Shown here one piece after another: positions 1-64,000 of a stretch of 64,000 bases of DNA. The notes below the pieces were generated by a model. It was not told the origin of the DNA. It saw only the letters and a list, made by a program, of their open reading frames with translations, and made no database searches. Numbering within the stretch: the first letter of the stretch is position 1; every line of letters begins with the position of its first letter. The stretch comes from Fibrobacterales bacterium. GTDB taxonomy: Bacteria > Fibrobacterota > Fibrobacteria > Fibrobacterales > JAOPTW01. The DNA lies in NCBI GenBank assembly GCA_051532035.1, contig JAOPTW010000011.1, positions 62,043-126,042 of the forward strand, in the 5' to 3' direction. Position numbers and translations under genes: made by a program.

Positions 1-1807
1 TAGATATCTCTATGACGCCAAATCTATTTCTGCCGGTCTCAATGAGCTGTGTTGTTGCATGGCCCATGGGTATATTAAATGAGAGCCCATACCCGGTTTC
101 TGATTTTCTTAAGGTGAGTTCTGGCTCTGCCTTGTGGAGTTCAATAAATACGTCACGGTCTACATGATATATGTAGGGATGTCCCATCAGGGCAATGAGT
201 GCTTTGGAAGTGTTGAGTTCATAATCTTTACCCGAACCCCAGTAGCCTCTATGTGAACTCTCGGTAATACAGCGGCCCGCATCTTTATCTTGCTGAAGCA
301 TGTTGGGCACTTTATGCTCTTTCAATCTCTTGAGCGCAACAGCACGCCCTTTAGTCCATCCTCCGGATTTAGTTCGTTTTTGCTCGGTTGGTACCAGATC
401 TATTTCTTGATGGTTGTATATAGTAGACGGCGGGAGGAGCTTCCAGATAATCCTACTTTCTGGTTCATCAGATTCGAGCTCCTCAGGTTTGCCTGCTGGT
501 GCCAAAAGTGATAACGTAGAGAGTACCTTCTCCCAGTCTTGCTGTACAACGTAGAGTCCTTTAAGTGAGCGCATATCGGGAAAACGTTTTTTGAGTCGTT
601 TAATTTCTGCCCCATCATACTGCTTGGGGTAGAGGTCGGCAAGGTGTAATCCCAAAAGAGGAGCGCCATTGTCTAAATAGTCTTGCGCTAGGTGACGAGT
701 AAAATTGGGAAGGATCGATTGTTTGTCTGATCCTTTGTAAAACCAATACCAGGTAAGGCTATTAAAGAGCCCCGACCACATGCAGGTATTGTCTATTCGA
801 GCGATAAAGTGTTTGGGAAAGGTCTCTTTAAGCCCTCTCACTAAATGGGCAAACCACAAGCGATGCTCAAAGAAGTCATCGATATTTTCGCTCTTCTTAT
901 GATACTGCTCTGCATTAAGAGGATCGGTGATCGTTTTCAGAAACAAATAGATAATAGTGAAAGGAGTATTGGGTATTTTACTTCGTTTCTTAGTATTCTT
1001 TCGCCATGCGATAATGGTATCATCATAGAGGGCTATGGCTTTTGGGGCATCGGCATGAATCAATGCTTGCATGGTAAAAGGGTAGAGTGTCGATCCTGTT
1101 TGGGTGTCGTGTAAGCGTAACAAGCGTTCCGCATTTTTAAGATCGCCATTGAGAAAGAGAGACAGTCCGAGCCCGGGAAGAAGATCTTGGTCTTCTTCAA
1201 TCAGATGTTGTATTGGGTCGAATAACTCAGAATTAAGCAGCTTGGGCGAAAGATCGTTGAACAAATTTGCATAGTTTGTGTATCGAATTCTATAGAGGCT
1301 TAATAATAATCGATTGTGACGCGATTGTATGAATGGTTCAGTCAGGTGTTCGATGATAGTGTTCATCATATTTGAAAACTGAATATAGAGTGGGGGTGTT
1401 GCGAACTTTAGGGAGCTTACGAAGTCATCAGCATGATTGACGTAGAAGAGTATTCTTAAAAAGTAGTTGTTAAAAATGCCATTTGAAATTCCTGCAGAGT
1501 AGAGATAGTCAATACACCACGCATTTTGATGGCTTAAGCAACACTCAATCAGCGCCTTGTGGTACGAGTGCTGGGTAATATCTTCCATTAACGCATTTTT
1601 TGCACCGTCGGTCAGAGTCAATTGCGCACTAGAAACACCGTCAATCAGTTCAGGAAAGTCCGAGAGTCGTATAATGCACTCTTTAATAGTTTTGAGGGTA
1701 ATTGTTCCCCACATATCCATATAGATTAAGCGAATATTCGCTATTTTCATGGATGGCACGCCACAGATTGCCGCAATTTGAAAGATTCGGAGGTCATCCT
1801 CACTCAT
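1..1807 (-). CDS. Large hypothetical protein, N-terminal ~600 aa only (3' end runs off the window). It may be the N-terminal region of an SNF2/helicase-associated protein, but that call is weak.
   Basis: This ORF is absent from the supplied track because it has no stop inside the window. Reading the minus strand in the frame of ATG 1807-1805, I found no stop codon down to position 1. I spot-checked plus-strand TTA/CTA/TCA at positions = 2 mod 3 over 1-300, 661-720 and 1081-1140. An alternative GTG start lies at 1870. The translation looks like real protein: MSEDDLRIFQIAAICGVPSMK...RIIWKLLPPSTIYNHQEIDLVPTEQKRTKSGGWTKGRAVALKRL... Confidence 0.7.
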   Translation of the reverse strand, partial: MSEDDLRIFQIAAICGVPSMKIANIRLIYMDMWGTITLKTIKECIIRLSDFPELIDGVSSAQLTLTDGAKNALMEDITQHSYHKALIECCLSHQNAWCIDYLYSAGISNGIFNNYFLRILFYVNHADDFVSSLKFATPPLYIQFSNMMNTIIEHLTEPFIQSRHNRLLLSLYRIRYTNYANLFNDLSPKLLNSELFDPIQHLIEEDQDLLPGLGLSLFLNGDLKNAERLLRLHDTQTGSTLYPFTMQALIHADAPKAIALYDDTIIAWRKNTKKRSKIPNTPFTIIYLFLKTITDPLNAEQYHKKSENIDDFFEHRLWFAHLVRGLKETFPKHFIARIDNTCMWSGLFNSLTWYWFYKGSDKQSILPNFTRHLAQDYLDNGAPLLGLHLADLYPKQYDGAEIKRLKKRFPDMRSLKGLYVVQQDWEKVLSTLSLLAPAGKPEELESDEPESRIIWKLLPPSTIYNHQEIDLVPTEQKRTKSGGWTKGRAVALKRLKEHKVPNMLQQDKDAGRCITESSHRGYWGSGKDYELNTSKALIALMGHPYIYHVDRDVFIELHKAEPELTLRKSETGYGLSFNIPMGHATTQLIETGRNRFGVIEIS

Positions 1808-2044
1808 CTCGTATGAGGTGAGATTTATTAAGGGGTATTTGTGGTGCTTATTGAGAGAGTTTTCTGACACGTGTTGCCTGATTTCGTGGGAGAGAGCGTT
1901 ATGCTAAAGATAGTTAATATTTACGGGTATTCTAGAGAACAATTTGCCCTTGGTAGGGGCTTATTTGGGGTTTTAAACCTTAAAAATAAATGATTTGTCT
2001 AGATTTAAGCCATTACAACTGCTTCCTCATTAAGGGCGATACTC

Positions 2045-2401
2045 ATGAATAAATCAAACAGCATCTTCTCCTTTGTCATCTTTATACTCACCCTTATGAT
2101 ATCTATTTTTACTGCTTTTGGTACGGCGGGAATGATTCGACTGGAAGTGGCCAACTATCACCATTACTATTGGTTTCTTGTGGCGCTCTTTGGCGGGGGT
2201 GTTATTTATTCATATGCACTGAATGATCTTAAACCACTGACCTGTGTGGCTATTTTAAATATACCGATGGTTCTGTTGATGATAGGGGTTCTCTTTATCG
2301 ATATTGGAGGCTATGACAAGTCACTCATTTTTGTGCCGTTTTTTGTGAGTCTCTCGGCACAACTCTTTGTGGTGAGACGTATTGATGGGTATTTGAGGTA
2401 A
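2045..2401 (+). CDS. Small integral membrane protein, function unknown
   Basis: 118-aa ORF starting at ATG. Most of its length consists of 3-4 hydrophobic helices. Confidence 0.55.
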   Translation: MNKSNSIFSFVIFILTLMISIFTAFGTAGMIRLEVANYHHYYWFLVALFGGGVIYSYALNDLKPLTCVAILNIPMVLLMIGVLFIDIGGYDKSLIFVPFFVSLSAQLFVVRRIDGYLR

Positions 2402-2501
2402 CTAACCACTATCATAAAAACGAGTTCCAAAAAGGAACTTTTTTGAGCGACATTTAGTCCGGATTTTCCATATATTTGATCTATATAACTATGGAGAAAC
2501 C

Positions 2502-3347
2502 ATGAAAATCATACATTATACATGCTTCGCACTACTATCTTTGCTGACCCTCAGTGGCTGTAATGCAACTCAATCATCTGGTACCGAATCAAGTACAACC
2601 TCAGATTTTGAATCATCGAGTACACCTACATTTGAATCATCAAGTACAGAGAGCACATCGAGCGAAGAAAACGACGAGGGAGTGAGTTCATCAATTGAGG
2701 CCTCATTATCCAGTGAAACTGAAGAGGTTTTTACAGAAAGTTCTATAGAAAGTTCCGTACTCGCTGAATCAAGCTTTGATATTTTATCTCGTTCGAGCAG
2801 TGAAGAAGTAGAGACAGAAGATGGTGAAAGTAGCCTCGATCTAATTGCTGACCTTTCAAGTTCTTCACAGTCAAACGAAGTAGAATTCAATGAAGAAACA
2901 GTGACACAACTGTTTAATATCGTTGGTTTCAAAGGAGTTGCAGGGGCAGATGATGCGCTTAAAAATTCCTTTACTGGAGTATTTGGCCGCTTAGATAGTA
3001 ATGGGGACAATCTCATTGTACTCGATGAATATATTGCATCACCAATGTTTGATGAAACAGCGGCAACCGGAATTTATAACGCAACCGATCGTGACAAAAA
3101 TGGGAGTATTACCCTCGAAGAGTATATTGAAAATCGCATCATTACTGATGAAGCAAAACTCATTTTTGAGGAACATGATACTGATGGTGATGGTTTTCTA
3201 ACTTCAGAGGAGTGGGTGGCGAGTAGTAACTTGGATGAAGCAATTGCAGTGGCATCATTCGAAGCATTTGATAGCGACTTAAATGGCCAGGCAACAACTC
3301 CAGAGTATTTAGTTGTTTGGGGAGCGTGGGCCCGTTCTGAATATTAG
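2502..3347 (+). CDS. Secreted lipoprotein with an acidic Ser/Glu-rich linker and EF-hand-like calcium-binding loops
   Basis: Lipobox LLTLSGC. Long S/E/T-rich low-complexity linker. Four DxDxDG-type loops: LDSNGDNLIVLDEY, DRDKNGSITLEEY, DTDGDGFLTSEEW, DSDLNGQATTPEY. Confidence 0.8.
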   Translation: MKIIHYTCFALLSLLTLSGCNATQSSGTESSTTSDFESSSTPTFESSSTESTSSEENDEGVSSSIEASLSSETEEVFTESSIESSVLAESSFDILSRSSSEEVETEDGESSLDLIADLSSSSQSNEVEFNEETVTQLFNIVGFKGVAGADDALKNSFTGVFGRLDSNGDNLIVLDEYIASPMFDETAATGIYNATDRDKNGSITLEEYIENRIITDEAKLIFEEHDTDGDGFLTSEEWVASSNLDEAIAVASFEAFDSDLNGQATTPEYLVVWGAWARSEY

Positions 3348-3445
3348 TCTCAATATGTTTGCATATATCACCTACTTTATATACCCTTATACATATTCAT
3401 TAAGGAACTATTCAGTAGGTTTACGTCTTATAAAAAAGGAACGAT

Positions 3446-4270
3446 ATGGAGTTGATTTATGGCTATCTTGACTACCGAAAATATCTGAAGGATAGATTTG
3501 AGCATCTACGAAATACAGATCCTGATTTTAGTTTAAAACGGATTAACATCGAAATAAAAGCAACATCGGGTGGGTTTATTTCGAATGTAATCGCAGGACG
3601 AAAAAACCTTACCCACGCTCAAATCCCTCTTTTAAGCTCTTACCTTAACCATAACAAAAGTGAAAAACGTTATTTTGAGGCGCTCCTCTACTTTACCCGT
3701 ACCAAAAAACGCGAAGAAAAAGAACACTACTTCTCTATAATGAGAAGCCTCCAAAAAGCCAACATCAAAAAGATACCTTCTGAAGCACTCTGCCTCTTTG
3801 AGAAATGGTACTATGTGACCGTCCTCAATATTTTGAGAGTACACAAGTTTAGTGGACACTATAAAGAGCTCTCACAAATACTGATCCCCGAGATAACGGT
3901 TTCAGAGGCTAAACAGTCGATTGCTCACCTCCTCGACCTCGGTCTTATTAAGAAAGGTGGTCCATTAGGGTATACGGTATTAGATTCTATTCTCACGACA
4001 GGTGACGAAGTCCAGTCACTCTATGTAACGCCCTACCATCAAGCATTGCTCGAAACAACTTCGAAAGCACTGCCTCGTATTCCGGCAGATACACGGGACA
4101 TTTCAAGCATTACAATGACTATCTCTGAGAATACCTTTTTTAAAATCAAAGGAGAGCTCCAGCAGTTTCGCAAAAATATTTTAAATTTAGTAGAATCTGA
4201 TACAGCACCAAACAAAGTATATAACATGAATATGCAATTTATACCGGTAACTCGCGAGTTGAACAAATGA
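3446..4270 (+). CDS. TIGR02147-like protein (paralogous family first defined in Fibrobacter succinogenes), cytoplasmic
   Basis: N-terminal pattern YLDYRKYLKDRFEHLR...FSLKRINIEIK...GFISNVIAGRKNL matches my recollection of the TIGR02147 family. No signal peptide. The stop overlaps the next gene's start (ATGA). Confidence 0.6.
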   Translation: MELIYGYLDYRKYLKDRFEHLRNTDPDFSLKRINIEIKATSGGFISNVIAGRKNLTHAQIPLLSSYLNHNKSEKRYFEALLYFTRTKKREEKEHYFSIMRSLQKANIKKIPSEALCLFEKWYYVTVLNILRVHKFSGHYKELSQILIPEITVSEAKQSIAHLLDLGLIKKGGPLGYTVLDSILTTGDEVQSLYVTPYHQALLETTSKALPRIPADTRDISSITMTISENTFFKIKGELQQFRKNILNLVESDTAPNKVYNMNMQFIPVTRELNK

Positions 4271-4974
4271 AAACGGTACATCTAAAACTCCTATATACTC
4301 TTTTCTCGGTACTTATTGCTTTCACTTTCATAAGCTGTAGTCTCTCTGAAGACGTTTCTGGGAGTGGTGCTACAGAAGTAGGTAACCCAAAGCTTGCAAG
4401 CGTAGAAGGTGTATTACTTAATGAAGATGGAACACGCGCACCATTTATGCCATTCATACTATCACAAAAAGATTCTGTCGATGTACCACTGTTACTCAAA
4501 CAAGGTGCTATAGAGTTGACCTCTTCAGATAGTGGACGTTCATCGGTTATTGATACCACAGATTCAGAGGGAGCATATTATGTCTCACACCTCATTCCAG
4601 GCTCATACATTCTCACCTCAAGCCCTGATACTAGCGCACTTCCTATTCGCCTAGAGTTTTCGTTAACCACACAAGAGCATAAGACTCTGGCTCCTGCATT
4701 ACCACAATCACCGGGAAGTCTTTCAGTCACCTTTACCTCTCAGATACATACGGTTCAGCTCGTTACAATTCGTATCTATTCGCCTGAACAGATATACACT
4801 CATCTCTATAAAGAGTTCGATGCTACCTTTGAGAAATCTATTGCCCCTGGTACCTATTTTATACGGTTTATCGTGCCAGAGAAGAATGGAGATAATCACC
4901 TGTTTATCAATCGTACTGTCACTATTGTGTCAGGAGAAGAGAACGCCTTCCAAGTTTCAATAGACGCAGAATAG
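4267..4974 (+). CDS. Lipoprotein with a carboxypeptidase-regulatory-like beta-sandwich segment
   Basis: Lipobox FTFISCS. Motif DSEGAYYVSHLIPGSYIL is typical of CarboxypepD_reg-like folds. A 4-nt overlap with 3446..4270 suggests co-transcription. Confidence 0.65.
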   Translation: MKTVHLKLLYTLFSVLIAFTFISCSLSEDVSGSGATEVGNPKLASVEGVLLNEDGTRAPFMPFILSQKDSVDVPLLLKQGAIELTSSDSGRSSVIDTTDSEGAYYVSHLIPGSYILTSSPDTSALPIRLEFSLTTQEHKTLAPALPQSPGSLSVTFTSQIHTVQLVTIRIYSPEQIYTHLYKEFDATFEKSIAPGTYFIRFIVPEKNGDNHLFINRTVTIVSGEENAFQVSIDAE

Positions 4975-5153
4975 CGGTGATTTGATACATTATTGTATCC
5001 AATACCAAGATACTTAGTTGGTGGGGTAGTGCGATTACCCCATTTATAAGCAATCCTAACAAGAGTGGTTATAAATACTCCCTGTATTCTTTGACTTTGG
5101 GTGCCGAACTGTGATATTATAAAATGGTATGATATGATTTCATAGGAGGCATT

Positions 5154-5549
5154 ATGGTTGTGCCGACAAAGCCTAGAATATTATTTGTCGATGACTCTCA
5201 GCTTATTCTTGATGCAATGAAGCGAAGATTAATATCTATCAAATCGGAATGGGATATTGTATTTTGTTCAAGTGGTTATGAGGCATTAGAATTAATGGGG
5301 GAAACCCCTTGTCTAATGGTAATTACGGATTTGAAAATGCCTGGAATGGATGGGCTTGAGTTGCTCAATACAGTAAAAGAACGCTTTCCTGACACTATTA
5401 GAGTTATTCTTTCTGGGGACTCTGACAGCGAGGCATTCCTTAAAACATGTGATTCCGTTCATCAATTTCTATCCAAGCCCTGCGATACTACCATCATAAA
5501 AAAGGTTATTGTGCATGCTGTTCATAATTTTTCGCTTAACAACCCATAG
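5154..5549 (+). CDS. Stand-alone response-regulator receiver domain (CheY-like)
   Basis: ILFVDD...VITDLKMPGMDGLELL...ILSGD...SKP supplies the acidic pocket, phospho-acceptor Asp and conserved Lys. AGGAGG RBS lies 6 nt upstream. Confidence 0.9.
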   Translation: MVVPTKPRILFVDDSQLILDAMKRRLISIKSEWDIVFCSSGYEALELMGETPCLMVITDLKMPGMDGLELLNTVKERFPDTIRVILSGDSDSEAFLKTCDSVHQFLSKPCDTTIIKKVIVHAVHNFSLNNP

Positions 5550-5797
5550 AAATATTGTAAGTAATTGAAACCTCTTTTAACTCATGTACAAGCTCTGCTA
5601 ATATACCCCAATACAATTAAGAAATAGTGCAACTATTATTTCTTAAATCGTATTTAAGGTCGTTCAGTAGATGGCGTTTTTTTAATAATTTACTCTATTC
5701 AGTCAAACAAAGATTATTTTATAAAGAGTAGAGTCTTCCATTAGACTCAACAGTTATAATTGTCGGTTCATTTTTTCAAGCATAAAAGTGATCAATT

Positions 5798-6256
5798 ATG
5801 AAACCACAAATCAGAATCGCAACCATAGATGATGTTGATACCATAGTGCCATTACTCACAGAATTATACGATCAAGTCATTGATCTTATTTCAAATGCTG
5901 CCGCTCAAAAGGCCGGGATTTCAAAAGTTATATCAAACCCTGATTTTGGTACCGTTTTAATTGCAGAAATAGACAACCAAATAATAGGAGTGCTCAATAT
6001 ACAATATACCATCAGTGCCGCAACAGGTGGTGTAGTTGCAACTTTTGATGACTTGATTATAACTAATGAGTATCAGAGCAAAGGAATGGGGGAGTTCTTG
6101 TTAAAAGCGGGAATAGACCATGTTAAAAGTATGAATATACCAAGGATATCATTGATGACTGATTTTGACAATGACACTGCGATAGCATTTTATGAAAAAC
6201 ACGGTTTCTCAAAGTCAGCTATGATTCCATTTGTACTGCAACTAAAAGATGGGTAA
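5798..6256 (+). CDS. GNAT-family N-acetyltransferase
   Basis: 152 aa. Acetyl-CoA-binding motif-A-like segment YQSKGMGEFLLKAGIDHV, followed by AIAFYEKHGF. Confidence 0.8.
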   Translation: MKPQIRIATIDDVDTIVPLLTELYDQVIDLISNAAAQKAGISKVISNPDFGTVLIAEIDNQIIGVLNIQYTISAATGGVVATFDDLIITNEYQSKGMGEFLLKAGIDHVKSMNIPRISLMTDFDNDTAIAFYEKHGFSKSAMIPFVLQLKDG

Positions 6257-6349
6257 GTATAGAAATGGGGAAGTAAGGTCAAACCAGAGGTTTACTTCCG
6301 TCTAGCATACTGACAAATAAACCACTTTAATATCTATTTTTAAGTGTTC

Positions 6350-6805
6350 CTACTCAAAATCATCAAAGTAATCATCATAGCTAGGCTCAGGCCTCAACAG
6401 GCGCATCCCTATGAAGAGGGATTCTTCGAATGTAAATACGATGTTTAAAGAGCGGATCATAATCTCATAGAAATCCCCTTGGTCTTCTTCTTGTAAATCG
6501 CTTATTTCTACATTGGAATGGATGATGTTTCTCACGAGCATAATGTGGTGCTTGTAGGGGATGACCTGATCAAAGACTATGACATCAGAACTCCATATAT
6601 CAATTGCAGAAATTTCATAATTATTCTCTTTCCAAAATTCAAAGCTCATACGATTCCGGTGGTAGAACCAAGAATAATAGTAGCCGCTTTCTTCATCGTG
6701 TTCTACCTCTTGCGGTTCGCCGAGAGTCTTTTTGATATCTGATTTCGAACTTTCAAATCCAATGGAGTTTACACCCCAGTTTGGTTTTATCGTATATGTT
6801 TCCAT
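6350..6805 (-). CDS. Hypothetical cytoplasmic protein
   Basis: The track ORF starts at TTG 6841. I prefer the internal ATG at 6805 (METYTIKPNW...). No recognisable motif. Confidence 0.5.
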   Translation of the reverse strand: METYTIKPNWGVNSIGFESSKSDIKKTLGEPQEVEHDEESGYYYSWFYHRNRMSFEFWKENNYEISAIDIWSSDVIVFDQVIPYKHHIMLVRNIIHSNVEISDLQEEDQGDFYEIMIRSLNIVFTFEESLFIGMRLLRPEPSYDDYFDDFE

Positions 6806-7078
6806 AGTGTGCTCTTGGTAAAAGGGCGGTGTTTTAGACAAGAATACTATGTTTTAGGGGCAGAGACCACTGTTTTGGTGAGGTTTTGTGTGGATTTAGA
6901 AGCTTTCCCATTCTGTAGTTGATACCTTTGATGTAGTTTTAGCTTTTTGGATGACATTTAGTTTGTAGCTAATAATGTCCACACAAAAAAAGTAGCTACA
7001 TACTCAAGAACTCTGTTTACACCCCTGTTTTCTATCTTTTTGGACCAATATATCCTATTTCCCTTAAAAAGAGGACAC

Positions 7079-9718
7079 ATGGTTTATAGAAAACTAATGC
7101 CTTTATATATGTTGTTTTTCATATGTATCACTATTTCTTGCACTGAAAACTCAACATCTACAGCTGGAGCTTCACCAGAAGACATACCATCTTCAAGCTC
7201 TGAAATCGACCCCACAAAAGACATTGCCTTTGCAGCAAAAATTGTTCAGTCCGTAGGACAACTACCTACGTGTGATGAAAGTCTATACGGACAACTCTAT
7301 TTTGTTCTTTCAGAAGGTACTTTTCATGGGTGTATGGCCACGGGATATCAAGTAATTAACTTTGCCGGACCACAGGGCGAAACTGGTGCACAGGGGACTT
7401 CGGGAACAAATGGAACATCCTGCAATGCACTATCTATAGCTGAAGGTATAGAAGTTGTTTGTGCTGGTATGGTTATGGATACTATACATAATGGAGTAGA
7501 TGGTACTGACGGTGTAAATGGCCAAGATGGTACTGATGGCGCTGATGGAACAAATGGTATGCATGGTACTCACGGCACAAACGGACTTAATGGGATCGAT
7601 GGAAAAGATGGGATCGATGGCGCAAACGGGACATCATGTACTTCTCGGTCAATTATAGAAGGCACAGAAGTATTGTGTGCAGGTGTTGTTATTGATACAG
7701 TACGTCACGGACAAGATGGTTTTGCTGGTGTTGATGGTCAGGATGGTATAAATGGTGTTAATGGGGAATCTTGTAGCGCTCGTCCTATTACTGAGGGCAT
7801 TGAAGTTTCTTGCGGTGGTATTATTATTGATACTCTTAATCAGGGTGTTGATGGTCAAGAAGGTCAAAAAGGTACGGACGGTATAAATGGTATCAACGGA
7901 ACGAACGGCGTGGCTGGTAGAGATGGCAATGATGGGGCTGATGGAAGCAACGGAGTCAATGGCTCTGATGGAGAAGATGGAGTAGAGGGTGCCGCTGGAT
8001 ATAATGGTATTGACGGTATTGATGGAGCCTCATGTACAGCGCGCACTATCTTAGAAGGTTTAGAAATTTCTTGTGGCAGCGTTGTAGTTGATACCATTCG
8101 TGATGGTACTGCTGGCCAAGATGGAGCAGATGGTCAAGATGGTGTAGCTGGTCAGGATGGAGTTGACGGTCAAGATGGTGTAGCTGGACAAAATGGAGTT
8201 GACGGTCAAGATGGAGCAGATGGTCAAAATGGTGTAGCTGGTCAGGATGGAGTTGACGGTCAAGATGGTGTAGCTGGACAAAATGGAGTTGACGGTCAAG
8301 ATGGAGTAGATGGTCAAGATGGAGTAGATGGTCAAGATGGTGTAGCTGGTCAAGATGGTTCAGATGGCCACAACGGTCGAGATGGTTTGTCTTGTAGTGT
8401 TAATGCGATCGAAGAAGGTGTTGTTATTTATTGTCCTCGACTGGGCTATGATACATTGTATCATGGAGAAGAGGGAATACAAGGTCTCCAAGGACAGGCA
8501 GGCGATTCATGTATGGCTTATCCTATTGCTGAAGGTTCAGAAATTTACTGTGGCAATAGAGTTGTTGATACTATTTATAATGGAGTAGATGGTGTCGATG
8601 GTGTCGATGGTCAAGATGGTGTGGCTGGTCAGGATGGAGTTAACGGTCAAGATGGTGTAGCTGGTCAGGATGGAGTTGACGGTCAAGATGGTGTCGATGG
8701 TCAAAATGGTACTGATGGTGCTAGTATAGAATGGTTAGGTGCACTTGTTACACCTCCAAATACTCCTTTTCTGAATCAGGCTTTTTATTGGTCTACAATG
8801 GGTATTTCGTGTATTTGGGCTGGCAATTCATGGGAATTAATTTCAAAAGATGGTGGAGTAACTGTGACTACTTGCGAAGCTGCTAATGATAGAAATGCAA
8901 TGGCTCCATCAAGAGCTTCAAACTCATGGGATGAGCTAAAACTTGGTGATTTTTACCTACTCAATAATCGTTGGGGCTCAGATGCAACTCAATGTGGGTC
9001 AGACTATGAAATTTATGTTGCTGATGATTATACTTTTGGGTGGGAATTTAGTAGACCTTCTTGTGGTACAGAAAGGCAGCAGGATAGGTATCCAGATTAT
9101 CCATCAATAGTTATTGGGGCATCACCTTTCGAAAAAGTTGAAAGTGATCCAGCCCCTTTTAAATCATCTACCGATCTTTTACCTATACAGGTTGGAGATA
9201 TTGTTTCTGCCCAATTAGAGATCGATGCATTAAATTTGATTCTTGCACAGGACAATCGTTGGATTGTTTCATTAGAATTATGGTTGAGCCGTGAAGACCC
9301 AACAATAAATCGTCAACCAGACCCTGAAGTACAATTGTTATTAATTTTTGGGTGGTCCGATGAATGGTGGCCTTGTAATCAAACAGTTGGGAGGTTTGCT
9401 GAAAATCTTGAACTTACTACTGGTGCACATGATTTTACTCTCTGCCAACAAGAAGATGACTGGGGAGGATGGAGTTACTTTCAGTTTCGTGCAGGTGATG
9501 GTACCGATGCCTTTTCTCAACAATCTATCAATGGAATAATTGATCTAAAAGCTGCTATTGATTGGTTAGTCGCTCATGCGGGAGTATCAACTGACTATTA
9601 TGTTTCTATGCTCACATTAGGTACAGAAATTGATAATAATACTGATGGAGTTGTGACTATTGCCGATCTGACTCTCGAAGTGAATTCTGAATATGGTGGT
9701 ATTGAGTTTGGTAATTAA
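7079..9718 (+). CDS. Lipoprotein with collagen-like Gly-X-Y runs alternating with six Cys-containing modules, and a C-terminal GH12-like domain
   Basis: The track start 7040 is TTG. ATG 7079 has an AAGAGGA RBS and gives MVYRKLMPLYMLFFICITISC (lipobox). There are long GxDGxDG (G-X-Y) runs. The module SC-x9-E[IV]xC[AG]xx[IV][IV]DT[IL] occurs six times. The C-terminal ~290 aa carries GH12-like landmarks: NNRWGSDATQC, YPS, ELWL, LLLIFGW, LGTEIDN. Confidence 0.85.
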   Translation: MVYRKLMPLYMLFFICITISCTENSTSTAGASPEDIPSSSSEIDPTKDIAFAAKIVQSVGQLPTCDESLYGQLYFVLSEGTFHGCMATGYQVINFAGPQGETGAQGTSGTNGTSCNALSIAEGIEVVCAGMVMDTIHNGVDGTDGVNGQDGTDGADGTNGMHGTHGTNGLNGIDGKDGIDGANGTSCTSRSIIEGTEVLCAGVVIDTVRHGQDGFAGVDGQDGINGVNGESCSARPITEGIEVSCGGIIIDTLNQGVDGQEGQKGTDGINGINGTNGVAGRDGNDGADGSNGVNGSDGEDGVEGAAGYNGIDGIDGASCTARTILEGLEISCGSVVVDTIRDGTAGQDGADGQDGVAGQDGVDGQDGVAGQNGVDGQDGADGQNGVAGQDGVDGQDGVAGQNGVDGQDGVDGQDGVDGQDGVAGQDGSDGHNGRDGLSCSVNAIEEGVVIYCPRLGYDTLYHGEEGIQGLQGQAGDSCMAYPIAEGSEIYCGNRVVDTIYNGVDGVDGVDGQDGVAGQDGVNGQDGVAGQDGVDGQDGVDGQNGTDGASIEWLGALVTPPNTPFLNQAFYWSTMGISCIWAGNSWELISKDGGVTVTTCEAANDRNAMAPSRASNSWDELKLGDFYLLNNRWGSDATQCGSDYEIYVADDYTFGWEFSRPSCGTERQQDRYPDYPSIVIGASPFEKVESDPAPFKSSTDLLPIQVGDIVSAQLEIDALNLILAQDNRWIVSLELWLSREDPTINRQPDPEVQLLLIFGWSDEWWPCNQTVGRFAENLELTTGAHDFTLCQQEDDWGGWSYFQFRAGDGTDAFSQQSINGIIDLKAAIDWLVAHAGVSTDYYVSMLTLGTEIDNNTDGVVTIADLTLEVNSEYGGIEFGN
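8104..8385 (+). repeat. Near-perfect tandem 18/36-nt DNA repeats encoding (GVDGQDGVAGQ[DN])n
   Basis: The unit ggtcaagatggtgtagctggtcaggatggagttgac recurs with only a few substitutions. A second block lies at 8578-8715. Confidence 0.9.
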
Positions 9719-9797
9719 TTTCCTTTTATTTTATCTCTAAGAACCAATAGATCAAGGCAAGGGCATTCCTTGTCCCCAGTCTGTACTTTATACAAGG

Positions 9798-9825
9798 AGC
9801 CCCCAAAAAAGGGGCTGTTATGTTG
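9798..9825 (+). terminator. Candidate rho-independent terminator after the collagen/GH12 gene
   Basis: Stem agcccc / ggggct with an A-rich loop, followed by a weak T-rich tail. Confidence 0.4.
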
Positions 9826-9885
9826 CTATCTTATTCTCACCATTCAGCTTTTTGGCAAATGGCCGTAGAATAAAGGAATAATACA

Positions 9886-10710
9886 TTGAATACACAAACG
9901 CTGAAAATACCTAATGCACCTCAATCCATTCAAAAAGGGGTTCCTTTAAAGTTACTCTTAGACCAAGAGGCTATTGCCCAATTAGCAGAAAATTTTCAAA
10001 TGGTGTATTCTGAATTTGATACAGCTGGTTTTGTGAAACACGCTATGGAAAATATTACTCCTCTTGGTATAAAAGAGAGAGGTGTACATATCTCTAAAGT
10101 AATGAAAGAATATTTGCCGAATAAATATTCTGATGCAATTAATGTTATTCTTAAATCACTCACTCCACCTTTAGATAAGACAGAAGGAAATGGGTTGGCA
10201 GGTATGTTTTATATGCCGCATTGCAGTTTCATTGCTCAATACGGACTTGATAACTTTGATATTTCTATGCATGCTCAATATGAGTTAACGAAACGGTTTA
10301 CCTGTGAATTCTCAATGCGTCCATACATTAATGATGATGAAAAAAGAACTATGGATGTTCTATATACATGGATGAACGATACTGACCCACATGTGAGACG
10401 GTTATGCTCTGAAGGGACCAGACCTCGATTGCCTTGGGCAACTAAAATAAACTCTTTTGTTAAAGACCCCAGTCCTACCATTATTATTTTAAATCATTTA
10501 AAAAATGATACCGATTTATATGTGAGAAGAAGCGTTGCCAATCATGTTGGCGATATCGCCAAAGACCATTTAGAACTTGCTTTAGAATTGTGTGAGGAGT
10601 GGTTAGTAGGGGCAGATACTCATCTAAAATGGGTAATTCGTCATGCGCTACGAAATCCCGCAAAAAAAGGGAATGTAACGGCTTTAGAAATCAGAAAGAA
10701 TGCAGTATAG
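9886..10710 (+). CDS. DNA alkylation repair protein (HEAT-repeat family, AlkC/AlkD/YhaZ-like)
   Basis: TTG start with AAGGA 8 nt upstream. Motifs DPHVRRLCSEGTRPRLPWA and DLYVRRSVANHVGDIAKDH are typical of the DNA_alkylation (PF08713-type) family. Confidence 0.7.
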   Translation: MNTQTLKIPNAPQSIQKGVPLKLLLDQEAIAQLAENFQMVYSEFDTAGFVKHAMENITPLGIKERGVHISKVMKEYLPNKYSDAINVILKSLTPPLDKTEGNGLAGMFYMPHCSFIAQYGLDNFDISMHAQYELTKRFTCEFSMRPYINDDEKRTMDVLYTWMNDTDPHVRRLCSEGTRPRLPWATKINSFVKDPSPTIIILNHLKNDTDLYVRRSVANHVGDIAKDHLELALELCEEWLVGADTHLKWVIRHALRNPAKKGNVTALEIRKNAV

Positions 10711-10836
10711 GCTTATTATAGACAATAGTATCTCCCGTTATTTCACCCATACCGTCATTTTTGAACCTTCTTGCAAAGCTACTTAACAATTTTTAGATTT
10801 GTACCGAGACAATTGATCACCAAGAGAGAAGAGACT

Positions 10837-11436
10837 ATGAGTTTTATACAATCAATGCAGACTCGGTATACTACCAAAACATACGATGCTTCAAAAGGTA
10901 TCGACCCAAGTCAGATTGAAGCATTAAAAAATATTTTACACTTGAGCCCCTCGTCAATAAATAGCCAACCGTGGAAGTTTACTTTCGTATCAGATCCCGA
11001 TACCAAACAAAAGCTGGCTGAGGCTTCTTTTTTCAATGCGCCAAAAGTTCTTGATAGTCATACTGTTATTGTGTTTAATAGAATTGATTCGGTGCCGTTA
11101 TTTGAAGAGATCATCAATAGCGATCTTCCTGAAGGCGCTTTAGGGTATTACAAAAATTTCATTCAACCGCTGCCCGATGCAGAAATCTTAGCATGGTTTG
11201 ACAAACAAGTTTACTTGGCTCTGGGTGTGTTATTAAGTGCATGCGCCGAAATGAATATCGATACTACTTCGATGGAAGGTATTGAAACTGAAAAATATGA
11301 TGCAATTCTAAAGAATGACAAATACACTGCACTTATGGCTGTAGCAATTGGTACCAGAGATGCGAATGATTCTAATCAACCGCATCTTAATCCAAAGTCA
11401 CGCAGAGCGATAGACACAATTATTGAAGTAATTTAA
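10837..11436 (+). CDS. Oxygen-insensitive NAD(P)H nitroreductase, NfsB/NfnB-like
   Basis: The track start 10771 is TTG. The ATG at 10837 gives MSFIQSMQTRYTTKTYDASKGIDPSQIEALKNILHLSPSSINSQPWKF, which aligns along its whole length with E. coli NfsB as I recall it (..RHSTKAFDASKKLT..SPSSTNSQPWHF..). Confidence 0.85.
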   Translation: MSFIQSMQTRYTTKTYDASKGIDPSQIEALKNILHLSPSSINSQPWKFTFVSDPDTKQKLAEASFFNAPKVLDSHTVIVFNRIDSVPLFEEIINSDLPEGALGYYKNFIQPLPDAEILAWFDKQVYLALGVLLSACAEMNIDTTSMEGIETEKYDAILKNDKYTALMAVAIGTRDANDSNQPHLNPKSRRAIDTIIEVI

Positions 11437-11492
11437 AGGCAAACCGAGCATACTGGTATAGTATACTTAATGGTCTTTTGAAAACAAAATAT

Positions 11493-11530
11493 GAGAGTGG
11501 GGTTGGCTTTGTTCCACTCTCTTTATATTT
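11493..11530 (+). terminator. Candidate terminator between convergent genes
   Basis: 8-bp stem gagagtgg / ccactctc (11493-11500 and 11514-11521), followed by tttatattt. Confidence 0.5.
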
Positions 11531-11553
11531 CTAGTACCGTCTATATACTCCAC

Positions 11554-13182
11554 TTACTCCACCTGATCATAACAGATAGCATCAAAAGGAGTACCCGGTA
11601 CCGCTGAACGGCCGGTAGTAATAACAATAGAGTCAGACATATCAAAGGTTATGTTTGAGACAATGGAAGTGGGCTTACCATTCTGTAAGGCCGTAACCGA
11701 TACATTGTTAGCGCCTTTACTGAATTTGATATCAGACCCTTTCACCTGCATGATATGCGGCGCGAGCATTACATCCGGCGGTACTTCAAAAAGAGGGAGG
11801 TCGGTAGATATGAACCAATCATCGGTTGTTGTGTTTTTCACTTCTATCTCTCTCGGCTTATCTGTTTGGATAGCACTTTCTAAAATTTGATTAAAAATAC
11901 CTTCTATCTGATCAGCATCAGAGAGTGCTTTAAAAAATCCATTTGTTTTTTCGGCCATAGCAACGAGTGGCTCATACCTTGAATTTTGTAATCCTATGTA
12001 GTATATCTCAGGATAATTTGTTGAATCTTGTTTCGCAATATAATTATCAAGCTTGGTAAGATCTTCTTCATAAGGGTTTCCATCAGTGAAGAACAATATC
12101 ACCTGTCTGTTAGGAGATTCAGTAGAGATAATATCACTCCAATCTTTTGCAAGAACGAGGGACGATTTAAAACTCGTTCCCACAGAATCATTATACTCAC
12201 CACAATTCATGGTACTTTCAAAGAGTTCGAAGTCATAGGTTGCTTTCTTTTTAAGTTTGTCAAGGTGAGCTGCATTAGAGAGTTTATCGGGCATTACGAG
12301 ACTATTATAGGTACTCACCGCTTCCCCATTACATACTCCCGCAGCAAACCCAAAATATGCGACATTGGATTTCGGTACTCGTGCGGTGAGTGTATCAATC
12401 GCTTTTACCACGGCAACAGAGGTGAGCATATCGGGATCATACTTTCTCATAGACATACTTCTATCAATAACAAAGGTGATATCGATAGGGTCGTTGAGCA
12501 CGTTCTTTAGAGGGAGACACATATTCAGACCGTTTTCACTTATGGAGCGTATGTTACTCGGTAGGGTATAGGTACTTATGATATCTGACTCGAATGATAC
12601 ACAGGAGTCATTCTGTGTCGCTAGTTCACAGCGATATGCAAGACATACAGAGAGCCCAGAACACTCATCATCAGCGCAGTCAATGTCACCGTCATCATCA
12701 TTATCAAGACCATCGATACAGAGAATTGTTGTATTTTCTCTGTCGGGGAGGCACGCTGCTATACCACTACAATCCATGTCATCACAATCAATGGCACCAT
12801 CGTCATCATTATCTACTAAGTCTGTGCATGTTTTGTGGGTGTTTTCTCCATCGGGTAAACAAACATCAATTGCCTTGCAGTTTAAATCGTCACAGTCTAT
12901 TTTATTATCACCATCATTATCAATTCCATCACTGCAGAGTTCTTTGGTGTTTTCATGTAATATTTCATTAGCTAAGAGTACACAGTATCGATCTGCATCA
13001 CAGTCACTGTCGTCACAATCAATATAACCATCGGAGTCATTATCAATTAAGTCGTCACACAGAGTTTCACTGGGTTTAATATCTTTTTTCATAGATAATT
13101 TTAAATTATCATCTTGATCGGAAATACAATTACTCAAAACTAATTGTATGAGTACCATTAAAAACAACTTTCCCTTAATCAT
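11554..13182 (-). CDS. Lipoprotein with four Cys/Asp-rich MopE-like putative metal-binding repeats and a von Willebrand factor A domain
   Basis: The track start 13218 is TTG. ATG 13182 gives MIKGKLFLMVLIQLVLSNC (lipobox). The repeat C-x-D-x-[IV]DND-x-DG-x-IDC-x-D-x-[DE]C occurs four times. VWA MIDAS motif: DITFVIDRSMSM. Confidence 0.8.
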   Translation of the reverse strand: MIKGKLFLMVLIQLVLSNCISDQDDNLKLSMKKDIKPSETLCDDLIDNDSDGYIDCDDSDCDADRYCVLLANEILHENTKELCSDGIDNDGDNKIDCDDLNCKAIDVCLPDGENTHKTCTDLVDNDDDGAIDCDDMDCSGIAACLPDRENTTILCIDGLDNDDDGDIDCADDECSGLSVCLAYRCELATQNDSCVSFESDIISTYTLPSNIRSISENGLNMCLPLKNVLNDPIDITFVIDRSMSMRKYDPDMLTSVAVVKAIDTLTARVPKSNVAYFGFAAGVCNGEAVSTYNSLVMPDKLSNAAHLDKLKKKATYDFELFESTMNCGEYNDSVGTSFKSSLVLAKDWSDIISTESPNRQVILFFTDGNPYEEDLTKLDNYIAKQDSTNYPEIYYIGLQNSRYEPLVAMAEKTNGFFKALSDADQIEGIFNQILESAIQTDKPREIEVKNTTTDDWFISTDLPLFEVPPDVMLAPHIMQVKGSDIKFSKGANNVSVTALQNGKPTSIVSNITFDMSDSIVITTGRSAVPGTPFDAICYDQVE

Positions 13183-13379
13183 AATACCCCTCGATGCATG
13201 CATATTGTCTGTGAACAATTAAATATATATTGTTGAGAATCAATCAACGTGCGACTTACACTGATATTTGGGTTGTTAAGAATGTTTTACTTTTGCGAAC
13301 TGTTTGAGTACAATTGGGGCGTATGGTGAGTTGCTTATTATGGCCCGAACTTCTCAGTTGTGAGTGGGAGGTCCATTAC

Positions 13380-14543
13380 TCATTCAATAATTTTCGCATC
13401 AATTAACTGATAACTATACTGCTTATTTTCACTTTTGAATACAATATGATAGATACCGAGTGTATCAATTCTTATGGATGATTCATTGACATTTACTTCA
13501 CCGTCATCATTATTATCGCCATAATAGTTTTCAATGTGATCATAATGATTGAATTTAAACCGGGGCTCCGCTTCAACAGTATCTTGAGTAAAATCAACAT
13601 AGATCTCCCATACGCCACTATCATCAATTAATTCAGTCATAGGAGTGTGCTTCCAATTGTTGAGATTCGAATGAAAGAATGCTGTTTGCCATCCAAACCC
13701 TGTTGGTTCATATTTCCAATCGGTATCATCACCAGCAGGATGATACCAAAGACTTGATGAAATGATATCGGGTCGATGATCGATAGTGTACTCTTTGGTG
13801 AGTGAATTAAACGTGATTTTATATTTAAATGTAGAATCAACACGTATTGAAGAGCCATGTAACGCCGCGACACCTTCAATCCCAGAAAGACCATAATTAT
13901 GGGGTACGGTATCAATATCAACGGTACCTTCATTGCCGTAGCGACTTATTTTGAAGCGTGGATCAGATGAACTATTAAAGTTTGCGTAGATTTCCCAAGT
14001 ATACGGACTGGTGCTTGTCATGGGGGTAGATTTCCAGTCGTTCAGAGTTCCTTTGATGTAGCATGTAGCCCATAGAGATTCAGAGGTGTCATTTACTGGC
14101 TCTAGTTTCCATGGGTTGTTTATTACGCGTTTTAATAGGAGTGGCTGTGGAGAAATACTGCTCGAAGACTCAGGAAAAGGATCAGATGACAAAAAGGGGG
14201 TGGTGCTCGATGGGGGCGATGATGATGATGAGATGGAGGATGATGGGTATATTGAGGATGAAGAAATGGGTGGTATCACACTCGATGAGGAACTTAAAGG
14301 GGGAATCACTTGTGAGCTTGAAAGAGTAGTAATTAATGAGTCTTTACTTGATAGAGTATCGGGGCGAGTGGAAGAAGAGGGCACTAGAGTCGGTGTTTGG
14401 GGTATGTTTGATGAAAGTGACACTATTATTGTTGAGGATGATAGTTCAGAGAGGGTATCAATTGTGTGTAATTCATCGACACAGCTTGAAAAAAAGATAC
14501 TCAGTACAGTGAGACTGATTGATATGACGGAGTGGGTATGCAT
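13380..14543 (-). CDS. Secreted Ser-rich protein with two tandem CBM48/CBM20-like (E-set) modules
   Basis: Signal peptide, then a ~120-aa Ser-rich linker. Two repeats have the pattern [LN]N[DN]WK-x-TPMT...WEIY..F....PRFK[FI], which resembles the GSFNNW...YKF pattern of CBM48. Confidence 0.55.
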   Translation of the reverse strand: MHTHSVISISLTVLSIFFSSCVDELHTIDTLSELSSSTIIVSLSSNIPQTPTLVPSSSTRPDTLSSKDSLITTLSSSQVIPPLSSSSSVIPPISSSSIYPSSSISSSSSPPSSTTPFLSSDPFPESSSSISPQPLLLKRVINNPWKLEPVNDTSESLWATCYIKGTLNDWKSTPMTSTSPYTWEIYANFNSSSDPRFKISRYGNEGTVDIDTVPHNYGLSGIEGVAALHGSSIRVDSTFKYKITFNSLTKEYTIDHRPDIISSSLWYHPAGDDTDWKYEPTGFGWQTAFFHSNLNNWKHTPMTELIDDSGVWEIYVDFTQDTVEAEPRFKFNHYDHIENYYGDNNDDGEVNVNESSIRIDTLGIYHIVFKSENKQYSYQLIDAKIIE

Positions 14544-14552
14544 AGTGGTTCC

Positions 14553-16079
14553 TTAAAAATTATAGGTTAGAGCGATATGAAAGGTATTTCTTTTATGAAT
14601 ATATAAGGTTGGTTGGGTATCACTGAAGGTTTTAGAAAATAATGCATAGCCCGCTGTTGCTGTAATGGCAATTTTTTGTGTAATATAGAGATGGAGCTCG
14701 GAGACTATTTCAAAATCTTGTGAATAGATATAGGTACCTTGATGTTTACCAACGAGCCCAAAACAGTAATACGAACCCAATGAAATTGCACCTTTTTGAT
14801 TGAAGATGCGGGGAGAAGTGAATCCTAGTCCAATTTTTGTCCAGTATTGCCGCTCTTCACTCTGGTTAAATTGTAGGTCTTGTGCAAGATACCACAGAGG
14901 CACTGGGTATACTTTGATTGAACTTTTTACTGATCCATCTAATGAGAGTGCTTTAGCGAGGGTGACTGTTATGTATGAATGGGGAGGTTTGATTGGAGCA
15001 GTTTTTTGAACTGTTCCTTTATAGTAGGCGATAGATATAGGGAGTGTGTGAAGGTCTGTAGAGTATATTTCTTTCTGTTCACGGCGTCGCACAACAAATG
15101 AATGAGAGCGGGTGGTCTCTTCGTTCTTCTGATAGAGGGTATAGTTTCCGGGGTTTAATGCAATAGAGAGGGGAATGCGTGATCGTTTGGTTAGGTCGGC
15201 AACGATGAGATTATCTCTATTGGCAATGGTAATACTGCCCATAAGGTGTGAATCGAGAATGATTCCAGAGCCAGAGCGATTGAGGTCTGTAAGAATGAGG
15301 TCGCCTTCGAGTTTCATGTTAAATTCAGCATTGGGGTGTTGTGAGGTGCCGAAAAATGATTGAGACTGTATCAGAGTATTGTGGTAAGCATAGGTATAGG
15401 CTTCCATGAGTGAGACTTTATTGTCACCCGATACATCTGCAGCCCCTCGTAATCCATTAGTAAAATAGTGTGTGAAATACGAACTGCCCAATTGATCAGA
15501 TTCATGGGAGAGCTCATTATGAGCGCTCGATGAAATAAGGATAGTCCCTTCGGCAGTAATGCTTTGGTTTATGGCTACGGGGGCAACCTTTTTTACCCCT
15601 TTTTTGCGGATGAGCGATCCACTTTCACAGGCATCAAAAAAACCGATTTTTACCCGAGCAGGTATTTCCTTAAAGAGACGCGCAAATTGATGATAGGTAA
15701 ATGAGGTAGAGCCAAGTTTCATCCTATGAGAATCGCCATGGCCCGAAAAATAGAATATAAAAACAGCAGGTTCTGATGTGGACTTATTGTGTAGTGCGAT
15801 CGTTGATTGCATCTGATTAAATGCTGTGATAACTTCTTTTTTTGTGGGAGACTTGAGGAGTGTTATGTTTTTGGGTTGTAAAAAACCAAAGTGAGAAAAT
15901 ATGGAAGATATTTTCTCAGCATCCTTTTCAGAGTATTTAAGCTTGGCATCTGATGGATCACCTTGGTTATGACCAATAAAAAGACCGTAGTGTGTTGAAG
16001 CGTGGACAGGGAGTATCGCCATAACAAAGAGAATAGTTATACTGGTTATAAAGAGTCGGCTCAATTTATTTTTTCTCAT
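14553..16079 (-). CDS. Secreted caspase-family (peptidase C14) domain protein with a C-terminal beta-barrel-like region
   Basis: Signal peptide. His-Cys dyad context FIFYFSGHGD...IGFFDACESGS. The C-terminal ~150 aa has alternating hydrophobic residues and ends ...HIALTYNF (terminal aromatic, as in OMPs). Confidence 0.75.
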   Translation of the reverse strand: MRKNKLSRLFITSITILFVMAILPVHASTHYGLFIGHNQGDPSDAKLKYSEKDAEKISSIFSHFGFLQPKNITLLKSPTKKEVITAFNQMQSTIALHNKSTSEPAVFIFYFSGHGDSHRMKLGSTSFTYHQFARLFKEIPARVKIGFFDACESGSLIRKKGVKKVAPVAINQSITAEGTILISSSAHNELSHESDQLGSSYFTHYFTNGLRGAADVSGDNKVSLMEAYTYAYHNTLIQSQSFFGTSQHPNAEFNMKLEGDLILTDLNRSGSGIILDSHLMGSITIANRDNLIVADLTKRSRIPLSIALNPGNYTLYQKNEETTRSHSFVVRRREQKEIYSTDLHTLPISIAYYKGTVQKTAPIKPPHSYITVTLAKALSLDGSVKSSIKVYPVPLWYLAQDLQFNQSEERQYWTKIGLGFTSPRIFNQKGAISLGSYYCFGLVGKHQGTYIYSQDFEIVSELHLYITQKIAITATAGYALFSKTFSDTQPTLYIHKRNTFHIALTYNF

Positions 16080-16803
16080 AGGTTAACACTGATACAGAGT
16101 GGTTTTTAAATAGTGGAGAGAGCCTATCGTACAGAGTCCCATTGGTCAGTGGTTGGATGGCAGTTTTACTCAATGATTGTATGGTATCAAGCATAAGTAA
16201 TGGATCAAATATTTCTGGAGCAGCAAGGGCAATAAGGGCTTCTTTACCAATATACCCATCAAGCTCTAAGGCAAAAGGGAGAGGGGTGCCATCACTTGCA
16301 GGCATGTGGAGCACTTGCGTACTGGTGATACATTCAACAGAGCCTGACTGATTGAGTAGATAAAAATGAATATAATTCGCTGTGTCTGAGGAGTAAAAAG
16401 GTTGTATTTTGTTTTTTTCAGCAAGGATGCTTCCAGAGATAACGGGGGAAAAGGTTCCTTGGTGCTCCAAGTAGTAACTGATAGAAAATGAGAGACTTTT
16501 CGAACGAACCGCTACCTGTGGAGTGGCGTTTGTATCAAAGGGAGAGGTGTCACTGAAAGAAATTATTGCAGTGCCCGTAATAGTAATACCAATGAGTACC
16601 ATGAGCGTAGAGACTGTTTGCAACCATTTTATATTGAATAGTAGTATTGGTCCTTTTTTCGAAACGGTCTGTTGCTGTGTGAGTTGTTCATTGGCTATTT
16701 GATCAACAACATTTTTAAGTATATGCTCAGGTGCTTTAACTGAAGTGCGTTTCATCGTTCCATATGCCTGTAACAGGTCTTCTGTATCGCGGTTGTTATT
16801 CAT
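16066..16803 (-). CDS. Anti-sigma factor (single-pass membrane protein)
   Basis: 8-nt overlap with the upstream ECF sigma gene. One central TM helix (TVSTLMVLIGITITGTAIISF). Its 3' end overlaps the caspase-like gene. Confidence 0.6.
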   Translation of the reverse strand: MNNNRDTEDLLQAYGTMKRTSVKAPEHILKNVVDQIANEQLTQQQTVSKKGPILLFNIKWLQTVSTLMVLIGITITGTAIISFSDTSPFDTNATPQVAVRSKSLSFSISYYLEHQGTFSPVISGSILAEKNKIQPFYSSDTANYIHFYLLNQSGSVECITSTQVLHMPASDGTPLPFALELDGYIGKEALIALAAPEIFDPLLMLDTIQSLSKTAIQPLTNGTLYDRLSPLFKNHSVSVLTYEKK

Positions 16804-17347
16804 AACATTCCCATATTTTCTTTAGATGAATACATTTTTTTAGGTTCTTTTTTGCTCTGACAATACGAGACTTTAAAGTGCCGATTGTCAGTGATGCTGT
16901 ATCTGACGCTTGCTCATAAGAGAGTTGTTGTACATAGATAAGCTCAATTACTTCGGCTTGATCAGTAGAGAGATGCGCTATGCTTTGCTCGATCTGTTTG
17001 TTGATGAGTGGATCACTTTCTAAGGTTATCGGAGTAGAGATTGAATCATCAAATTCGACAGCCTTAGCTTGGTTTGCGTTTTTTCTGAAATAATCCATGG
17101 TACAGTTTTTGGATATCTTTAAAATCCATCCATGAAAAGACCCTTTTGTACCATCAAAAAGGGACAGTTTTCGGTAAATCTTAATGAGGGCGTCTTGTAA
17201 AATGTCTTGTGCTGCGTTTTCTTCTTTAACAATGGTCAATATATAGGAGTATAACATATGCTGGTACTCTTCCATAAGGGTACCAAAAACCTCTCTATTG
17301 CCATTTAAAATTGAGCGGATAGAGAGTATAGAGTGTTCTTCATTCAT
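16796..17347 (-). CDS. ECF-type RNA polymerase sigma factor (sigma-70 family)
   Basis: Region 2 (AAQDILQDALIKIYRKL) and region 4 HTH (LSYEQASDTASLTIGTLKSRIVRAKKNLKK). The internal ATG at 17347 gives a typical ~183-aa ECF sigma; the track start 17473 adds an unlikely 42 aa. Confidence 0.85.
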   Translation of the reverse strand: MNEEHSILSIRSILNGNREVFGTLMEEYQHMLYSYILTIVKEENAAQDILQDALIKIYRKLSLFDGTKGSFHGWILKISKNCTMDYFRKNANQAKAVEFDDSISTPITLESDPLINKQIEQSIAHLSTDQAEVIELIYVQQLSYEQASDTASLTIGTLKSRIVRAKKNLKKCIHLKKIWECYE

Positions 17348-17601
17348 AAGCAGGTATAGACCAAAATAATTACGTAAAACAGTTGAATAATAGGTGTACG
17401 GTGTGAGTTCCGAAAAAGTTCCCATATTTTTAAAATATTTGAACGTATCGATTGAAGTGTATCGAAGATACAATCAAGTACAGGAAGCAAAGTTTAGGGA
17501 ACTTTTTAACTCATCAGCGCGTATCTTGCGTGTAAATGTAATAAATGACTGGCAGTTCTCCAGTTCATTTGCATTTCAATTAAACCAAACTTGGAGAAAT
17601 A

Positions 17602-19908
17602 ATGATAATTTTAAAACATTTAAGGGTGAGTGCACTGCTCTCATTACTCTGTGCGCCAATCGCATTTGCAGGCAACTATAGTGGAGAGTACAATATAATT
17701 TCACGGAAGAGCCGCAAGGTACTCTACGTGTCGGGCAATACCTTTGACAATGGAGAAACCGTAAAACAGCACGGTATAACTGATCGTGATCGTGATATAT
17801 GGACACTGGTACCCCTAGGAAATTCATCCTATAAGATCCAAAATAAAAACAGCGGTAAGGTACTCGAGGTTGAGGGAGCAGATACCGAAAGTGGTGCTGA
17901 TGTTCAACAATGGGACTATTTAGGCGCTGCGCATCAACAGTGGAATATTGAGGATGTCGGTGAAGGGTTTGTTAAAATTGTGTCGGTACACAGTGGAAAA
18001 GCACTCGATGTAGCGAGTAGAAGTATCAAAGAATGGGCTAATGTGCAGCAATGGCGATATTTCGGAGGAGAGCATCAACAATGGGAGCTTGAATCGCTCA
18101 GCCCAGAGAACGAAACGCCGAAGGATTTAACAATAGAGGCAGTTACTTCTCATTCAATTTCATTACATTGGTCTGGGGTATCAGGAGCTTCCGCATATTC
18201 TATTGAATATAAAAAAGAGGGATATCTAGAAGGAACACAAACTACTCCCGGAACTGAAACATCAGCAGTTATAGATGGGCTTGAATCTCTCACCAATTAC
18301 TCCTTTAAGATTGCTGCGGTATATGAAGAAGAGGTATCCCCCTATAGCGAATATATATATGGAGCAACTGCTGGTGATATTTCTGAGTATAATATTTATT
18401 ATGGTGATCTGCATAATCATAGCTGGTATTCTGTTGGTGATGGTACCGGTTCACCCTGGGAGGCATACAGTTATGCACGGTATTCTGCAGGCCTTGATTT
18501 CTTTGCTTTGGCAGATCATTCCAGGTCTTTCGGTTCAGATGAGTGGGATGAGATGAAAAGTATCGCACTCGATGCCAATGACGAAGGGGCATTTACTGCA
18601 TTTCATGGCTTTGAATGGTCTTCCGGAACCTATGGGCATGTTGCGGTAATTGGAACCGATAATAAGTGTAGTGTAAAGGAATCTGCTACCAATACTTTTA
18701 CAGAACTGACAGAGTGGTTAGAAAATACAAATGGTGTTGCATTCTTGAATCACCCGGGCAGAGAAGATGGTGATCGATCTGAGTTTAATCACTTTGGCTC
18801 GGCTCCCAGTGACAAAGTTGTGGGAATAGAGTTGTTTAATAAGAGTAAAGGTTTTGATGTGTATTATGATAATGACGGCTATTTTACTCAAGATGGCGGA
18901 TTGTCGTATTTTGATGAAGCAAATCTTATGGGCTGGAACATTGGTGCTGCTGGAGGTGGAGATCATCATAAATCACGCTGGGGTACGGAGACGGAGTACA
19001 GAATAGCTGCTCTCTCACATGAAAATAGTCGTGACGGTTTGATGGATGCCTTTAACGCGCGCCGCTTTTACTCAACTACCGATAAAGATATAAAACTCTC
19101 TTTTGAAATTAATGGGAGACAGATGGGGACAACTCAAGAAGCTGGTTTTAGCCGACTCATGGTTAAGGCACTTGATAAAAATGGTGAGAAATTTGAAAAA
19201 GCTGAACTGTATTACAATGGTAAACTCTCAATGGTATTGTCTGAAGATGTACATGTGGTACTCTATGAACGTTATTTTACTGGAGAGCCAGGCTTCTATT
19301 ATGTAAAGGTGACCCAAAAAGATGGTGGTTCTGCAATATCATCGCCAATCTACTTATCAAATGGGTCAAAAAAGGTGTCACTTAAAGTGATGAGCTCAAA
19401 AGATGATGCAGAAGAAAGCCCTGATGGTACCGTTACTATAACAAGTACTGATTTGGAATTAGTTGATGATGCTGATAATCAGGTTATTGGAATGCGTTTC
19501 AAAAAATTACCCATGCCAAAGTCAGCAGAAATAACTAATGCGTATCTACAATTTACAACAGATGAAAAAAATGGTCGTTATACCTTCCTCACAATAATGG
19601 GTCAGGATATTGGCTATGCATCGGGGTTTTCAGAAACTGACAATAATATATCGTCCCGTAATCGCACCGATGCAACGGTTACTTGGGTGCCTGACTCTTG
19701 GAATACCATTGGTGAAGCTTCAGAAGCTCAACGCTCACCTAATTTGACTTCAATTGTACAAGAAATCGTGAATCGCTCAGATTGGAAGCAAGGTAATGCA
19801 CTTGCATTAATTATAGAGGGAAGTGGAAAACGTGTTGCAGATAGTTTTGATGGTGAATCTAATGATGAATCCAGTACTGCCCCCTTATTGGTGATAGAAT
19901 ATAAATAG
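17602..19908 (+). CDS. Secreted ricin-B lectin / fibronectin-III / PHP-like metallohydrolase multidomain protein
   Basis: Signal peptide. Ricin QxW repeats (QQWDYLGAAHQQWNIE, VQQWRYFGGEHQQWELE). FN3 segment (LTIEAVTSHSISLHWSG...YSFKIAAVY). YYGDLHNHSWYS...ALADHS is typical of PHP/CehA-like metal sites. The C-terminal ~170 aa module has the pattern TSTDLELVDD...IGMRF...ITNAYLQF. Confidence 0.8.
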   Translation: MIILKHLRVSALLSLLCAPIAFAGNYSGEYNIISRKSRKVLYVSGNTFDNGETVKQHGITDRDRDIWTLVPLGNSSYKIQNKNSGKVLEVEGADTESGADVQQWDYLGAAHQQWNIEDVGEGFVKIVSVHSGKALDVASRSIKEWANVQQWRYFGGEHQQWELESLSPENETPKDLTIEAVTSHSISLHWSGVSGASAYSIEYKKEGYLEGTQTTPGTETSAVIDGLESLTNYSFKIAAVYEEEVSPYSEYIYGATAGDISEYNIYYGDLHNHSWYSVGDGTGSPWEAYSYARYSAGLDFFALADHSRSFGSDEWDEMKSIALDANDEGAFTAFHGFEWSSGTYGHVAVIGTDNKCSVKESATNTFTELTEWLENTNGVAFLNHPGREDGDRSEFNHFGSAPSDKVVGIELFNKSKGFDVYYDNDGYFTQDGGLSYFDEANLMGWNIGAAGGGDHHKSRWGTETEYRIAALSHENSRDGLMDAFNARRFYSTTDKDIKLSFEINGRQMGTTQEAGFSRLMVKALDKNGEKFEKAELYYNGKLSMVLSEDVHVVLYERYFTGEPGFYYVKVTQKDGGSAISSPIYLSNGSKKVSLKVMSSKDDAEESPDGTVTITSTDLELVDDADNQVIGMRFKKLPMPKSAEITNAYLQFTTDEKNGRYTFLTIMGQDIGYASGFSETDNNISSRNRTDATVTWVPDSWNTIGEASEAQRSPNLTSIVQEIVNRSDWKQGNALALIIEGSGKRVADSFDGESNDESSTAPLLVIEYK

Positions 19909-19940
19909 GGTTTATAGTTTAATTGTATAGGTAACGAATA

Positions 19941-19970
19941 AAGGAGCTCATGTAATGGGCTCCTTTTTTG
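19941..19970 (+). terminator. Rho-independent terminator
   Basis: Stem aaggagc / gctcctt followed by tttttt, 33 nt after the stop codon. Confidence 0.75.
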
Positions 19971-20143
19971 GGTGTACTCCGGAGTATTCTGAAGATAACT
20001 GCGTACAATCGCACCAGCTGTACTCATCATGTTCGCATAAGTAAATTGTTATATATAAACAAAAATCATGTTTGCTTTTTCAATTTGGAGGATTAGTTTG
20101 AGGGTAATAATGCGATAAATGCTTTTGTAATAGGGGATAGAGT

Positions 20144-21712
20144 ATGAGAATATATACTAACAAAAAATTAGTCATAGGTATTGGGTATGGTCTACTCATG
20201 TCTATACTAGGGTGTTCCGAACAATTATTTGAAATTGAAGTTGTTGACGTTTCAAGTTCACATACTCAAATCATTGGAGGGATAAGTAGCTCTGCTTTGA
20301 ACGATACGGCAAAAATATCACATTCGAATCCTACGGTTCGTAAATTGTCATCTGATAATTCGGATATTAGTACACTGTCTTCTTCTGAAGCAGAAAAACT
20401 ATCGAGCCAGAAAAGAACTCTTGGTAGGAGTAGTAAAGAAGATACCTCAGAAAGTCTCGTGTTATCAAGTGACCATCAATCATCAACGGTATATAGTCCT
20501 CCAATTGACTACCCCATTGCCTCTACCGTTCCTGATCAACGGGTTGAAAAGGATTGGACTCCTGTGTTGAATAAAACATGGGAAGGGATGAAACGAAGAA
20601 ATGTAGATCCTTATCCCTTTGGATTGTTGCACCGACCCAAATCCGAAACACCCAATGACGCAGTTTCTGAGGGGCAAGGGTATGGAATGATGATGGCGCT
20701 CTATAGTAATGATCAAGAGTATTTTAATAAAATCTATGAGGCCGCCCGAGTGAAGATGTGGAATGGTACCACCTTTAATTGGCGGTTGTGGGATAACGGT
20801 ACTTTAGCGGGGGAGAATGGTGCGACTGATGCAGACCAGGATATTGCCCTTATGCTCGTGTACGCTGACCATTTAGTAAAGAAAGGTGTCTGGCGGGAAA
20901 CAGCTGATAAACCATATATGGATGAAGCACATGAAATTATCGGTTCGCTCCGCCATAATTTTCTTACGGGCGATGTTCTGAAACCAGGGAATAAATTTGG
21001 GAGCGTTGATGCACTCAATCCAGGGTATTGTACCCCGGCATTTTATAGGATATTTAAACAAGTAACGGGTGATACGCACTGGGATGCAGTTAGAAATAAG
21101 TGTTATGATATGATTGAAGCGAATCCTGGCTATAGTAAAGGGTTACTCCCGGATTGGATGAATGCATGGGGAGGCCTTCTTCCGAAAGGCCCAGGATATA
21201 ATGCATATCTTAACGGTCAGGCAATGTTTAAAGATGCAATTCGTATTTATTGGCGCGTGGCAAATGATGCTATCTGGTTTGGAGAGCCGAGGGCCAAAAA
21301 GTTCTTACAGAATGCAATTGATTTTATTAAAACAAAGGCAGACAAAAGTGACCCTAATTATCCTGCCGATGCAGCAGATTACTTTCAACTCGATGGGTCA
21401 CTGGTGCCCCAAGGGGACCGATGGGAGCATGAAGGGTTTTCGCGTTGGAGAAGAGAACATAGTCATTTGACTCTCGGTATGTGGGCTACGGCAGCGTATG
21501 GTGCTGGTGATATGGAAGCCGCTGAAGCTTTTAGTAGAGAACTTGCCGAATTTTATGAAGAGGGAAGTGATACCTGGGGTTTAACGGTTGATCCTTCGGG
21601 TAACGAAGAAGATCAGGCGCACAATGAACTCTATTTTGATCAGTTTCTTGCATGGTATGGTGCCGCAATGTTGAATGGCAACTTTTGTAACATTCTTGAT
21701 TGTGTGAAGTAG
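20144..21712 (+). CDS. Glycoside hydrolase family 8 lipoprotein (endoglucanase/chitosanase/xylanase type)
   Basis: Lipobox MSILGCS and a Ser-rich linker. Catalytic-acid context SEGQGYGMMMA. GH8 signature ATDADQDIALMLVYADHLV. Confidence 0.85.
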   Translation: MRIYTNKKLVIGIGYGLLMSILGCSEQLFEIEVVDVSSSHTQIIGGISSSALNDTAKISHSNPTVRKLSSDNSDISTLSSSEAEKLSSQKRTLGRSSKEDTSESLVLSSDHQSSTVYSPPIDYPIASTVPDQRVEKDWTPVLNKTWEGMKRRNVDPYPFGLLHRPKSETPNDAVSEGQGYGMMMALYSNDQEYFNKIYEAARVKMWNGTTFNWRLWDNGTLAGENGATDADQDIALMLVYADHLVKKGVWRETADKPYMDEAHEIIGSLRHNFLTGDVLKPGNKFGSVDALNPGYCTPAFYRIFKQVTGDTHWDAVRNKCYDMIEANPGYSKGLLPDWMNAWGGLLPKGPGYNAYLNGQAMFKDAIRIYWRVANDAIWFGEPRAKKFLQNAIDFIKTKADKSDPNYPADAADYFQLDGSLVPQGDRWEHEGFSRWRREHSHLTLGMWATAAYGAGDMEAAEAFSRELAEFYEEGSDTWGLTVDPSGNEEDQAHNELYFDQFLAWYGAAMLNGNFCNILDCVK

Positions 21713-22386
21713 TTTTACATTGAGCACGGTACGCCCTGTTTTAGATTGATCCGGTATTTCTGTAAACTAATAGTATCAAGATGGTAAGAAATTCGATACG
21801 AAAGAAGTTACCTATGCAGATAAAACATGCTTTCAAGACCTACTCGAGTTTTACTGTGCAGAGTATCGTGGAGATACTGACCACTGTGATGAATTGAACC
21901 GATAAGGGCGAAGGTGTACAGTATTGCCGAATGTGCTTGTTTGTATGCTGTAAACGCGATAGAACGAGTTGGCGTGCTTTTCTAACCTTTTTGATACCCT
22001 GTCTGCTTTTTGAAATTATCTATTGTGATCTCTTTATACACTTTCTCACACCGATATTCACCTTGAGGGTATACTACAAATACATCGGCTTTTTTAGAGT
22101 AGATTAGGTCAGAGTCATGTTAATAACAGGTATGTATCAATAATCCCTACTCTTACTCTTCTTTTTTCATTGAGTTACTCCTGGTTTTTGCGAAAAAGTA
22201 GACATTTTACCAGTAAATACCTGTAGTGCTTACTTAAGTTGGTGGTGAATCCAAAGTTGTAAATTGGTTGAAATAAAGGCGCTCATGGAGGAATAATTAA
22301 GTGGTGTACGGGTATTAATTGGGCATAAAGTGATACAATATATCATGTTCTAGCTAAGCTAGATAGCACCGAAATAAGGATATGTT

Positions 22387-24426
22387 ATGAAACTCATTAA
22401 AAAAATACCACTCGCGGTAAAGCTGATCGTAGTATTTATACTCGCAGGGCTGGGGCCACTCATGTATACGGCAGACAAAGCGATAGAGCTTGCATCGAAT
22501 GAGTTAGAAATGAAGGCCTTCGCTCAGTTGGAGTCAATTCAAACAATTAAGAGTAACCAGATCAAAGGCTTTTTTAGTGAAAGAATTGGTGATATAGAGG
22601 TTCTTTCTACAAACCCAAGTGTTATTGAGGCTGCTGAAGTATTTGGTCAGGCCTATTTTCAGTCGGGTTTGGATGGTGAAATGTGGAGAGATGTGGAAAA
22701 AAAGTATAGCCCGTGGCTCACGGAATATATGGATAAATATGGGTATTATGACCTGTTTGTGATTTCTGAGAAAGGTGATATAATATATACTGTTGCCAAG
22801 GAGAGTGATTTTGGTCAAAATATCCTACGGACCAATTTGGCGTCGAGCCCTATAGGGGTAGCTTTTAATAAAGCCGTAGCAGGGAAGAGTACGCTCTCTG
22901 ATTTTGCGCCGTATGCCCCAAGTAACGATGAGCCGGCAGGGTTTGTTGCTGCCCCTATTTATAAGAATGACGATTTAATTGGTGTAGTAGCATTACAAAT
23001 TTCGACCGGTGCTATAAATGCTATTATGCAAGAGAGAGCTGGCCTTGGTGAGACGGGCGAAACGTATTTAGTTGGGTCTGATAAATTAATGCGCTCAGAT
23101 TCGTATCTCGACCCGGTTAATCACTCTATCATCGGATCATTCAAAAATCCTCTCAAGGGTTCAGTAGACACAGAGGCGACACGAGAAGGACTTGCGGGAG
23201 TGAGTGGTAAAAAAATAATAATTGATTATAATGGCAATCCCGTGCTCTCGGTATATTCACCGGTTAAGATTAAAGATGTTACCTGGGTGTTAATAGCTGA
23301 AATAGATGAGGCAGAAGCCTTTCATGTTATAGAGGTGATCACTAGTGAAATTATTAGTTCATCAATATGGGTTATCGTGGTTCTCACCATCATTGCTGGT
23401 TTTATGACGTTTAGCATTGCCCGTCCTATTAAAAAAATATTCAAAGGTCTCAAAACGTTGAGTGCAAGTGAGCTGGAGACAACATCTGATACCTTTCGTG
23501 GGATAATCAGTAATCTAACATCGAGTAGTAACCAAGTGAACTCCGCTTCGGGGCAACTCGCGAATGCAAGCCAGCAATTATCAGAGGGGGCAAGTCAGCA
23601 ATCATCGAGCATAGAAGAGATATCGAGTAGTTTGGAAGAAGTCGCAGCGATGTCTCGACAAAATTCTAGCAATAGTAATGAGTCTAAGAAGCTTGCAGAA
23701 TCTGCAAGAGGTATCGTTAATGAGAGCATACAGTCAATGAATTCTATGACTCTTACGATGGATAAAATACAAACGTCATCAGATCAGACGGTTAAAATTA
23801 TTAAGACGATTGATGAAATAGCGTTTCAGACAAATTTATTGGCGCTCAATGCGGCAGTCGAAGCGGCGAGGGCTGGCGATGCAGGTAAGGGGTTTGCAGT
23901 GGTTGCAGAAGAGGTGCGCAACCTTGCCCAACGAAGTGCGGAGGCCGCTAAAAACACATCTACCTTAATCGAAGAATCGAAACAGAACTCGGATGATGGG
24001 GTACGGGCTGTCTCGCAGGTGAGTGAAGCGATGAATCAAATTAATGAAGCCATCGGAAAAGTTTCGCAATTGATTAACGAAGTTGCTGCTGCGAGCGGTG
24101 AGCAAACAAAAGGAGTTGATCAAGTGAATGAGGCGATCACCCAGTTAAATCAAGTGACTCAATCAAATGCGGCGAACTCTGAAGAGACAGCGGCTGCAAG
24201 TGAAGAGCTCAACGGCCAGGCAGCCGTACTTCAGTCTATGGTGAATGAAATGCTTATCATATTAGAAAACAGGAAAAAGGATACCATAGTGACCAATACT
24301 GCACCACAATATAGGCCTGCAAAAAAGTCACCGTTACCACTGATATCACCAGCAAAGAGAAGTAGATCAGTTACTCCTGTAAAAGAAATCATTCCTTTTG
24401 ACGACGATGAACTGAAAAACTTTTAG
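22387..24426 (+). CDS. Methyl-accepting chemotaxis protein with a periplasmic double-Cache-like sensor
   Basis: Two TM helices flank a ~290-aa sensor domain (..[15 protein letters not shown].., ..[12 protein letters not shown]..). Highly conserved MCP hairpin: [39 protein letters not shown]. Confidence 0.9.
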
Positions 24427-24561
24427 TATTGCAATGGTGTCTCTCCAGTAGTATTGCCCACAGGCTTTGATAGCGAAATGGCTCAAATCTATTATGGAGA
24501 GTATCTGCTAAACTATTAGACGAAAAGTAATTCGGCGCGGAGTTGCATAATATAAACACGT

Positions 24562-26112
24562 TTATCTCCAGCCCTTAACCACCTTACGCCCTTTCTCTAT
24601 AGTCTCTTTAAGTGTGTTAAGAGTGTTTTTCCACTCTTTCATGGTTAGGGCTCCGGTTTCTGGAAAGGTTCCTTGATGTGCCGCACGTGCCTGTTTATGA
24701 GCTGGTTCGATTTGTGCGGCCCATTCATCGAGCTTGGTATTTACTTGTGGGTACACCTCATCCAGAAGTTTATCAAGTGCTTCGCTGGCCTCAGGGAAAC
24801 AGAGCCAATGTTGTGCAATTTTATTGGTGCGATGCTGTGAGTTACAGGCTAATGCTGCGCGGGCTTCTTTCTCTACTTCAACTAAGCCACCCCAAAAGGG
24901 AGCCATTCTCGGAATAAAATCTGCATTATCCATATCCCAAGGTATCGTATAGAGCTTACCAGTTAACGTATCTGCATACCAATAGGAGTTATGCCCATCA
25001 TCACGCACAAAGGGACTGTCCCAATGCATGATAGCCATAGAGGTTAATACTGAGCTCACTAGGGAGGGGACATCCATATTTTTTCGTATTACTGCTTTAA
25101 TACGAGCAGGTTCATTCGCCTCCAATACATCACGTTCAAGGGATTGCCAGATTTCATGGGTTGGATCTTCATCCTCATTAGTCTTCAATACATAATTTAG
25201 GGATGGGCTCGGTGTTACCATATCATACTTGAGCGGTATTATCTCTTTATACACATTTCCTTCTCCGTCTTTAAAACGATCCCGAGTAAATCTTCCATCG
25301 ATATACTCTACGTGCGTAAATAATCCGATAAGTTTCCCGTTTATTTTAATCTTTGCATGTACAGCACGGGGGGCTATGCTTCCCATCTGTCGATGCATCC
25401 AATATGATAATCGTTCTTTCATTTGATCACGATAAAAATGCATGTGATGGAAAATCAATTTTTTCATACCAAAGAACAATCTATCCGAGTGTTTCTCACT
25501 ATTAATCTTTAGTTTCAGAGCAAGCTTTATGCACGTTTTTTCTCCTTCAGGGCTCCCCATTTCTCCAGAAGTACAATCGGCCCACGCTCCAAAACTTCCT
25601 TTATAACGCACTTGAATATCACGAATGGTATCTCCTTTAAATACTAAGTGTGCATACTCATAGTTCTCCATCTTTGGAGCCGCATCAAGCCGTGCCAATG
25701 CTTTAGTATCAATAATAATTTCATATGTTTTTACGGCATCCGTTTCATCAAAAATATATTCAAGATCGTGTCTGAGATTTTCACGTTTACTTAATGCAGC
25801 TGTTGAAGACATAGGTACTTCACTTGATGAAAGTATTTTTTCAGAGCTTCTATGAACATTGTCTGCACTGCTCGACAATACTGCAGGAGCATCACTACTC
25901 AGACTATCGATACTATTCGAACTTTCATGTACGCCACTGTGAGTACTTGTTTTAGGTTCACTACTTGTTCTCCTAACTTCTGCAGTGGAACTTTCAAAGC
26001 TCATTGCTTCACTACTAGCAGTATCAGATTGTGCCGTCGATAGATTATCTGAACCACAAGCCGTTAATCCTAATAGTACCATTAGCATTGCCCATTGTAA
26101 TATATATATCAT
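24562..26112 (-). CDS. CotH-family protein (putative secreted kinase-fold protein), lipoprotein
   Basis: Lipobox LLGLTACGS and a Ser-rich linker. CotH-like blocks: MKERLSYWMHRQMGSIAPRAVHAKIKINGKLIGLFTHVEYIDGRF, GNVYKE, HNSYWYADTLTGKLYTIPWDMDNA. Confidence 0.7.
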   Translation of the reverse strand: MIYILQWAMLMVLLGLTACGSDNLSTAQSDTASSEAMSFESSTAEVRRTSSEPKTSTHSGVHESSNSIDSLSSDAPAVLSSSADNVHRSSEKILSSSEVPMSSTAALSKRENLRHDLEYIFDETDAVKTYEIIIDTKALARLDAAPKMENYEYAHLVFKGDTIRDIQVRYKGSFGAWADCTSGEMGSPEGEKTCIKLALKLKINSEKHSDRLFFGMKKLIFHHMHFYRDQMKERLSYWMHRQMGSIAPRAVHAKIKINGKLIGLFTHVEYIDGRFTRDRFKDGEGNVYKEIIPLKYDMVTPSPSLNYVLKTNEDEDPTHEIWQSLERDVLEANEPARIKAVIRKNMDVPSLVSSVLTSMAIMHWDSPFVRDDGHNSYWYADTLTGKLYTIPWDMDNADFIPRMAPFWGGLVEVEKEARAALACNSQHRTNKIAQHWLCFPEASEALDKLLDEVYPQVNTKLDEWAAQIEPAHKQARAAHQGTFPETGALTMKEWKNTLNTLKETIEKGRKVVKGWR

Positions 26113-26391
26113 ATTTCTTGATACCCCTTAGAAGCTTTTGAACCACTGTAATATAACATTAATAAAATCCAAAAACTGAGGACCTCTGAGTCTAAACACT
26201 ATTTTACTGTTGCGAACATGTTGGATACAATATTGAGTGTATTTGTACCAATAAATAGACACGACGCGCTGTAAGACCCTAAAAATAAGGCTTTATTTAA
26301 CATTAGTTTACGGGGGCGTTTAGTGATTGTAATATATATTTCTGACTCCTTAGGGAATTATGTTTAACACAACACAAAAAAAAGGAACACT

Positions 26392-27819
26392 ATGAAACTA
26401 CTCAGTTCAATTATTGGATTGATTTATTTTGCGATACTCTTTATAGGGTGTGATGCAAAAACCAATCCTCAACAGACAGAAATTACACCAGAAAAAACAA
26501 CACAGCATTCCATCGTTGATGATGGGAACCCCGACACCCATCTTTTTAAAATTGCACAACAGGATCAACAACTGGTAATTGTGTGTAATCATAAACATCA
26601 CAGAGTCACAGACGATACCTCTTCAGAAAGTATTGCAGCAAAACATGGTTCTACTGTAGCACAATTCAAATACACTTATCTTATAGATGACCAACAAATT
26701 AAATGGGTCACCGTACGGGTTGATGAATCAGTGCCGACATCGGGAGTAGACAATTGGCGCACTCAAATTAAAAAGTCTCTAAAAAAATGGAATGCCGTTT
26801 CTGGAACACGGGTGTTTTTAAAATACACAACAGCAGCAGAGGCTGATATAACGATACAGAGTGATGTGGATGGGGAGCTTCCTGATTATGCCCTCGGAAG
26901 TGCGTATTATCCACTCAGTAATAACACGCTCCATGGAACCCTTCGACTTAATTTAGATGCAATGGGGAACAGGCCCTTCTCAAGTGCCTTAAAAACACAA
27001 ATCGTTTCACATGAACTCGGTCACGCGTTAGGGCTCGGTCATACAAACTCTTCAGAGGGACCATATACTACTCATATTGCTGGAACTAAAATTAATGATG
27101 GCAAATCATTAATGAATACAACTACCTACCTACACATTGATGGTAATGGTGAATTAAATACTCATATTCTAGGTTTCACCCTTGGTGATATTGATGCAAT
27201 TCGTTTGCTCTATCCGGATTATAGCGCATCTCTAGCATGGGATAACACAAACGTGCTAATGTTTAAAGGTAATTCCTATGTAATGTATGATATCAGTACT
27301 AATACAATCGTAGGCACTGAGAAAAGTATTGAGAGCGACTGGCCGGGGCTTACTGATCACTTTGCTACTATTGATGCCGCTGTTCATTCACCATGGAACA
27401 AGAATAGGGTCTTTTTCTTTAGAGGGAACAAATGTATTGAATACCAAAAATCACCGCGTCAAATCATAAGTGGTCCTAAAAAAACAGGCACTGTTTGGCC
27501 CGGCTTAGGTGATATTGTTGTTCAAGCGGCAATTGCATCCCCATGGAATGCTAAACAACTCCTTTTCTTTTCGGGTAAAAACTACTATAAATATGTGCAT
27601 ACTAAAAAGGCCCTGAGTAAAAAGAGCCCTCAAAAAATCAAAGGAAAATGGGGCGACCTCAAATTCTCTACTATAGATAATGCATTCATTTCTGCTTCCG
27701 AAAACAACTCAATTTATTTCTTTAAAAACAGATCTTACAGCATGTTTGATACAGATCTTAGACAGCAAGAAGTAGGATTCCCTGCAATTGCCGAAGAGAA
27801 CTTAAGTGGATTGTATTAA
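26392..27819 (+). CDS. Matrixin-like (M10) zinc metalloprotease with a C-terminal four-blade hemopexin-like domain
   Basis: Lipobox ILFIGCD. Zinc site HELGHALGLGHT. The C-terminal ~200 aa contains four repeats of the hemopexin pattern (..FKGNSYVMYD.., DAAVHSPWNKNRVFFFRGNKCIEY, QAAIASPWNAKQLLFFSGKNYYKY, DNAFISASENNSIYFFKNRSYSMFD). Confidence 0.8.
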   Translation: MKLLSSIIGLIYFAILFIGCDAKTNPQQTEITPEKTTQHSIVDDGNPDTHLFKIAQQDQQLVIVCNHKHHRVTDDTSSESIAAKHGSTVAQFKYTYLIDDQQIKWVTVRVDESVPTSGVDNWRTQIKKSLKKWNAVSGTRVFLKYTTAAEADITIQSDVDGELPDYALGSAYYPLSNNTLHGTLRLNLDAMGNRPFSSALKTQIVSHELGHALGLGHTNSSEGPYTTHIAGTKINDGKSLMNTTTYLHIDGNGELNTHILGFTLGDIDAIRLLYPDYSASLAWDNTNVLMFKGNSYVMYDISTNTIVGTEKSIESDWPGLTDHFATIDAAVHSPWNKNRVFFFRGNKCIEYQKSPRQIISGPKKTGTVWPGLGDIVVQAAIASPWNAKQLLFFSGKNYYKYVHTKKALSKKSPQKIKGKWGDLKFSTIDNAFISASENNSIYFFKNRSYSMFDTDLRQQEVGFPAIAEENLSGLY

Positions 27820-27848
27820 TATCGTCTGAGTATCAATTTTTTAATTAC

Positions 27849-27875
27849 ACCGGGGTATTAATCCCCGGTTTTTAT
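27849..27875 (+). terminator. Rho-independent terminator
   Basis: Perfect 7-bp stem accgggg / ccccggt with a 7-nt loop, followed by ttttt. Confidence 0.85.
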
Positions 27876-27989
27876 TATAGGTTGAATAGATCAATAGTAA
27901 AACAACTCATTCTATTAAAAAACATCAAATTCAGAATATAAGTGAAGTTGTTCTCGTGAAAAGATCATACAATATAAACAGTTTATTAA

Positions 27990-29228
27990 ATGTATTGTTC
28001 TATGGAGCTTGACTTAAAAACAATTGTTGTAATGCATACAGTTCTCACAACCTGTATGACCTTCGTGTATTTTTCATATTGGAAAGTGCAGCGCTGTCAT
28101 CCTGGGTATGGGTTGTGGATGCAGAGTTTATTTGTGTTATCTTTTGCCGTTTGGGTGTATGTTGCTCGTGTTTCCATTCCTTTATGGGTTAGCGTAGGCG
28201 GAGCAAGCTTTCTCTTTGCACTAGCAGCGGTATTGAGGGCCGATTCTATTTCACGATTTGTAACAGGAAAAAGAACTCATAAATGGTCCTATAGTATTCC
28301 TTTTGTTTGTACGCTCTCTGCGCTCTATTTTGGATTTGTTGCTGACGTTTATGTGGGTCGAAATCTATCAGTTACCGCGCCTTTAGTGGTATTACTATCG
28401 TATATGATGATGGTATTACTCCAAAATGCAAAAGGGAGCGTGGCCTGGCTCTATAGAGGCGTTGCTTTTCTTACCTTTGTAAAAGCAGTTATGTTGATCA
28501 CTCGATTTGTATATAATACTAAATATGGGTATGAAATGGATCTTTCACAAGACAACATTATTGCCACTCTTTTCTTTATTCTCGTGGCGTTAGAAGTTCT
28601 CGAAGCAACTGTATTTTTACTCTTAAATATGCAGCGCAGTGAACTGCTGTTATCGGAGTCAAATAAGGAACTTACTGAAAGTGAAAATCGCTTTCATTCT
28701 CTTTCGGATGCTTCATTTGAAGGGGTAGCTATTGTAGAAAACGAGAAAGTTATAGAGGTAAATTCAAGCTTTATAGCTATGTATGGCTTTAATGATGCAT
28801 CTGAAGTGGTGGGTAAAGAGTTTTCGGAATTTATCCCTCACAACAAATATGAAAGAGTGATGTTACGATTGAATTCAGATGAAAATTCTCCTTATGAATC
28901 TGAGGGATTAAAAAAAGATAAATCTATTATACCTGTAGAATATAATGGAAAACCATTTGAATATAAAGACAGTCTACTCCGTATAATTGCGGTAAAAGAT
29001 ATGAGTAGACAAGTAGCTGCCGAAAAAGAGATAAAAGACCTTAAAGGTATATTGCCTCTCTGTAGTTACTGTAATAAAATTAAAGATGATGAAGGTAATT
29101 GGGAAAAAGTAGATCAATATATTCAACATAATTCACAAGCTGATATAAGTCATAGTCTATGCCCAACCTGCCTTAAGCAAAATTACCCGGATGAGTACGA
29201 AAAAATGAAAGGTCTCGATGGTATTTAA
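27990..29228 (+). CDS. 7TM-PAS sensor protein with a C-terminal CxxC...CxxC zinc-ribbon-like tail and no recognisable enzymatic output domain
   Basis: Seven hydrophobic helices in aa 10-215. PAS-like segment (FHSLSDASFEGVAIVENEKVIEVNSSF...). Tail: LPLCSYCNKIKDDEGNWEKVDQYIQHNSQADISHSLCPTCL. The start could instead be ATG 28002. Confidence 0.75.
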   Translation: MYCSMELDLKTIVVMHTVLTTCMTFVYFSYWKVQRCHPGYGLWMQSLFVLSFAVWVYVARVSIPLWVSVGGASFLFALAAVLRADSISRFVTGKRTHKWSYSIPFVCTLSALYFGFVADVYVGRNLSVTAPLVVLLSYMMMVLLQNAKGSVAWLYRGVAFLTFVKAVMLITRFVYNTKYGYEMDLSQDNIIATLFFILVALEVLEATVFLLLNMQRSELLLSESNKELTESENRFHSLSDASFEGVAIVENEKVIEVNSSFIAMYGFNDASEVVGKEFSEFIPHNKYERVMLRLNSDENSPYESEGLKKDKSIIPVEYNGKPFEYKDSLLRIIAVKDMSRQVAAEKEIKDLKGILPLCSYCNKIKDDEGNWEKVDQYIQHNSQADISHSLCPTCLKQNYPDEYEKMKGLDGI

Positions 29229-29598
29229 TAGGGCAGACAATCTTATTCATTACTATCGTTCCTGAACCATTATTAACTGGTATCTCCATAAACACCGATG
29301 GATAATTCTCTGCTTACACCGATATAATGCGCTTGTTTCTAGTGTTTGTTTAGGTAGCAGGAAACGTCAAATAAATACCTCATTTAATACCAATTTGTAA
29401 TATTGGAGTCATGAATGCTCGATAGGGCCTTTAAATGGGGGTGTTATCCTAAAACAACACATCATTACTTTGTTTTTAAAGCCTCCGGGTATTTTCAAAG
29501 ATGCATAAATTGATGAATTGTTATACACTAAAGGGAGTAGTTAATAATTGATGAGTTAATACTATTTGCTCTTTCAAAAAATACTGAGAAGGATCAGT

Positions 29599-32500
29599 AT
29601 GAAATTATGGTCGAAAGTATTCATAGGTTTAGGAACAGTGATTGTGTTGTTGATCACTCTTGCCGGAACTGGAATATTCAGTCTCTCTGACGCAAATAAT
29701 AATTTTAAGGAATATCGATCCCTAGCGCGAAAAACTAATGCAGATGGCCGGATTCAGGCAAATATGCTTATGACACGGTTGTACGTTAAGAATTTTATCA
29801 TTAACCCCAGTGAAGAGAATATCAAAGGGGTTACTGCTCGTGCAAAGAAAACAATAACAATGATAGAAGAAGCTCATGCCCTCGAATTAGATTCTTTAGA
29901 AAATAATATGGTACATATTCTCAATAATGAACTTGATGACTACGTCCTTATTTTTGGAGAGGTAGTGAAAAAACACGCAAGAAGAGATGACCTTGTCTTA
30001 AATACTCTTAATCTTGTTGGCCCAAATATGGAGAGGGGCCTCACTACAATAATGGCCAGTGCTTTTGCTGATTCGGACAATCAAGCTTCATATTGGGCAG
30101 GAATGACACTACGAAGTATGTTGCTTGCACGCATCTATGCAACACGGTATCTTGTCCAAAATGATAAACAATCTTTTAAGCGTGTTGAAGTAGAATTTGA
30201 AAATATGGAAACTGAGTTAAATGAACTGATAGATCATCTTGAAAATCCCTATCGGCTATTACTTGCTAAAAGAGTTAAGAAAGACCAACAAACCTATCGT
30301 GATGCTTTTAAAGAAGTGTACCAATCAATTTCAAATCGCAATAATCTTATTAAAAATAGATTGGATAAAATAGGGCCCTATGTAGCAGATGAGATTGAGC
30401 AACTGAAGTTATCACTTAAAGATCAACAGGATGAACTGGGACCAATTGCAGAACAATCGGTAAACCGTGGGGTTAACATAATGATTGTTGTCTCGCTTAT
30501 TTCTTTAGTGTTTGGTGGAGTAATCATCTGGCTAACAGGTTTAAGGGTGGCACAACCTCTTAAAAAGATTACCCTTGCAATGGATGTGTTGGCTAAAGGG
30601 GATACAACTGTAGAGATACCCTATACCCAGAACCATGATGAAATTGGTGATATGGCAAAGGCAGCAACTATTTTTAGAGATAATATGATACAGGTTCAGA
30701 CTCTCACTGAAGTACAGGCAACATCGATGAATGAACTTGAAGAAAAAGTGGCTGAGCGAACAGGGGAGTTTGAGAAAGCAAAAATTGAGGCTGAATCTGC
30801 GAATGAAGCGAAATCAAATTTTCTCGCCAATATGTCACATGAAATTCGTACACCAATGAACGCAGTGTTAGGCCTTAATCACCTTCTTGCAAAAACAACC
30901 CTCACTGATAAACAAGTGGATTATGTACACAAAATTGGTGAATCAGCCCAAGGCCTATTGGGGATAATAAATGACATACTTGATTTCTCAAAAATTGAGG
31001 CGGGTAAACTCGATATAGAAGAGATAGATTTTGAGTTGGACTCTGTTATAGATAATGTATCAAATATGATCTTAATGAAAGCGCAGGAACGAGACATTGA
31101 GCTGATATTCTCTGTAGCCCCAGAAATACCACCGGTCTTGGTAGGAGATCCATTGAGACTCGGTCAGGTGTTATTAAACTTAGCCAATAATGCTCTCAAG
31201 TTTACCGAATCAGGGGAAATTAAATTTAATGTTACAAGTGAAGAAAAAGGTGATGACTTTATTAAACTTGGCTTTAGCATTACCGATACTGGGATTGGCA
31301 TGACTGATGCACAACAAGAAAAACTTTTTAAGGCATTCACGCAAGCTGATAGCTCAACTACTCGAAAATTTGGTGGTACCGGCCTCGGTCTCAGTATTTC
31401 CAAACGACTTACAGAAATGATGGGTGGCGAAATTGGAGTTACCAGTAAAAAAGGTGAAGGGAGTTGTTTCTTTTTTAATGCAGTGTTTAAAATTAGTGAT
31501 GCAATAATTGAACAAAAATATGTCATACCTGATGGGATAGAAGGAATGAAAGTATTAGTCGTTGATGACAATGACTCCGCCTTACAAGTCATGGATGCTT
31601 ATTTGACAGACTTCTCTATTAATGCGACCTGTGTATCTGATGGGATACACGCACTTGAGATGGTAGCTCAAAAGAATAATGATGAAGAGACCGCCTATCA
31701 AGTAATATTTTTGGATTGGCAAATGCCTGGAATGAATGGCATAGAAGTTGCCCGTGAGGTCAAAGGAATGAACTTGGTAGTACAGCCTAAAATAGTTTTG
31801 GTAACCAGTTATGGGCGAGAAGAAATTAAGGACCAGAGTGACAGCCTCATGCTGGATAGCTTCTTATTAAAGCCGGTGGGACAGTCATTGATTTATGACA
31901 CCATACTAGAAGTGTTTAATTTCACTGAACTCAGTCCAAAAAGATTCAACAAGACTCATAGTATCCCTAACGTTGAAAGGATTCGTGGTGCATCAATACT
32001 ATTAGTTGAAGACAATGAAATAAACCAACAAGTTGCACAGGAATTACTAGAGGCCGAAGGATTGCTGGTTACTGTAGCAGACTCTGGACAACATGCTTTG
32101 GATGTATTGAATGGAGATAGAAATTTTCATTTGATACTGATGGATTTACAAATGCCGGGCATGGGTGGGATAGAGGCGACTACTCATATTCGTAAAAAAT
32201 ATGGGAACGGGCTTCCCATTATCGCTATGACTGCAGATGCAATGAGTGGTGTTGAAGAAGAGGTCTATTCAGTAGGTATGAATGGCTATATTACCAAACC
32301 TATCGATGTATCAATACTTTTTGATCACCTGTTACAGTTTATAGATGGTGATGAAATCTCTGAAGGTGACCGTTTAAAGGGGGGGCAACAAAGTACCCTC
32401 TCTAAAAATACTGATGCAACAGCGTTAGAAGTTACAGGTATAAATACCGTCGATGGTATAAATCGAGTAGCCGGAAACAGGAAGTTATACACCTCCTTAC

Positions 32501-33006
32501 TCAAAAAATTCATGGATAATAATCAAAGTTTTATGATTGATATTACCCAATCTATTGATGCCGGAGATTTTGAAGCGGCCGCAAGAATTGCTCATTCTCT
32601 TAAAGGAGTCTCAGGGAATATTGGGGCGGAACGTATATTTGATAGAGTACGTCGTTTAGAGGGGTTTTTAAAGGAGCCTTCGCCAGATAAAACGATAGTA
32701 GAAAGTCACCTGGAAACAATTGGCAGGGAATTAAAAACGGTCTTTGAAAGTATTTCAGATAATCTCGATAGTATGGGCGTTTCCAATGCCGACATATCAA
32801 TAGAAAATGACCCGACGATTCTACTGGCCCGATTAAAAGTTGAGTTAGAAGAGTACAGTGTTAATAGTGATACAACTTTTAATACTTTAAAACCCTGGCT
32901 TGCTAAACAGTTCAACACAGAAGATATGCTCGCGATACAAAATGCAATAGAAGAGTATGCTTATGATACGGCAATTGATCTTCTAGAAAATATTGGGCGT
33001 GCATAG
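29599..33006 (+). CDS. Hybrid sensor histidine kinase (periplasmic helical sensor, HAMP, HisKA, HATPase, two receiver domains, Hpt)
   Basis: The track start 29566 is TTG. ATG 29599 has an AAGGA RBS. H-box [10 protein letters not shown]-boxes DTGIGM and GGTGLGLSI. Receivers [22 protein letters not shown] and [22 protein letters not shown]. Hpt motif [13 protein letters not shown]. Confidence 0.9.
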
Positions 33007-33138
33007 AGGCAACGTTTCACCAAAATAAACCCATATTTTGGCTATAATCTACGTTGTCCCTGTATATATTCTTCTTTACTCTTTACGGCATTTGACTTTA
33101 AAATACTGAAATAGTATAATAATGTCAATAAGGCAGAT

Positions 33139-34701
33139 ATGATGAAGGAATTACTACGAAGGTTTTGTAATCAAGGTAATGCGCGAGGTTTCATTCTTGT
33201 CTTTAGTTTTAGTGCATTTCTTTTTCAGATTGGGTTGGCGGCTTATATATATAGGCATTATGTAATTCACTCGGAAGAAGATGCATCACAACTCTTTGAA
33301 GTTGGACAGATACAAAAAGCAATAGAAGAGCGCTTTTATCATATTGGTAGTGACCTTAGGTATCTAGTAAAAATAGATCTTACCCCCTTTATATTTTCTG
33401 ATACTCGCAACACATTGGTCAAAGCGAGCCTTACTTCACTTGCATCATCTATCATGGAGCGCTATTCTTACGACCAGATACGATGGATTGATACCAGTGG
33501 GCAGGAGGTATTACGAATTAATTACGATTCTGATTTAAATACACCATATAGAGTACCAGATTCTTTGCTTCAAAATAAGAGAACGCGATACTATGTTACT
33601 GAGACATTTGAGGCTGCTGGTAAGATATTTATTTCTCCAATAGATTTGAATGTTGAGCATGATGTCGTTGAAAAACCAATTAAGCCAATGATCAGAATTG
33701 CAAAGGCCGTGGTTGATAAAGCAGGAAATACTCTAGGTATGGTAATTCTTAATTATCGCATGAATGATCTTCTTCACACTCTAGATGAATTGAATGCACA
33801 TGAGGGTGATCAATTACTGTTATTAAATTTAGATGGCTATTATTTAAAGGGATTGAATCGTGCGCATGAGTTTCGCTTTATGTATCCCGATCTCGAACAG
33901 GTCACTTTTTCAACAGATAATCCTGAACTATGGAAACATGTATTAACATCAGATAGTATTATCTCTCATAAAAGTGGAAATTGGTATATCAAAAAAATAT
34001 TCCCTTACAAAGGAGTTGAATTTGCGAGCATAGATAAAAGATGGTATTTATACCTCGTTATGCATAAGCCAGAAAAGATGGTTCACAAACTTGATTATAG
34101 CTTGTTGATGACTTTGGCTGGCTCCGGAGGAATACTGTTACCCTTATTGATGTTTCTTGGTTGGAAATTAGGAAAGTACCAAGCAAGAGAGCTGGCTCAT
34201 TTGGCAAAATTAAAACGTGAAGCTACGCTTGATGATTTCACCGGTGTTTATAATAGGCGTGGGGGAAATAAGAAACTCGCAGATCTCTTTGATATATTTC
34301 AAAGAATTAAAGGGCGTTTTGCAATCGCATTTGTCGATATCAACAATCTAAAGTATACAAATGATGTACTGGGGCACGAAGAAGGCGACTTGCTTATAAA
34401 AGGTGTGGCACTGATACTCAATCAGCGTCAGAGAAAAATAGACTTTGTAACTCGTCTTGGAGGCGATGAATTTTTAGTCGTATTTATTGATTGTGGGGAA
34501 GGTGATGCAATCAGAATTATGAGCACTATACAAGAACAGATCATTGACCTAGGGCGGATTCGTGAAAGAGATTGGAGTATTAGTTTTGGGTGTGTAGAAA
34601 ATAAAGGGTACACTGCTGTTGATGATATTATAAGAGAGGCGGATATCAGAATGTACCAGTTTAAACAACAATATAAGGCGACAGAAGGGAGGAACAAATA
34701 A
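33139..34701 (+). CDS. Diguanylate cyclase (GGDEF) with an N-terminal Cache-like periplasmic sensor
   Basis: Two TM helices flank a ~290-aa sensor. GGDEF domain with DDFTGVYNRRG and the active-site motif RLGGDEFLVVF. Confidence 0.85.
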   Translation: MMKELLRRFCNQGNARGFILVFSFSAFLFQIGLAAYIYRHYVIHSEEDASQLFEVGQIQKAIEERFYHIGSDLRYLVKIDLTPFIFSDTRNTLVKASLTSLASSIMERYSYDQIRWIDTSGQEVLRINYDSDLNTPYRVPDSLLQNKRTRYYVTETFEAAGKIFISPIDLNVEHDVVEKPIKPMIRIAKAVVDKAGNTLGMVILNYRMNDLLHTLDELNAHEGDQLLLLNLDGYYLKGLNRAHEFRFMYPDLEQVTFSTDNPELWKHVLTSDSIISHKSGNWYIKKIFPYKGVEFASIDKRWYLYLVMHKPEKMVHKLDYSLLMTLAGSGGILLPLLMFLGWKLGKYQARELAHLAKLKREATLDDFTGVYNRRGGNKKLADLFDIFQRIKGRFAIAFVDINNLKYTNDVLGHEEGDLLIKGVALILNQRQRKIDFVTRLGGDEFLVVFIDCGEGDAIRIMSTIQEQIIDLGRIRERDWSISFGCVENKGYTAVDDIIREADIRMYQFKQQYKATEGRNK

Positions 34702-35402
34702 TGGAGTTGCATAGTTATTTGTATTTAAGCTTTCTGGTTCTGTATGTTTGTTGGGCTTTATTCAACCTTTATACATTATATACTGGTAGTTGTAAAATGT
34801 ATTTCTATTTAACAGGTTTGCCAATTGCGCTCTCACTACTTACACTATCAGCATACAATGGTTTAAGTGCTGAAAATGTTCAGAGTTATATTCTATCCCG
34901 ATATTTATATTATGGCTCAGCTACAGGTATCGCTTTGTTTATACTTTTGCTCATTGGAGAATTATCTACTGGAAGTCTCGCTAAACTGCGCTCTCTATGT
35001 ATTACATTGTTTTTAACGTTACTATGTGTACTCTATTGGGAGCTTACCGTTTCACCAGCATCCTACATTCTATACGAGATTGATACCTTTGTAGGGAAAG
35101 TTACATCTATAGATGCTGTTATGAAACCTAGATGGGTACATGCTGGTTTGTTTGTTTTGATGAATTTACTTTTGTTGTTGGGTATAAAAGTAGCGTATAA
35201 GGTAATTGAATTAGATAGTGTAAAAGGTGTCTGGTTTTTCCTGTGGTATGCATTGTTCTGGATGATGTTTTGGTCAAATCTTTTTTACGAATTTAATATG
35301 GTCCCAATCAGTGTCAGTTGTGTTTTAATGTCAATACCTCTATTGCTTGTTCAAAAGTATGTGTCAACCTATTATTGTTGTAAGAATAAAGGTGAGGCAT
35401 AA
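34701..35402 (+). CDS. Polytopic membrane protein, translationally coupled to the GGDEF gene
   Basis: Its ATG overlaps the last base of the upstream stop (aaaTAATGg). About 7 hydrophobic helices. No known motif. Confidence 0.6.
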   Translation: MELHSYLYLSFLVLYVCWALFNLYTLYTGSCKMYFYLTGLPIALSLLTLSAYNGLSAENVQSYILSRYLYYGSATGIALFILLLIGELSTGSLAKLRSLCITLFLTLLCVLYWELTVSPASYILYEIDTFVGKVTSIDAVMKPRWVHAGLFVLMNLLLLLGIKVAYKVIELDSVKGVWFFLWYALFWMMFWSNLFYEFNMVPISVSCVLMSIPLLLVQKYVSTYYCCKNKGEA

Positions 35403-35457
35403 AAATATTCCCTGTTAGCACAAGTAATCATTATGTTAAATCATACCCATGCCTGTC

Positions 35458-35598
35458 CTAAGCCAACGTTTCCTTGTCGTTCTTATCCTCTTCACCCATC
35501 GCCTTCAACCTTTTCTTCTCCTTGTGGTAACACTCTCCCCAATACTCTTTATTAACCTCATCACCGTTTGCGCTCGTTCTACTGTTAATCTCGTACAT
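35458..35598 (-). pseudogene. 46-codon chimeric remnant combining a piece related to gene 41348..41851 with the tail of the 272-aa multi-copy family
   Basis: My translation: MYEINSRTSANGDEVNKEYWGECYHKEKKRLKAMGEEDKNDKETLA*. Nucleotides 35519-35570 are ~80% identical to 41431-41480 (GDEFSKEYWEECYHK). Nucleotides 35455-35515 are ~75% identical to the 3' ends at 54658 and 58202 (..KKKRLKA.G..GK.RLA*). Confidence 0.5.
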
Positions 35599-35725
35599 CT
35601 ATGACCGTAAAATATATGGTCTACAGGTTCCAACAATTAATTAACGTTAAGGAAAGTATAGCTGAGAAGTAGTATTGCCACTCTGTTGCGAAAGTATTCT
35701 CCAAACAATAGAGTGCACTCATACC

Positions 35726-37477
35726 TTATCGGATAATCAAAGATGATGGGAGTGCACTGTCATTAGTATACATATAGAGACCAGGGGAGAGGCGATCAAC
35801 CATGCCACGATGTATGGCGCCCTGGTATATCTTTGTTCCAGTGATGGTGTAGAGCGCTCCACGCAGTGGGAGGTCGGTTTGGATGTTGATCTCTCTATAC
35901 AGGGTACTGATACCTTCTGAAGAGTCGAGGGATGATGAGAGGCCTTTGCCTGCAGCAGATTCTTCAGATTGTGAAGAGAGGAGCTCGATACTACTTGATA
36001 CCAAAACATCTAGAGTGGAACTCTCTACTTGGGTACTATCAATGGGGGTTTCCGGGGCGTCTATCAGCCGTGATCGAGCAATTGTCAACACTTTGGGATG
36101 TGCAAACGTTTTGGTTAGATGGTCGGCGCTGTTATCTTCAAATGTTCTGTCGGCCCAGGTTGACCACCATGCCCAAGGGGCATCTTCTGTAAAGAGGGCA
36201 TCAATGGTAGGGATTGAGCCATTCTCTGTCATAGCTACCATTTTTTCTCCGTTACCTAAGTCGTAGTGTTGATCAAAGAGGCTCTTTTGGGAGCCATAGT
36301 TAAAAGGCTCGGGGTATGAATCGTATCCGATAATGTCTACCATGTTGTTTCCGGGGTACCACTCTTCTTCTGGAGTAGACCATATCCAGATTAAATTGTG
36401 AATGCGGTGATAGGTGGTGAGTCGCTCATAAAGAATACCCCAAAGAGTAATGGCTGCTTCGGGTCCGTGTGCCCCCCACCAAAACCATCCGCCTCCTGCT
36501 TCATGGAGTGGCCGCCAGAGAACAGGGATTTTTTGGGCAGCAAGGCGTTTGAGTTGTATTGCTATTGAATCGATATCTTCAATGATGGCGCTGTATTCTT
36601 GCGTACCCTCGGTAATAGCCTGTCTCACATCAAAGTCGGTATTGATGGTGTAGAAATTATTTACCCCGGCGGTTGTGGCAATAGGGGTGTGCCAGTGCCA
36701 GGTGAGCTCTACCATTCCTCTGCCTTTGGTGCTGCTCTGCCACTCAATAATACCCTCAACCTCTGTTGTGAGGGCACCTACATAGCCAAGGACATGGGTA
36801 TCCTCTTCCCAAAACCATGGGTTGAGTGTACTATAATTAGAGAGATCAAAAGACCGGAGCAGTGGCTGGTCATTAATGAGCGTCGTTAATTGGGTGTAGT
36901 TTGGATGGTCACCATCAAAATCCTTTCGTGTGTCATGTATGCCAGAGATTATATGAGAGCCATATCCAGACCGTATCCGATCGTATAGGGCTTGGGTGTA
37001 TGGCGTGATGTTGGGGTCGATAAGTGTTGATGTTGGAGTATAGCTGTTGGCAGGCCGCGGTGATAGCATACAGGCATCTACAAAAACCCATCCCCAGTCT
37101 TTTATGATTGCTATGGTATTCGTGCCACTCTTCAGCCATATACCGCCAATAGATACGGTGTCAAATGCGTTGTTTTGTTGAGTCACCAGGAGCCCTGATG
37201 CTTGGCCATTAACCTGAATTATTTGAGTTTTGTCTCCGAAAGGAGCAGCGTAGATGATGGAGAGTTGGTAACTCCCTGGAGAATTGATTTCGACAGTGAG
37301 TGTGAGTGTATCGGTATCTCCGGAAAAATTGCCGACATAGCCGCTCCCAGAATATCCAGTGAGTGAAGACTCAATGGTGAGGGAGCTTGTAGACAGTCCT
37401 TCTTCGGCCTCTAACAGTATCGGAGAGGAGAAAAGAGGTAGGGAAATAAAGAGCACTAGTTGTAATAGGGTTTTCAT
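35726..37477 (-). CDS. GH26 beta-mannanase with an N-terminal CBM35/CBM6-like module and a T9SS-type C-terminal sorting domain
   Basis: Signal peptide. CBM pattern LEAEEG...GYSGSGYVGNF. GH26 catalytic contexts WRPLHEAGGGWFWWG and VAMTENGS. The Ser-rich linker is followed by the tail ..GALYTITGTKIYQG...LSPGLYMYT... Confidence 0.85.
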   Translation of the reverse strand: MKTLLQLVLFISLPLFSSPILLEAEEGLSTSSLTIESSLTGYSGSGYVGNFSGDTDTLTLTVEINSPGSYQLSIIYAAPFGDKTQIIQVNGQASGLLVTQQNNAFDTVSIGGIWLKSGTNTIAIIKDWGWVFVDACMLSPRPANSYTPTSTLIDPNITPYTQALYDRIRSGYGSHIISGIHDTRKDFDGDHPNYTQLTTLINDQPLLRSFDLSNYSTLNPWFWEEDTHVLGYVGALTTEVEGIIEWQSSTKGRGMVELTWHWHTPIATTAGVNNFYTINTDFDVRQAITEGTQEYSAIIEDIDSIAIQLKRLAAQKIPVLWRPLHEAGGGWFWWGAHGPEAAITLWGILYERLTTYHRIHNLIWIWSTPEEEWYPGNNMVDIIGYDSYPEPFNYGSQKSLFDQHYDLGNGEKMVAMTENGSIPTIDALFTEDAPWAWWSTWADRTFEDNSADHLTKTFAHPKVLTIARSRLIDAPETPIDSTQVESSTLDVLVSSSIELLSSQSEESAAGKGLSSSLDSSEGISTLYREINIQTDLPLRGALYTITGTKIYQGAIHRGMVDRLSPGLYMYTNDSALPSSLIIR

Positions 37478-37593
37478 AGGGTAGTGTGTAAAATGGTCTG
37501 CCTATCATTAGTTGTTATTTATGTGAAGAGGTTCACATTTTTATCTCTCAATTTGATTGGTCCCAAGGTTACTCTTCCATAATGCTACAAAAT

Positions 37594-39558
37594 CTATGTG
37601 TTTTCACCGGATATTGAATCGGCAATGTTGGTTATGTGCTGGTTAATATGTTGAAATGACTGTGATATATTTTCCATGTATGAATTCATTTCATCGGTTG
37701 ACACAGATTGTTCGGTAACAGCAGTGGCGATAATACTTTGATACTCCTGCAGTTTAGTAAGAACATTGGTTATTTCAGCAAGAGTTGTAACGGTGTGTGT
37801 AACATTAGATTTCATCTCTTCAACGTGTTCTTTTATTTCATCTGTAGCACCTGCAGTTCGCTTTGCCAGCTCTTTAACTTCACTAGCAACAACAGCAAAA
37901 CCTTTTCCGGATTCGCCTGCAGAAGCAGCTTCAATTGTAGCATTCAACGCTAATAGAGAGAGCATATCGGCAGTATCGGTAATCATGTTGACTATTTTTG
38001 AAATTTTATCACCGGAGGTTTCCAGGTTTTTAATAACATGAGTAGAGCTTGCTGCAAGTTCAGCTCCGCTATCAGATAAATTTTTGGATTCGAGTGTGTT
38101 TTGTGAAATCTCCGAAATTGTCTGTGATAACTCTTCCATGCTTGCTTTCACCGTTGCTACAGTAGAATTTACCGTATCTGAGGATTCCTTGATCTCAGAA
38201 ATCGCCGATGTTTCAAGTGAGCGCGAATTTATTTCGTCCATAAGTATATGAGACTCTTTAAGCATATGGTGATGGCAATTTTCTGGCTTATTTAAACCGT
38301 TGTGAATAGCTGTTGCCATATCTTCGCATTTACCATAACCGCAGGCGTTGCAGTTAAACATATCTGCTTCGGTCTCTTTACCCATTGATAGATAAATGTT
38401 TTGAACGTCTTGTGTATTGGGAGTTTGAATAGTATTATTTGAACTTTTATCGGTATACGTTCTACTGTAGAGCCCTGGCTTCCAGTGACTGTTAACGAGC
38501 TTCTCAAGTTCTTTCTGGGTTTTTAACTCCCCTTTACGGCCACTTTTTTTGTACAGCGCCTGCATCTCTTGGTTTCTTTTCTCAACAAAATATTCAATAT
38601 CATCAGGAGATTTGTGTGAATTTCCCGTTCCCGGCCCGCCATTACAACCAAGGTCACAATTTAGGCAATCTATTAATACCGGCTGTCTTCCTTTATTAAT
38701 TACATCATCAAGCTTTTCAAGATATTCATAAATTACTTCTGGGCCCTCTATTTTCCTCGTGATCTGATCGATATCTCTGTTCCATCTTTGCGCTGTTCTC
38801 AACAATCCCCCAGGGGTAGAAAATAGAACCCCTCTCTCTGCAGGAGGATTTGAGTAATCCTCTTTTGGAAAGCGGTTTATATTAATGTTATTCTCTTGGA
38901 GGTGCTCTTTAAATGCCTTCATAGTAACATTGAAGTCACCAATAGTGTCATCAAACTCACGTTTTTTAGCAACACACGGTGAAACAATAAGAACTTTATG
39001 GTATTTGTATTCCGGATAATACTCTTTAAGAAGTTTTACTGTGTGGAGCATTGGGCTGTCGGCTGGTGCAAGATGATCAATAAGTTCAGGATGATAAATT
39101 TCAATAAAGGAGACGAGCGAGGGGCAGGGCTGCGAGATTACTGTTTCTGGACTATTTTTTTCAACATGATCCAGGTAAGATTTTATAGTGAGTTCTGCCC
39201 CAAAACTAACATCAAAAAAACCATCAACGCCAAGAGACTTTAAATACCCGTTAAATTCCAGATAAGCATCGGGAAAAACAGCGGCAATAGCAGGAGCAAC
39301 AATGGCAACAATTTTATCACCCTTTTTTACTGCTTGCTGAAAAGAGTCCATGTCATCAACTCCAACCCTGGCTTCATGGGTGCAATGCTTCAAGCACTGA
39401 CCGCAACCCAAACACATATTATCATTTAACTGTACAGTGTCACCAGATCCGTCATTACAATATTTTACCGGGCACACAGCGATACACGTGTGACAATTAT
39501 TACATTTTTCATCAATGACAGAAATGACTTTTGCTAAGTTGTGCATACAATACCCCAT
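37594..39558 (-). CDS. Soluble chemoreceptor with 2x[4Fe-4S] ferredoxin, [FeFe]-hydrogenase-like domain and MCP signalling domain
   Basis: CNNCHTCIAVCP and CLGCGQCLKHC clusters. H-cluster-like motifs ISQPCPS, VSPCVAKKRE, IDCLNCDLGCNGGPG. C-terminal MCP hairpin [38 protein letters not shown]. No TM helix. AAGAGG RBS upstream of 39558. Confidence 0.85.
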   Translation of the reverse strand: MGYCMHNLAKVISVIDEKCNNCHTCIAVCPVKYCNDGSGDTVQLNDNMCLGCGQCLKHCTHEARVGVDDMDSFQQAVKKGDKIVAIVAPAIAAVFPDAYLEFNGYLKSLGVDGFFDVSFGAELTIKSYLDHVEKNSPETVISQPCPSLVSFIEIYHPELIDHLAPADSPMLHTVKLLKEYYPEYKYHKVLIVSPCVAKKREFDDTIGDFNVTMKAFKEHLQENNININRFPKEDYSNPPAERGVLFSTPGGLLRTAQRWNRDIDQITRKIEGPEVIYEYLEKLDDVINKGRQPVLIDCLNCDLGCNGGPGTGNSHKSPDDIEYFVEKRNQEMQALYKKSGRKGELKTQKELEKLVNSHWKPGLYSRTYTDKSSNNTIQTPNTQDVQNIYLSMGKETEADMFNCNACGYGKCEDMATAIHNGLNKPENCHHHMLKESHILMDEINSRSLETSAISEIKESSDTVNSTVATVKASMEELSQTISEISQNTLESKNLSDSGAELAASSTHVIKNLETSGDKISKIVNMITDTADMLSLLALNATIEAASAGESGKGFAVVASEVKELAKRTAGATDEIKEHVEEMKSNVTHTVTTLAEITNVLTKLQEYQSIIATAVTEQSVSTDEMNSYMENISQSFQHINQHITNIADSISGENT

Positions 39559-39846
39559 TGGTTGCCTCTTTTAAAGTAACCTTTTTAGCTATGGGTGATA
39601 TATGAAAAGTGAATAATTGTAAAGAAACTATTTACATGCGTAGCCAGTGCAGTGTGTGCGTTATTTAATCACAGCAGAGTGTGGGCTTGTTGATAGAAGT
39701 ATTTCCGGTTTTAATTGAGCTCCCAATTTTGTATGTACCATACAGAAGATTCAATTTCCCCATCTTACTGAAAGGAATAACTGCAAAATAAATATGTACT
39801 ATTCAGTATATATATTAGTACATAGAATGTTTTTTGGTTATTGCTA

Positions 39847-40491
39847 ATGAAGCAGATACTGTATTTTGTGATACTCTTGCCAATCATTGAATTGATTGTT
39901 GCCTGTTGTCATTCGAGTCCTCATACTTACGTAGTAGACCCAGGAGTCCCAGCAATTTCCATTATTGATTTTCGTGGGGAAGCCCCCGAGGACGTGACCG
40001 GTTTTGGAGTCGGGAATAAAAGTTTGGGTATTAGACTTGAGTTAGCACTGGAGGTTGTTGAAAATTTAGAGGTAGCAATGGTAGGGAGTAGTGTGTATGC
40101 GACTACATGCCCAATGCCAGAGCTCAACTATCAACACATCGACTCAATAAGTGATATTGTTTTTAAAACAGTGTATTCGCTGAATGACTCTGTTCCAGAA
40201 GGTTCAGATATCACTCATTTATTCAAAGGTTTTGTAGATAAGTCGGGAAAACCATTGTATCAATATCAGTCCATTCAACGTTTTCTTGATCATCAGTATC
40301 TACAGGCAAGCTACAAAAACGATTTTTCATCAGAATTGAAAGTGTACTATGATTTTATGCTCATGACTGATATCACAAATAATGTAGTCAAGCTTGAGGT
40401 CGAAATCACACTCACCAATGGAAATACTTTTTCTTTAGAAACTACAGAAGTAACCGTCGACCAAATCGCCCTTCTATCGGTACAGTATTGA
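39847..40491 (+). CDS. Lipoprotein, function unknown
   Basis: The track start 39841 is TTG. ATG 39847 gives MKQILYFVILLPIIELIVACC (lipobox). 4-nt overlap with the next gene. Confidence 0.6.
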   Translation: MKQILYFVILLPIIELIVACCHSSPHTYVVDPGVPAISIIDFRGEAPEDVTGFGVGNKSLGIRLELALEVVENLEVAMVGSSVYATTCPMPELNYQHIDSISDIVFKTVYSLNDSVPEGSDITHLFKGFVDKSGKPLYQYQSIQRFLDHQYLQASYKNDFSSELKVYYDFMLMTDITNNVVKLEVEITLTNGNTFSLETTEVTVDQIALLSVQY

Positions 40492-41288
40492 TGAAATTAG
40501 TATTCACAAGTGTGCTTTGCTTTTGTTTGACGGGGGTACCGGTTCTAGGGAGTGATTTATTAGATTCGTTTACGTTACGCGAATGTAGGTACAATATGTC
40601 AATAGGGGGGCATGGTTATATATCCAATGTTCCTACTCATACAAAAACAGACCCTGTTATCAATACGCTATCAGGTGGTATCTATTTTAGCCCAATATCC
40701 GTGAGTCTAATCTGGCAATCAAGTTTGGGAGTGACGGGATCAATATCAGCAATCAGAGAATCATCATTTTACAGTGCTCCTAATCTAGATACTGTAAACG
40801 CTAAAGAATACCCAGAGTTTTACAGTAGTGGATCTTTCTTGAGAGATCAAACAACCAAAAAAGGCTTTTCCCCTTCATTCCTTGTAATGGCTGGCCCATT
40901 ATATAAGCACACGTATTCAGATACAAAGACGTCTGTTACAGGATCTATCCAAATTGGGCTGCATACAATAGACATACGAGATACAGAATTTTATTTGAAA
41001 GAGAAAAACACTCATACTATTGTACACCACTCTTACACAAAAGAGGACTCAGAGGTATCATATCTACTCCTTGCTGACCTACTCTATGGTATTGAATGGA
41101 AAAAGAATATCGAATTCACCTTAGGGTGCTCATATAGTGTCACCTTTTTGGATCTCACTATTCTTGATACAGAACGTAATTTAGTTACCGAAACAAATAC
41201 TGTTACACGCTATCACTATGATAAACCAATACATTCACTTATTCTAAAAGTGGGAATGTCTATAGAGATCGCGCACCTATTACCCTAG
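40488..41288 (+). CDS. Secreted protein, possibly an outer-membrane beta-barrel
   Basis: Signal peptide. Alternating-hydrophobicity strands throughout. ATGA overlap with 39847..40491. Its 3' end is duplicated at 46187-46273. Confidence 0.6.
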   Translation: MMKLVFTSVLCFCLTGVPVLGSDLLDSFTLRECRYNMSIGGHGYISNVPTHTKTDPVINTLSGGIYFSPISVSLIWQSSLGVTGSISAIRESSFYSAPNLDTVNAKEYPEFYSSGSFLRDQTTKKGFSPSFLVMAGPLYKHTYSDTKTSVTGSIQIGLHTIDIRDTEFYLKEKNTHTIVHHSYTKEDSEVSYLLLADLLYGIEWKKNIEFTLGCSYSVTFLDLTILDTERNLVTETNTVTRYHYDKPIHSLILKVGMSIEIAHLLP

Positions 41289-41347
41289 CTAATGATATTT
41301 GTTTTTCTTTTATGTCGGCTGGGCGTTACTCAGTCTGAGGTTGTTCA

Positions 41348-41851
41348 TCACGGTATTTCGGGTGGCAAAAAGGCATCGGGAAAACGTGTCCCATACTTTT
41401 CCATAAACTTTTCTTGATCTACTTTGTGATAACACTCTTCCCAATACTCTTTACTGAACTCATCACCGCAGTGTTTGGCCAGGTTGAGTTCTGCAAAAGC
41501 TTTAAAGTAGTCTTTCATCTTCATTAACACTCTAATATGTACTGTGTTCAATTGGCTTTCGATATTGAGATCTGCATTTTCACCATCATTAAAGGTAAAC
41601 ATAAGAGCGGTAGAGCAGCAGTCTTTTGCGTCGTCATATTTTTTGAGTTGTTCAAAGCAGAGTGCCTGGTGAAGGAGTACTTCAGCTCTCATATCTCGTG
41701 AAAGATCATCGAGGAACTGGATTCTATTAAAATCTTCTCCAGCTTTTTCATATTCACATAAAATTTCTGAAATGCAGGCTCGTTGAAAGAGAAGGTCTGC
41801 GATGCCGATAGTGTCTAAATCTAGATGAGGAAAAATTGTACTGTAATCCAC
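41348..41851 (-). CDS. Cytoplasmic helical-repeat (TPR-like) protein
   Basis: 167 aa, all-helical, with TPR-like Ala/Tyr spacing (LHQALCFEQLKKYDDAKDCCSTAL). A fragment related to its 3' end occurs at 35519-35570. Confidence 0.55.
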   Translation of the reverse strand: MDYSTIFPHLDLDTIGIADLLFQRACISEILCEYEKAGEDFNRIQFLDDLSRDMRAEVLLHQALCFEQLKKYDDAKDCCSTALMFTFNDGENADLNIESQLNTVHIRVLMKMKDYFKAFAELNLAKHCGDEFSKEYWEECYHKVDQEKFMEKYGTRFPDAFLPPEIP

Positions 41852-42170
41852 TGTGTACCTTCTGGAGTATTTGTGATATTGAAGATACTACTATTGTTTT
41901 AAAAAAAGTACTGTCAGAATTGATGATTTTAAAATATGAGAAATTTTAGGCTGTTGGTATTAATGGACTACGCCTCCTTAAAGAGTAACAGTACTTTGAC
42001 TGTTTCGATTACAAGATTGTACAAGGTAATGATTTGTCTATACAGCTTTGTTAGTCTGGCGAATGAATGGTAATGAGGTTCTATATTCAACAGTAGGTTG
42101 AGACAGAATGGATCTGACACACATATAGATGGCCATTACATTGAGGGTCAAACAGTATAAAAGGAAAAAT

Positions 42171-43148
42171 ATGAATACAATAAAATGGGGACTTGTTGGC
42201 ATCGCGATATCGTTGTTCGTGGGCTGTGACCTAATGAACGATGAATCAGGGGATGCTGCAACGGGGAGTAATGCTGATTCAGCAAGTGCGCGTGATGAAG
42301 TAATTGCTGCTGATAGTCTGGTGACTTCGTTGCTTAATGAAAATGATGAATGTGTGTCTGTGGAGTGCCTTGCTGCAAAAGATAGCTTAGCGATGGCGGC
42401 ACAGAATTTACAGACGGTTATTGAGGGCGGGTCGTATGTTCATACAGTAATGGCCTATGATAGAGACAGTGTATCGATTTCGGGTGATACTATTACCGTT
42501 TTCGATAAAGATTATAGCTGTGATAATGATGTTATTTCTTCCTATAACTATAAGAATAATCATCTATTTACTCTAACAAACAATACACTTTCTATTCAAG
42601 AAGAGTGGGAGTGTGAAAAAAAGCATTTTAGTGGAACGGGTACCACTCCATTGGGATCGTGGAGTTATACTGGAGAAGACTATATGCTTGATAGCTTAAA
42701 TTGTACTGGTGAGAGAGACGGTATCTCTTTTGAAACGTATAAACTATCAGAAGAGTTGAATATTACTGAGACTCAATTTGAACGCGTAAGAAGCTGGAAT
42801 TTTAATTGTTATGTTGATGATTTTGCAATAGAGCATGAGTATAGTGATAGACCAGAAACCTTTGAAAAAGTGGATTGTAGTACGTGGACACTTTCTATTA
42901 ACGGAAAAGTATCTACAGAGAGTATTACATTTGCACCAACTCTTGTGACAGAAACAAAAACCATTACTTACAAAACGCATAATTGTACTGAGAATGACAT
43001 GAACGAGATGGATAGAAGAAACCTTCCGGTTCCCACAACTTGTGCCGACCTACAGGATGATGGTGAAGATGCAAATGAGTGTATGCAGGCTCTTTTTACA
43101 GAATACTGTCTGGACTTTCCTGAGTCTAATAGTTGTGGTGATCACTAA
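42171..43148 (+). CDS. Cys-rich lipoprotein, function unknown
   Basis: The internal ATG at 42171 (RBS AAAGGA) gives MNTIKWGLVGIAISLFVGCD (lipobox). Many paired Cys residues. Confidence 0.65.
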   Translation: MNTIKWGLVGIAISLFVGCDLMNDESGDAATGSNADSASARDEVIAADSLVTSLLNENDECVSVECLAAKDSLAMAAQNLQTVIEGGSYVHTVMAYDRDSVSISGDTITVFDKDYSCDNDVISSYNYKNNHLFTLTNNTLSIQEEWECEKKHFSGTGTTPLGSWSYTGEDYMLDSLNCTGERDGISFETYKLSEELNITETQFERVRSWNFNCYVDDFAIEHEYSDRPETFEKVDCSTWTLSINGKVSTESITFAPTLVTETKTITYKTHNCTENDMNEMDRRNLPVPTTCADLQDDGEDANECMQALFTEYCLDFPESNSCGDH

Positions 43149-43172
43149 TTAAATTATTGTATTGTTATGTAG

Positions 43173-43203
43173 AGCACTCATCAATCGATGGGTGCTTTTT
43201 TTG
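43173..43203 (+). terminator. Rho-independent terminator
   Basis: 10-bp stem agcactcatc / gatgggtgct with one G-U pair, loop aatc, then an 8-T run. Confidence 0.85.
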
Positions 43204-43227
43204 TATCGGTGTAGTGGCTGAACTTAT

Positions 43228-43320
43228 AATACCTAATGTATCCTTCTAACACAATGTGGGCTCAATTGTGGGCAAGGGAATGGGCAAGGGAATGGGCAAG
43301 GGTATTGGTTGGGAGACTCC
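43228..43320. repeat. Junction motif R1, copy a (AATACCTAATGTnTnnTTCTAACACAATGTrrG plus ~60 nt shared with copy c)
   Basis: Matches 53381-53470 over ~90 nt and 47176-47215 over ~35 nt. Confidence 0.85.
43270..43305. repeat. 12-nt microsatellite (GGGCAAGGGAAT)x3
   Basis: gggcaagggaat gggcaagggaat gggcaagggtat. The homologous copy at 53427-53438 has a single unit. Confidence 0.9.
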
Positions 43321-43424
43321 ATGGTTGTGAAGGGACGAATATACTTTGTAGAACCCACCCATCCATGAGTTGCTGATTTTACTATATTCAGCATATGTTT
43401 TATTGCAACTAATGGGTCACACAT

Positions 43425-43934
43425 ATGTCTTTACAGCAAATATCATATTTGATTATTCGAATATATACTTTTTACCAAATAATTATCCACTTGATTTCTG
43501 GTGTTACGATTTTTGGACAAATGGTTTTTTATAACGGAGATGAATATGGAGACTATATGTCGGGGAACTTTTATTCCGGTTTATTCTTTAGTATAGTACT
43601 CACTGGTATATTCGTTTTATTATTTAAAAATGCTGAAAAGTTGAGTTCCTTCTTAATTAAGCAAGATGATGAAATAGATGTAAATTTGGGTTTTGTTCGT
43701 GATATTTCATTAAAAATTGTTGGTGCATTTGCAGTTGTATTCTCTTTGCCTGAGGTTGTAGAAAAGATAAGTACATTAGTTTTTAAGTATCAATTGCTTG
43801 GTTTGTCTGATTTCAAGCCTTTTGATTTTTGGCCAAGTTTTATCGCTCATGGTGTAACTTTGGCATTAGGTGGATTGATAATAAAGGGTGATATCGCATT
43901 TGTCAAACCAAATAACAAGCCGGTAGAGGGGTAA
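43425..43934 (+). CDS. Small membrane protein (4 TM)
   Basis: 169 aa with hydrophobic helices. Bounded by R1 upstream and R2/R3 downstream. Confidence 0.55.
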   Translation: MSLQQISYLIIRIYTFYQIIIHLISGVTIFGQMVFYNGDEYGDYMSGNFYSGLFFSIVLTGIFVLLFKNAEKLSSFLIKQDDEIDVNLGFVRDISLKIVGAFAVVFSLPEVVEKISTLVFKYQLLGLSDFKPFDFWPSFIAHGVTLALGGLIIKGDIAFVKPNNKPVEG

Positions 43935-43937
43935 CTA

Positions 43938-44007
43938 TAGTGGCCGCTCATTTGAGACACCCGAAACTGATTTTTTAATTATAAACGAATCGATTTTCCA
44001 TGATACA
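43938..44007. repeat. Junction motifs R2+R3, copy (GTGGCCGCTCATTTGAGACAC + CCGAAACTGATTTTTTAATTATAAACGAATCGATTTTCCATGATACAG)
   Basis: ~80% identical to 58058-58133. R2 alone also occurs at 43212-43230 and 53046-53068. Confidence 0.8.
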
Positions 44008-44159
44008 GAAAAAATTCTTCATTAAATGGATATTTTGACCTGAGACAAGGGGCTCCGGTGAACGTTGGATATGGGAATTGGCAGTGCCTCTATTGGGGAG
44101 GCTGCATGAATATGCAGAGACGAAATGTAATAGAAGATTGTGGAATAAGGAAGAAAATA

Positions 44160-44642
44160 TTATTTGATTTTAATGAATCCATCCCAGTATATAATATCTA
44201 AAGTGTCATTATAAACTTGATAACCATATGCAGTGGCTGGATTATTACACCAATCTTCAGTGTGACGGGAAAGTTCATTTGTGTTAGATTGGTCAAAATC
44301 TAGCTTCTCTAAATATTGGTTGTATGTTACCACCTCATTTAATTCTGTGTTATATTCCCAGGGAATGCATATGTATTGTTTGTCGCTTAAAAGGTTATTG
44401 TTATCTATAAAGTATGGATAATATACAGTGTCAGTTTCTGTATGGATAGATAGTATTGAATCTGAATTTATTATTAATGTATCATTCCAGCCTAATTTAT
44501 CACGATATCCAACTACTCCTTCATGTGATCTAAAAAAATTAACGTATGTACCATAAATACTGGGTTTACTATTGCTTGTATTTTGGGTGATACATGAGCT
44601 GAATATTATGATAATAAGTGCTGATAATAAAAGAAATTTCAT
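44160..44642 (-). CDS. Small lipoprotein, function unknown
   Basis: Lipobox IIFSSCI. 160 aa. Confidence 0.6.
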   Translation of the reverse strand: MKFLLLSALIIIIFSSCITQNTSNSKPSIYGTYVNFFRSHEGVVGYRDKLGWNDTLIINSDSILSIHTETDTVYYPYFIDNNNLLSDKQYICIPWEYNTELNEVVTYNQYLEKLDFDQSNTNELSRHTEDWCNNPATAYGYQVYNDTLDIIYWDGFIKIK

Positions 44643-44841
44643 AATGATTTATTCGTATTTTGAGAGTTGTTCATAGCTAATGTAGTAATTGTTGTTTTGT
44701 TTTACATCGAGTAAGAGTACAGACTTCATTCTATCGGTGGTGTCAATATTTGGCGAACTGAATGTATCTTTGGTCAAGTGGGATGTTTCCTAAATGTCGC
44801 GTTAGTGGGGGTGTGGTACCTCTATTGCGAATCACACCAAG

Positions 44842-45141
44842 TTACAGCGCCCTACGCAACTCAGTCATTTGGTCCACTACCTCCTTGCCATCTGTACCCT
44901 CAACCCCCACCGCCTTCAACCTCTTCTTCTTTAAATACTGCAGCCTCGCATACTGGCTATTAAACTCCTTGCGTACTTCTGGGGAGTCTTGAAAGGCTCC
45001 ATCTATCCAGTTTCTAATCTCTCGTTCAGTTGTTCGTAGGAGTGAAATACACTGGTCGCGGATGGTTTTGTAATCAGTTGCTAGTGGGAACGCTCTCCCG
45101 AGTAAGGCAAGTTCTACGATATTTTTCAGCACACCGTCCAT
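44842..45141 (-). pseudogene. Truncated, internally deleted copy of the 272-275-aa multi-copy gene family
   Basis: MDGVLKNIVELALLGRAFPL|ATDYKTIRDQCISLLR..IRNWIDGAFQDSPEVRKEFNSQYARLQYLKKKRLKA matches aa ~152-172 and ~205-262 of 54658..55485. It lacks the N-terminal 150 aa and the central block. Confidence 0.75.
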
Positions 45142-45234
45142 AGTTTTTGGTCGTGCTAGAATTTGTTATAGGTAGCATTAAGGGGACTAATATTTTAGAT
45201 TTAGTAAAGACGTCATTTAACTTGCTCAAAAGTC

Positions 45235-45741
45235 ATGAATCATTTCAGTGTGCCAAAAATAATAGTATTTCTTCTCGTATTCGTTGGCATGTCGATATGT
45301 AATGAAATAGGGGTGAAGTTTCGATCGATTAACCCAAGTAGTGATAACATAATTTCAGTATCATTTCCTGATATCGTTTATAAAGTAAATATTGGTGACC
45401 GTTACTCAATAGGTATTGTTTTTGAAGAGGATGTATATAGTTCAGTATTTAGCGAAAACGAATATACTGCAGCTTTTTCATCATTTTTTGAGTTTAGGTC
45501 TCAAAACAAAATAGGTTTTGAATTTGAACATGGTCCTGGAATACGTGTAAAATATTCAAATTATAATTCTGAGTTTAAGTTGGTACCCGCTGTCATGTAT
45601 TTGTTAGAACTGAATTATTATTTTAATGAGGATGTTTATGTAGGACTGGGAGGCCGTCCATATCACGAATGGGATATTTGGGAAAAGAATATTCAAGCTA
45701 ATCTCCCCGCTTTGGATTTAGGTCTACTATACTGTTTTTAG
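45235..45741 (+). CDS. Small secreted protein, beta-barrel-like (C-terminal ...GLLYCF)
   Basis: Signal peptide, alternating hydrophobic strands, terminal Phe. Confidence 0.55.
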   Translation: MNHFSVPKIIVFLLVFVGMSICNEIGVKFRSINPSSDNIISVSFPDIVYKVNIGDRYSIGIVFEEDVYSSVFSENEYTAAFSSFFEFRSQNKIGFEFEHGPGIRVKYSNYNSEFKLVPAVMYLLELNYYFNEDVYVGLGGRPYHEWDIWEKNIQANLPALDLGLLYCF

Positions 45742-45893
45742 ATATAGCAAACATGGGAACGGTATCTGCTACCCATAAACTATGACTCTATATCAAATCA
45801 AGGATAACGTCAATGGGTAGGTGTTGTAAACTAGCTTTAGGAAGTCTCATTGAGTAGGGTTTGAGTGAATATGCTCAGCCACTATAGGAATCA

Positions 45894-46145
45894 CTATTTA
45901 GCCTTTAACTTTTTAAGAAATTTATCAACTGACTTTTTATAAGAGTTATCATATTTCTTTTCGCAGGTTAACATTTTGGCAAAAAGATCGGTAGCACCAA
46001 TATAATAGGTGACACACCCTGTGCCATCATCTTTGTGGGCTCTTAGCTTTTCAAAGGGCTTCCCTTTAAGTTTATTATACACTTTGCCATTAGGGTAGTA
46101 GGAGGCGAAGTCTTTTACCGTTTTACGTGAACTTTTCCCTTTCAT
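45894..46145 (-). CDS. Small basic hypothetical protein (83 aa)
   Basis: Lys-rich and without a signal peptide. Support is the ORF itself and codon-usage appearance only. Confidence 0.4.
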   Translation of the reverse strand: MKGKSSRKTVKDFASYYPNGKVYNKLKGKPFEKLRAHKDDGTGCVTYYIGATDLFAKMLTCEKKYDNSYKKSVDKFLKKLKAK

Positions 46146-46186
46146 TTTAGTTGAATAGGGGCCATAGGTAATGTGGTATTACTATA

Positions 46187-46273
46187 ATAAACCAACGCAT
46201 TCTCTCATTCTCAAAGTGGGAATGTCTATCGAGATAGCACACTTGTTACGCTAGCTAAAGATATTTGTTTTTC
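46187..46273 (+). pseudogene. 3'-terminal remnant of a paralog of gene 40488..41288
   Basis: 87 nt, ~85% identical to 41221-41307. That region covers the last ~22 codons, the stop and 20 nt downstream (..aagtgggaatgtctat.gagat.gc.cac.t.ttac.ctagctaa.gatatttgtttttc). Confidence 0.8.
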
Positions 46274-46435
46274 ATATATATATGAAAACGTCGCTATATA
46301 GAATGTCTCAAGCGGCATTGTATAATGATTCACCAACAGGAGGCGGAGGCTATTTGTAGTCATGTATATTGGGGATGTATATTTTCTGTTCAGGTTTCTA
46401 TTATTAAGTAATTGGTACTATTAATGGTTTATTAC

Positions 46436-47197
46436 ATGAGATTTCTATTCCTATTAGCGTTATTTATGACTCAGTGTAGTACAATGCTATTGAGTAAACT
46501 TCCTACTACTGAGATTAAGTATAAAGAGTCCTATCTCAGTGGTACTATTGCAGGCATTCCTCCTTCATTTGATGTTGAAGTGTTATTAGATCATCATAAA
46601 AGTAATGGAGAAATAGTAGCAGACTCATTTCTAATCATGAGTTCTGATGTGAATTCACAAGAATTTTTACTCATACTTGAGCCTGGGAAGTGGGAAATTA
46701 TCAGTTTCAGGTTTATAAAAATGAAAGAGTTTCCTGAGCATGCACCTGAATCGAGTGGTCCTTACTTTATCATGGACTGTACTCTTATGGATAGGCCCAA
46801 TATTACTCTAGAGATTGAAGAGGACGCTATTAATGACTTAGGAGCGTTACAATTTGTTGGGTTACCTGATTTGGAAGTATTGGCAGCAAAGGATATTGAG
46901 GGGTTTCTTTCACAAGACACATTTCCACGGCAATATACTGAGCGTAGAGCAGCCTTTTCAATAGAGTTTACCTCATTCACAGATTTAGAGATGCAGTACG
47001 AGATTGAGTATGCCCAAAAGTTTGAGATGAAGTTAAATCCTCTCACAGCAAAAGCAAATTTTGAGACTAACGTTAAGTATTTTGGCATTCAGATGTGGGA
47101 TCCTTCTCAAATTGTAGAACAGGGAGGTGGCCGTTTTAACCATGATCCATTTAATATGACTAATCCTTCTCCATCAATACCTAATGTCTCATTCTAA
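46436..47197 (+). CDS. Lipoprotein, function unknown; its 3' end runs into junction motif R1
   Basis: The track start 46412 is TTG. ATG 46436 gives MRFLFLLALFMTQCS (lipobox). The last 8 codons are encoded by R1 copy b (47176-47215). Confidence 0.6.
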   Translation: MRFLFLLALFMTQCSTMLLSKLPTTEIKYKESYLSGTIAGIPPSFDVEVLLDHHKSNGEIVADSFLIMSSDVNSQEFLLILEPGKWEIISFRFIKMKEFPEHAPESSGPYFIMDCTLMDRPNITLEIEEDAINDLGALQFVGLPDLEVLAAKDIEGFLSQDTFPRQYTERRAAFSIEFTSFTDLEMQYEIEYAQKFEMKLNPLTAKANFETNVKYFGIQMWDPSQIVEQGGGRFNHDPFNMTNPSPSIPNVSF

Positions 47198-47337
47198 CAC
47201 AATGTGAGTTCTATAATTCCCATAATGAAGGGGGTTGCCTCCTACTGATACACAAGTGTTACTGGGCTTAAGAGCAGGCAACGATTTTTTCTAGAAATGA
47301 AGAAGAAAATCGCTCCGTACAATTCGCCAAATGCTTC

Positions 47338-50300
47338 CTACTCAAATGATACTATAAATACGCCTTTCGGTAATGAACTGGAAAGAGAGAGTGTCTCTTT
47401 CTCTACTGTGCCAGACTGTATCAGGGCACCCCGAATACTATAGAGTCTAAACGTTTTTGAATTACGTGGTACGGCAAGGAGGTGTGAACTTCTTTTAATA
47501 TTATTAATGAGCTTCACCGATGAGAATTGAGAGGTGCTTTGAGTATAAGTAATCGCTGTAAGGGCTGATGAGAGAGGAGCGCTGGTGCCTGAAACGAGTA
47601 CCCCCGATGAAGGTGTCATTGTATTCTGAAAAGAGCTGCCGTGATTTCCAGAGTTTGGAGGTATTTCAAATGAGCTACTGGTGTCAGCTACATAAGAAAT
47701 CCCCGGTACGTTATAGTCTGCTGAAGAAGTGAGTGTTTCATCGGTATCATCAGAACTAATCTGTTCCGTATCAGAATATACATCAATCGTCATGATTACT
47801 GGTGCACTCGTGTCTCCAGCTGCAAATGCACGTACCGGTACGTGAAGTCTACCGGTATATTCCTGATTCGGAGTGACCCTCTGGTTGTTAATGGTGTAGT
47901 GCTCTCCAGGCTCTAACAAGAGTGTGATAGCGTCTCTATCCTGGTCTTGTGCATCCGTCATAGCAAGAGTAACTGTAAGGCTGCTATTGAGAGGTATTGT
48001 TTGAGGTGTAGTATGGGTAAGAGTAGGTGGGTAGAGGACAGGGATGACAAAAACTGATAGATACCTTGTGTTACTTGTATCAGAGCCGGAAATGGCTCTT
48101 ACAGGGACATTCAGGGTGCCGCTGTAATTATTTGATGGAATTACTCGATTGTCATCTATAGTATAGCGGTAACCACTTGAAGGTATAACTTTATCTATTG
48201 TGTCACCTTCAAGGTCGATTATTTTAACCATGCTTGGGAGTAATGTGAGAATAGAATCTTCCTTGATTGTTTGTGTTCTAGTGGAGATAAGTGTCGGCGG
48301 GTCGTTTACCGGAGTCACTATAATCGTCATATCAATCGGGGGAGATTTATAACTATATCGGGAAACATAAAGTGGTACCGTCAATATTCCATTGAAATTA
48401 TCATCAGGGATTATGGTTAAATAGGAAACAGTGTAATTGTCACCACTTTGTACATTCAAATAAAAGGGGTCACCATCTATATCTTGGGCGTCAGTCATTG
48501 CAGAGGTGACTGTTAAAGTACTGTCTTCTGGAATTGTCCTCATTTGCGCTGTAGTAATTGTCGGATTGTCTTGTCTACCTCTCACATATATTTCAATAAC
48601 AGAGGTGTCAGAGTCACTATTATCAGTGAGCTGGTACCAGAGAGTGTCAGTTCCATACCAGTCTTTGTATGGTGTGTAGTAGAGAGTATCATTTTGATGC
48701 ACAAAGGTTCCATGGTGGGGAATACTGTCATTTAAAAGAGTAAATGTAAGTGGGTCGCCATCCGGGTCATATCGGTTTGAATTCAGATTATTAGTGGTAA
48801 ATGATGTTAAGGAATCCTCATAGCCATAGCGCGTTATTACATGAGCATTGGGAGGGTTATTTTTGCCCTGCGTTACTACCAGTATTGCCTGATTGCCCCA
48901 TAAGGTATCACCTGATTCAAGTTCTTCTCCTATGCGGTAGCGTAGAGAGTCGACAGTTCCTATAGGGGTATCATCTATAAAGGAGATGTTGTGTAAGGAG
49001 TCAATAAACATATCTCCAAAGAGGCTATCAACGTGTACCACCAGGCTGTCGCCATTTGATTCAATGTCATAGTCATTTTGCAGTACTTGATTGAATGGTG
49101 TTGTCTGCAGGGCAATTATTGAATCTCTAAAGGCCATAGGAGCATTATTTATGTTTAATAGTCCCGCATAGGTTTGAGTGCTTTTTATGATCCAGTCTGA
49201 ACCAAAAGACCATGTACTATATGAACTCTGTTGCCGAAGCTGATCGGTGGTTAACGGTGTGCCCAAAGCAGATGCTGTCTGGTTCGATGTTTCGGTATTC
49301 CAATAGCTCTCAGGTGAACTTATACTGGTGCTACCAACGAGCCCGCCAACAGTATTTTTGCCCCAAACGACACCTGTGCTGTAGCTTTGAAAAATAGTTA
49401 AACCTCCAGAGCCGACTAAGCCACCGACAGTAGTGTTGCCGCTCACTGTTCCAGTATTATAGGTGTTGCTGATCTCCGTATCAAGGTCTCCAACAATTCC
49501 TCCAACGATACTGGTTCCATGGACGTTCCCTGAATTGTAACTCTGGAGAATAGTATGACTTTCTCCTGCTATACCACCTACTCTCTTGCCACCCTTTATG
49601 CTGCCAGTATTAAAGGAGTAAGATATGGTGTCGTCATTGAGGCCTGCTATGCCGCCTACCTGCTCTGAACCGTTAATAGGAGAGATATTAAAAGTATGTA
49701 TGATTTTTTCATAATTTCTACCGGCAATTCCGCCCGTATTTTCTTGACCCTCAATTATTCCTTTGTTGCTGCTATAAGAAATTATGCCATAGTTTAATCC
49801 GGCAATTCCACCGGTAGCATGGCTGTAGTGAGAACTTTTTTCTTGTATATGCGCTTCGTTATAGGAGTGAGATATGGTCCCCCGGTTGGAGCCTGCAATG
49901 CCCCCTACAGTGTATGCGGTTGAGATTACCGACCCTTTGCAGTGTGAATACTGTATTGTACCTTTATTAACTCCTGCAAAGCCACCGACAAAATTCTTTC
50001 CTGTTATTTCAACAGCAAGTCCCAGGCTGTCTACATGAGCGGCTGAGTCTATTGCAGAAAACAAGCCGATATAATCTTCGTTCTTGTGGTTTATGAAGAG
50101 GTTCGAAATGGTGTTGCCGGCTCCATTAAAATAACCAGAGAACCCTCCGGTACCGTAGCCTATCGGAGAAAAACCGAAGCCATGATTGTCGGTTTTTGAG
50201 TCTGTTGCATCAATGTTTTGTGTTAACCTGTATGAACCGTAGAGTGGGTGAGTCGATACATTTCCAATCTTTTTAAGGTCTTCATAGGTTGCAATAGGGA

Positions 50301-52863
50301 TAATGGTATCGATAAAAGGCACTGCGATACTACTCCAGTTACCCCATAGTATGGCTCCCGATGTTAATTCTTCTCCCGGTCGATAATAACGATACAGTGA
50401 ATCTCGTGTTTCATTAATAGAGGAATAGGGTATTTCTATAGCTTTTGTAACAGGTGTATCGTCGGGATCAAAATCATTTTGAATAAAAACAGATAAGTCT
50501 ATTGGGTTATTCAGAGACTGAACTGAATCCATAAAACCGATGGGGGCATCATTGACACCGCGTAAACCCGGAAAACTTTGACCCTCATGTAACTCCCAGA
50601 TAGTGGTACGGTCCCAAGGAATAAATGGGTCCAGTTGTTTCATGCGATCCGTATTCAGGGGAGTACCGCCCCCTGAAGAGTCTATACCGGAGGTTTCTAT
50701 GTTCCAATAGCCTGATCCGTTACCACGTCCCGGTGCGCTTCCGGAATTGTCAGCACCGATTAATCCACCAAGATTACTGATACCGATAACTTTTCCGGTA
50801 CTATAACAGCGGGTGGTCGTCTCACCGTTTACTCCTACGAGCCCCCCGATGTTGTAATTGCCCTGAACAGCCGCAGTGCTGTAGGCGTTCCGGATTGTGT
50901 CCTGGTTACTTCCGGTGAGGCCCCCAATGTTGTTCCTGCCTTTCACAAATCCGGTTGAGTAACTCTGTGAAATAATACCGAGACTCGTTCCGGCATAAAC
51001 GCCTACATAGTTATTTCCAATTATTGTTCCTTCTGTTCCAAGGCTGTCAATTCGAGCAGTCTCTCCAAGTGTGCTGAATAATCCAACGTTGTCTTCTGTT
51101 GGTCTATTAATGTATAGGTTGGTAATAACATATCCTGAACCGTTAAATGAGCCGGAAAAATGTCTAGAGATTGTACCTATAGGGTCGAACCCTGCGCCGT
51201 TATTTTCATAGTGAGAAGCAGATGCGTCAATATTTTGAGTCAATCGATAATTGATGTTTAAGGGGTAACGCCAATGTTTTCCTATGCGTTTAAGCTCCTC
51301 GTAGGATGAAATGGTAATTTCTTGCTGCGTAAAGGGCATTGATATATGGACAGATCCACCCCACAGAGTGTCTCCTGAAGGAGTGATCTCTCCAGGACGG
51401 TAGAATATGTAGAGTGAGTCGACATCGTTAGGAATTGAGTCTATTTCAGGAATCATTTTTGAATATTGGTCGTATTTTACGAGCGTAACGTGAGGAATTT
51501 CAGCATCAAAATCATTGTTGAGAAAAGGGGAGTAGTCTATAGGGTCAGTAAGTGCAGGGGAAATGTCTGGAAAGCCAAATGGAGCATTGTTAAAGGTTGC
51601 ATCATTTAGAGCAGGATACGTCTGGTTGTTTGGGTTTTTCCAAATGGGAAGAGACCAATTAAAGTGGGAGGTGAGCTGTTTTAATCCCTGCGTAGTAAGT
51701 GAAGTCGCGGTAAGAGGTGTACTGCCATGGGGGTTTGACCCGACAGCGGAATCAAGGGTGGATGTCTCTCTGTTCCAGTAATTATTGGTAACTGTGGCAT
51801 GATAGAAGTCGAGCCATGCGGTGCCGACAAGGCCTCCAATTGACACATTTCCAGTAATATATCCACTACTGTAACAGTTGTCTATACTTCCAAGAGTGAA
51901 TCCTATGAGCCCACCAACATCCATGTGACCATGGACACGTGCAGTACTATAACTTTGCTCGACAATGTAGTTGTAAGGAAAGCCGGAAGAGGCATCGTTG
52001 CTACCTATAAGGCCTCCAACGCTCTGATATCCTTCCACAGGTCCCGTACTGTAACAACGATTAACGGAACCTCTATTGGAACCTATGATGCCACCCACAC
52101 TGTATTTACCTGTAACTGTTCCTGTTGAATAACTTAATTCCAGTAATCCGTCGTTAAATCCGGTAATGCCCCCAATTGTTCTCTCGCCATGTATTGCACC
52201 AATATTATAGCTTGATAGTATTGTACTTCTGTTTTGACCGGTAATACCGCCGATATCTTCTTTGCCCTGAATAGAACCTCTGTTGATGCACGCTTTAAAG
52301 GTAAATTTTGTGCTATAGCCGGATATTCCCCCCACGCGCCGTTCTCCATTTACACGCGCTTCATTTTGTACATTATAGATGGTGCTGTTGAGTATTCCGG
52401 CAATACCTCCAACATAGTCTTTTCCGGTAATTTGACCGGTTATCGTCAGGTTTGCTATATGCGAAGTAGTGTCTCTATTTGAAATACTATCCAATAGAGC
52501 AAAAAGTCCAATGGTATCCTGATGAGGGCGGTTGATGTATAGATCGGTGATTTTAAAGTTTTTACCATCCAGCCATCCCTTAAATGGACGTTTAGTTCCT
52601 CCGATTGGTGCAAAGCCTTTTCCACTGTTTTCATTGAGCGAGGCTGAAGCATCAATATCGTTTGTTAATATGTAATATGCGGTGAGGTTGCTATCTACTT
52701 GCTTTAAGTCAGCATAATCAGCAATTTCATAGGGATTACTTTTGAACCCTGAACCGGAGAGTTGCCCATCGACGGCATGGGTTGTACCCATACTGAGTAA
52801 AATGATGTAGAGTATTGAGGGAAAAGCATGATCTTGTAATAGTAATTGGAATATAGCTTTCAT
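47338..52863 (-). CDS. Giant (1841 aa) surface protein with three GLUG-repeat modules, cadherin-like/tandem repeats, a Ser-rich linker and a T9SS-type C-terminal domain
   Basis: Signal peptide. A ~370-aa module (Y[EA]DLK.[IV]....Y.LT[NQ][DN]IDA[ST].S then many [VI]GG[IL][IVT]G GLUG motifs) occurs three times. Repeats are bounded by NNPPNA, QDNPTI, VNDPPTL, LYPPTL. Tail: FRLYSIRGALIQSG...LPKGVFIVSFE. Confidence 0.85.
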   Translation of the reverse strand: MKAIFQLLLQDHAFPSILYIILLSMGTTHAVDGQLSGSGFKSNPYEIADYADLKQVDSNLTAYYILTNDIDASASLNENSGKGFAPIGGTKRPFKGWLDGKNFKITDLYINRPHQDTIGLFALLDSISNRDTTSHIANLTITGQITGKDYVGGIAGILNSTIYNVQNEARVNGERRVGGISGYSTKFTFKACINRGSIQGKEDIGGITGQNRSTILSSYNIGAIHGERTIGGITGFNDGLLELSYSTGTVTGKYSVGGIIGSNRGSVNRCYSTGPVEGYQSVGGLIGSNDASSGFPYNYIVEQSYSTARVHGHMDVGGLIGFTLGSIDNCYSSGYITGNVSIGGLVGTAWLDFYHATVTNNYWNRETSTLDSAVGSNPHGSTPLTATSLTTQGLKQLTSHFNWSLPIWKNPNNQTYPALNDATFNNAPFGFPDISPALTDPIDYSPFLNNDFDAEIPHVTLVKYDQYSKMIPEIDSIPNDVDSLYIFYRPGEITPSGDTLWGGSVHISMPFTQQEITISSYEELKRIGKHWRYPLNINYRLTQNIDASASHYENNGAGFDPIGTISRHFSGSFNGSGYVITNLYINRPTEDNVGLFSTLGETARIDSLGTEGTIIGNNYVGVYAGTSLGIISQSYSTGFVKGRNNIGGLTGSNQDTIRNAYSTAAVQGNYNIGGLVGVNGETTTRCYSTGKVIGISNLGGLIGADNSGSAPGRGNGSGYWNIETSGIDSSGGGTPLNTDRMKQLDPFIPWDRTTIWELHEGQSFPGLRGVNDAPIGFMDSVQSLNNPIDLSVFIQNDFDPDDTPVTKAIEIPYSSINETRDSLYRYYRPGEELTSGAILWGNWSSIAVPFIDTIIPIATYEDLKKIGNVSTHPLYGSYRLTQNIDATDSKTDNHGFGFSPIGYGTGGFSGYFNGAGNTISNLFINHKNEDYIGLFSAIDSAAHVDSLGLAVEITGKNFVGGFAGVNKGTIQYSHCKGSVISTAYTVGGIAGSNRGTISHSYNEAHIQEKSSHYSHATGGIAGLNYGIISYSSNKGIIEGQENTGGIAGRNYEKIIHTFNISPINGSEQVGGIAGLNDDTISYSFNTGSIKGGKRVGGIAGESHTILQSYNSGNVHGTSIVGGIVGDLDTEISNTYNTGTVSGNTTVGGLVGSGGLTIFQSYSTGVVWGKNTVGGLVGSTSISSPESYWNTETSNQTASALGTPLTTDQLRQQSSYSTWSFGSDWIIKSTQTYAGLLNINNAPMAFRDSIIALQTTPFNQVLQNDYDIESNGDSLVVHVDSLFGDMFIDSLHNISFIDDTPIGTVDSLRYRIGEELESGDTLWGNQAILVVTQGKNNPPNAHVITRYGYEDSLTSFTTNNLNSNRYDPDGDPLTFTLLNDSIPHHGTFVHQNDTLYYTPYKDWYGTDTLWYQLTDNSDSDTSVIEIYVRGRQDNPTITTAQMRTIPEDSTLTVTSAMTDAQDIDGDPFYLNVQSGDNYTVSYLTIIPDDNFNGILTVPLYVSRYSYKSPPIDMTIIVTPVNDPPTLISTRTQTIKEDSILTLLPSMVKIIDLEGDTIDKVIPSSGYRYTIDDNRVIPSNNYSGTLNVPVRAISGSDTSNTRYLSVFVIPVLYPPTLTHTTPQTIPLNSSLTVTLAMTDAQDQDRDAITLLLEPGEHYTINNQRVTPNQEYTGRLHVPVRAFAAGDTSAPVIMTIDVYSDTEQISSDDTDETLTSSADYNVPGISYVADTSSSFEIPPNSGNHGSSFQNTMTPSSGVLVSGTSAPLSSALTAITYTQSTSQFSSVKLINNIKRSSHLLAVPRNSKTFRLYSIRGALIQSGTVEKETLSLSSSLPKGVFIVSFE

Positions 52864-53045
52864 AGGAATCTCGATTTTATATAATACCAGTTATGGTGAT
52901 TTACTGAGCCGAAGTGTAAAATGGGATTAAAATACCCAATTAATAGATGGATCAAATATAAAAACTTGATGCTGAATGTTAATGTTTACTCTTAGTAAGC
53001 GCCTCGTCTTTGTTTGTGTTTTTCCCTTTGTAACGCCCCCTTAAA

Positions 53046-53068
53046 GAGGCCGCTTATTTGAGATACAC
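53046..53068. repeat. Junction motif R2 copy
   Basis: gaggccgcttatttgagatacac, compared with gtggccgctcatttgagacac at 43938. Confidence 0.6.
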
Positions 53069-53090
53069 TATCTTTTATAGTGCCCGACGT

Positions 53091-53382
53091 AACCTCTCCT
53101 TCCCATCCTTACCTTCAACTCCCTGCGCCTTCAACCTCTTCTTCTTTAAATACTGCAGCCTCGCATACGGGCTATTAAACTCCTTGCGTACTTCGGGGGA
53201 GTCTTGAAAGGCTCCATCTATCCAGTTTCTAATCTCAACTTCAGATTGTCTGAGGAGTGAAATACACTGGTCGCGGATGGTTTTGTAATCAGTTGCTTGG
53301 AACCTCTCTGCATGGGCGAGGACTTTGAGTTCACGGAGTTCTGTTACGAGGGCGTCAGCTTCATCCCAGAGGTGAGTATCAA
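53091..53382 (-). pseudogene. 5'-truncated copy (about the C-terminal 95 codons) of the 272-275-aa multi-copy family; normal stop lost
   Basis: The minus-strand translation ..DTHLWDEADALVTELRELKVLAHAERFQATDYKTIRDQCISLLRQSEVEIRNWIDGAFQDSPEVRKEFNSPYARLQYLKKKRLKAQGVEGKDGK.. is collinear with 54658..55485. Homology stops at gtatcaa|tacctaatgt, exactly where R1 copy c begins. Confidence 0.8.
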
Positions 53383-53470
53383 TACCTAATGTATTCTTCT
53401 AACACAATGTAGGCTCAATTGTGGATATAGGAAAGGGCAAGGGTATTTGTTTGGAGATCGAATAGTGTTT
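53381..53470. repeat. Junction motif R1, copy c
   Basis: aatacctaatgtattcttctaacacaatgtaggctcaattgtgg... matches 43228-43320. Confidence 0.85.
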
Positions 53471-53569
53471 CAGGGAAGAAAATGTTTTTGTTGAAACCCA
53501 CCGTCTATGGCGGGTTTGAGTTTTTATATTTACAAGAATATTATTCTTTATTTGAAAATTGAGTTTCCT

Positions 53570-54142
53570 ATGAATACAATAAAAACTAAGGTTACGGAAA
53601 GTATTTTTTTGACAAACGCTTGGGTATATTTACTCGTGCTTGTTCTTTTACCGATCGCTAATAAAATTTTTGCACAACATTTTTCAAGTGACTTTATCTA
53701 TAAAGTCTCTGCCAATAACTACTTTAATCCTGTAAGTATTTTCATTACCATTTTGGTTAAAGCGATTTGGTATGTTTGGATTTGGTGTATAGTAATTGTA
53801 TTTTCTCAATCGACCAAAAAACAATTGAGGAAAAGTCTTGGGTTGTTTAAGGTGGCATTTGTTTTGGCTGTAATATGCAATATGTGCTTTTCAGAAGTTG
53901 TTTTATATTATATCGACCGAATAATTGAACTGAAAGTTGTATTGGGAATTTTCATTGTATCGATGGTTTTTATTAGTTGGGAGGCGGCAAAACAACTTAG
54001 AAGCTTTGAACTTGGGCGATTAAGTACTTTCAAAGAAACATTTAGTTCCTTTGTTGCTGTTTTGTTTTTACCTCTGGGAGTCTTTTGGTTGCAACCAAAA
54101 TTAAAGGTTTATTGGAATACATTAATTAAAAGATCTTTATAA
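53570..54142 (+). CDS. Membrane protein (5-6 TM), function unknown
   Basis: Hydrophobic helices throughout. ATG 53570 (MNTIKTKV..) is preferred over ATG 53507, but both are possible. Confidence 0.55.
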   Translation: MNTIKTKVTESIFLTNAWVYLLVLVLLPIANKIFAQHFSSDFIYKVSANNYFNPVSIFITILVKAIWYVWIWCIVIVFSQSTKKQLRKSLGLFKVAFVLAVICNMCFSEVVLYYIDRIIELKVVLGIFIVSMVFISWEAAKQLRSFELGRLSTFKETFSSFVAVLFLPLGVFWLQPKLKVYWNTLIKRSL

Positions 54143-54263
54143 CAATTCATTGGAGCGGTATCACTGATGATCCGTTCAAATTTGAAGTTATTTCTATCAC
54201 TGAGTAACTCTTTTCCAATTTGATTCGTTTAATATTCAGCTCGTTTTTATTCCATTGGTAAAT

Positions 54264-54626
54264 ATGTCAAAAGTTGTAGTTCTCGTTTTATGTACCTTAA
54301 TTGTTTTGGGGTGTCAGAATAATGGCGATGATGATATCGTAGGGGGACCTTGTACGTATGAGTACACGGAAGGTACTTTACATATAACTAATATTGACAC
54401 TACCTTATTTGATCACGGAATGGTTATAGATATGATATATGAGTCAAGTGACATTGATTTAATGGATAAATTATACCTCAATAATGAATGTGTGATAACC
54501 TCTGGGGTATCTGTAGGGGATACTATAGTGGGTGGGAAATATGAAATAATGACGGGAACTTGTGCCCCAAGGCACTACGAAAGTAATGCTTTTGATAGTG
54601 TTTCTTGTGGTGAAGTGATTTGGTGA
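54264..54626 (+). CDS. Small lipoprotein, function unknown
   Basis: The track start 54255 is TTG. ATG 54264 gives MSKVVVLVLCTLIVLGCQ (lipobox). Confidence 0.6.
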   Translation: MSKVVVLVLCTLIVLGCQNNGDDDIVGGPCTYEYTEGTLHITNIDTTLFDHGMVIDMIYESSDIDLMDKLYLNNECVITSGVSVGDTIVGGKYEIMTGTCAPRHYESNAFDSVSCGEVIW

Positions 54627-54657
54627 TGTTTCTAAATTAAAATTCGCACCAACGGCC

Positions 54658-55485
54658 CTAAGCCAACCTCTCCTTCCCATCCTTACCCTCAACACCCTGT
54701 GCCTTCAACCGTTTCTTTTTCAAATACTGCTGCCTTGCATACTGGCTATTAAACTCCTTGCGTACTTCGGGGGAGTCTTGAAAGGCTACATCTATCCAGT
54801 TTCTAATCTTAACTTCAGTTGCTCTGAGGAGTGAAATACACTGGTCGCGGATGGTTTTGAAATCAGTTGCTTGGAACCTCTCTGCATGGGCGAGGACTTT
54901 GAGTTCACGGAGTTCTGTTGCGAGGACGTCAGCTTCATCCCAGAGGTGCGTATCAAAAATGACGGGGGAGTTGTCGAGGGGGAGTGCTCTGCCGAGTAAG
55001 GCGAGTTCTACGATATCTTTCAGCACACCGTCCATAGCTTTTGATTTATTAAAAGAGATGATCCGTTTAATATGGCGTGGTTCTTTCATGCACACCAGTT
55101 TTAATATTTTAACCATCTTAGAACGCAGCTCCTTGGCTTCAGGGGCGCGCTGTGTCCAGAGGTCGCGGTCGGTGGTTTCGGTACGTAACTTTTGCTTAAA
55201 GAGTATGTCGGCATGCTGTGCGGCCCGAGACTGCATGATTGCTTTATGCGCGGTCTCTTTGCTAAACCCAAAGGTCTTGAGTGCTTTTAAGTGATTGAGT
55301 GCAGTCTTACCCAGTTCCTCTACTTCAAAGAGGTACGTATCGATACGCATTGAGGGAATGTGGAGTGCATTGGTCGGTTGCGCAGTGATCTCGTCGATAA
55401 TAAGGTCATAACACGCCTCAGGTTGGTCGGGAACCTCAGAGCTGGGCCTGGTATAGGGGCTTTTGCTATCGTTTTTGCTACTCAT
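54658..55485 (-). CDS. Uncharacterised 275-aa helical cytoplasmic protein, multi-copy family, full copy 1
   Basis: GAGGGAG RBS 5 nt upstream of the ATG. aa 1-157 differ at one residue from copy 2 (58202..59020). A central block is divergent and the C-terminal block is conserved. I recognise no catalytic or DNA-binding motif. Confidence 0.8.
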   Translation of the reverse strand: MSSKNDSKSPYTRPSSEVPDQPEACYDLIIDEITAQPTNALHIPSMRIDTYLFEVEELGKTALNHLKALKTFGFSKETAHKAIMQSRAAQHADILFKQKLRTETTDRDLWTQRAPEAKELRSKMVKILKLVCMKEPRHIKRIISFNKSKAMDGVLKDIVELALLGRALPLDNSPVIFDTHLWDEADVLATELRELKVLAHAERFQATDFKTIRDQCISLLRATEVKIRNWIDVAFQDSPEVRKEFNSQYARQQYLKKKRLKAQGVEGKDGKERLA

Positions 55486-55684
55486 GGTGTCTCCCTCGGG
55501 TTAATTCCTACCCATATGTTACTCAATGCTATCCATATTTGGTTGATTCAATATGTCCTTTCGGGAGTGTTCAAAATTCTGTGTAACTAGCGATAATACG
55601 TTGCAGTAAATTAAAACATAATTTTTGTCACAATTTCCCCATTGGATTCGTCTAATATGGTCAGATAATAAGTTTGAATTTTAA

Positions 55685-57883
55685 ATGGAGAAAAAAATGA
55701 AGTTAATAATTATTTTGACAACTGCTGTTTTTGTGATGATTGCGGGAGCGAGTGTACCACAAAAGGCTCTAATAGACCAATATGACCCATCTTATGGATG
55801 GGACTGGAATGATCATGATTGGTGGAATGCATTAAATGAACACATTACTTCCATTGAAATTCCCAAGCCAACCGTTCCAGAAAATTTCCATAGTGTTTTT
55901 AGTACAAATGAAAATAAGATGACAAAAGGTGATGGTTGGTTGCTCTATACCAGAAGATTGTTAGAGTCGGACTCTCGCGGGTATCAGAATTATTTTTTTG
56001 ATTATGGACTTGAAGAGAATGAACCTTATGAACACCCATATAATTTTGAAACCTTGGGGACAAAATTAAACGCGAGTGTAAAGTACTATGCCTTGTATAA
56101 TAAGTATACAGGTGTTTTAAGGTTCTTTATATTTAATGAATTTGATCCTGCTGATTTTCAAACTCTCAACCATGCCCTGGGACTAGAAATAAATGGTGCA
56201 ACTTATTCGTCTCATAGATTTTTCAGTACATCGGCCGACAATTATTATCCTAAGAACTATGCAAGTTATGGTCACGTAGTCAAAGGGCCTATACCGGCGG
56301 AGTATGAATTGTTGAATAGTGCTAATCTGCAAAAAAAATGGTTAATCGTCGATGTTCCACTTGATTATAATAATGATAATCTGAGTGCCGGTGAAGTGGA
56401 CTTTAAACTTACTACCCAAAAAGTGCGTGTAGATAAGATAAATCTAAATGGAACAATCGTGACAGAAGAAGAAGTTCCTAAAAATGATGGCGGATTTTTT
56501 GGGAGTTTGGTTGGGGCAGCGGCTAAAGGTGCTTTAAACTATTTTGCTCCTGTAATTGGCGGTTATGCAGGGCAGGAAATTGTGGATCAATTCACTGGAA
56601 TGTTTTTTAATGAAAACTCATGTTATGATGACCCGATGCTAGAGGCTATGCAGGTTAAGTTAGAGTCTTCTACTTCCGATAAACTTGCAAGCAATATAAA
56701 AGATTTGGATTTGGTTTCTAAGGTTACTAATAGAGGTGGAAGTACAGAAATTGTATTTAAAGAATCAAAGGTTAATCTGTCAGGAGAAATCACAAATGAC
56801 TCTGAAACATCATTAAGAGTATCTATGCCTGTAATAGGATCTAAATTTGAGAACGAAGCAGATGTTCCGTACCTTGCAAAATCAAAAGAGGTTTCTCAAT
56901 TAGGATTGTTTTATTTTAACAATCCTCCAAAGGCAACTCTATTTGGGCGAAAAGGTGGGGGAATTCATGAACTTCATATTGAAGACTTTACCAAATGTGG
57001 TAATTTGGTCATAAATCCAGAGTCTGGAAATGAACTTGTTGATTATAATGCTAATATTTCACTCACAGCCTCAACGTCACATTCGTATATGCAGGATGGA
57101 CATTTTGGTCCTATATATACAACGGATTATGGAACGTTGATATCGAATTCTTCTAATTTCCTGTCTCCTAGTCAATGGAGGTCAATACCCCTTTATTCGC
57201 CCACTGCTACTAATATTACATCACCAAAAATGACTATGAAAGTGTACTTAAAATTTAGGTATACTGATGGATATGGTCAGGTAAAATATAATGAGTTTGT
57301 ACAGAGCTATGACGTTAATGTATCTGTATCTATGGTTGACCCGAACGGAGTGCAACCATATAAATATGAATTCTGTGCGGAGCAACATAACAGATTGCAG
57401 GCTGGATTAGATAATTATAGTATGACATTTTGGTCAGATTGGCCAGTGTATTATGATTTAAATACTGAGGCAACAGGCGGTGATGCATTGTATAATGTTG
57501 GTTATATAGGTGTTGTAGATGCTTATGCAGATAATGTATATTACCCTGACACTTGGCGTATAACACATGCCTTGGATGAACAAAACGTATACACTAGCAT
57601 TAATGGGCCAGGTACATTGAAGTTCTCGTGGGCACTTGGGGAGGGAGAAAAAATTGCTATGAATGGCTATATGCCTGTTTCATCAGCTCAATTGAAATTG
57701 TATGTTGATGATGTTGAAGTTGAATTGACTTCTTTGCCATCGGACTGGATGCATGAAGAAATCGGAATAGAAAGTGGTGTTCATACAATTAGATGGGCTA
57801 TGGGGTCGGCATTGTTAGATCATGTAACATGGCAACCAATAAATATTGTACCTACTATTATTACACCTTTATTACTTAATTAA
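55685..57883 (+). CDS. Secreted 732-aa protein of unknown function, transcribed divergently from family copy 1
   Basis: Signal peptide MKLIIILTTAVFVMIAGASVP. No recognisable domain. The start could instead be ATG 55697. Confidence 0.7.
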   Translation: MEKKMKLIIILTTAVFVMIAGASVPQKALIDQYDPSYGWDWNDHDWWNALNEHITSIEIPKPTVPENFHSVFSTNENKMTKGDGWLLYTRRLLESDSRGYQNYFFDYGLEENEPYEHPYNFETLGTKLNASVKYYALYNKYTGVLRFFIFNEFDPADFQTLNHALGLEINGATYSSHRFFSTSADNYYPKNYASYGHVVKGPIPAEYELLNSANLQKKWLIVDVPLDYNNDNLSAGEVDFKLTTQKVRVDKINLNGTIVTEEEVPKNDGGFFGSLVGAAAKGALNYFAPVIGGYAGQEIVDQFTGMFFNENSCYDDPMLEAMQVKLESSTSDKLASNIKDLDLVSKVTNRGGSTEIVFKESKVNLSGEITNDSETSLRVSMPVIGSKFENEADVPYLAKSKEVSQLGLFYFNNPPKATLFGRKGGGIHELHIEDFTKCGNLVINPESGNELVDYNANISLTASTSHSYMQDGHFGPIYTTDYGTLISNSSNFLSPSQWRSIPLYSPTATNITSPKMTMKVYLKFRYTDGYGQVKYNEFVQSYDVNVSVSMVDPNGVQPYKYEFCAEQHNRLQAGLDNYSMTFWSDWPVYYDLNTEATGGDALYNVGYIGVVDAYADNVYYPDTWRITHALDEQNVYTSINGPGTLKFSWALGEGEKIAMNGYMPVSSAQLKLYVDDVEVELTSLPSDWMHEEIGIESGVHTIRWAMGSALLDHVTWQPINIVPTIITPLLLN

Positions 57884-57913
57884 TCACTACCAAGCAGAAT
57901 AAAGTAATTGAAT

Positions 57914-57962
57914 TACGCAGCATTTTTTCTATTCACTGAAGTGGAAAAATGCTGCGTACATT
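57914..57962 (+). terminator. Strong rho-independent terminator
   Basis: 14-bp stem tacgcagcattttt / aaaaatgctgcgta, followed by cattttg. Confidence 0.8.
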
Positions 57963-58057
57963 TTGTGAACAGATTTACATCTTCAAGCTAGGTACCTACC
58001 AATTGTACAGAAGACAAGTACCTTTCTTTGAATTAAAATATTCCTACTTATATTCAC

Positions 58058-58133
58058 AGTGGCTGAACACATAAGACAACCGAAACTGGTTTTTTAATTA
58101 AGAACGTATCGATTTCATGATACATGAGTATCT
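58058..58133. repeat. Junction motifs R2+R3 copy
   Basis: agtggctgaacacataagacaaccgaaactggttttttaattaagaacgtatcgatttcatgatacatg, matched against 43938-44007. Confidence 0.8.
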
Positions 58134-58201
58134 TCCTGTGGTGATACTCTATAGGGACTGGAAAGAATAGTATAGAGTGAATTCCTCGTGTTGACGTCCT
58201 C

Positions 58202-59020
58202 CTAAGCCAACCTCTCCTTCCCATCAACACCCACCGTCTTCAACCGTTTCTTTTTCAAATACTGCTGTCTCGCATACGGGCTATTAAACTCCTTGCGTAC
58301 TTCTGGGGAGTCTTGAAAGGCTACATCTATCCAATTTCTAATCTCGACTTCAGTTGCTCTGAGGAGTGAAATACACTGGTCGCGGATGGTTTTGTAATTC
58401 GTTGCACGGGACCGCTCTACTATAGCGAGCTTTTTGAGATCACGGAGTTCCGTTATGAGGGCGTCTGCTTCATCCCAGATGTGAGTATCAAAAATGACGG
58501 GGGAGTCTTCGAGGGGGAGTGCCCTGCCGAATAGAGCAAGGTCGGTGAGGTCTTTTAACACACCGTCCATCGCTTTTGATTTATTAAAAGAGATGATCCT
58601 TTTAATATGGCGTGGTTCTTTCATGCACACCAGTTTTAAAATTTTAACCATCTTAGAACGCAGTTCTTTTGCTTCAGGGGCGCGCTGTGTCCAGAGGTCA
58701 CGGTCGGTGGTTTCGGTGCGTAACTTTTGCTTAAAGAGTATGTCGGCGTGCTGTGCGGCCCGAGACTGCATGATTGCTTTATGCGCGGTCTCTTTGCTAA
58801 ACCCAAATGTCTTGAGTGCTTTTAAGTGATTGAGTGCAGTCTTACCCAGTTCTTCTACTTCAAAGAGGTACGTATCGATACGCATAGAGGGAATGTGGAG
58901 TGCATTGGTCGGTTGCGCAGTAATCTCGTCGATAATAAGGTCATAACACGCCTCAGGTTGGTCGGGAACCTTAGAGCTGGGCCTGGTATAGGGGCTTTTG
59001 CTATCGTTCTTGCTACTCAT
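58202..59020 (-). CDS. Uncharacterised 272-aa helical cytoplasmic protein, multi-copy family, full copy 2
   Basis: Same RBS and 5' region as copy 1. Mosaic identity pattern relative to copy 1. Lies immediately downstream of the left 21-bp repeat array. Confidence 0.8.
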   Translation of the reverse strand: MSSKNDSKSPYTRPSSKVPDQPEACYDLIIDEITAQPTNALHIPSMRIDTYLFEVEELGKTALNHLKALKTFGFSKETAHKAIMQSRAAQHADILFKQKLRTETTDRDLWTQRAPEAKELRSKMVKILKLVCMKEPRHIKRIISFNKSKAMDGVLKDLTDLALFGRALPLEDSPVIFDTHIWDEADALITELRDLKKLAIVERSRATNYKTIRDQCISLLRATEVEIRNWIDVAFQDSPEVRKEFNSPYARQQYLKKKRLKTVGVDGKERLA

Positions 59021-59029
59021 GGTGTCTCC

Positions 59030-59262
59030 CTCGGGTTAATTCCTATCCATATGCAACGGTTTGCTATAGATATTGGGTGGTTTGCTGTCCATATGTATGC
59101 TGATGCTATCCATATTGGGCAATTTCCTATCCATATGTTGTCGAATGCTATTGGTATGTGCAGGTTTGCTCTACCTATGCAAGCGGATGCTCTCCATATG
59201 TTGTAATTTCCTATCCATAGGTCACTCGATGCTATCCATATTGGGTTGATTCAGTATATCCT
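59030..59262 (-). repeat. Left array: ~11 tandem degenerate 21-bp units (consensus on + strand nnTGCTATCCATATGnnnnnn)
   Basis: The core CCATAT or a one-mismatch variant starts at 59047, 59068, 59089, 59110, 59131, 59152, 59173, 59194, 59215, 59236 and ~59257, an exact 21-bp phase. The copy-1 locus (55505-55560) has only 2-3 units. Confidence 0.9.
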
Positions 59263-59547
59263 TTCTTACCAGTATTGAGTAATTAAATATCTGTTTTTAC
59301 TAAAGATTTATGGATATTCAATGATTGTAAGTCATGCTATCTTAGCTATATCCAAATCTTTATTAAACTATTACCTGTATTCTATAATTCATTGCCAATA
59401 CTCAAAGGTATCAAATATTAAGTATTACTGTCTTATGATTCATATATCATGGTTTAATATAGAGCAACACTATTTAGAATTTTTCTGAGCTAGGCATTTA
59501 GATACTCAGTCCTTACAGTCAACTCATTATCCCTAGGAAAGCTTTAC
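59263..59547. other. AT-rich ORF-free spacer between the two inverted 21-bp arrays
   Basis: About 285 bp, visibly AT-rich, with no ORF of 60 aa or more on either strand. Confidence 0.7.
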
Positions 59548-59885
59548 TCAGATCTGTGACTCCATATGGCAGTAATTCAGGTCGAGTGTGTAGTAAAGCG
59601 TACGCAGATGGTAGGTAATTCGTGAGATATGGGTAGTATTTACTCAGATATTGGTTGTAATTGCCTCAATATGGACGGTATTCTATGAAATATGAGGGTA
59701 AATGAGCACAATAGGGTAGGGATTATACCGGAGATCGTATTGCGGAGACTGTATATGGTATGTAATGACCTGAATAGGGCATGCATTCTATTGAGTATGG
59801 GTGTAAATGAGGTCATTAGCGTCGTAATTGAACTGAATATCGGAGTAAATCACCCAGATTGACACTCAAATGTGTAGAATCTAGG
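59548..59885 (+). repeat. Right array: ~14-16 tandem degenerate 21-bp units in inverted orientation (consensus GTAAWTnnnnnnn(G)AATATGG)
   Basis: The core ATATGG or a variant starts at 59564 (inside the palindrome CCATATGG), 59585, 59606, 59627, 59648, 59669, 59690, 59711, 59732, 59753, 59774, 59795, 59816, 59837, 59858 and 59879, an exact 21-bp phase. AATATGGAyrGyA is the reverse complement of the left-array core. Confidence 0.9.
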
Positions 59886-59934
59886 GGTGGTTTGGAGCAG
59901 GGTGGTGTGTATGGGTGCGTATTAACGGTTCGAG

Positions 59935-60075
59935 GGGGAGTGGATGTTGTCTCTTGTGAATGATGTTGGTTTTTCCGTTGTAATTTGAGGGGGAATTTTT
60001 AGGTTTATGGTGTAAATTTACCTGCTGAGTGATAAGGGTTGTATTGGCTTGCGCATAATTACAACTGAAGTACAC
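59935..60075 (+). repeat. Repeat A, copy 1 (upstream leader shared with 62262-62400)
   Basis: Shared blocks: tctcttgtga.tgat, ttggttt...cgttgtaatt.a..gg.ga, ttacctgctg.gt.at.ag. Confidence 0.7.
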
Positions 60076-60092
60076 CAAAGAAATATTGTAAA

Positions 60093-60503
60093 ATGATGCA
60101 CTTAATATTGACTACTGCTCTAGGATTAATCTGCATATTGACGGGATTAATTAGCTTGAGAAAATACGATAGATTGAATAAAACATCATTCAAGTTTGGC
60201 GTTGCATATATTGTATTTACAGCTATTTTTAATTTCACAATTATATGGCTAGATTCTCAAGGACCCGACAATGGTATAATCATTTCCATGATGGTTTATA
60301 GTATAATAAATTTTCCATTCTCAATAATTGCCTATGCTAATTCGCCCTTAATATGGATGATTTTAATTTACTCTGGTTTAATTGGGACTATCGAATTTGT
60401 CTTGATAGGAAAATTAATAAATAACTTCACTTCAAGAAATGATGATGACGGAAACAGCAAGATAACATCTATATGTCCCCCCAAGTCAAGTGGAAAGCAT
60501 TGA
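60093..60503 (+). CDS. Small membrane protein (cassette gene 1)
   Basis: 136 aa with 4 hydrophobic helices. The last ~13 codons and the stop lie inside conserved module CR1. Confidence 0.6.
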   Translation: MMHLILTTALGLICILTGLISLRKYDRLNKTSFKFGVAYIVFTAIFNFTIIWLDSQGPDNGIIISMMVYSIINFPFSIIAYANSPLIWMILIYSGLIGTIEFVLIGKLINNFTSRNDDDGNSKITSICPPKSSGKH

Positions 60504-60768
60504 TTCCCCTCAAATAGTTTTACTTGACTTCTCACTCCTGAATCTCTTATACGACTCTATGGAAGAGTGAAATGACTTACCAGCGGATATAAGTCATATA
60601 CTCAATAATGTGTATTGTAAGGGAGGCGCTGTAATGCCTCTCTATGGTAGTATCTTTTGAGAATGGCGATAGTTTAATCAGAATGAGCAATCAGAGCTAG
60701 GGAAGGGTACAGCTTCAGTGGGAATTAGCTAGATTATTTGTTATAAATCAACTCTCTGTACAATAAGA
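60464..60768 (+). repeat. Conserved inter-cassette module CR, copy 1 (~305 bp)
   Basis: Left core AACATCTATATGTCCCCCC. IR aagtcaagt(31 nt)acttgactt at 60483-60530. Hairpin atgactta/taagtcat. Hairpin gggaggc..gcctc at 60621-60642. Block 60667-60737 is identical in CR3 and CR4. Right end ctgtaNrATAAGA. Confidence 0.9.
60738..60764 (+). promoter_or_regulatory. Sigma-70-like promoter candidate at the right end of CR1 (TTGTTA-15 nt-TACAAT), facing gene 60783
   Basis: The equivalent positions are TTGTTA-15-TAGAAT in CR3 (63020-63046) and GTGTTA-15-TATGAT in CR4 (63764-63790). All three -10 boxes keep TAnnAT despite substitutions. The spacer is short at 15 nt. Confidence 0.3.
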
Positions 60769-60782
60769 TTTAACTGCGACCT

Positions 60783-61166
60783 ATGATTAAATATTTACTC
60801 ACTTTGCTTTTGACTTGCTCAATTTTTAGCTGTGTCTCCACAGATTCTGAATCCTCTTGTTCTGTGGGAACGCCACTTACGCCTCAATTACAAATAAATA
60901 ACAACATTGACTTACGCCTTTCGGTTATATACGAAAAAATTATGTCCTTCCCAGTGCACTCACTAGATTCTCTAGTTACACTCAGTAGCTTGCCTAGAGA
61001 AGACTCTTTCAAAATATATTTGATTAACCTGTCATCAGAAACCACATCTAAAGATTCAGTCTCTTTTTCAACAATGAGTCATAACAGCTATTATCTAAAT
61101 ATTGATGAAGGGCCGAATAATTCGCTAGAATTTGACATTACCTATAAAGACAAATATTGCGAATAA
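60783..61166 (+). CDS. Small lipoprotein (cassette gene 2)
   Basis: Lipobox LLTCSIFSCVS. 127 aa. Followed at 61190-61208 by a vestigial CR left core (aacatctatagctcccccc). Confidence 0.6.
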   Translation: MIKYLLTLLLTCSIFSCVSTDSESSCSVGTPLTPQLQINNNIDLRLSVIYEKIMSFPVHSLDSLVTLSSLPREDSFKIYLINLSSETTSKDSVSFSTMSHNSYYLNIDEGPNNSLEFDITYKDKYCE

Positions 61167-61549
61167 CTTATTTGCAAAGTGTAGCAGTTAACATCTATAG
61201 CTCCCCCCGTTTATAATCGAGGGGGTTATACAGGTGATTTAAATTTCTTTAGTGCCCCAGTTTAATAATGAGAGTGCTCTATTGTAGATGTATGTTGTGG
61301 GGTACTCTTACCCCATTATTGAGATGTTTAGAGGTAGGGGAGTTTAAAAAAAATGTTCTTATACATCTTATTCAAAAATCATGTAACCTTTTCCAATAAT
61401 AGCGGCGTCAAATCCTTAGAGACAAAAAAAGAATATTTTGCATCTTGGTATTTACTATGAACTTTTACGCGGCTGAGACAAATCCTGACTTAGATTTGGA
61501 TTATTCTACAGCCTCGTATCCCCTCTAGACTAATTCATCATGAGGAAAC

Positions 61550-62062
61550 ATGAAATCCTTCGCAATTATAATCATCCTTCTTTGTTCGAGTCTGTATTCT
61601 AAATCGACCTATCATATGTTTGCTGTTCGCCCCCTAACTATAGGCGATCCTGATGCTAGCCATTTGCTTCCCACTAGAATTGTCTCGTATTATTGTCAGT
61701 ATAAATCACTGGTCTTTGCAATTGAGCCAATCTACATCTTTGATGGGGAATTTGGAAATGCAGGATACGGAGGCTCAACATCAATCATGTTTTTTGAAAA
61801 CGACAGAACTATATTTGCTCCAGGAGCAACTGTCTCTATTCTTAATCCCACTAATGGAAGTATTACACCGGAAATATTTTTTAGACTTCAATTGTTGAAT
61901 TCAAGGAACAAATGGTACTTGTTTGGCATGGAGGCATTGTTAGGGTATGGTCTAAAAAGAATGAATACAACCGCACTTATTCATGATACCGAAGCACAAA
62001 CATCAAGTGGCTTTACGTTTAGATTAGGCTTCGAAATTGGCTTTAAGTACAAACATAGATAA
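61550..62062 (+). CDS. Small secreted beta-barrel-like protein (cassette gene 3)
   Basis: Signal peptide. Alternating strands. Followed 32 nt later by the partial module CR2. Confidence 0.6.
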   Translation: MKSFAIIIILLCSSLYSKSTYHMFAVRPLTIGDPDASHLLPTRIVSYYCQYKSLVFAIEPIYIFDGEFGNAGYGGSTSIMFFENDRTIFAPGATVSILNPTNGSITPEIFFRLQLLNSRNKWYLFGMEALLGYGLKRMNTTALIHDTEAQTSSGFTFRLGFEIGFKYKHR

Positions 62063-62093
62063 AAGAAGAACAAAAATTAACTACAGAGGTGAT

Positions 62094-62176
62094 ACCATCT
62101 ATTTGCCCCCCAAGTCACGTAAAGAATCTTGATTCACCTCAAATTGTTTTACTTGGCTTCTCACTCCTGAATCTCA
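62094..62176 (+). repeat. CR copy 2 (left ~85 bp only), joined to repeat A copy 2
   Basis: accatctatttgccccccaagtcacgtaaagaatcttgattcacctcaaattgttttacttggcttctcactcctgaatctc, after which homology to CR1 ends. Confidence 0.85.
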
Positions 62177-62261
62177 CACTGCTCCCTGCATCGGTAACCT
62201 ATTCTCATATGGCTCTGCTTTCTGTATCAATTGAATGGGCGGTCCGGCATCTTACTGAGGA

Positions 62262-62400
62262 TGGGGAGTTGGGTGGTTTCTCTTGTGATTGATTGTGTAT
62301 TTGTAAGTGAATAGGGGGTGATATTTGGTTTGACGTTGTAATTGAATGGAGGATTAGTAGATTTATTGCATAGACTTACCTGCTGTGTAATCAGAGATAT
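62262..62400 (+). repeat. Repeat A, copy 2
   Basis: See 59935-60075. It lies directly upstream of gene 62406. Confidence 0.7.
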
Positions 62401-62405
62401 TTGGA

Positions 62406-62723
62406 ATGCTTCGACGACCAAAAGAAACTCAATTAGAAAAAGCCGACTTGTTTCCTGTAATAAGGTTTAATTACTTTCCTCTAGTTTTTGCATCAATATT
62501 ACTGCCAATTTTAAGTTTGGGATTTATCAACGTTAGTTATGGTAATAGAAGTAACCTTGATTTAAAGGTATACAGAAAAGTCGTTCGTCAAAAGTATGAA
62601 GTAGAAGAAAGAGGTTTTTACTATTTTAAAGACGGAAAACTAATTCTGCGCCCATTCTTTGGAACAATTGTAGGTGTATTTCTTTTCATAGCTTCGTTTG
62701 GTGTTATGACTTCGATACTATAA
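62406..62723 (+). CDS. Small membrane protein (cassette gene 4)
   Basis: 105 aa with two hydrophobic helices. Unrelated to the other cassette ORFs. Confidence 0.55.
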   Translation: MLRRPKETQLEKADLFPVIRFNYFPLVFASILLPILSLGFINVSYGNRSNLDLKVYRKVVRQKYEVEERGFYYFKDGKLILRPFFGTIVGVFLFIASFGVMTSIL

Positions 62724-62747
62724 GTATTTAGCGCCTAATCGACATAT

Positions 62748-63050
62748 ACCATCTATATACCCCCCCAAGCCAAGTAAAGAATCTTGATTCCCCTCAATTG
62801 TATTACTTGACTTCTCACTGCTGAATCTCTTATATGACTCTATAGTGGAGTGAAATGACTTAACAGCGGATACGCGTCATATACTCAATAATGTGTATTA
62901 TAAGGTGGTGCTATAATACCTCTCTATGGTAGTATCTTTTGAGAATGACGATAGTTTAATCAGAATGAGCAATCAGAGCTAGGGAAGGGTACAGCTTCAG
63001 TGGGAATTAGCTAGATTATTTGTTAGAAATCAACCCTCTGTAGAATAAGA
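62748..63050 (+). repeat. CR copy 3 (full length)
   Basis: Collinear with CR1. The hairpin at 62902-62924 carries a compensatory C-G to T-A change. Confidence 0.9.
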
Positions 63051-63165
63051 GCTAGCCTGCATCTACACCTAATTAATCATTAATTATAAAAAGTTTGAAC
63101 TTTCATTCACATTTTAATATTACCCATCGTCTAAAGATGTATAACATTCAAAAATCAGGAAAAAT

Positions 63166-63504
63166 ATGAAATTATTTACTAAAACAATCATAGGCTTAAC
63201 CTTAATTTGTGCTGTTTTCACTTCAAATACTTATGCAGGAAACACAAGTGGGCAAAAAGTATCAATTAACGAAATCAATTTTAATTCCGGAAGCATTTAT
63301 TTCCAATTAAGCTCTGAAATGTTTGATTGTAAAAATGGTACACACTTAAAACTTAATGAAAATTCAAATAAAGATTTATATGCAGCATTATTAAATACAT
63401 ATGCAACGAATGGAAAACTTATAATTGAATGGGTACATTGCTATGATGGAAGTGTCGGAGACCTAAATTCAGGAACTGGTGTAAAAATTCGATTCAGCAA
63501 GTAA
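63166..63504 (+). CDS. Small secreted protein (cassette gene 5)
   Basis: Signal peptide MKLFTKTIIGLTLICAVFTSNTYA. RBS AGGAAA. 112 aa. Confidence 0.65.
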   Translation: MKLFTKTIIGLTLICAVFTSNTYAGNTSGQKVSINEINFNSGSIYFQLSSEMFDCKNGTHLKLNENSNKDLYAALLNTYATNGKLIIEWVHCYDGSVGDLNSGTGVKIRFSK

Positions 63505-63530
63505 ACCTTGCACCTTACAACAGCAGGCTT

Positions 63531-63794
63531 ACGTCTATATGCCCTCCAAGTCAAGTAAAAAATATTGATTCATCTCAACTGTTTTACCTGACTTCTCACT
63601 TATGAATCTCTTATACGAGTCATATACTCAATAATGTGTATTGTAAGGGAGGCGCTATAGTGCCTCCCTTAGGTGTTATCTTTTGAGAATGGTGATAGTT
63701 TAATCAGAATGAGCAATCAGAGCTAGGGAAGGGTACAGCTTCAGTGGGAATTAGCTAGATTATGTGTTAGAAATCAACCGTCTGTATGATAAGA
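63531..63794 (+). repeat. CR copy 4 (full length apart from a 38-nt internal deletion)
   Basis: Collinear with CR1. It lacks ctctatgg...gatataa, the left arm of the second hairpin. Hairpin gggaggc/gcctccc at 63647-63668 is perfect. Confidence 0.9.
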
Positions 63795-63846
63795 GTTATA
63801 TGGCTTTTGATTACATATTATTTCTGCTCACCAAATAGGATTTGTA

Positions 63847-64000
63847 ATGTCTCCCACTAATAAACTTGGCACACCAAAAGATTTAGATAGTATCACATTA
63901 AACGATGTGCTTGAAAATAAGGTTTGGGTTTGGACCTGGGAAGTAAACCTTGACGAAGAATATGATGAATCCTGGCAGTTGCCTATAATTGGACTTGATG
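63847..64000 (+). CDS. Hypothetical protein, N-terminal 51 codons only (cassette gene 6, runs off the window)
   Basis: Not in the track. ATG 63847 followed by an open frame to the window end (MSPTNKLGTPKDLDSITLNDVLENKVWVWTWEVNLDEEYDESWQLPIIGLD). No signal peptide. Confidence 0.45.
   Translation, partial: MSPTNKLGTPKDLDSITLNDVLENKVWVWTWEVNLDEEYDESWQLPIIGLD

Follow-up and report, generated by a model that had tools for sequence, protein, structure and literature searches.

An unannotated all-α protein gene and its inverted, 21-bp-phased repeat arrays in a Fibrobacterales genome, with arrays of diverging sequence beside distant homologues

At the locus described here, the gene of an unannotated 272-aa protein and an array of short cassettes are separated by two arrays of 21-bp repeats, which have the core ATATGGrTAGnA in common and are mutually inverted around a spacer of 316 bp (Table 1). 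The window, meaning the whole stretch of 64,000 nucleotides that was analysed, contains multiple copies and relics of the gene inside 15 kb.

Table 1. Features of the module and its surroundings (positions are those of the window).
Feature	Positions	Strand	Description
Second 3' relic	44884-45165	-	More divergent; internal deletion
3' relic of the 272-aa gene	53083-53405	-	C-terminal ~100 codons, 88% nucleotide identity, without arrays
Paralogous copy	54658-55562	-	275-aa gene (54658-55485), product 91% identical to the 272-aa protein; same leader
272-aa gene	58202-59020	-	Unannotated all-α family; candidate array partner
Leader	59021-59034	-	RBS GGGAGA (complement of 59026-59031); between start codon and first unit
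Proximal (left) arm	59035-59244	-	10 × 21-bp units, zero indels; gene-strand consensus nACATATGGATAGCAAAC
Spacer	59245-59560		316 bp, 29% GC, non-coding
Distal (right) arm	59561-59896	+	16 × 21-bp slots, inverted, zero indels; consensus tnAATATGGgTAGTAAwT
Distal conserved segment	59897-60038	+	Degenerate slots, in-register unit 60002-60022, junction motif CTGAGTGATAAGGG at 60025-60038
Cassette array	60039-64000	+	Short secreted/membrane-protein ORFs; context, module membership not implied

The 21-bp periodicity proposed by an earlier, sequence-only reading was borne out by autocorrelation, with identities at lags 21 and 42 of 0.50 and 0.60 for the left arm (59035-59256) and of 0.46 and 0.47 for the right arm (59561-59896), against a background of ~0.27; the values at these lags were matched by none of 5,000 shuffles. 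TRF independently returned periods of 21, 42 and 84 bp in the left arm, where two unit subtypes alternate and produce the 42- and 84-bp super-periods, and of 21 bp in the right arm. Window units are only ~65% alike, yet the phase is kept over 10 + 16 slots without a single indel in 546 bp of diverged repeats. Sites are exactly two helical turns apart and thus share one face of the double helix. The mirror-image relation of the arms also held, the left consensus being read on the minus strand and the right one on the plus strand (Table 1), so that both arms read outward from the spacer give the same sense motif. The first left unit had also been placed correctly relative to the 272-aa gene, at ~10 nt from its RBS, as had a palindrome, CCATATGG at 59562-59569, at the inner edge of the right array.

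The unit counts needed revision. When units were scored with a 15-nt position weight matrix (PWM), all 10 units of the left arm reached at least 9.5 bits, and 11 of the 16 right-arm slots reached the 9-bit cut-off applied to them. The left array had been read as ~11 units with CCATAT every 21 bp; the array and its phase stand, while the units number 10 (the slot at 59257 does not qualify) and the exact core is present in six of them (59047, 59089, 59110, 59131, 59194 and 59236) and degenerate in the other four. For the right array, put at ~14-16 units with ATATGG, 16 slots were found, the exact hexamer occurring only at 59564, 59627, 59669 and 59753. A further recognisable unit, GGTTTATGGTGTAAATTTACC, occurs at 60002, in register with the right arm and 21 periods on from its start. 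Over the rest of the 64-kb window the PWM gave ~33 matches outside the two sites where 29 were expected window-wide, which is chance, and candidate units inside a 186-nt inter-cassette element were not upheld at 9 bits or more. A CRISPR array was rejected, as the units are contiguous and consist of a 10-12-bp core and a 9-11-bp linker, the linker alternating between two types.

The entire 1.85-kb module is present again on a second contig (L001) of the same Fibrobacterales MAG. The left arm is 94% identical between the copies, with just 13 differences and with cores conserved no better than linkers; in the right arm, divergence is 9.4% in cores and 18.8% in linkers (Fisher P = 0.02). Positions 59021-59039, which include the leader, are 100% identical in both copies and common also to the paralogue (55486-55504). 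Mismatches in the spacer are concentrated in 59294-59525, both of its edges being nearly invariant, and the edge 59245-59265 is retained beside the paralogue as well. The description of the spacer as AT-rich and free of ORFs was upheld, since zero ORFs are conserved between the two copies; it contains only weak σ70-like promoter matches and is presumed to be the site of divergent promoters. Homology of the distal segment to the second copy stops at CTGAGTGATAAGGG, and an element related to this segment lies at 62263-62394. The paralogue in the window, correctly noted before as having a shortened array, carries exactly 2 units (55504-55539) and a 21-bp flank, which corresponds to a clean 8-unit (168-bp) deletion relative to the full array, and it lacks the spacer and the distal arm. 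Of two further paralogues in this MAG, L122 is without an array and the array of L124 is faint; together with the two units of the window paralogue, this indicates that long arrays are dispensable for retention of the gene.

The 272-aa protein belongs to a family with 180 representatives at E < 1e-3 in a full HMMER scan, which come mostly from Bacteroidota and Fibrobacterota and in small numbers from a few other phyla; cultivated carriers include Aquimarina sediminis (homologue WP_103070388), Maribellus comscasis (homologue GM418_21630) and Saccharicrinis. The protein has zero Pfam matches and no sequence match in the PDB. Against the NCBIfam model NF052641 ('PQLLE family') it scores 16.4 bits where the curated cut-off is 80 bits, and weak matches to the same model were obtained for 31 of 40 family members (best E 2e-10); the family is thus distantly related to NF052641, yet the protein is not a member. 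A word-index protein search returned the query alone, metagenome and viral scans for relatives gave none, and two family alignments were too divergent for pattern scans. Searches of the literature on PQLLE, on the MAG and on chromosomal iteron-like arrays found nothing relevant.

An AlphaFold2 (AF2) model from the single sequence was useless (pLDDT 45), whereas one built with a 40-sequence alignment reached a pLDDT of 93.5 and is all-helical, with no β elements and with a 55-residue helix at 180-234. Foldseek with this model gave nothing at E < 0.2 against the PDB and no match in BFVD. The HTH, RHH or Rep-like fold for which the sequence-only reading had suggested looking was not found: the model shows an elongated bundle of helices and lacks a winged helix. 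The median pI of the family is 6.0, and only two arginines are nearly invariant.

Of 11 independent loci, nine (the window/L001 locus, L125 from Saccharicrinis, L127, L128, L130, L131, L132, L133 from an Aquimarina isolate, and L134) have phased arrays no more than 250 bp from the family gene; the 11 are the top of one hit list and hence a non-random sample. The period is 20.5-21 bp throughout, often with a super-period of 42 bp, and super-periods of 63 bp occur too. With TRF, 11 such arrays came from the 25.7 kb around family genes and 3 from 166.6 kb elsewhere, a ~24-fold enrichment (Poisson P = 3e-12). The proteins of these loci are only 20-37% identical, and the repeat cores are paralogue-specific (ATGGATAGCA, TGTGAGAAC, ATATACACAC, GCTGAACAGC, CTCACCAT, CCTAAGAGA and CTCTATGTGA), differing even between L128 and L130, which are two paralogues in one genome. 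Such differences point to a specific partner that co-varies with the repeat, and not to a shared host factor. For core-protein covariation itself the loci are too few, with all pairs at 19-37% identity, and two Saccharicrinis strains are uninformative, being 99-100% identical throughout. Several cores are palindromic as read from the sequences, namely CCATATGG, GCTGAACAGC and TGTGA-N11-TCACA.

The layout of these loci varies around the constant period. An inverted second arm is present in four of them: the window, L130 (9 + 6 units), L128 (13 + 2 units) and L133 (7 + at least 1 unit). The array may be upstream or downstream of the gene. Five of the nine loci with an array have it downstream, and in at least three of these (L125, L128 and L130) a terminator-like hairpin separates it from the gene. 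Most homologue loci have no AT-rich spacer. Some have defence-type neighbours, such as TIR_2 and AAA_15/21 + DUF4276 genes at L130 and GmrSD at L128.

It is hardly credible that the arrays are satellite-like tandem duplications without selective value that came to lie in these intergenic regions by chance. The window units are indeed degenerate, and a metagenome pattern scan with ATATGGNTAG-N11-ATATGGNTAG found phased arrays in 4 of 120 contigs (L015, L021, L027 and L032), which have a 21-bp period and a CCATAT core, are unrelated satellites and carry no family gene. Against neutrality stand the enrichment beside family genes across phyla with a period that is always the same, the lack of indels in diverged repeats, the greater conservation of cores than of linkers in the right arm and the recurrence of inverted second arms.

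The arrays could also act as RNA. In this case they would be transcribed into 21/42-nt units that are cut or bound by the adjacent protein, as in type III toxin-antitoxin systems or another pairing of repeat RNA and protein. The known type III systems (ToxIN, CptIN and TenpIN) likewise have a tandem array with a system-specific repeat adjoining a single protein gene and, in some loci, a hairpin between the two; the repeats of ToxI, CptI and TenpI are 36-40 nt long, to which the 42-nt super-period comes near. The hairpins at homologue loci, the defence-type genes beside L130 and L128, and the same sense motif in both window arms read outward from the spacer would all suit such RNAs. Yet the period is 21/42 and not 36-40, and units only ~65% alike are unlike antitoxin repeats, which are nearly identical, are transcribed ahead of the toxin gene and fold into pseudoknot units; the arrays here are often on the downstream side. 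Fold z-scores of −0.7, −1.4 and +1.5 lend no support to a structured RNA, the first two being those of the left and right arms, which fold no better than shuffles. Rfam had no match at the gathering score anywhere in the window and none even at E ≤ 1 in 58.9-60.9 kb, and the 272-aa protein, for which a ToxN/AbiQ-type toxin was sought, has no PADLOC or Pfam match and, being all-α in the AF2 model, not the fold of that type. An invariant 21-nt period in unrelated sequences and inverted second arms are both unexpected for RNA units, and the position and order of the array vary relative to the gene. Taken together, a period that is constant while the sequence has fully diverged, and an array on either side of the gene, in at least three loci past the hairpin, are better accounted for by a constraint of the DNA helix and a cis site linked to the gene than by an RNA transcribed along with it, and the RNA reading is regarded as unlikely. 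A protein-coding heptad repeat was rejected as well: most arrays, the left arm included, have stop codons in all six frames, and the spacer has no ORF common to both copies.

The geometry of the module, with units of ~21-22 bp, is that of iterons, and a replication origin or a parC-type centromere had been among the roles proposed for it from sequence alone. In this reading, the module would belong to an integrated or degenerate plasmid-like element and consist of iterons with an AT-rich unwinding region, or of a sopC/parC-like site. In P1 and F, iteron sets flank the rep gene, and sopC lies immediately downstream of sopB. Iteron replicons (P1 oriR/incC-repA-incA, F oriS, R6K and RK2 oriV) resemble the loci described here in having direct repeats of ~17-22 bp phased at about two helical turns, in arrays of variable length that lie beside a gene (that of the binder in the replicons), flanking it on one side or on both and with both orientations represented, together with an AT-rich stretch, which here is the 29% GC spacer. 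Type Ia and Ib centromeres (F sopB-sopC with 12 × 43-bp repeats, R1 parC, and pB171 parC1/parC2) share a phased array downstream (sopC) or upstream (parC) of the binder gene, and the super-period of ~42-43 bp agrees; parC has two clusters that flank a promoter.

In contrast to these systems, the module is chromosomal. The neighbours in the window are chromosomal, and glycoside hydrolases, chemoreceptors and housekeeping genes surround the homologue loci; a tblastn search of 72,556 plasmids, 50,697 phages and IMG/VR gave no family member. There are several paralogues per genome, and copies and relics are repeated inside 15 kb. Cumulative GC skew has no switch at 59 kb, and there are no DnaA boxes at up to one mismatch in 59-60 kb. 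The all-α bundle has no Rep_3 or winged-helix match, and no Rep family was matched in Pfam, NCBIfam or the PDB; nor is it a centromere-binding protein of the ParB-HTH or RHH type. No Rep_3, ParA or ParB gene adjoins any locus, a ParA or ParR/ParB-like gene being next to 0 of the 11, and no ParA/ParM/TubZ NTPase gene was found among the called neighbours of homologue loci or the ORFs flanking the window module. The AT-rich spacer is also absent at most loci. Both the origin and the centromere are disfavoured, and the reading that unites them is considered very unlikely.

The proposal of an attI-like platform draws on the cassettes that follow the module. Behind most cassette ORFs stand a conserved hairpin element, with the hairpin AAGTCAAGTAAA/TTTACTTGACTT, and one of two upstream elements whose last bases are CTGTnnrATAAGAG; junction motifs lie at 60025, 60756, 62383, 63038 and 63782 and at position 8831 of L001. 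The distal arm and the segment up to 60038 would then be an attI-like site for the insertion or exchange of cassettes, and the arrays would give the recombination machinery additional places to bind. Homology between the module copies stops exactly at CTGnnTGATAAGrG, a motif with which the elements ahead of at least four further cassette ORFs also close; behind its module, L001 has as first cassette the one that starts at ~63796 in the window, 3.7 kb further along the array; and the 3' relics at 44.9 and 53.1 kb, with different cargo after each copy, reveal repeated rearrangement. Integrons (intI-attI-Pc and attC cassettes) similarly have a divergent gene and control region heading an array of short, promoterless-looking ORFs, conserved inter-ORF elements with a common junction motif, and a first cassette that differs between platform copies. 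However, no tyrosine, serine or DDE recombinase was found among the window ORFs scanned: the 272-aa protein and 27 further ORFs contain neither IntI nor any other recombinase domain, and the fold of the protein is not that of a recombinase. Cores of the attC type, RYYYAAC/GTTRRRY (R''/L''/L'/R'), are absent from the cassette repeats, the inter-cassette elements measure 100-330 bp, and homologous recombination between conserved elements of 100-300 bp can account for the shuffling. Elsewhere, the arrays of homologues adjoin ordinary genes, as judged from Pfam gene tables. The platform is thus possible in this genome only, where the module ends at a cassette junction, and its chances are small.

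Two other arrangements of inverted arms can be compared with the module. In an invertible or recombination-prone switch, as in promoter inversion of the fimS or Bacteroides fin type, the arms would flip the promoter spacer and unequal exchange would alter the number of units, either event making expression of the gene or of the cassettes phase-variable. The region enclosed by the inverted arms probably holds a promoter, the copies differ in unit number by an exact multiple of the 21-bp period (10 and 2 units), and the 42/84-bp higher-order repeats testify to unequal exchange in the past; yet spacer orientation is identical in both copies, no invertase gene was found, the arms of L128, L130 and L133 are ~10-35 bp apart with nothing to invert, and the family-wide linkage and constant period are left unexplained. 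This switch is a slim prospect. Ends of the Tn7/Mu type were rejected: the TnsB sites of Tn7 and attL/attR of Mu also comprise several ~22-bp sites inverted between two arms, but number 3-4 and not 10-16 per arm, and the arms here are not at the termini of an element, are 316 bp apart or abutting, and come with no DDE transposase (rve) or AAA+ partner.

The reading preferred here, given about an even chance (probability 0.5), is that the arms are cis-acting arrays of putative, paralogue-specific binding sites for the adjacent all-α protein, with the gene and its array forming one self-contained, closely linked module that is found repeatedly in Fibrobacterota, Bacteroidota and a few other phyla. 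The sequence-only reading had proposed a nucleoprotein assembly site with the 272-aa protein as candidate binder, and this general idea is strengthened by the distant homologues that are linked to 21-bp arrays of different sequence, while the specific roles it listed have fared unevenly. Besides the linkage, the paralogue-specific cores and the strict, constant phase, the preferred reading is favoured by the recurring inverted arms, the palindromic cores, the slower divergence of cores than of linkers in the right arm and the non-coding, unstructured arrays. Against it count a helical bundle without recognisable HTH, RHH or winged helix and without a structural neighbour, the median pI of 6.0 with just two nearly invariant arginines, the paralogues with few units or none, the left-arm cores, which are conserved no better than linkers, and the choice of loci from the top of one hit list. 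We infer from the sequences that the module probably acts at the level of DNA, with the adjacent protein as the candidate binder and a transcriptional output at this locus. The protein would most likely occupy the array sites, in the proximal arm from the RBS of its own gene into the AT-rich control region, and in the inverted distal arm out of this region toward the first cassette, and it may coat each arm as a cooperative filament or join the two arms in a bridging complex. Such a filament or bridge would therefore occupy the divergent control region and set the expression of the gene and of the downstream cassettes. An autoregulatory operator, which had also been suggested, is plausible in the window because the array abuts the RBS; it is not the general role, because five of the nine array-bearing loci have the array downstream of the gene.

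More tentatively, and with rather less than an even chance, the loci may represent a previously undescribed class of chromosomal protein/DNA-array modules, paralogue-specific, two-turn-phased and often two-armed, in bacteria of the FCB group and beyond, which would be neither replicon, partition, integron, toxin-antitoxin nor transposon systems. Under this reading, the module could, for example, support a DNA-coating or bridging filament that silences or insulates variable neighbour genes, or could be the site-plus-factor core of a new cassette-capture system.

Plasmid copy control, partition and several recombination systems depend on phased arrays that are linked to the gene of their binder. 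Here, such an architecture is paired with a family that lacks annotation, a known fold relative and any plasmid or phage association, and that has several paralogues per chromosome, each with its own repeat sequence. As the family includes cultivated strains, the hypothesis is directly testable. If the protein binds the array, the family would amount to a new scaffold for DNA recognition, its specificities diversified by nature and its footprint set at 21 bp, and it would offer a handle on how Fibrobacterota and Bacteroidota control or organise islands of variable secreted-protein genes.

Printed at 21 nucleotides per row, the segment 59026-59900 displays both arrays directly, and the sequence-only reading of two inverted, 21-bp-phased arrays proved right with minor corrections. 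At lags of 21 and 42 the left arm (59035-59244) has base identities of 0.50 and 0.60, and the right arm (59561-59896) 0.46 and 0.47, against a background of 0.27. The autocorrelation check proposed for the 21-bp period thus gave clear peaks, as all 5000 shuffles were lower and none came near the arm values (top shuffle 0.39). TRF independently reported periods of 21, 42 and 84 in the left arm and 21 in the right arm. Two unit types alternate along the left arm and produce the 42- and 84-bp super-periods. There are no indels in either arm, though the units are only about 65% alike, and an in-register unit is recognisable again at 60002.

A weight matrix 15 nt wide, derived from the array units and applied at a threshold of 9 bits, matches all 10 slots of the left arm, for which ~11 units had been proposed, and 11 of the 16 slots of the right arm. 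Elsewhere in the 64-kb window matches occur at chance level, with the exception of a strong pair (16.1 and 16.6 bits) at 55504-55539, upstream of a paralogue of the 272-aa gene. The claim that a CCATAT/ATATGG core recurs every 21 bp holds for the phase but not for the letters, exact CCATAT being present in six left slots and exact ATATGG in only four right slots. The spacer between the arms (59245-59560) is 29% GC and has no ORF that survives in a second copy of the module (L001); comparison of the two copies shows a variable centre and conserved edges.

This second complete copy lies on JAOPTX010000072.1, another contig of a Fibrobacterales MAG, and its homology to the window runs from the stop codon of the gene to 60038, inside the motif CTGAGTGATAAGGG. 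The leader is 100% identical in the two copies, the left arm 94%, the gene 92% and the distal segment 90%, with lower values for the right arm (87.5%) and the spacer (86%). Core positions of the right arm differ by 9.4% and linker positions by 18.8% (Fisher P=0.02); in the left arm the differences are too few for a test. Codon 116 of the L001 gene (9826-10660) is an in-frame TAA in place of the GAA of the window, and the L001 arrays are as well kept as those of the window despite this stop.

The paralogue has the same leader as the 272-aa gene followed by two units only, a clean 168-bp (8-unit) difference from the full left arm, and its homology to the module ends at the spacer edge; the earlier view that this locus keeps 2-3 units and that array length is variable is borne out. 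An invertible or phase-variable switch could account for the differing unit number between copies, but would leave the family-wide pattern unexplained and is very unlikely. Three 3' relics of the gene (two in the window, and L001 12160-12261) keep the stop-codon end, have lost the arrays along with the 5' part, and each head a different plus-strand gene group; the region around the gene is a mosaic from repeated rearrangement. A 22-nt near-perfect palindrome (TACGCAGCATTTTTTC.../...GAAAAATGCTGCGTA, 57914-57958) between a 732-aa ORF and the 3' end of the gene probably serves these convergent genes as a bidirectional terminator.

Past the junction, L001 runs into a cassette that starts at about 63796 in the window, and the motif CTGTnnrATAAGAG ends a conserved element before at least four other cassette ORFs; the common junction motif and the placement of the L001 cassette indicate that the module heads a shuffled array of short secreted-protein genes. 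The cassette ORFs (60039-64000 in the window, 8350-8830 in L001) encode 105-170 aa, mostly with a signal peptide or TM helices, and behind most of them comes a conserved hairpin element (AAGTCAAGTAAA...TTTACTTGACTT), then one of two upstream elements ending in that motif; one cassette is placed differently in the window and L001. A 186-nt inter-cassette element, present three times (60587-60772, 62869-63054 and 63613-63798; 78-91% identical, about 100 nt almost invariant), includes a GGGAGGCGC/GTGCCTCCC hairpin with one compensatory change, has no Rfam match and could be a conserved promoter, 5' UTR or small RNA. The arrangement is integron-like, and the cassette junction at the module end in this genome would suit an integron-like platform; however, no integrase or other recombinase was found among the 28 window ORFs scanned, attC cores are absent, and arrays elsewhere adjoin genes that are ordinary by Pfam, leaving this explanation improbable.

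The window is chromosomal. Its genes encode GH8 and GH26 glycoside hydrolases, chemoreceptors, a GGDEF protein, a caspase-domain protein and an 1841-aa adhesin-like protein, and an 892-aa ORF (7040-9718) has long 9/18/90-bp periodicities coding Gly-X-Y (collagen-like, GDG/GQD) triplets. No tRNA genes were found, nor any Rfam family, even at E<=1 around the arrays. The geometry fits an origin or centromere, both being options in the sequence-only reading, but cumulative GC skew shows a monotonic rise across the region, no DnaA box at <=1 mismatch lies within 59-60 kb, and no recombinase, Rep or Par protein (ParA included) is encoded among the 28 window ORFs scanned. On the question of a plasmid or integrated element, the setting is chromosomal and the family is absent from every plasmid and phage record searched; an origin or centromere is accordingly a poor candidate. 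The plus-strand unit CTATCCATA (59042-59050 and repeats) shares 7 of 9 positions with the DnaA box of E. coli (TTATCCACA), and the unit ATATACACA of L130, a homologue locus (6849-7037), shares 8 of 9 with the R2-type box TTATACACA; since the cores of other paralogues are unlike DnaA boxes, this is probably coincidence.

The 272-aa protein has no match in Pfam, PHROG or PADLOC and only a sub-threshold one in NCBIfam, and a word-index search of 5.8 billion proteins found only itself. When 1.84 billion cluster representatives were scanned in full with HMMER, 180 relatives of 230-300 aa emerged. Among 40 aligned members (the two window proteins and the 38 top hits), 31 match NCBIfam NF052641 ('PQLLE family'), far under its cut-off. 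Members occur in Marinilabiliales (Saccharicrinis, Maribellus, Draconibacterium, Labilibacter), Aquimarina, Fibrobacterales, MAGs of Spirochaetota, Aminicenantes and Acidobacteriota, and one MAG labelled Hyphomicrobiales. All named members are annotated as hypothetical, the family itself matches no PADLOC model, and Pfam, NCBIfam names, PADLOC, PHROGs, Rfam and the papers searched gave no description of it or of its array linkage. Several genomes have at least three divergent paralogues; the MAG of the window has at least five genes or relics in addition to the homologues P0002, P0003 and P0026. AlphaFold2, run on the 40-sequence alignment, returned a confident model (pLDDT 93.5, pTM 0.83) of helices only, one of 55 residues. 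Foldseek against PDB and BFVD gave nothing meaningful (best E 0.25, TM up to 0.43) and profile searches of PDB sequences no match; the suggested search for an HTH, RHH or Rep-like fold found none of these. The pI of the window protein is 9.3, against a family median of 6.0.

Features in the window and arrays at homologue loci (positions at homologue loci are relative to the family gene)
Feature	Description	Position
272-aa gene	minus strand	58202-59020
Paralogue	91% identical	54658-55485
3' relic of 272-aa gene		53083-53405
3' relic of 272-aa gene		44884-45165
Left array	plus-strand repeat CCATATG...TGCTAT	59047 to 59256
Right array	repeat complementary to left, nnAATATGGgTAGTAAwT	59561 to about 59896
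L128, P0012	13 units TGTGAGAA(C/G), exactly 21 bp, 42-bp super-period, then 2 inverted	103 bp downstream, past terminator-like hairpin
L130, P0016 (genome of P0012)	9 units ATATACACAC, then 6 inverted	75 bp downstream, past terminator-like hairpin
L125/L126, P0017, Saccharicrinis	9 units GCTGAAC, period 21/42	118 bp downstream
L133, P0024, Aquimarina sediminis isolate	7 units (T/A)GCTCACCAT, then at least 1 inverted	36 bp downstream
L131, P0009	63-bp (3 x 21) array	85 bp downstream
L127, P0006	9 units, CTCTATGTGA alternating with CTCTGYGAGA variant, spacing 21/20 bp	232 bp upstream
L134, P0021, Bacteroidales MAG	8 units CCTAAGAGA, spacing 21/20 bp	224 bp upstream
L132, P0008	2.2 units	168 bp upstream
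L124, P0003 (MAG of the window)	faint 21/42 signal only	upstream
L122, P0002 (MAG of the window)	no array	

DNA was fetched around 10 homologues, chosen as top-ranking hits and not at random, and including MAG contigs in which mis-binning is possible. The 25.7 kb that lie no further than 1 kb from a family gene contain 11 TRF arrays (score >=50; periods 20-22, 40-43, 61-64 or 82-85), and the other 166.6 kb of the same loci contain 3 (0.46 expected near genes; Poisson P=3e-12). This enrichment, together with the indel-free phase, contradicts neutral satellite DNA, the least probable explanation considered. Four unrelated metagenomic contigs (L015 and L032, Ga0123353/Ga0123352; L021; L027) hold long, nearly perfect 21-bp arrays with CCATAT or ATATGG and no family gene; these are likely satellites, some possibly eukaryotic.

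The proteins at the homologue loci share 19-37% pairwise identity, and the array cores differ among loci, even between two paralogues of one genome (L128 and L130). In these two loci the last direct and first inverted units start exactly 32 bp apart (L128 9138-9177, L130 7017-7058), though their cores are unrelated. Several cores are palindromic (CCATATGG, GCTGAACAGC, TGTGA-N11-TCACA), and most arrays have stop codons in all six frames. In L125/L126 (5474-9195), the family gene, its array, an AAA_35 ATPase gene and a 165-aa ORF form a block of about 3.7 kb with menA/menC/menE on one side and menB/menD/menF on the other, which looks like an insertion amid menaquinone genes. The L130 homologue lies beside a TIR_2 protein and an AAA_15/AAA_21 + DUF4276 pair (359-5571), and that of L128 beside GmrSD (9851-11647). 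Such defence-type neighbours, and repeats adjoining a lone gene with a terminator-like hairpin between them in some loci, would fit an RNA-level, type III TA-like repeat system, but the units are degenerate, the arms inverted, the 21-nt period invariant and no RNA structure is predicted, and this alternative too is unlikely.

The constant two-turn period with diverging sequence, the tight linkage with free order, the recurring inverted arms, the palindromic cores and the lack of predicted RNA structure point to a cis-acting DNA site with a co-varying partner; the protein encoded alongside is the simplest candidate for this partner. Site/factor pairs that have to be co-inherited (ori/rep, parS/parB, att/int, transposon end/transposase) typically show such linkage in no fixed order. 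On these sequence patterns, we put the probability that the arrays are cognate protein-binding DNA arrays at about one half, and that of any particular biological output below this. The binding interpretation is weakened by a protein with no recognisable DNA-binding fold, by the acidic to neutral character of most family members and by the two paralogues (L122, L124) with little or no array. In the predicted model, an elongated helical protomer (the 55-residue helix spans about 80 A) may match a 21-bp (71 A) footprint.

A linked protein with a phased-site array is the known kind that the module resembles. Iteron/Rep and SopB/sopC pairs are closest in working, but the module lacks their defining protein and context features, as it does the defining features of integrons, type III TA loci, CRISPR arrays and Tn7/Mu ends; it may, tentatively, represent a distinct, undescribed class of chromosomal module. 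In the window the left arm occupies the entire interval from the RBS to the AT-rich region and the right arm runs to the first cassette, so occupancy of both arms would be expected to control divergent transcription units.

Follow-up and report, generated by a model that had tools for sequence, protein, structure and literature searches.

How does a row of co-oriented, mutually unrelated small genes come to be separated by nearly identical non-coding spacers? The question is raised by the 3΄ end of a 64,000-nt stretch of DNA (hereafter the window). The source genome is that of a deep-sea member of the Fibrobacterales. An earlier note had compared the locus with integron cassette arrays, suggesting that it could be a different cassette-capture or shuffling system with single-gene units bounded by a conserved site. 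We propose, with a probability of about one half, that the small genes of the array are transcribed independently and provided with standard terminator–promoter spacers, and that gene content turns over at the boundaries of the spacer modules.

The array and its core site

Our results confirm that the array is real: unrelated ORFs are split by near-identical spacers. The genes, all on one strand, are the following.

60093–60503, + strand: c1, 136 aa, several hydrophobic segments
60783–61166, + strand: c2, 127 aa, lipoprotein-type N-terminus (..IFSC), singleton cluster
61550–62062, + strand: c3, 170 aa, signal-like N-terminus (NCBI OCD01_04180)
62406–62723, + strand: c4, 105 aa, two hydrophobic segments (NCBI OCD01_04185)
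63166–63504, + strand: c5, 112 aa, signal peptide-like N-terminus, GC 29.5% (NCBI OCD01_04190)
63847–64000, + strand: c6, start of a 138-aa protein without signal peptide (NCBI OCD01_04195)

As the earlier note had stated, the six ORFs are mutually unrelated (no BLASTP pair below E = 0.03), and the membrane, lipobox or signal features that it ascribed to five of them correspond to hydrophobic segments or signal-like N-termini in c1 to c5. The cassette proteins match no family in Pfam, NCBIfam or PADLOC, and c1 and c2 are not called in the NCBI annotation. The GC content of the cassettes is 30–37%, compared with 40% for the genome and 47% for the divergent gene H272 upstream of them.

A core site recurs after the ORFs. 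When both strands of the 64 kb were searched for CATCTATAnnCCCCCC with up to two mismatches, five matches were found, all on the + strand between 60466 and 63547 (starts at 60466, 61192, 62096, 62750 and 63532) and none elsewhere in the window; 0.32 were expected, and five were reached in none of 100 shuffles. Successive cores are 726, 904, 654 and 782 nt apart, the last distance having been given before as 783. The core follows the stop codon of c2 to c5, as claimed for every complete ORF, but not that of c1, whose reading frame continues through the core and stops inside the first spacer (60501–60503).

Modular structure of the spacer

The spacer, which we call CR, measures about 305 bp and occurs between the six low-GC ORFs in three copies and one partial copy (60464–60768, 62748–63050, 63531–63794 with a 38-nt deletion, and from 62094), all of them recovered in our analysis. 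It consists of a T module, an optional middle piece (M) holding hairpin 2, and a U module. The inventory of these elements and of related ones is as follows.

59932–60042, + strand: P1, U-type promoter-like module before c1 (nhmmer U profile, E 1e-21)
60464–60768, + strand: CR1, copy of about 305 bp
60452–60553, + strand: T module of CR1 (profile E 8e-30)
60613–60773, + strand: U module of CR1 (profile E 2e-34)
61186–61230, + strand: core-only site after c2, AACATCTATAGCTCCCCCC, then its own C6/G5 hairpin, no CR
61350–61435, + strand: X module between c2 and c3, a different promoter-like spacer (TTCAAA-18-AATAAT)
62083–62215, + strand: CR2a, end-type T module with core, hairpin 1 and about 40 nt of non-CR sequence (profile E 1e-27)
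62261–62400, + strand: P2, second U-type module, before c4 (profile E 2e-24)
62748–63050, + strand: CR3, full T-M-U spacer
63531–63794, + strand: CR4, T-U spacer in which the 38-nt deletion takes out hairpin 2

The T module comprises the core and a conserved AT-rich hairpin, and starts 10–32 nt past the stop codon; in CR1 the order is core (60464–60481), hairpin 1 (60483–60530) and CTCACTCCTGAATCTC. The stem of hairpin 1 is kept in five copies (z −2.5 against shuffles). In the U module of CR1, the GC-rich hairpin 3 and a T-rich tail (60613–60660) come first, and the 3΄ end carries a −35-like TTTGTT and, after a gap of 16 nt, a −10-like TACAAT; homology stops at the AAGA that follows. Within U, 88 nt form a block without a single difference among three CR copies; this block is probably a protein-binding region and may serve co-regulation of the genes. 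Hairpin 3 folds better than shuffled sequences (z −2.4) and shows one compensatory change, C-G to T-A, read from the CR alignment; the promoter and leader part (60690–60790) is unusually unstructured (z +2.3), and CR as a whole shows no global structure (z about 0). All three copies have stops in six of six frames.

The hexamer aligned with TACAAT also appears as TAGAAT, TATGAT, TATAAT and TGTAAT, 16 nt from TTTGTW, and homology breaks off 5–7 nt beyond it in seven of seven copies. It thus reads as a −10 box, with the end of homology falling at about +1. Consensus-like motifs, hairpins and the position of the homology end point to promoter and terminator functions for U, though the −35 is poor by σ70 standards, the P-type copies carry G where A(−11) is expected and hairpin 1 has no U-tract, all of which count against the reading that we prefer. 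Since U reads as a promoter ending near +1 with a terminator-like hairpin before it, the anatomy is better described by what the earlier note had offered as its lesser alternative, a terminator-plus-promoter intergenic element.

The window and two loci of a sister metagenome-assembled genome (MAG), L003 and L004, contain five T and six U copies. They are joined in CR1, CR3 and CR4; T stands alone in CR2a and L004, and U alone in P1, P2 and the P module of L003. The alignments show that CR is, at the sequence level, a composite of two separable modules, each also found singly, so the claim of one indivisible site has to be given up. The partial copy from 62094 does start there, but it is a distinct end-type variant that reaches about 62215 and is 86% identical to L004 1059–942. 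P1 and P2, which had been overlooked, are diverged homologues of the 3΄ half of CR and both end in its CTGnnnnATAAGAG motif, the 3΄ end of P1 being CTGAGTGATAAGG. Between c2 and c3 there is the core alone, then X, which is 81% identical to L003 6236–6150, where it precedes the gene of a 52-aa lipoprotein. A 66-nt module (88% identical) lies 5΄ of unrelated membrane proteins at 43425 and 53507; modules shared upstream of unrelated genes are therefore also present elsewhere in the island.

Precise ends and a non-coding, hairpin-rich sequence would suit a MITE-, REP- or Correia-type repeat that is mobile but non-autonomous. On this reading CR as a whole, or each of its T and U modules on its own, would have inserted between the genes of an ordinary cluster, and its promoter and terminator would be accidental or co-opted. 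The T copy in L004, another contig of the sister genome, lies beside an unrelated 544-aa gene, as such a repeat might. We consider this origin very unlikely: the T copies (5–6) are all co-oriented and immediately 3΄ of stop codons, and inspection of the sequence revealed neither terminal inverted repeats nor target-site duplications. With the T and U profiles, neither the remaining 60 kb of the window nor the comparison sequences L001, L005, L006 and L007 yielded a copy, and the distant MAG L002 yielded no more than the last 55 nt of U. An exact 62-mer was not found in any of 185,579 species-representative genomes, nor were 25-mers in metagenome and viral collections. A MITE model also leaves unexplained the joint absence, from the sister genome, of the c1–c5 genes and the repeats.

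Gene turnover in related genomes

In the sister MAG (L003), P directly adjoins c6, and therefore the 3.7-kb c1–c5 block is absent there. P1 is 89% identical to its L003 counterpart, within a matching block at 58195–60050, and c6 is 96% identical to L003 8842–8613, OCD01_04195 and OCC49_17585 falling in one cluster. The two genomes switch inside a motif of about 20 nt at the U end that P and CR have in common, and about 19 nt, GATAAGRGTTRTATGGCTT, are present at both ends of the 3.7-kb block. A breakpoint at the ATCTATA-C6 core had been predicted; the switch is instead at the 3΄ end of CR. The expectation that cassette content differs between relatives was borne out (c1–c5 absent and P followed by c6 in one related genome), and cassette-like turnover of gene content is real, with the qualification that it is seen in one comparison of two module-carrying genomes, whose loci may be paralogous rather than orthologous because the flanks outside the H272–P block do not match. 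None of the observations that the earlier note had named as counting against its view (CR copies scattered, invariant cassette order, ORFs that are diverged paralogs) was made.

In L004, T lies between the 544-aa gene, which it follows, and an H272 pseudogene, whose 3΄ end it adjoins. In L002, which encodes an H272 homologue with 27% identity, the last 55 nt of U recur (E 3e-4) between iterons and a single divergent gene for a 158-aa secreted protein, and the −10 position of the alignment is occupied by a perfect TATAAT.

The head of the array and the search for a recombinase

The region upstream of P1 contains three further features.

58202–59020, − strand: H272, divergent conserved gene, 272 aa (NCBI OCD01_04175, ‘hypothetical’)
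59035–59245, + strand: iteron array A, ten phased 21-bp repeats (consensus ..TTGCTATCCATATG..) directly upstream of H272
59560–59875, + strand: iteron array B, about 14–15 weaker phased 21-bp repeats (..ATATGGGTAGTAAT..)

Arrays A and B are mutually inverted and enclose an AT-rich stretch of about 300 bp. Array A is kept unit by unit in L003, and in a PWM scan the array units hold most of the top ranks in the window and L003 alike. H272 has 180 representative relatives. Its AF2 model (pLDDT 94) is all alpha and matched nothing among PDB and viral structures at E ≤ 0.001; the protein had no hit in Pfam, PHROG or PADLOC. H272 was considered as a recombinase and rejected, its all-helical model having no recombinase fold.

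A scan of about 40 larger ORFs in the window revealed neither integrase nor transposase domains; in line with the earlier note, there is no recombinase in the 60 kb upstream, nor in the roughly 10 kb that flank the sister locus on each side, and no attC R΄΄/R΄ boxes lie at the CR boundaries. No Rfam family matched the window, even at E ≤ 5.

These results bear on a site-specific cassette system, resembling a chromosomal integron but differently built, in which each cassette would comprise an ORF with its 5΄ leader and CR, an attI-like entry site would be formed by the 3΄ end of P, and crossover would occur in the shared AMCnTCTRT...ATAAGAG motif. The recombinase would lie beyond position 64000 or act in trans, like the host Xer proteins on pdif modules; participation of H272 and the iterons is less likely. 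If the units were such cassettes, the promoter of each gene would come with the cassette before it. We regard this system as possible but doubtful. It would account for boundaries that are abrupt and recurrent at both ends of every CR, T and U copy, next to unrelated sequence, and for compact, low-GC units in which c2 and c4 start 11–14 nt past the U end and c1 stops inside CR, as in integron cassettes. The position of the sister switch and the repeat flanking the 3.7-kb block agree with it, as does the direct repeat AMCnTCTRTA common to the core and the U end, which has 12 matches in the window against 2.4 expected; with the core PWM, the U ends outscore 19,995 of 20,000 random site sets, and both statistics are post hoc, on copies that are not independent. 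Besides lacking a recombinase, the locus differs from what an indivisible att site would lead one to expect, T and U being separate and the final gene of a run having T only. The homology between P and CR extends over 140 nt, although an attI/attC pair can do without it, and U stands at a single-gene locus in L002. Moreover, the homology of the c1 leader with that of c6 continues as far as the start codon (a similarity reached in 3 of 5000 shuffles), so not all boundaries coincide.

A model for the array

For the array of independently transcribed genes that we favour, the following steps may be envisaged. Most of its genes would encode lipoproteins or membrane or secreted proteins, and every gene would be bracketed by standard non-coding modules: T would mark the gene end, and U would be the upstream module, comprising a terminator-like hairpin, the 88-nt block and a promoter (−35 TTTGTW, 16 nt, −10 TAnnAT) with transcription starting at about the end of homology. 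The first gene of a run would have only a U-type module (P1 or P2), a type whose origin may be the promoter that adjoins the control region of H272 and the iterons; internal spacers would be T-M-U, and the last gene would have T only (CR2a, L004). The window could then be two joined runs, P1-c1-CR1-c2-X-c3-T and P2-c4-CR3-c5-CR4-c6. Gene content would presumably change by recombination at module boundaries, the visible exchange being P to c6 in the sister genome and CR4 to c6 in the window.

This model has its own difficulties. At least six unrelated genes abut T and seven unrelated leaders abut U, each at one fixed position; homologous recombination alone cannot make new junctions at fixed positions, so the model still requires a joining process that is precise. 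At the switch point, P and CR4 lack any extended run of identity, which makes a RecA-dependent exchange awkward. The evidence of turnover, as noted, is that single pair of possibly paralogous loci.

Comparison with known systems

The sedentary chromosomal integron arrays of Vibrio have VCR/attC repeats of about 125 bp that are about 90% identical, and CALINs are attC clusters without an integrase. As in these, the locus has compact, co-oriented, AT-rich, unrelated single-gene units with a highly similar, sharp-edged repeat, and, as in integron arrays, a divergent conserved gene and a special site at its head, and related genomes that differ in gene content at a repeat boundary. These parts of the integron comparison hold; the core breakpoint, the single site and the recombinase do not. 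Unlike integrons, the locus has neither IntI nor R΄΄/R΄ boxes, its 305-bp repeat comprises two separable modules, its genes are not promoterless, since the repeat carries a likely terminator and promoter, and its head gene encodes a helical protein (family function not assigned) flanked by 21-bp iterons. Neisseria Correia elements likewise provide neighbouring genes with promoters and terminators, but they have terminal inverted repeats, TA duplications and hundreds of dispersed copies in both orientations, not seen here. In the pdif modules of Acinetobacter plasmids, genes between short sites are moved by a recombinase encoded elsewhere; no 28-bp XerC/D-type sites in alternating orientation, such as theirs, were seen at the locus.

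The DUF1874 RNA/DNA motif is conserved and structured, lies in consecutive intergenic regions without an integrase, and was suspected by its authors to be an unusual attC (PMC5737381). CR is much longer, is not globally structured and has no match to that Rfam family at E ≤ 5; what the two share is recurrence from one intergenic region to the next, a single ORF between copies and the lack of an integrase at the 5΄ end.

The rAID-1 arrays of Bacteroidales contain co-oriented genes of about 100–300 codons with GC below 41% and conserved intergenic motifs, published as a figure, that are ‘reminiscent of integrons’; their defining mark is an XerD-like recombinase, co-directional and situated at the 5΄ end (10.1101/471110; PMC12247911). 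By analogy, and under any of the mechanisms above, the locus could be an orphan immunity or defence-type island, a function that we consider unlikely. It has three of the four defining rAID features (co-oriented short genes of 105–170 codons, low GC, conserved intergenic sequences; 10.1101/471110; PMC12247911), periplasmic or membrane localisations are predicted, and an H272 relative in Aquimarina adjoins a TssD (Hcp) gene. The XerD-like tyrosine recombinase is missing, however, the cassette proteins have no recognisable immunity domains or family assignments, and the window contains no effector or T6SS gene. Both systems nevertheless occur in hosts of the FCB group and combine co-oriented low-GC genes with conserved intergenic motifs.

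Results

An array of unrelated small genes

The end of the window, which derives from a Fibrobacterales MAG, carries a repeat-separated gene array that is real and far beyond chance. A scan of the 64 kb found five matches to the core CATCTATAnnCCCCCC, all on the + strand and all within 60466-63547, where 0.32 were expected; the core-to-core spacings of 726, 904, 654 and 782 agree with those of an earlier note made from the sequence alone. That note had described a spacer repeat (CR) in three copies of ~305 bp and one partial copy, separating six mutually unrelated co-oriented ORFs (c1-c6), and both points are borne out, with no significant pairwise similarity among the ORFs. The elements, by position in the window, are:

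58202-59020, - strand: H272, gene of a 272-aa protein, divergent from the array (NCBI OCD01_04175, on a contig of 140,338 bp)
59035-59245: iteron array A
59560-59875: iteron array B
59932-60042: P1, promoter-like module upstream of c1
60093-60503, + strand: c1
60464-60768: CR1
60783-61166, + strand: c2
61550 (start), + strand: c3
62083-62215: CR2a, partial copy
62261-62400: P2, promoter-like module upstream of c4
62406 (start), + strand: c4
62748-63050: CR3
63166 (start), + strand: c5
63531-63794: CR4
63847 (start), + strand: c6, running past the window end

The ORFs are 105-170 aa long (c6, 138 aa), and their GC content of 29.5-37.4% is below that of the window (39.7%) and of H272 (47.4%). 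As the earlier note had claimed for five of them, they show features of membrane or secreted proteins: several hydrophobic segments in c1, a lipobox-type N-terminus in c2, two hydrophobic segments in c4, and signal-like N-termini in c3 and c5. In protein clusters c6 is common to the sister MAG and the other array ORFs are singletons; searches of the cassette proteins gave no Pfam, NCBIfam or PADLOC match. NCBI annotates c3-c6 as hypothetical proteins, while c1 and c2, clear as ORFs, carry no NCBI annotation, the locus tags passing from OCD01_04175 to OCD01_04180 (c3). Among window ORFs of at least 120 aa, scanned over the 64 kb, there was no Phage_integrase, other recombinase or transposase domain, in keeping with the earlier observation that neither IntI nor another recombinase is visible.

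From position 1 to ~39 kb the window looks like ordinary chromosome, with genes for chemoreceptors, a hybrid histidine kinase, glycoside hydrolases and an ECF sigma factor. From ~39.8 kb to its end it is an island of small genes whose membrane, lipoprotein or secreted products have no relatives in the databases, and full and truncated copies of H272 are scattered through it. A second case of one upstream module before unrelated ORFs lies in this island: a module beginning ATCAATACCTAATGTATYCTTCTAACACAATGT is present in three copies (43228-43293, 47176-47241 and 53381-53446), two of them upstream of unrelated membrane-protein genes (43425 and 53507), and an H272 fragment is cut off abruptly by the copy at 53381. 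The island also has dispersed direct repeats, 84-89% identical (41211-41313/46177-46279 and 35522-35566/41424-41468), one of them inside a TPR-protein gene at 41348-41851. Elsewhere in the window, a 654-aa protein (37594-39558, - strand) combines an iron-only hydrogenase large-subunit domain, Fe-S cluster motifs and a methyl-accepting chemotaxis signalling domain and looks like a hydrogenase-like sensory chemoreceptor; an 892-aa protein (7040-9718, + strand) has long collagen triple-helix repeats, and its gene shows 18-bp periodicity in the DNA (repeat families at 7434-8719).

Gene-end and promoter-like modules

The CR can be divided into the following modules:

T, gene-end module, ~95 nt: core, 12-13-bp AT-rich hairpin (hairpin 1) with a ~25-nt loop, and CTCACTCCTGAATCTC; hairpin z -2.5
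M: middle piece carrying hairpin 2, deleted in CR4
U, promoter-like module, ~185 nt: GC-rich hairpin and T-rich tail, then an 88-nt block, then TTTGTW, 16 nt, TAnnAT and AAGAG

Copies of T are mutually 74-84% identical and those of U 90-92%, and the 88-nt block of U, which is without structure on either strand, is identical in CR1, CR3 and CR4. In c2-c5 T starts 24-32 nt past the stop codon, in c1 it overlaps the gene's end, and in the sister genome it starts 10 nt past the stop of a 544-aa gene. Hairpin 1 is conserved yet almost without covariation. In the U hairpin (z -2.4) one base pair differs between copies by a compensatory change, C-G to T-A, and this hairpin with its T-rich tail is the sole terminator-like site reported by the scan. 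In every copy the homology of U stops past AAGAG.

Several other identities for these sequences were rejected. The CR is non-coding, since stops interrupt all six frames in all three copies, which rules out decayed coding sequence. A structured RNA was rejected on whole-element folding (z +0.2 and -0.8), which is no better than that of shuffled sequence; Rfam gave no match at gathering thresholds over the 64 kb and, at E<=5 in 58900-64000, only two chance-level matches, the DUF1874 motif and group II intron domains being included in the test. Nor does the core encode a conserved C-terminal peptide, as c1 and c2 are the only ORFs with which it is in frame, and in the case of c2 two stop codons precede it.

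The CR copies of the earlier note stand, but it had overlooked P1 and P2, which profile searches identify as diverged yet clear homologues of the 3' half of the CR, ending in the same motif. A U-type module thus precedes five of the six genes, c3 being preceded instead by X, a different promoter-like spacer; the core follows all five complete genes and the T hairpin four of them. U occurs without T in P1, P2 and the corresponding module P of the sister genome, and CR2a consists of T followed by ~40 nt of unrelated sequence. This last variant recurs, 86% identical, in a sister contig (L004), where the 544-aa gene ends on one side of it and an H272 pseudogene has its 3' end on the other. Since T and U occur apart, the first gene of a run would have U only, the last T only, and the internal spacers T-M-U, and the window reads as two runs, P1-c1-CR1-c2-X-c3-T and P2-c4-CR3-c5-CR4-c6.

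From the following sequence features we infer that U is a promoter module. Its last 55 nt recur (nhmmer E 3e-4) in L002, a contig from another MAG of the same project whose H272 homologue is 27% identical, and there the motif lies between the homologue's 42-bp iterons and a single divergent gene for a 158-aa secreted protein. At the aligned -10 position L002 reads exactly TATAAT, with TTTGTA 16 nt upstream, and the aligned hexamers are TAnnAT-like in all copies. The homology stops 5-7 nt downstream of the hexamer, at about the expected transcription start, so that its sharp end at ATAAGA would be the edge of the promoter. Secondary structure is unusually scarce in the region (z +2.3). Against a promoter speaks the -35, which is weak by sigma-70 standards. 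A literature search found nothing on Fibrobacter promoters or cassette arrays.

H272 and its iterons

Ten 21-bp iterons in strict phase and ~15 weaker 21-bp units in inverted orientation flank an AT-rich stretch upstream of H272, a layout that looks like an origin or centromere and yet is chromosomal and multi-copy. The H272 family comprises 180 representative clusters, and its homologues in two other loci (L002 and L005) are accompanied by 42-bp iterons of other sequences; the family protein is probably an iteron binder. Its alignment-based AF2 model (pLDDT 94), on which conclusions about the fold rest, the single-sequence model being poor, consists of long helices, and comparison with the PDB and with viral models gave no structural relative. 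H272 matched nothing in Pfam, PHROG or PADLOC, and tblastn against plasmids and phages was likewise negative. On the confident all-helical model, with no PDB or viral fold match, a recombinase or plasmid Rep was rejected, and none of the tests applied pointed to a recombinase. There is only slight support for the core as a lone H272 iteron, since by an iteron PWM the cores rank 184th to 3740th of 128,000 positions, and a search for array-B iterons inside the 88-nt block of U found none.

Strictly phased 21/42-bp iterons, of a sequence varying by lineage, are regularly found upstream of the family's genes (window 58202-59880; L003 8990-9830; L002 7775-7883; L005 1791-2094), with a long non-coding region and then a divergent secreted-protein gene beyond them. 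The further copies in the window, all on the - strand, are one full paralogue with 91% aa identity (54658-55485), which has just two iterons (55500-55562), two 3' fragments (53090-53383 and 44896-45153) and a 55-nt remnant (35465-35519). In Aquimarina sp. SS2-1 (CP170199.1; L001 7081-8696) a distant relative is divergent from an adjoining TssD (Hcp) gene, which stands at the head of a series of uncharacterised genes, and on the relative's own side are conflict-system genes (Macro, SMEK_N/CTD10, DUF2326). In L005, a GC-rich self-complementary stretch at ~1290-1400, gggccgtcgggccc ... gacccggtggcgggtcc as read on the - strand, lies inside a 1.3-kb non-coding region upstream of the H272 homologue and is a candidate structured RNA.

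Comparison with the sister genome

When 185,579 species-representative genomes were scanned with a profile, two loci emerged, both in the Fibrobacterales MAG tPB_Fibr1, a name mentioned in a study of deep-sea cellulose paperboard degradation (PMC11980830). The modules are thus known from two genomes only in the collections scanned: a CR 62-mer had no match in the genome contig collection, a U 25-mer none in metagenome or viral contigs, a degenerate T 25-mer none in metagenome contigs, and CR1 none in plasmids.

One sister locus, L003, follows window 58195-60050 collinearly at 89% identity, through H272, the two iteron arrays and P, and then passes directly into window 63771-64000 (c6 leader and ORF; 96% identity), the 3.7 kb with c1-c5 and all CRs being absent; L003 contains no core and no CR. 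The earlier note had proposed a check for breakpoints at the core. In the one comparison available, P to c6 in the sister and CR4 to c6 in the window, the exchange point is instead at the U end, and a three-way alignment puts the switch inside a ~20-nt motif common to P and CR, ACCnTCTGTnTGATAAGAGTT. The comparison shows that one and the same gene can stand behind P or behind a CR. Outside the H272-P block the flanks of the window and L003 do not match, so the two loci may be paralogous. The 5' leaders of c1 and c6 are detectably homologous (score reached by 3 of 5000 shuffles), which points to a history more complicated than one clean insertion. No recombinase domain was found within ~10 kb either side of L003.

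Discussion

We propose, with a probability of about one half, that the genes of the array are transcribed one by one and lie between gene-end and promoter modules of a standard kind. Homologous recombination between CRs could then duplicate or delete units, and would be feasible because the identical 88-nt block is ample for it. Left unexplained by this proposal is why the junctions of the modules with unrelated genes fall on precisely the same nucleotides: homologous recombination is unable to make new junctions, and P and CR4 have no long identity at the observed switch. New exact junctions being beyond homologous recombination, a precise, site-directed joining process that builds the array is a serious rival, although a clearly less probable one. 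A direct repeat, AMCnTCTRTA, is common to the core and the U end and lends it modest support, with 12 matches against 2.4 expected, a count that is post hoc and made on copies that are not independent.

A fuller version of site-directed joining is somewhat more doubtful still. It would be a new Fibrobacterota cassette-capture system in which leader-ORF-CR units of ~650-900 bp are inserted at the 3' end of P, beside H272 and the iterons, by a recombinase, unlinked or of unknown type, cutting within AMCnTCTRT...ATAAGAG, a motif that P and all CRs have in common. With every cassette would come the terminator of its own gene and the promoter of the next, so that the array would be an integron analogue that expresses its own genes.

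Gene-collecting systems such as integrons and rAID are recognised by arrays of unrelated genes with one conserved repeat between them. To our knowledge, cassette formation is unsolved even in these two, and we know of nothing of the kind described so far in this phylum. The spacers described here are unusually informative, terminator, promoter and both boundaries being readable while no linked recombinase was found. Site-specific turnover would make the array a gene-capture mechanism of a new kind. Otherwise the locus clearly illustrates how a bacterium can use portable promoter and terminator modules to fit foreign small secreted-protein genes into a common framework of expression and regulation. 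H272 with its phased 21-bp iterons is a recurrent uncharacterised module, with at least 180 sequence clusters, and is worth separate study.

How does the array compare with known systems? An integron has an IntI-type tyrosine recombinase beside its array (not required in a CALIN), whereas none is present in the scanned ORFs of the window. Its attC sites are imperfect palindromes of 55-141 bp bounded by RYYYAAC ... GTTRRRY; the CR, in contrast, is 305 bp long and folds no better than shuffles. A regex scan of both strands of 59881-64000 gave a single attC box pair, at 61773-61900 inside the c3 ORF, and none at the boundaries, where the repeat indeed lacks attC boxes, as had been noted before. 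Integron cassettes are gained and lost as units at the site, while here there is one comparison, P to c6 against P-c1...c5-CR4 to c6, between loci that may be paralogous.

A MITE-like repeat and an rAID-like immunity function are less supported. MITE and REP elements have terminal inverted repeats and target-site duplications, neither of which the CR shows on inspection, and many dispersed copies in both orientations, whereas the copies here are all co-oriented after stop codons, with none in window 1-59900 or in five other loci. We regard a MITE-like origin as very improbable. The phase-variable vsp/vlp loci of Mycoplasma contain paralogous genes with a conserved 5' region that includes leader and signal peptide; here, unlike there, the ORFs are not paralogues and conservation stops upstream of the 5' leaders.

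The closest described system is rAID-1 of Bacteroidales, with co-oriented short low-GC genes and conserved intergenic motifs, defined by a co-directional XerD-like tyrosine recombinase at the 5' end with at least 44% identity to BF9343_RS08045 (10.1101/471110; PMC12247911). The array shares with it the run of at least two co-directional short genes of GC <=41% (six ORFs, GC 0.295-0.374). At its 5' end, however, it has the all-helical H272, without recombinase fold or domain. The genes of rAID-1 are homologous to interbacterial immunity families; searches of Pfam, NCBIfam and PADLOC detected no immunity domain in the cassette proteins. An rAID-like immunity function, compatible with the other readings, is improbable, if less so than a MITE-like origin. 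The array, cassette-like in form, is neither an integron nor another catalogued element. It is best described as a new variation on arrays of genes with conserved repeats between them, and its spacers can be read as terminator plus promoter.

Follow-up and report, generated by a model that had tools for sequence, protein, structure and literature searches.

The Cassette-Like Array

The window analysed here is a stretch of 64,000 nucleotides from the MAG of a Fibrobacterales bacterium. Its final 4 kb are occupied by an array of six small genes that lie in the same orientation and are unrelated to one another (Table 1). All six are ORFans, with no match to a Pfam or NCBIfam family. Five modules, each of which begins with the motif D7, separate these six ORFs at a spacing of 654–904 nt within the window, and the D7 start is found 20–28 nt downstream of the preceding stop codon. 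In addition to its five copies in the array, D7 has one match with three mismatches at position 11535, against 0.15 matches expected. With the exception of this single match, elements of the modules are absent from the remaining 60 kb.

The gene in the position of intI encodes a 272-aa protein, which belongs to a family of ~250-aa uncharacterised proteins (180 clusters). No Pfam, NCBIfam or PDB match was obtained for it, and its structure, modelled with confidence (pLDDT 94.5), forms an all-alpha bundle for which fold comparison gave nothing significant. A 54%-identical homologue is encoded elsewhere, and no such repeats are found near it. A role of this neighbour as a recombinase was considered and set aside, given that neither family, PDB nor fold comparison supported it. 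About ten 21-nt iterons (CTATCCATATG), together with inverted copies, are also present at this locus. A likeness between the iterons and D7 (ATCYATATG) was also rejected, as the count of the pattern was not above chance.

Table 1. Positions of the array genes, module elements and junctions in the window.
Feature	Position	Strand	Remarks
Gene in intI position	58202-59020	-	272-aa protein; divergent from array
Type B0 arm, array head	59931..60022	.	Arm alone, without left core
Cassette-like array	60093..64000	+	Six small unrelated co-oriented ORFan genes
Array gene 1	60093-60503	+	ORFan
Array gene 2	60783-61166	+	ORFan
Array gene 3	61550-62062	+	ORFan
Array gene 4	62406-62723	+	ORFan
Array gene 5	63166-63504	+	ORFan
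Array gene 6	63848->	+	ORFan; runs off window end
D7 motif AGATAACATCTATATGTCCCCCC	60460..60482	+	Left boundary of every inter-gene module; 23 nt
Further D7 copies	61186, 62090, 62744, 63526		Repeat family D7, n=5
Left core (D7 + hairpin H1 + CTTCTCACTCCTGAATCTC)	60463..60546	+	nhmmer
Hairpin H1	60484-60530	+	Imperfect, ~47 nt; within left core
Hairpin H2 (ATGACTTA..TAAGTCAT)	60572..60598	+	Inside 38-nt segment missing from copy 4
Extended hairpin H3	60601..60662	+	Inner stem 60621-60642; then T-rich tract 60651-60658
Conserved junction-proximal arm	60651..60752	.	Copies 62933-63034, 63677-63778; contains invariant block
Promoter-like site TTGAGA-16 nt-CAGAAT (second)	60657..60684	+	Also 62939-62966, 63683-63710
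Invariant block	60667..60737	.	Copies 62949-63019, 63693-63763; unstructured, stops in six frames
Promoter-like site TTGTTA-15 nt-TACAAT	60738..60764	+	-35 60738-43, -10 60759-64
Junction	60753..60768	.	Variable dinucleotide 60753-54, then conserved cassette 5' end TCTGTAnnATAAGA
Equivalent junctions	60023-60037, 62381-62395, 63035-63050, 63779-63794		Motif comparison
Short module CRx	61186..61300	+	D7, CCCCCC/GGGGG hairpin, TAGATGTATGTTG = inverted partner of D7
Type B module CR2	62090..62395	+	Left core, B-specific ~45 nt, B0-related arm

The modules are mosaics, composed of a common left core, a middle part of type A or type B, and an indel of 38 nt in copy 4. Type A is represented by CR1 (60460-60768), CR3 and CR4, in which the order of elements is D7, H1, CTTCTCACTCCTGAATCTC, H2, H3 and arm. 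The segment deleted in copy 4 corresponds to 60555-60592 in the three-way alignment and holds H2. The distance from D7 to the junction is 296 nt in CR1 and CR3, 258 nt in CR4, ~290 nt in CR2, and ~115 nt in CRx. Modules of both types, A and B, have the left core in common, and it recurs in a second Fibrobacterales MAG (nhmmer E-values of 1e-16 to 1e-23 against L001, L002 and CR2). Homology over the full length of the type A and type B arms was not significant (p~0.07 each by nhmmer and by pairwise alignment); the two align consistently only across the last ~55 nt before the junction.

Judged from the junction of a related locus (L004, see below), the boundary of a cassette lies at A(A/C)C, followed by 1–2 variable nucleotides and then by (T)CTG, which in copy 1 corresponds to 60753-60757. 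The sequence CTG(T/A)nn(A/G)AT(A/C)AG(A/G) is present at all five junctions of the window, as well as at that of L004. Arms of both types are conserved right up to the junction.

Conservation of the Invariant Block

The original prediction described a block that is identical in CR1, CR3 and CR4. This holds for the 70 nt from 60668 to 60737, whereas base 60667 differs in one copy: the 71-mer is found with zero mismatches at its first two positions and with one mismatch at the third, where the first base is changed from C to T. Given 260 aligned columns, of which 36 are variable, the permutation p-value for a three-way invariant run of 70 nt is 1.8e-4. Other three-way invariant runs are found at 60593-60616 and 60651-60665. 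Substitutions bound the block on both sides (60666-67 on the left; 60738 and 60744 on the right), and only four columns vary among the three copies across the whole interval 60651-60752. Pairwise identity among the type A copies is 97–98% in this interval, 82–84% in the left core and 70–85% in the hairpin region; within the right half, it is H3 that varies most.

A recent duplication, in which the flanking cassettes would be equally identical, had been named as an explanation that would undermine the significance of the block. This was checked, and the genes beside the three copies turned out to be mutually unrelated; block identity is therefore not the result of a segmental duplication.

The block is not coding. 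It contains a stop codon in all six frames, so no ORF spans it. In this sense the earlier statement that no ORF longer than 10 codons crosses the block is correct, but stop-free stretches of up to 37 codons do overlap it.

A Cassette Breakpoint in a Related Genome

A 20-kb locus (L004) of the sister assembly GCA_047518385.1, a MAG, is syntenic with the window. Positions 58224-60050 of the window, which cover the B0 arm and the 272-aa gene with the repeats upstream of it, align to L004 at 90%, while positions 63777-64000, the cassette after copy 4, align at 96%. In L004, these two alignments abut, and five genes with their modules are absent from GCA_047518385.1. The junction in L004 is chimeric and reads TTTACC-A-TCTGTGTGATAAGAGTTATATGG, with the B0 arm on the left and the cassette downstream of copy 4 on the right. 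More specifically, the left flank GGTGTAAATTTACC is identical to B0 and is followed by a single A, and the right flank TCTGTGTGATAAGAGTTATATGGCTTTTGATTAC matches the sequence after copy 4. The order of cassettes in such a repeat-rich array may be affected by assembly, as both genomes are MAGs; however, the chimeric junction is a unique sequence and does not reflect a simple assembly collapse. The evidence on the breakpoint consists of one event, and homologous recombination between similar junction regions could yield it.

The comparison is also informative about the arms. In the window, the gene downstream of the junction is preceded by a type A arm; in L004, the same gene is preceded by one of type B. 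As one gene carries a different type of arm in each genome, the block is not the leader of that gene. Between the window and GCA_047518385.1, the B0 arm is identical at 90 of 92 positions, compared with ~86% for the 660 nt upstream of B0 (565/655, plus a 10-nt indel).

The original prediction had suggested a protein-binding or recombination site as one possible role of the block. This is the best fit among the proposals, given that the breakpoint of the five-gene difference is located immediately 3' of the arm. Our tentative preference, held with a little less than even confidence, is that the block is part of the arm of a recombination site at the cassette boundary and that it is kept as a candidate protein-binding platform, with H3 and the promoter-like hexamers possibly acting as transcriptional punctuation. 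A unit of the array consists of the conserved 16-nt cassette start TCTGTAnnATAAGA, an ORFan gene, ~20 nt, D7, hairpins H1 to H3, and the arm ending in AATCAAC. The short interval between arm and cassette start would be where such units join and where they are gained or lost. By analogy with the integrase-binding arms of attI and attC, the arm may have remained near-invariant as a platform on which recombination proteins bind at the junction. H3 and its U-tract would then terminate the message coming from upstream, and transcription would be restarted by TTGAGA-16-CAGAAT and/or by the hybrid TTGTTA-15-TAnnAT, one part of which is supplied by the cassette.

Several observations weigh against a recombination site. 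Firstly, a Pfam scan of 47 window ORFs revealed no recombinase domain. Secondly, the five-gene difference is explicable by ordinary homologous recombination. Thirdly, the modules depart from classical attC sites (discussed below). Finally, for a site bound by a recombinase, an arm of ~100 nt is long.

Transcription Signals around the Block

The module was originally suggested to act as an insulator, with a terminator for the upstream cassette and a promoter for the next one. It does sit between unrelated genes, but the proposed terminator and promoter are matches to consensus sequences only.

The hairpin upstream of the block is present as claimed in all three type A modules: it reads gggaggc-n8-gcctctc in CR1, ends in gcctccc in CR4, and reads aggt-n11-acct in CR3, where the replacement of C-G by T-A is also found. 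The conclusion that the structure is under selection could not be upheld. This replacement is the sole double-sided pair change, a result equalled by 163 of 500 shuffles; three sequences thus fail to demonstrate selection on structure. In CR3, the single compensatory pair is accompanied by three broken pairs and a 1-nt deletion. The folding z-scores of H3 are -3.6 in CR1, -5.4 in CR4 and a weak -1.6 in CR3. The energies on the + strand (-20.7/-14/-27.4 kcal/mol) compare with -11.6/-7.1/-20.3 kcal/mol on the - strand, where H3 is much weaker because four G.U pairs favour the + strand RNA.

The T-rich tract tatctttt is present as described. It begins 8 nt beyond the simple stem; in the extended, G.U-containing stem, the tail GUAUCUUUU begins at the stem end. 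In a terminator scan, CR4 passes (12-bp stem), but CR1 and CR3 fail. On sequence grounds, the combination of H3 and the T-rich tract is therefore only marginally terminator-like.

With respect to TTGTTA-15-TAnnAT, both of the other -10 variants (TAGAAT and TATGAT) are found, but the -35 hexamer is GTGTTA in copy 4, and TTGTTA is likewise not conserved in the type B modules. This site lies 19–85 nt upstream of start codons. It had been regarded as the outward promoter-like end of the module, yet its -35 is in the module while its -10 belongs to the conserved 16 nt with which the next cassette starts. The putative promoter straddles the cassette boundary and is thus not the outward end of the module alone.

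A second promoter-like site, TTGAGA-16-CAGAAT, shares bases with the T-tract and with the beginning of the block. Both of its hexamers are invariant in 3/3 copies, and the spacer holds the variable columns 60666-60667. It scores 9/12 in the three copies against a sigma-70-type consensus. The region showed no excess of promoter-like sites (22 against 16.8 +/- 4.6 expected) in a scan that covered spacings of 16–18 nt, a range outside which the 15-nt spacer of the TTGTTA site falls. Sigma-54 and Bacteroidetes-type (TTTG / TAnnTTTG) promoters were inspected by eye and rejected, since the spacing did not fit.

A possible though doubtful alternative to the recombination-site arm is that the module is a transcriptional insulator, in which H3 and the U-tract terminate transcription, a promoter in or after the block restarts it, and the block itself is conserved as promoter, operator and leader. 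In CR1 and CR4, H3 forms a good hairpin on the + strand; a U-rich tail follows, and CR4 passes as a terminator. The recurrence of TTGAGA-16-CAGAAT in every type A copy and the placement of TTGTTA-15-TAnnAT ahead of start codons are consistent with this explanation, as is the predicted leader (60688-60782), which is unusually unstructured and in this respect resembles an accessible 5' UTR. On the other hand, a sigma-70-type promoter constrains ~12 positions and not 70 contiguous ones, and the arms of type B are equally conserved without comparable hexamers. The lack of enrichment of promoter-like matches, the altered -35 of copy 4, and the failure of CR1 and CR3 as terminators also argue against it. 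Moreover, Fibrobacterales have no established promoter consensus.

Occurrence of the Block and the Repeat

No copy of a 22-mer taken from the block exists in 185,579 representative genomes, the sister MAG included, nor was one found in JGI metagenomes or IMG/VR; a blastn comparison of the block with plasmids gave zero matches. The right half of the type A nhmmer model detects nothing else in the window or in five further loci. The left-core pattern is found on two contigs, both of which come from one sister MAG (tPB_Fibr1), with no match in metagenomes or viral contigs. Genome-wide, at least one extra copy of the repeat was found by a translated-repeat search on another contig of the same MAG as the window (P0011); this search returned only that copy and the already known copy of the sister MAG.

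One of the two tPB_Fibr1 contigs has a gene for an IS110-family transposase immediately behind a type B left part. In the other contig, a Fib_succ_major gene precedes the left part, which borders on a degenerate copy of the 272-aa gene. Recombination sites and palindromic repeats are frequent targets of the IS110 family. The IS110-family element after the type B left part was counted in favour of the recombination-site reading.

Since only three copies of the block exist in the data searched, a recent spread or gene conversion could explain their identity without constraint. In its general form, this explanation states that the block has no specific function and that the arms were recently copied or homogenised, by gene conversion, concerted evolution or module amplification, on older left parts. 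Such a history is unlikely but fits several features of the array: the modules are mosaics, the type A block is found nowhere beyond the window (the sister MAG again included), and the stretch of identity stops close to the breakpoint, as conversion tracts would be expected to. Against it, the identity is three-way and not pairwise, and substitutions flank it on both sides. In addition, the unrelated B0 arm is equally over-conserved between genomes, and conversion between local paralogues is less obvious there.

The Block Is Probably Not a Structured RNA

Folding of the block and arm gave z-scores from -0.5 to +2.2 (six segments, two strands), such that the region is less structured than shuffled sequence. 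The z-score is +2.2 for 60688-60782 and -0.12 for 60600-60782. Rfam 15 gave nothing at gathering thresholds in the whole window, with chance-level matches in the array only at E<=10, and no tRNA or tmRNA was found. The suggestion that the block is the 5' part of a small RNA, for which z-scores of +0.3 to +2.2 offer no support, and the cmscan-type Rfam check that accompanied it, which matched no family, both came out negative. As the block is unstructured and has no Rfam match, a structured sRNA or riboswitch is unlikely. A small structured or cis-regulatory RNA (a riboswitch-like leader or an antisense RNA), which the high conservation of a non-coding stretch and a promoter-like site placing a transcription start at ~60691 could suggest, is very improbable in view of these z-scores, the window-wide lack of gathering-level Rfam, tRNA and tmRNA matches, and the invariance of the block, which for that reason offers no covariation.

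The block is probably a DNA-level signal, forming the core-proximal part of an arm of ~100 nt with which a modular repeat of ~300 nt ends.

Comparison with Known Systems

Bacterial gene capture is typified by integrons, whose definition rests on IntI and on short attC sites that form hairpins. Like an integron array, the locus has tandem, co-oriented, unrelated ORFs, each followed by a repeat that resembles a recombination site. Unit-wise presence and absence is also found, as a difference of five cassettes with the junction ACC-N-TCTG, in one event. There is a general resemblance to the attC arrays of sedentary chromosomal integrons, such as that of Vibrio cholerae, and to CALIN arrays, which consist of tandem co-oriented small ORFans separated by repeats that are far more similar than the genes. 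As in attC arrays, the repeats are rich in imperfect palindromes, cassettes are present or absent, and the breakpoint falls at the 3' edge of the repeat. A further similarity to integrons is a distinct site (B0) at the array head, in the position of attI. Arrays of cassettes that lack a nearby integrase have been described as CALIN (PMC4889954).

The recombinase side of the comparison is negative: Pfam finds no Phage_integrase (PF00589) or other recombinase domain in the 47 window ORFs scanned, and there is no IntI within 60 kb on the expected side.

The modules themselves differ from attC in several respects. Firstly, they are ~250–300 nt long, as opposed to 57–141 nt for attC; the type A modules and CR2 lie outside this range, and only CRx (~115 nt) is within it. 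Secondly, no single bulged hairpin is formed over a whole module (ssDNA z -0.78 on the + strand and -0.35 on the - strand). A model in which the module is a giant attC was rejected, as the folds show three local hairpins and the duplex test also speaks against it. Thirdly, boxes of the RYYYAAC and GTTRRRY type can be made out only in part. For R'' (RYYYAAC), D7 carries (A/T)TAAC in 4/7 copies; for R' (GTTRRRY), the type A modules have GTTA(T/G)AA ~12 nt before the junction, and an inverted copy of D7 (TAGAT-N5-TGTTA) occurs just ahead of the junction. Pairing between the module ends is above chance in two of five modules: the D7/right-end duplex of CR1 is matched by 23/500 shuffles and that of CRx by 30/500, whereas CR2, CR3 and CR4 do not exceed chance. 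Fourthly, conserved sequence reaches ~16 nt into the next cassette, compared with 6 in attC. Finally, the most conserved part here is an unstructured arm of ~100 nt. The locus thus behaves as a cassette array would, yet its classification as an integron is not warranted.

It is tempting to speculate about cassette capture without an integron integrase. In such a system, the 272-aa gene, the iterons and B0 as an attI-like platform would act together, and the arms would recruit new machinery while supplying a terminator and a promoter. The boundary sites would be long, modular and largely double-stranded, with the core A(A/C)C-N-TCT(A/G)TA at both module ends. At present, we regard this scenario as a long shot.

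Some integron features bear on the recombination-site arm in particular. The attI site is associated with the Pc promoter, so that the arm of a recombination site also holds promoter elements for the adjacent cassette, and integron cassettes that bear promoters or lack ORFs have been described, with promoters carried by cassettes in chromosomal arrays (bioRxiv 10.1101/427781). Similarly, the arm carries promoter-like elements by the adjacent cassette, which here are predicted only. Unlike in the attI/Pc arrangement, the hexamers resembling a promoter are repeated here at each junction of type A.

Other repeat families can be compared as well. Hallmarks of MITEs (terminal inverted repeats and target-site duplications) are not evident. 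REP/BIME, Correia and BOX-type repeats can terminate, stabilise or promote transcription, and such repeats are targeted by IS110-family elements. The modules resemble these families in being mosaics of hairpins and conserved unstructured segments in 3' UTRs or intergenic regions. In contrast to such repeats, which are dispersed genome-wide, the modules in the window all lie in one 4-kb array with one copy per gene boundary, and matches in the window are confined to 59.9–64 kb, the D7 match at 11535 excepted.

In the searchable literature, no integrons or comparable arrays have been described in Fibrobacterales. In form, the published element that comes closest is the DUF1874 motif, which has several stems and occurs in consecutive intergenic regions alternating with ORFs; an unusual attC-like site was suspected by its authors, and no integrase was seen at the 5' end of the array (Weinberg et al. 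2017, PMC5737381). The comparison is by description only: the sequence and the host lineage differ, and there is no Rfam match at the present locus.

If the modules are recombination sites, mosaic boundaries of ~300 nt would widen the known forms of cassette recombination sites, or else indicate a different mechanism of capture. Should the arms in addition carry a terminator and a promoter, the expression of a captured gene would be independent of its position, and the limit that distance from Pc sets in classical integrons would be removed.

Open reading frames of the array

The first cassette ORF (60093-60503) runs across D7, the 23-nt motif that bounds each repeat module on the left, and into the hairpin H1 that follows it, so that its last ~14 codons (..SKITSICPPKSSGKH) are repeat-encoded. 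The stop codons of the other array ORFs lie 20-28 nt upstream of D7. Five of the array ORFs are complete, of which PGAP annotates just three. The best sigma-70-like match of the region, TTAACA-18-TATAAT (11/12; 61188-61217), overlaps the D7 of the short module CRx.

Other repeated or conserved non-coding elements

Short direct repeats occur inside the invariant block shared by three type A modules (60676-60731), where AATCAGA, GGGAA and AGCTAG are each present twice, 13, 21 and 32 nt apart, respectively. Likewise, the type B arm heading the array has two copies each of GAGGGGGA and GATGTTG.

A non-coding element of ~75 nt (61345-61425; 5940-6015 in the syntenic sister locus, L004) is 85% conserved between the two MAGs, is followed by unrelated ORFs in each, and contains the promoter-like sequence TTCAAA-18-AATAAT. 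Downstream of the 732-aa gene, a hairpin with a 22-bp stem (TACGCAGCATTTTTTCTATTCA / TGAAGTGGAAAAATGCTGCGTA; 57914-57958) recurs twice in the sister MAG (L004 3515-3562 and 2309-2357) and is probably a terminator-type repeat common to both MAGs.

Genes associated with type B left parts

In the sister MAG, an IS110-family transposase gene (PF01548 and PF02371) lies directly 3' of a type B left part (..CATATGGCTCTGC) and is followed by ~315 nt of non-coding DNA. The junction carries a second D7-like motif (AAACATCTATAG).

Degenerate copies of the 272/275-aa gene adjoin a type B left part at their 3' end, both in the sister MAG and on a further contig of the MAG from which the window comes. The two full paralogues in the window share 94% identity across 300 nt of the gene, and + strand ORFan genes are divergent from each of these and from the remnant. 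The encoded protein is one of an uncharacterised family (~180 clusters) that lacks any match in Pfam, NCBIfam or PDB; it is confidently predicted to be an all-alpha bundle, a fold for which no significant match was found in PDB.

Positions of the transposase gene, the 272/275-aa gene copies and the 21-nt repeats
Feature	Position	Strand
IS110-family gene and adjoining type B left part	L001 (JAOPTX010000119.1) 20-1165 and 1480-1620	
272/275-aa gene, full paralogue	58202-59020	-
272/275-aa gene, full paralogue	54658-55485	-
272/275-aa gene, 3' remnant	53091-53382	
21-nt-period repeats and inverted copies	59035-59265, 55500-55562, 59622-59680	

Repeats upstream of the 272-aa gene

Directly upstream of the 272-aa gene are ~10 direct repeats with a 21-nt period (core CTATCCATATG), with two to three inverted copies ~400 nt beyond them. 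The arrangement is iteron-like. The core resembles the D7 motif (ATCTATATG), but the number of pattern matches does not exceed chance.
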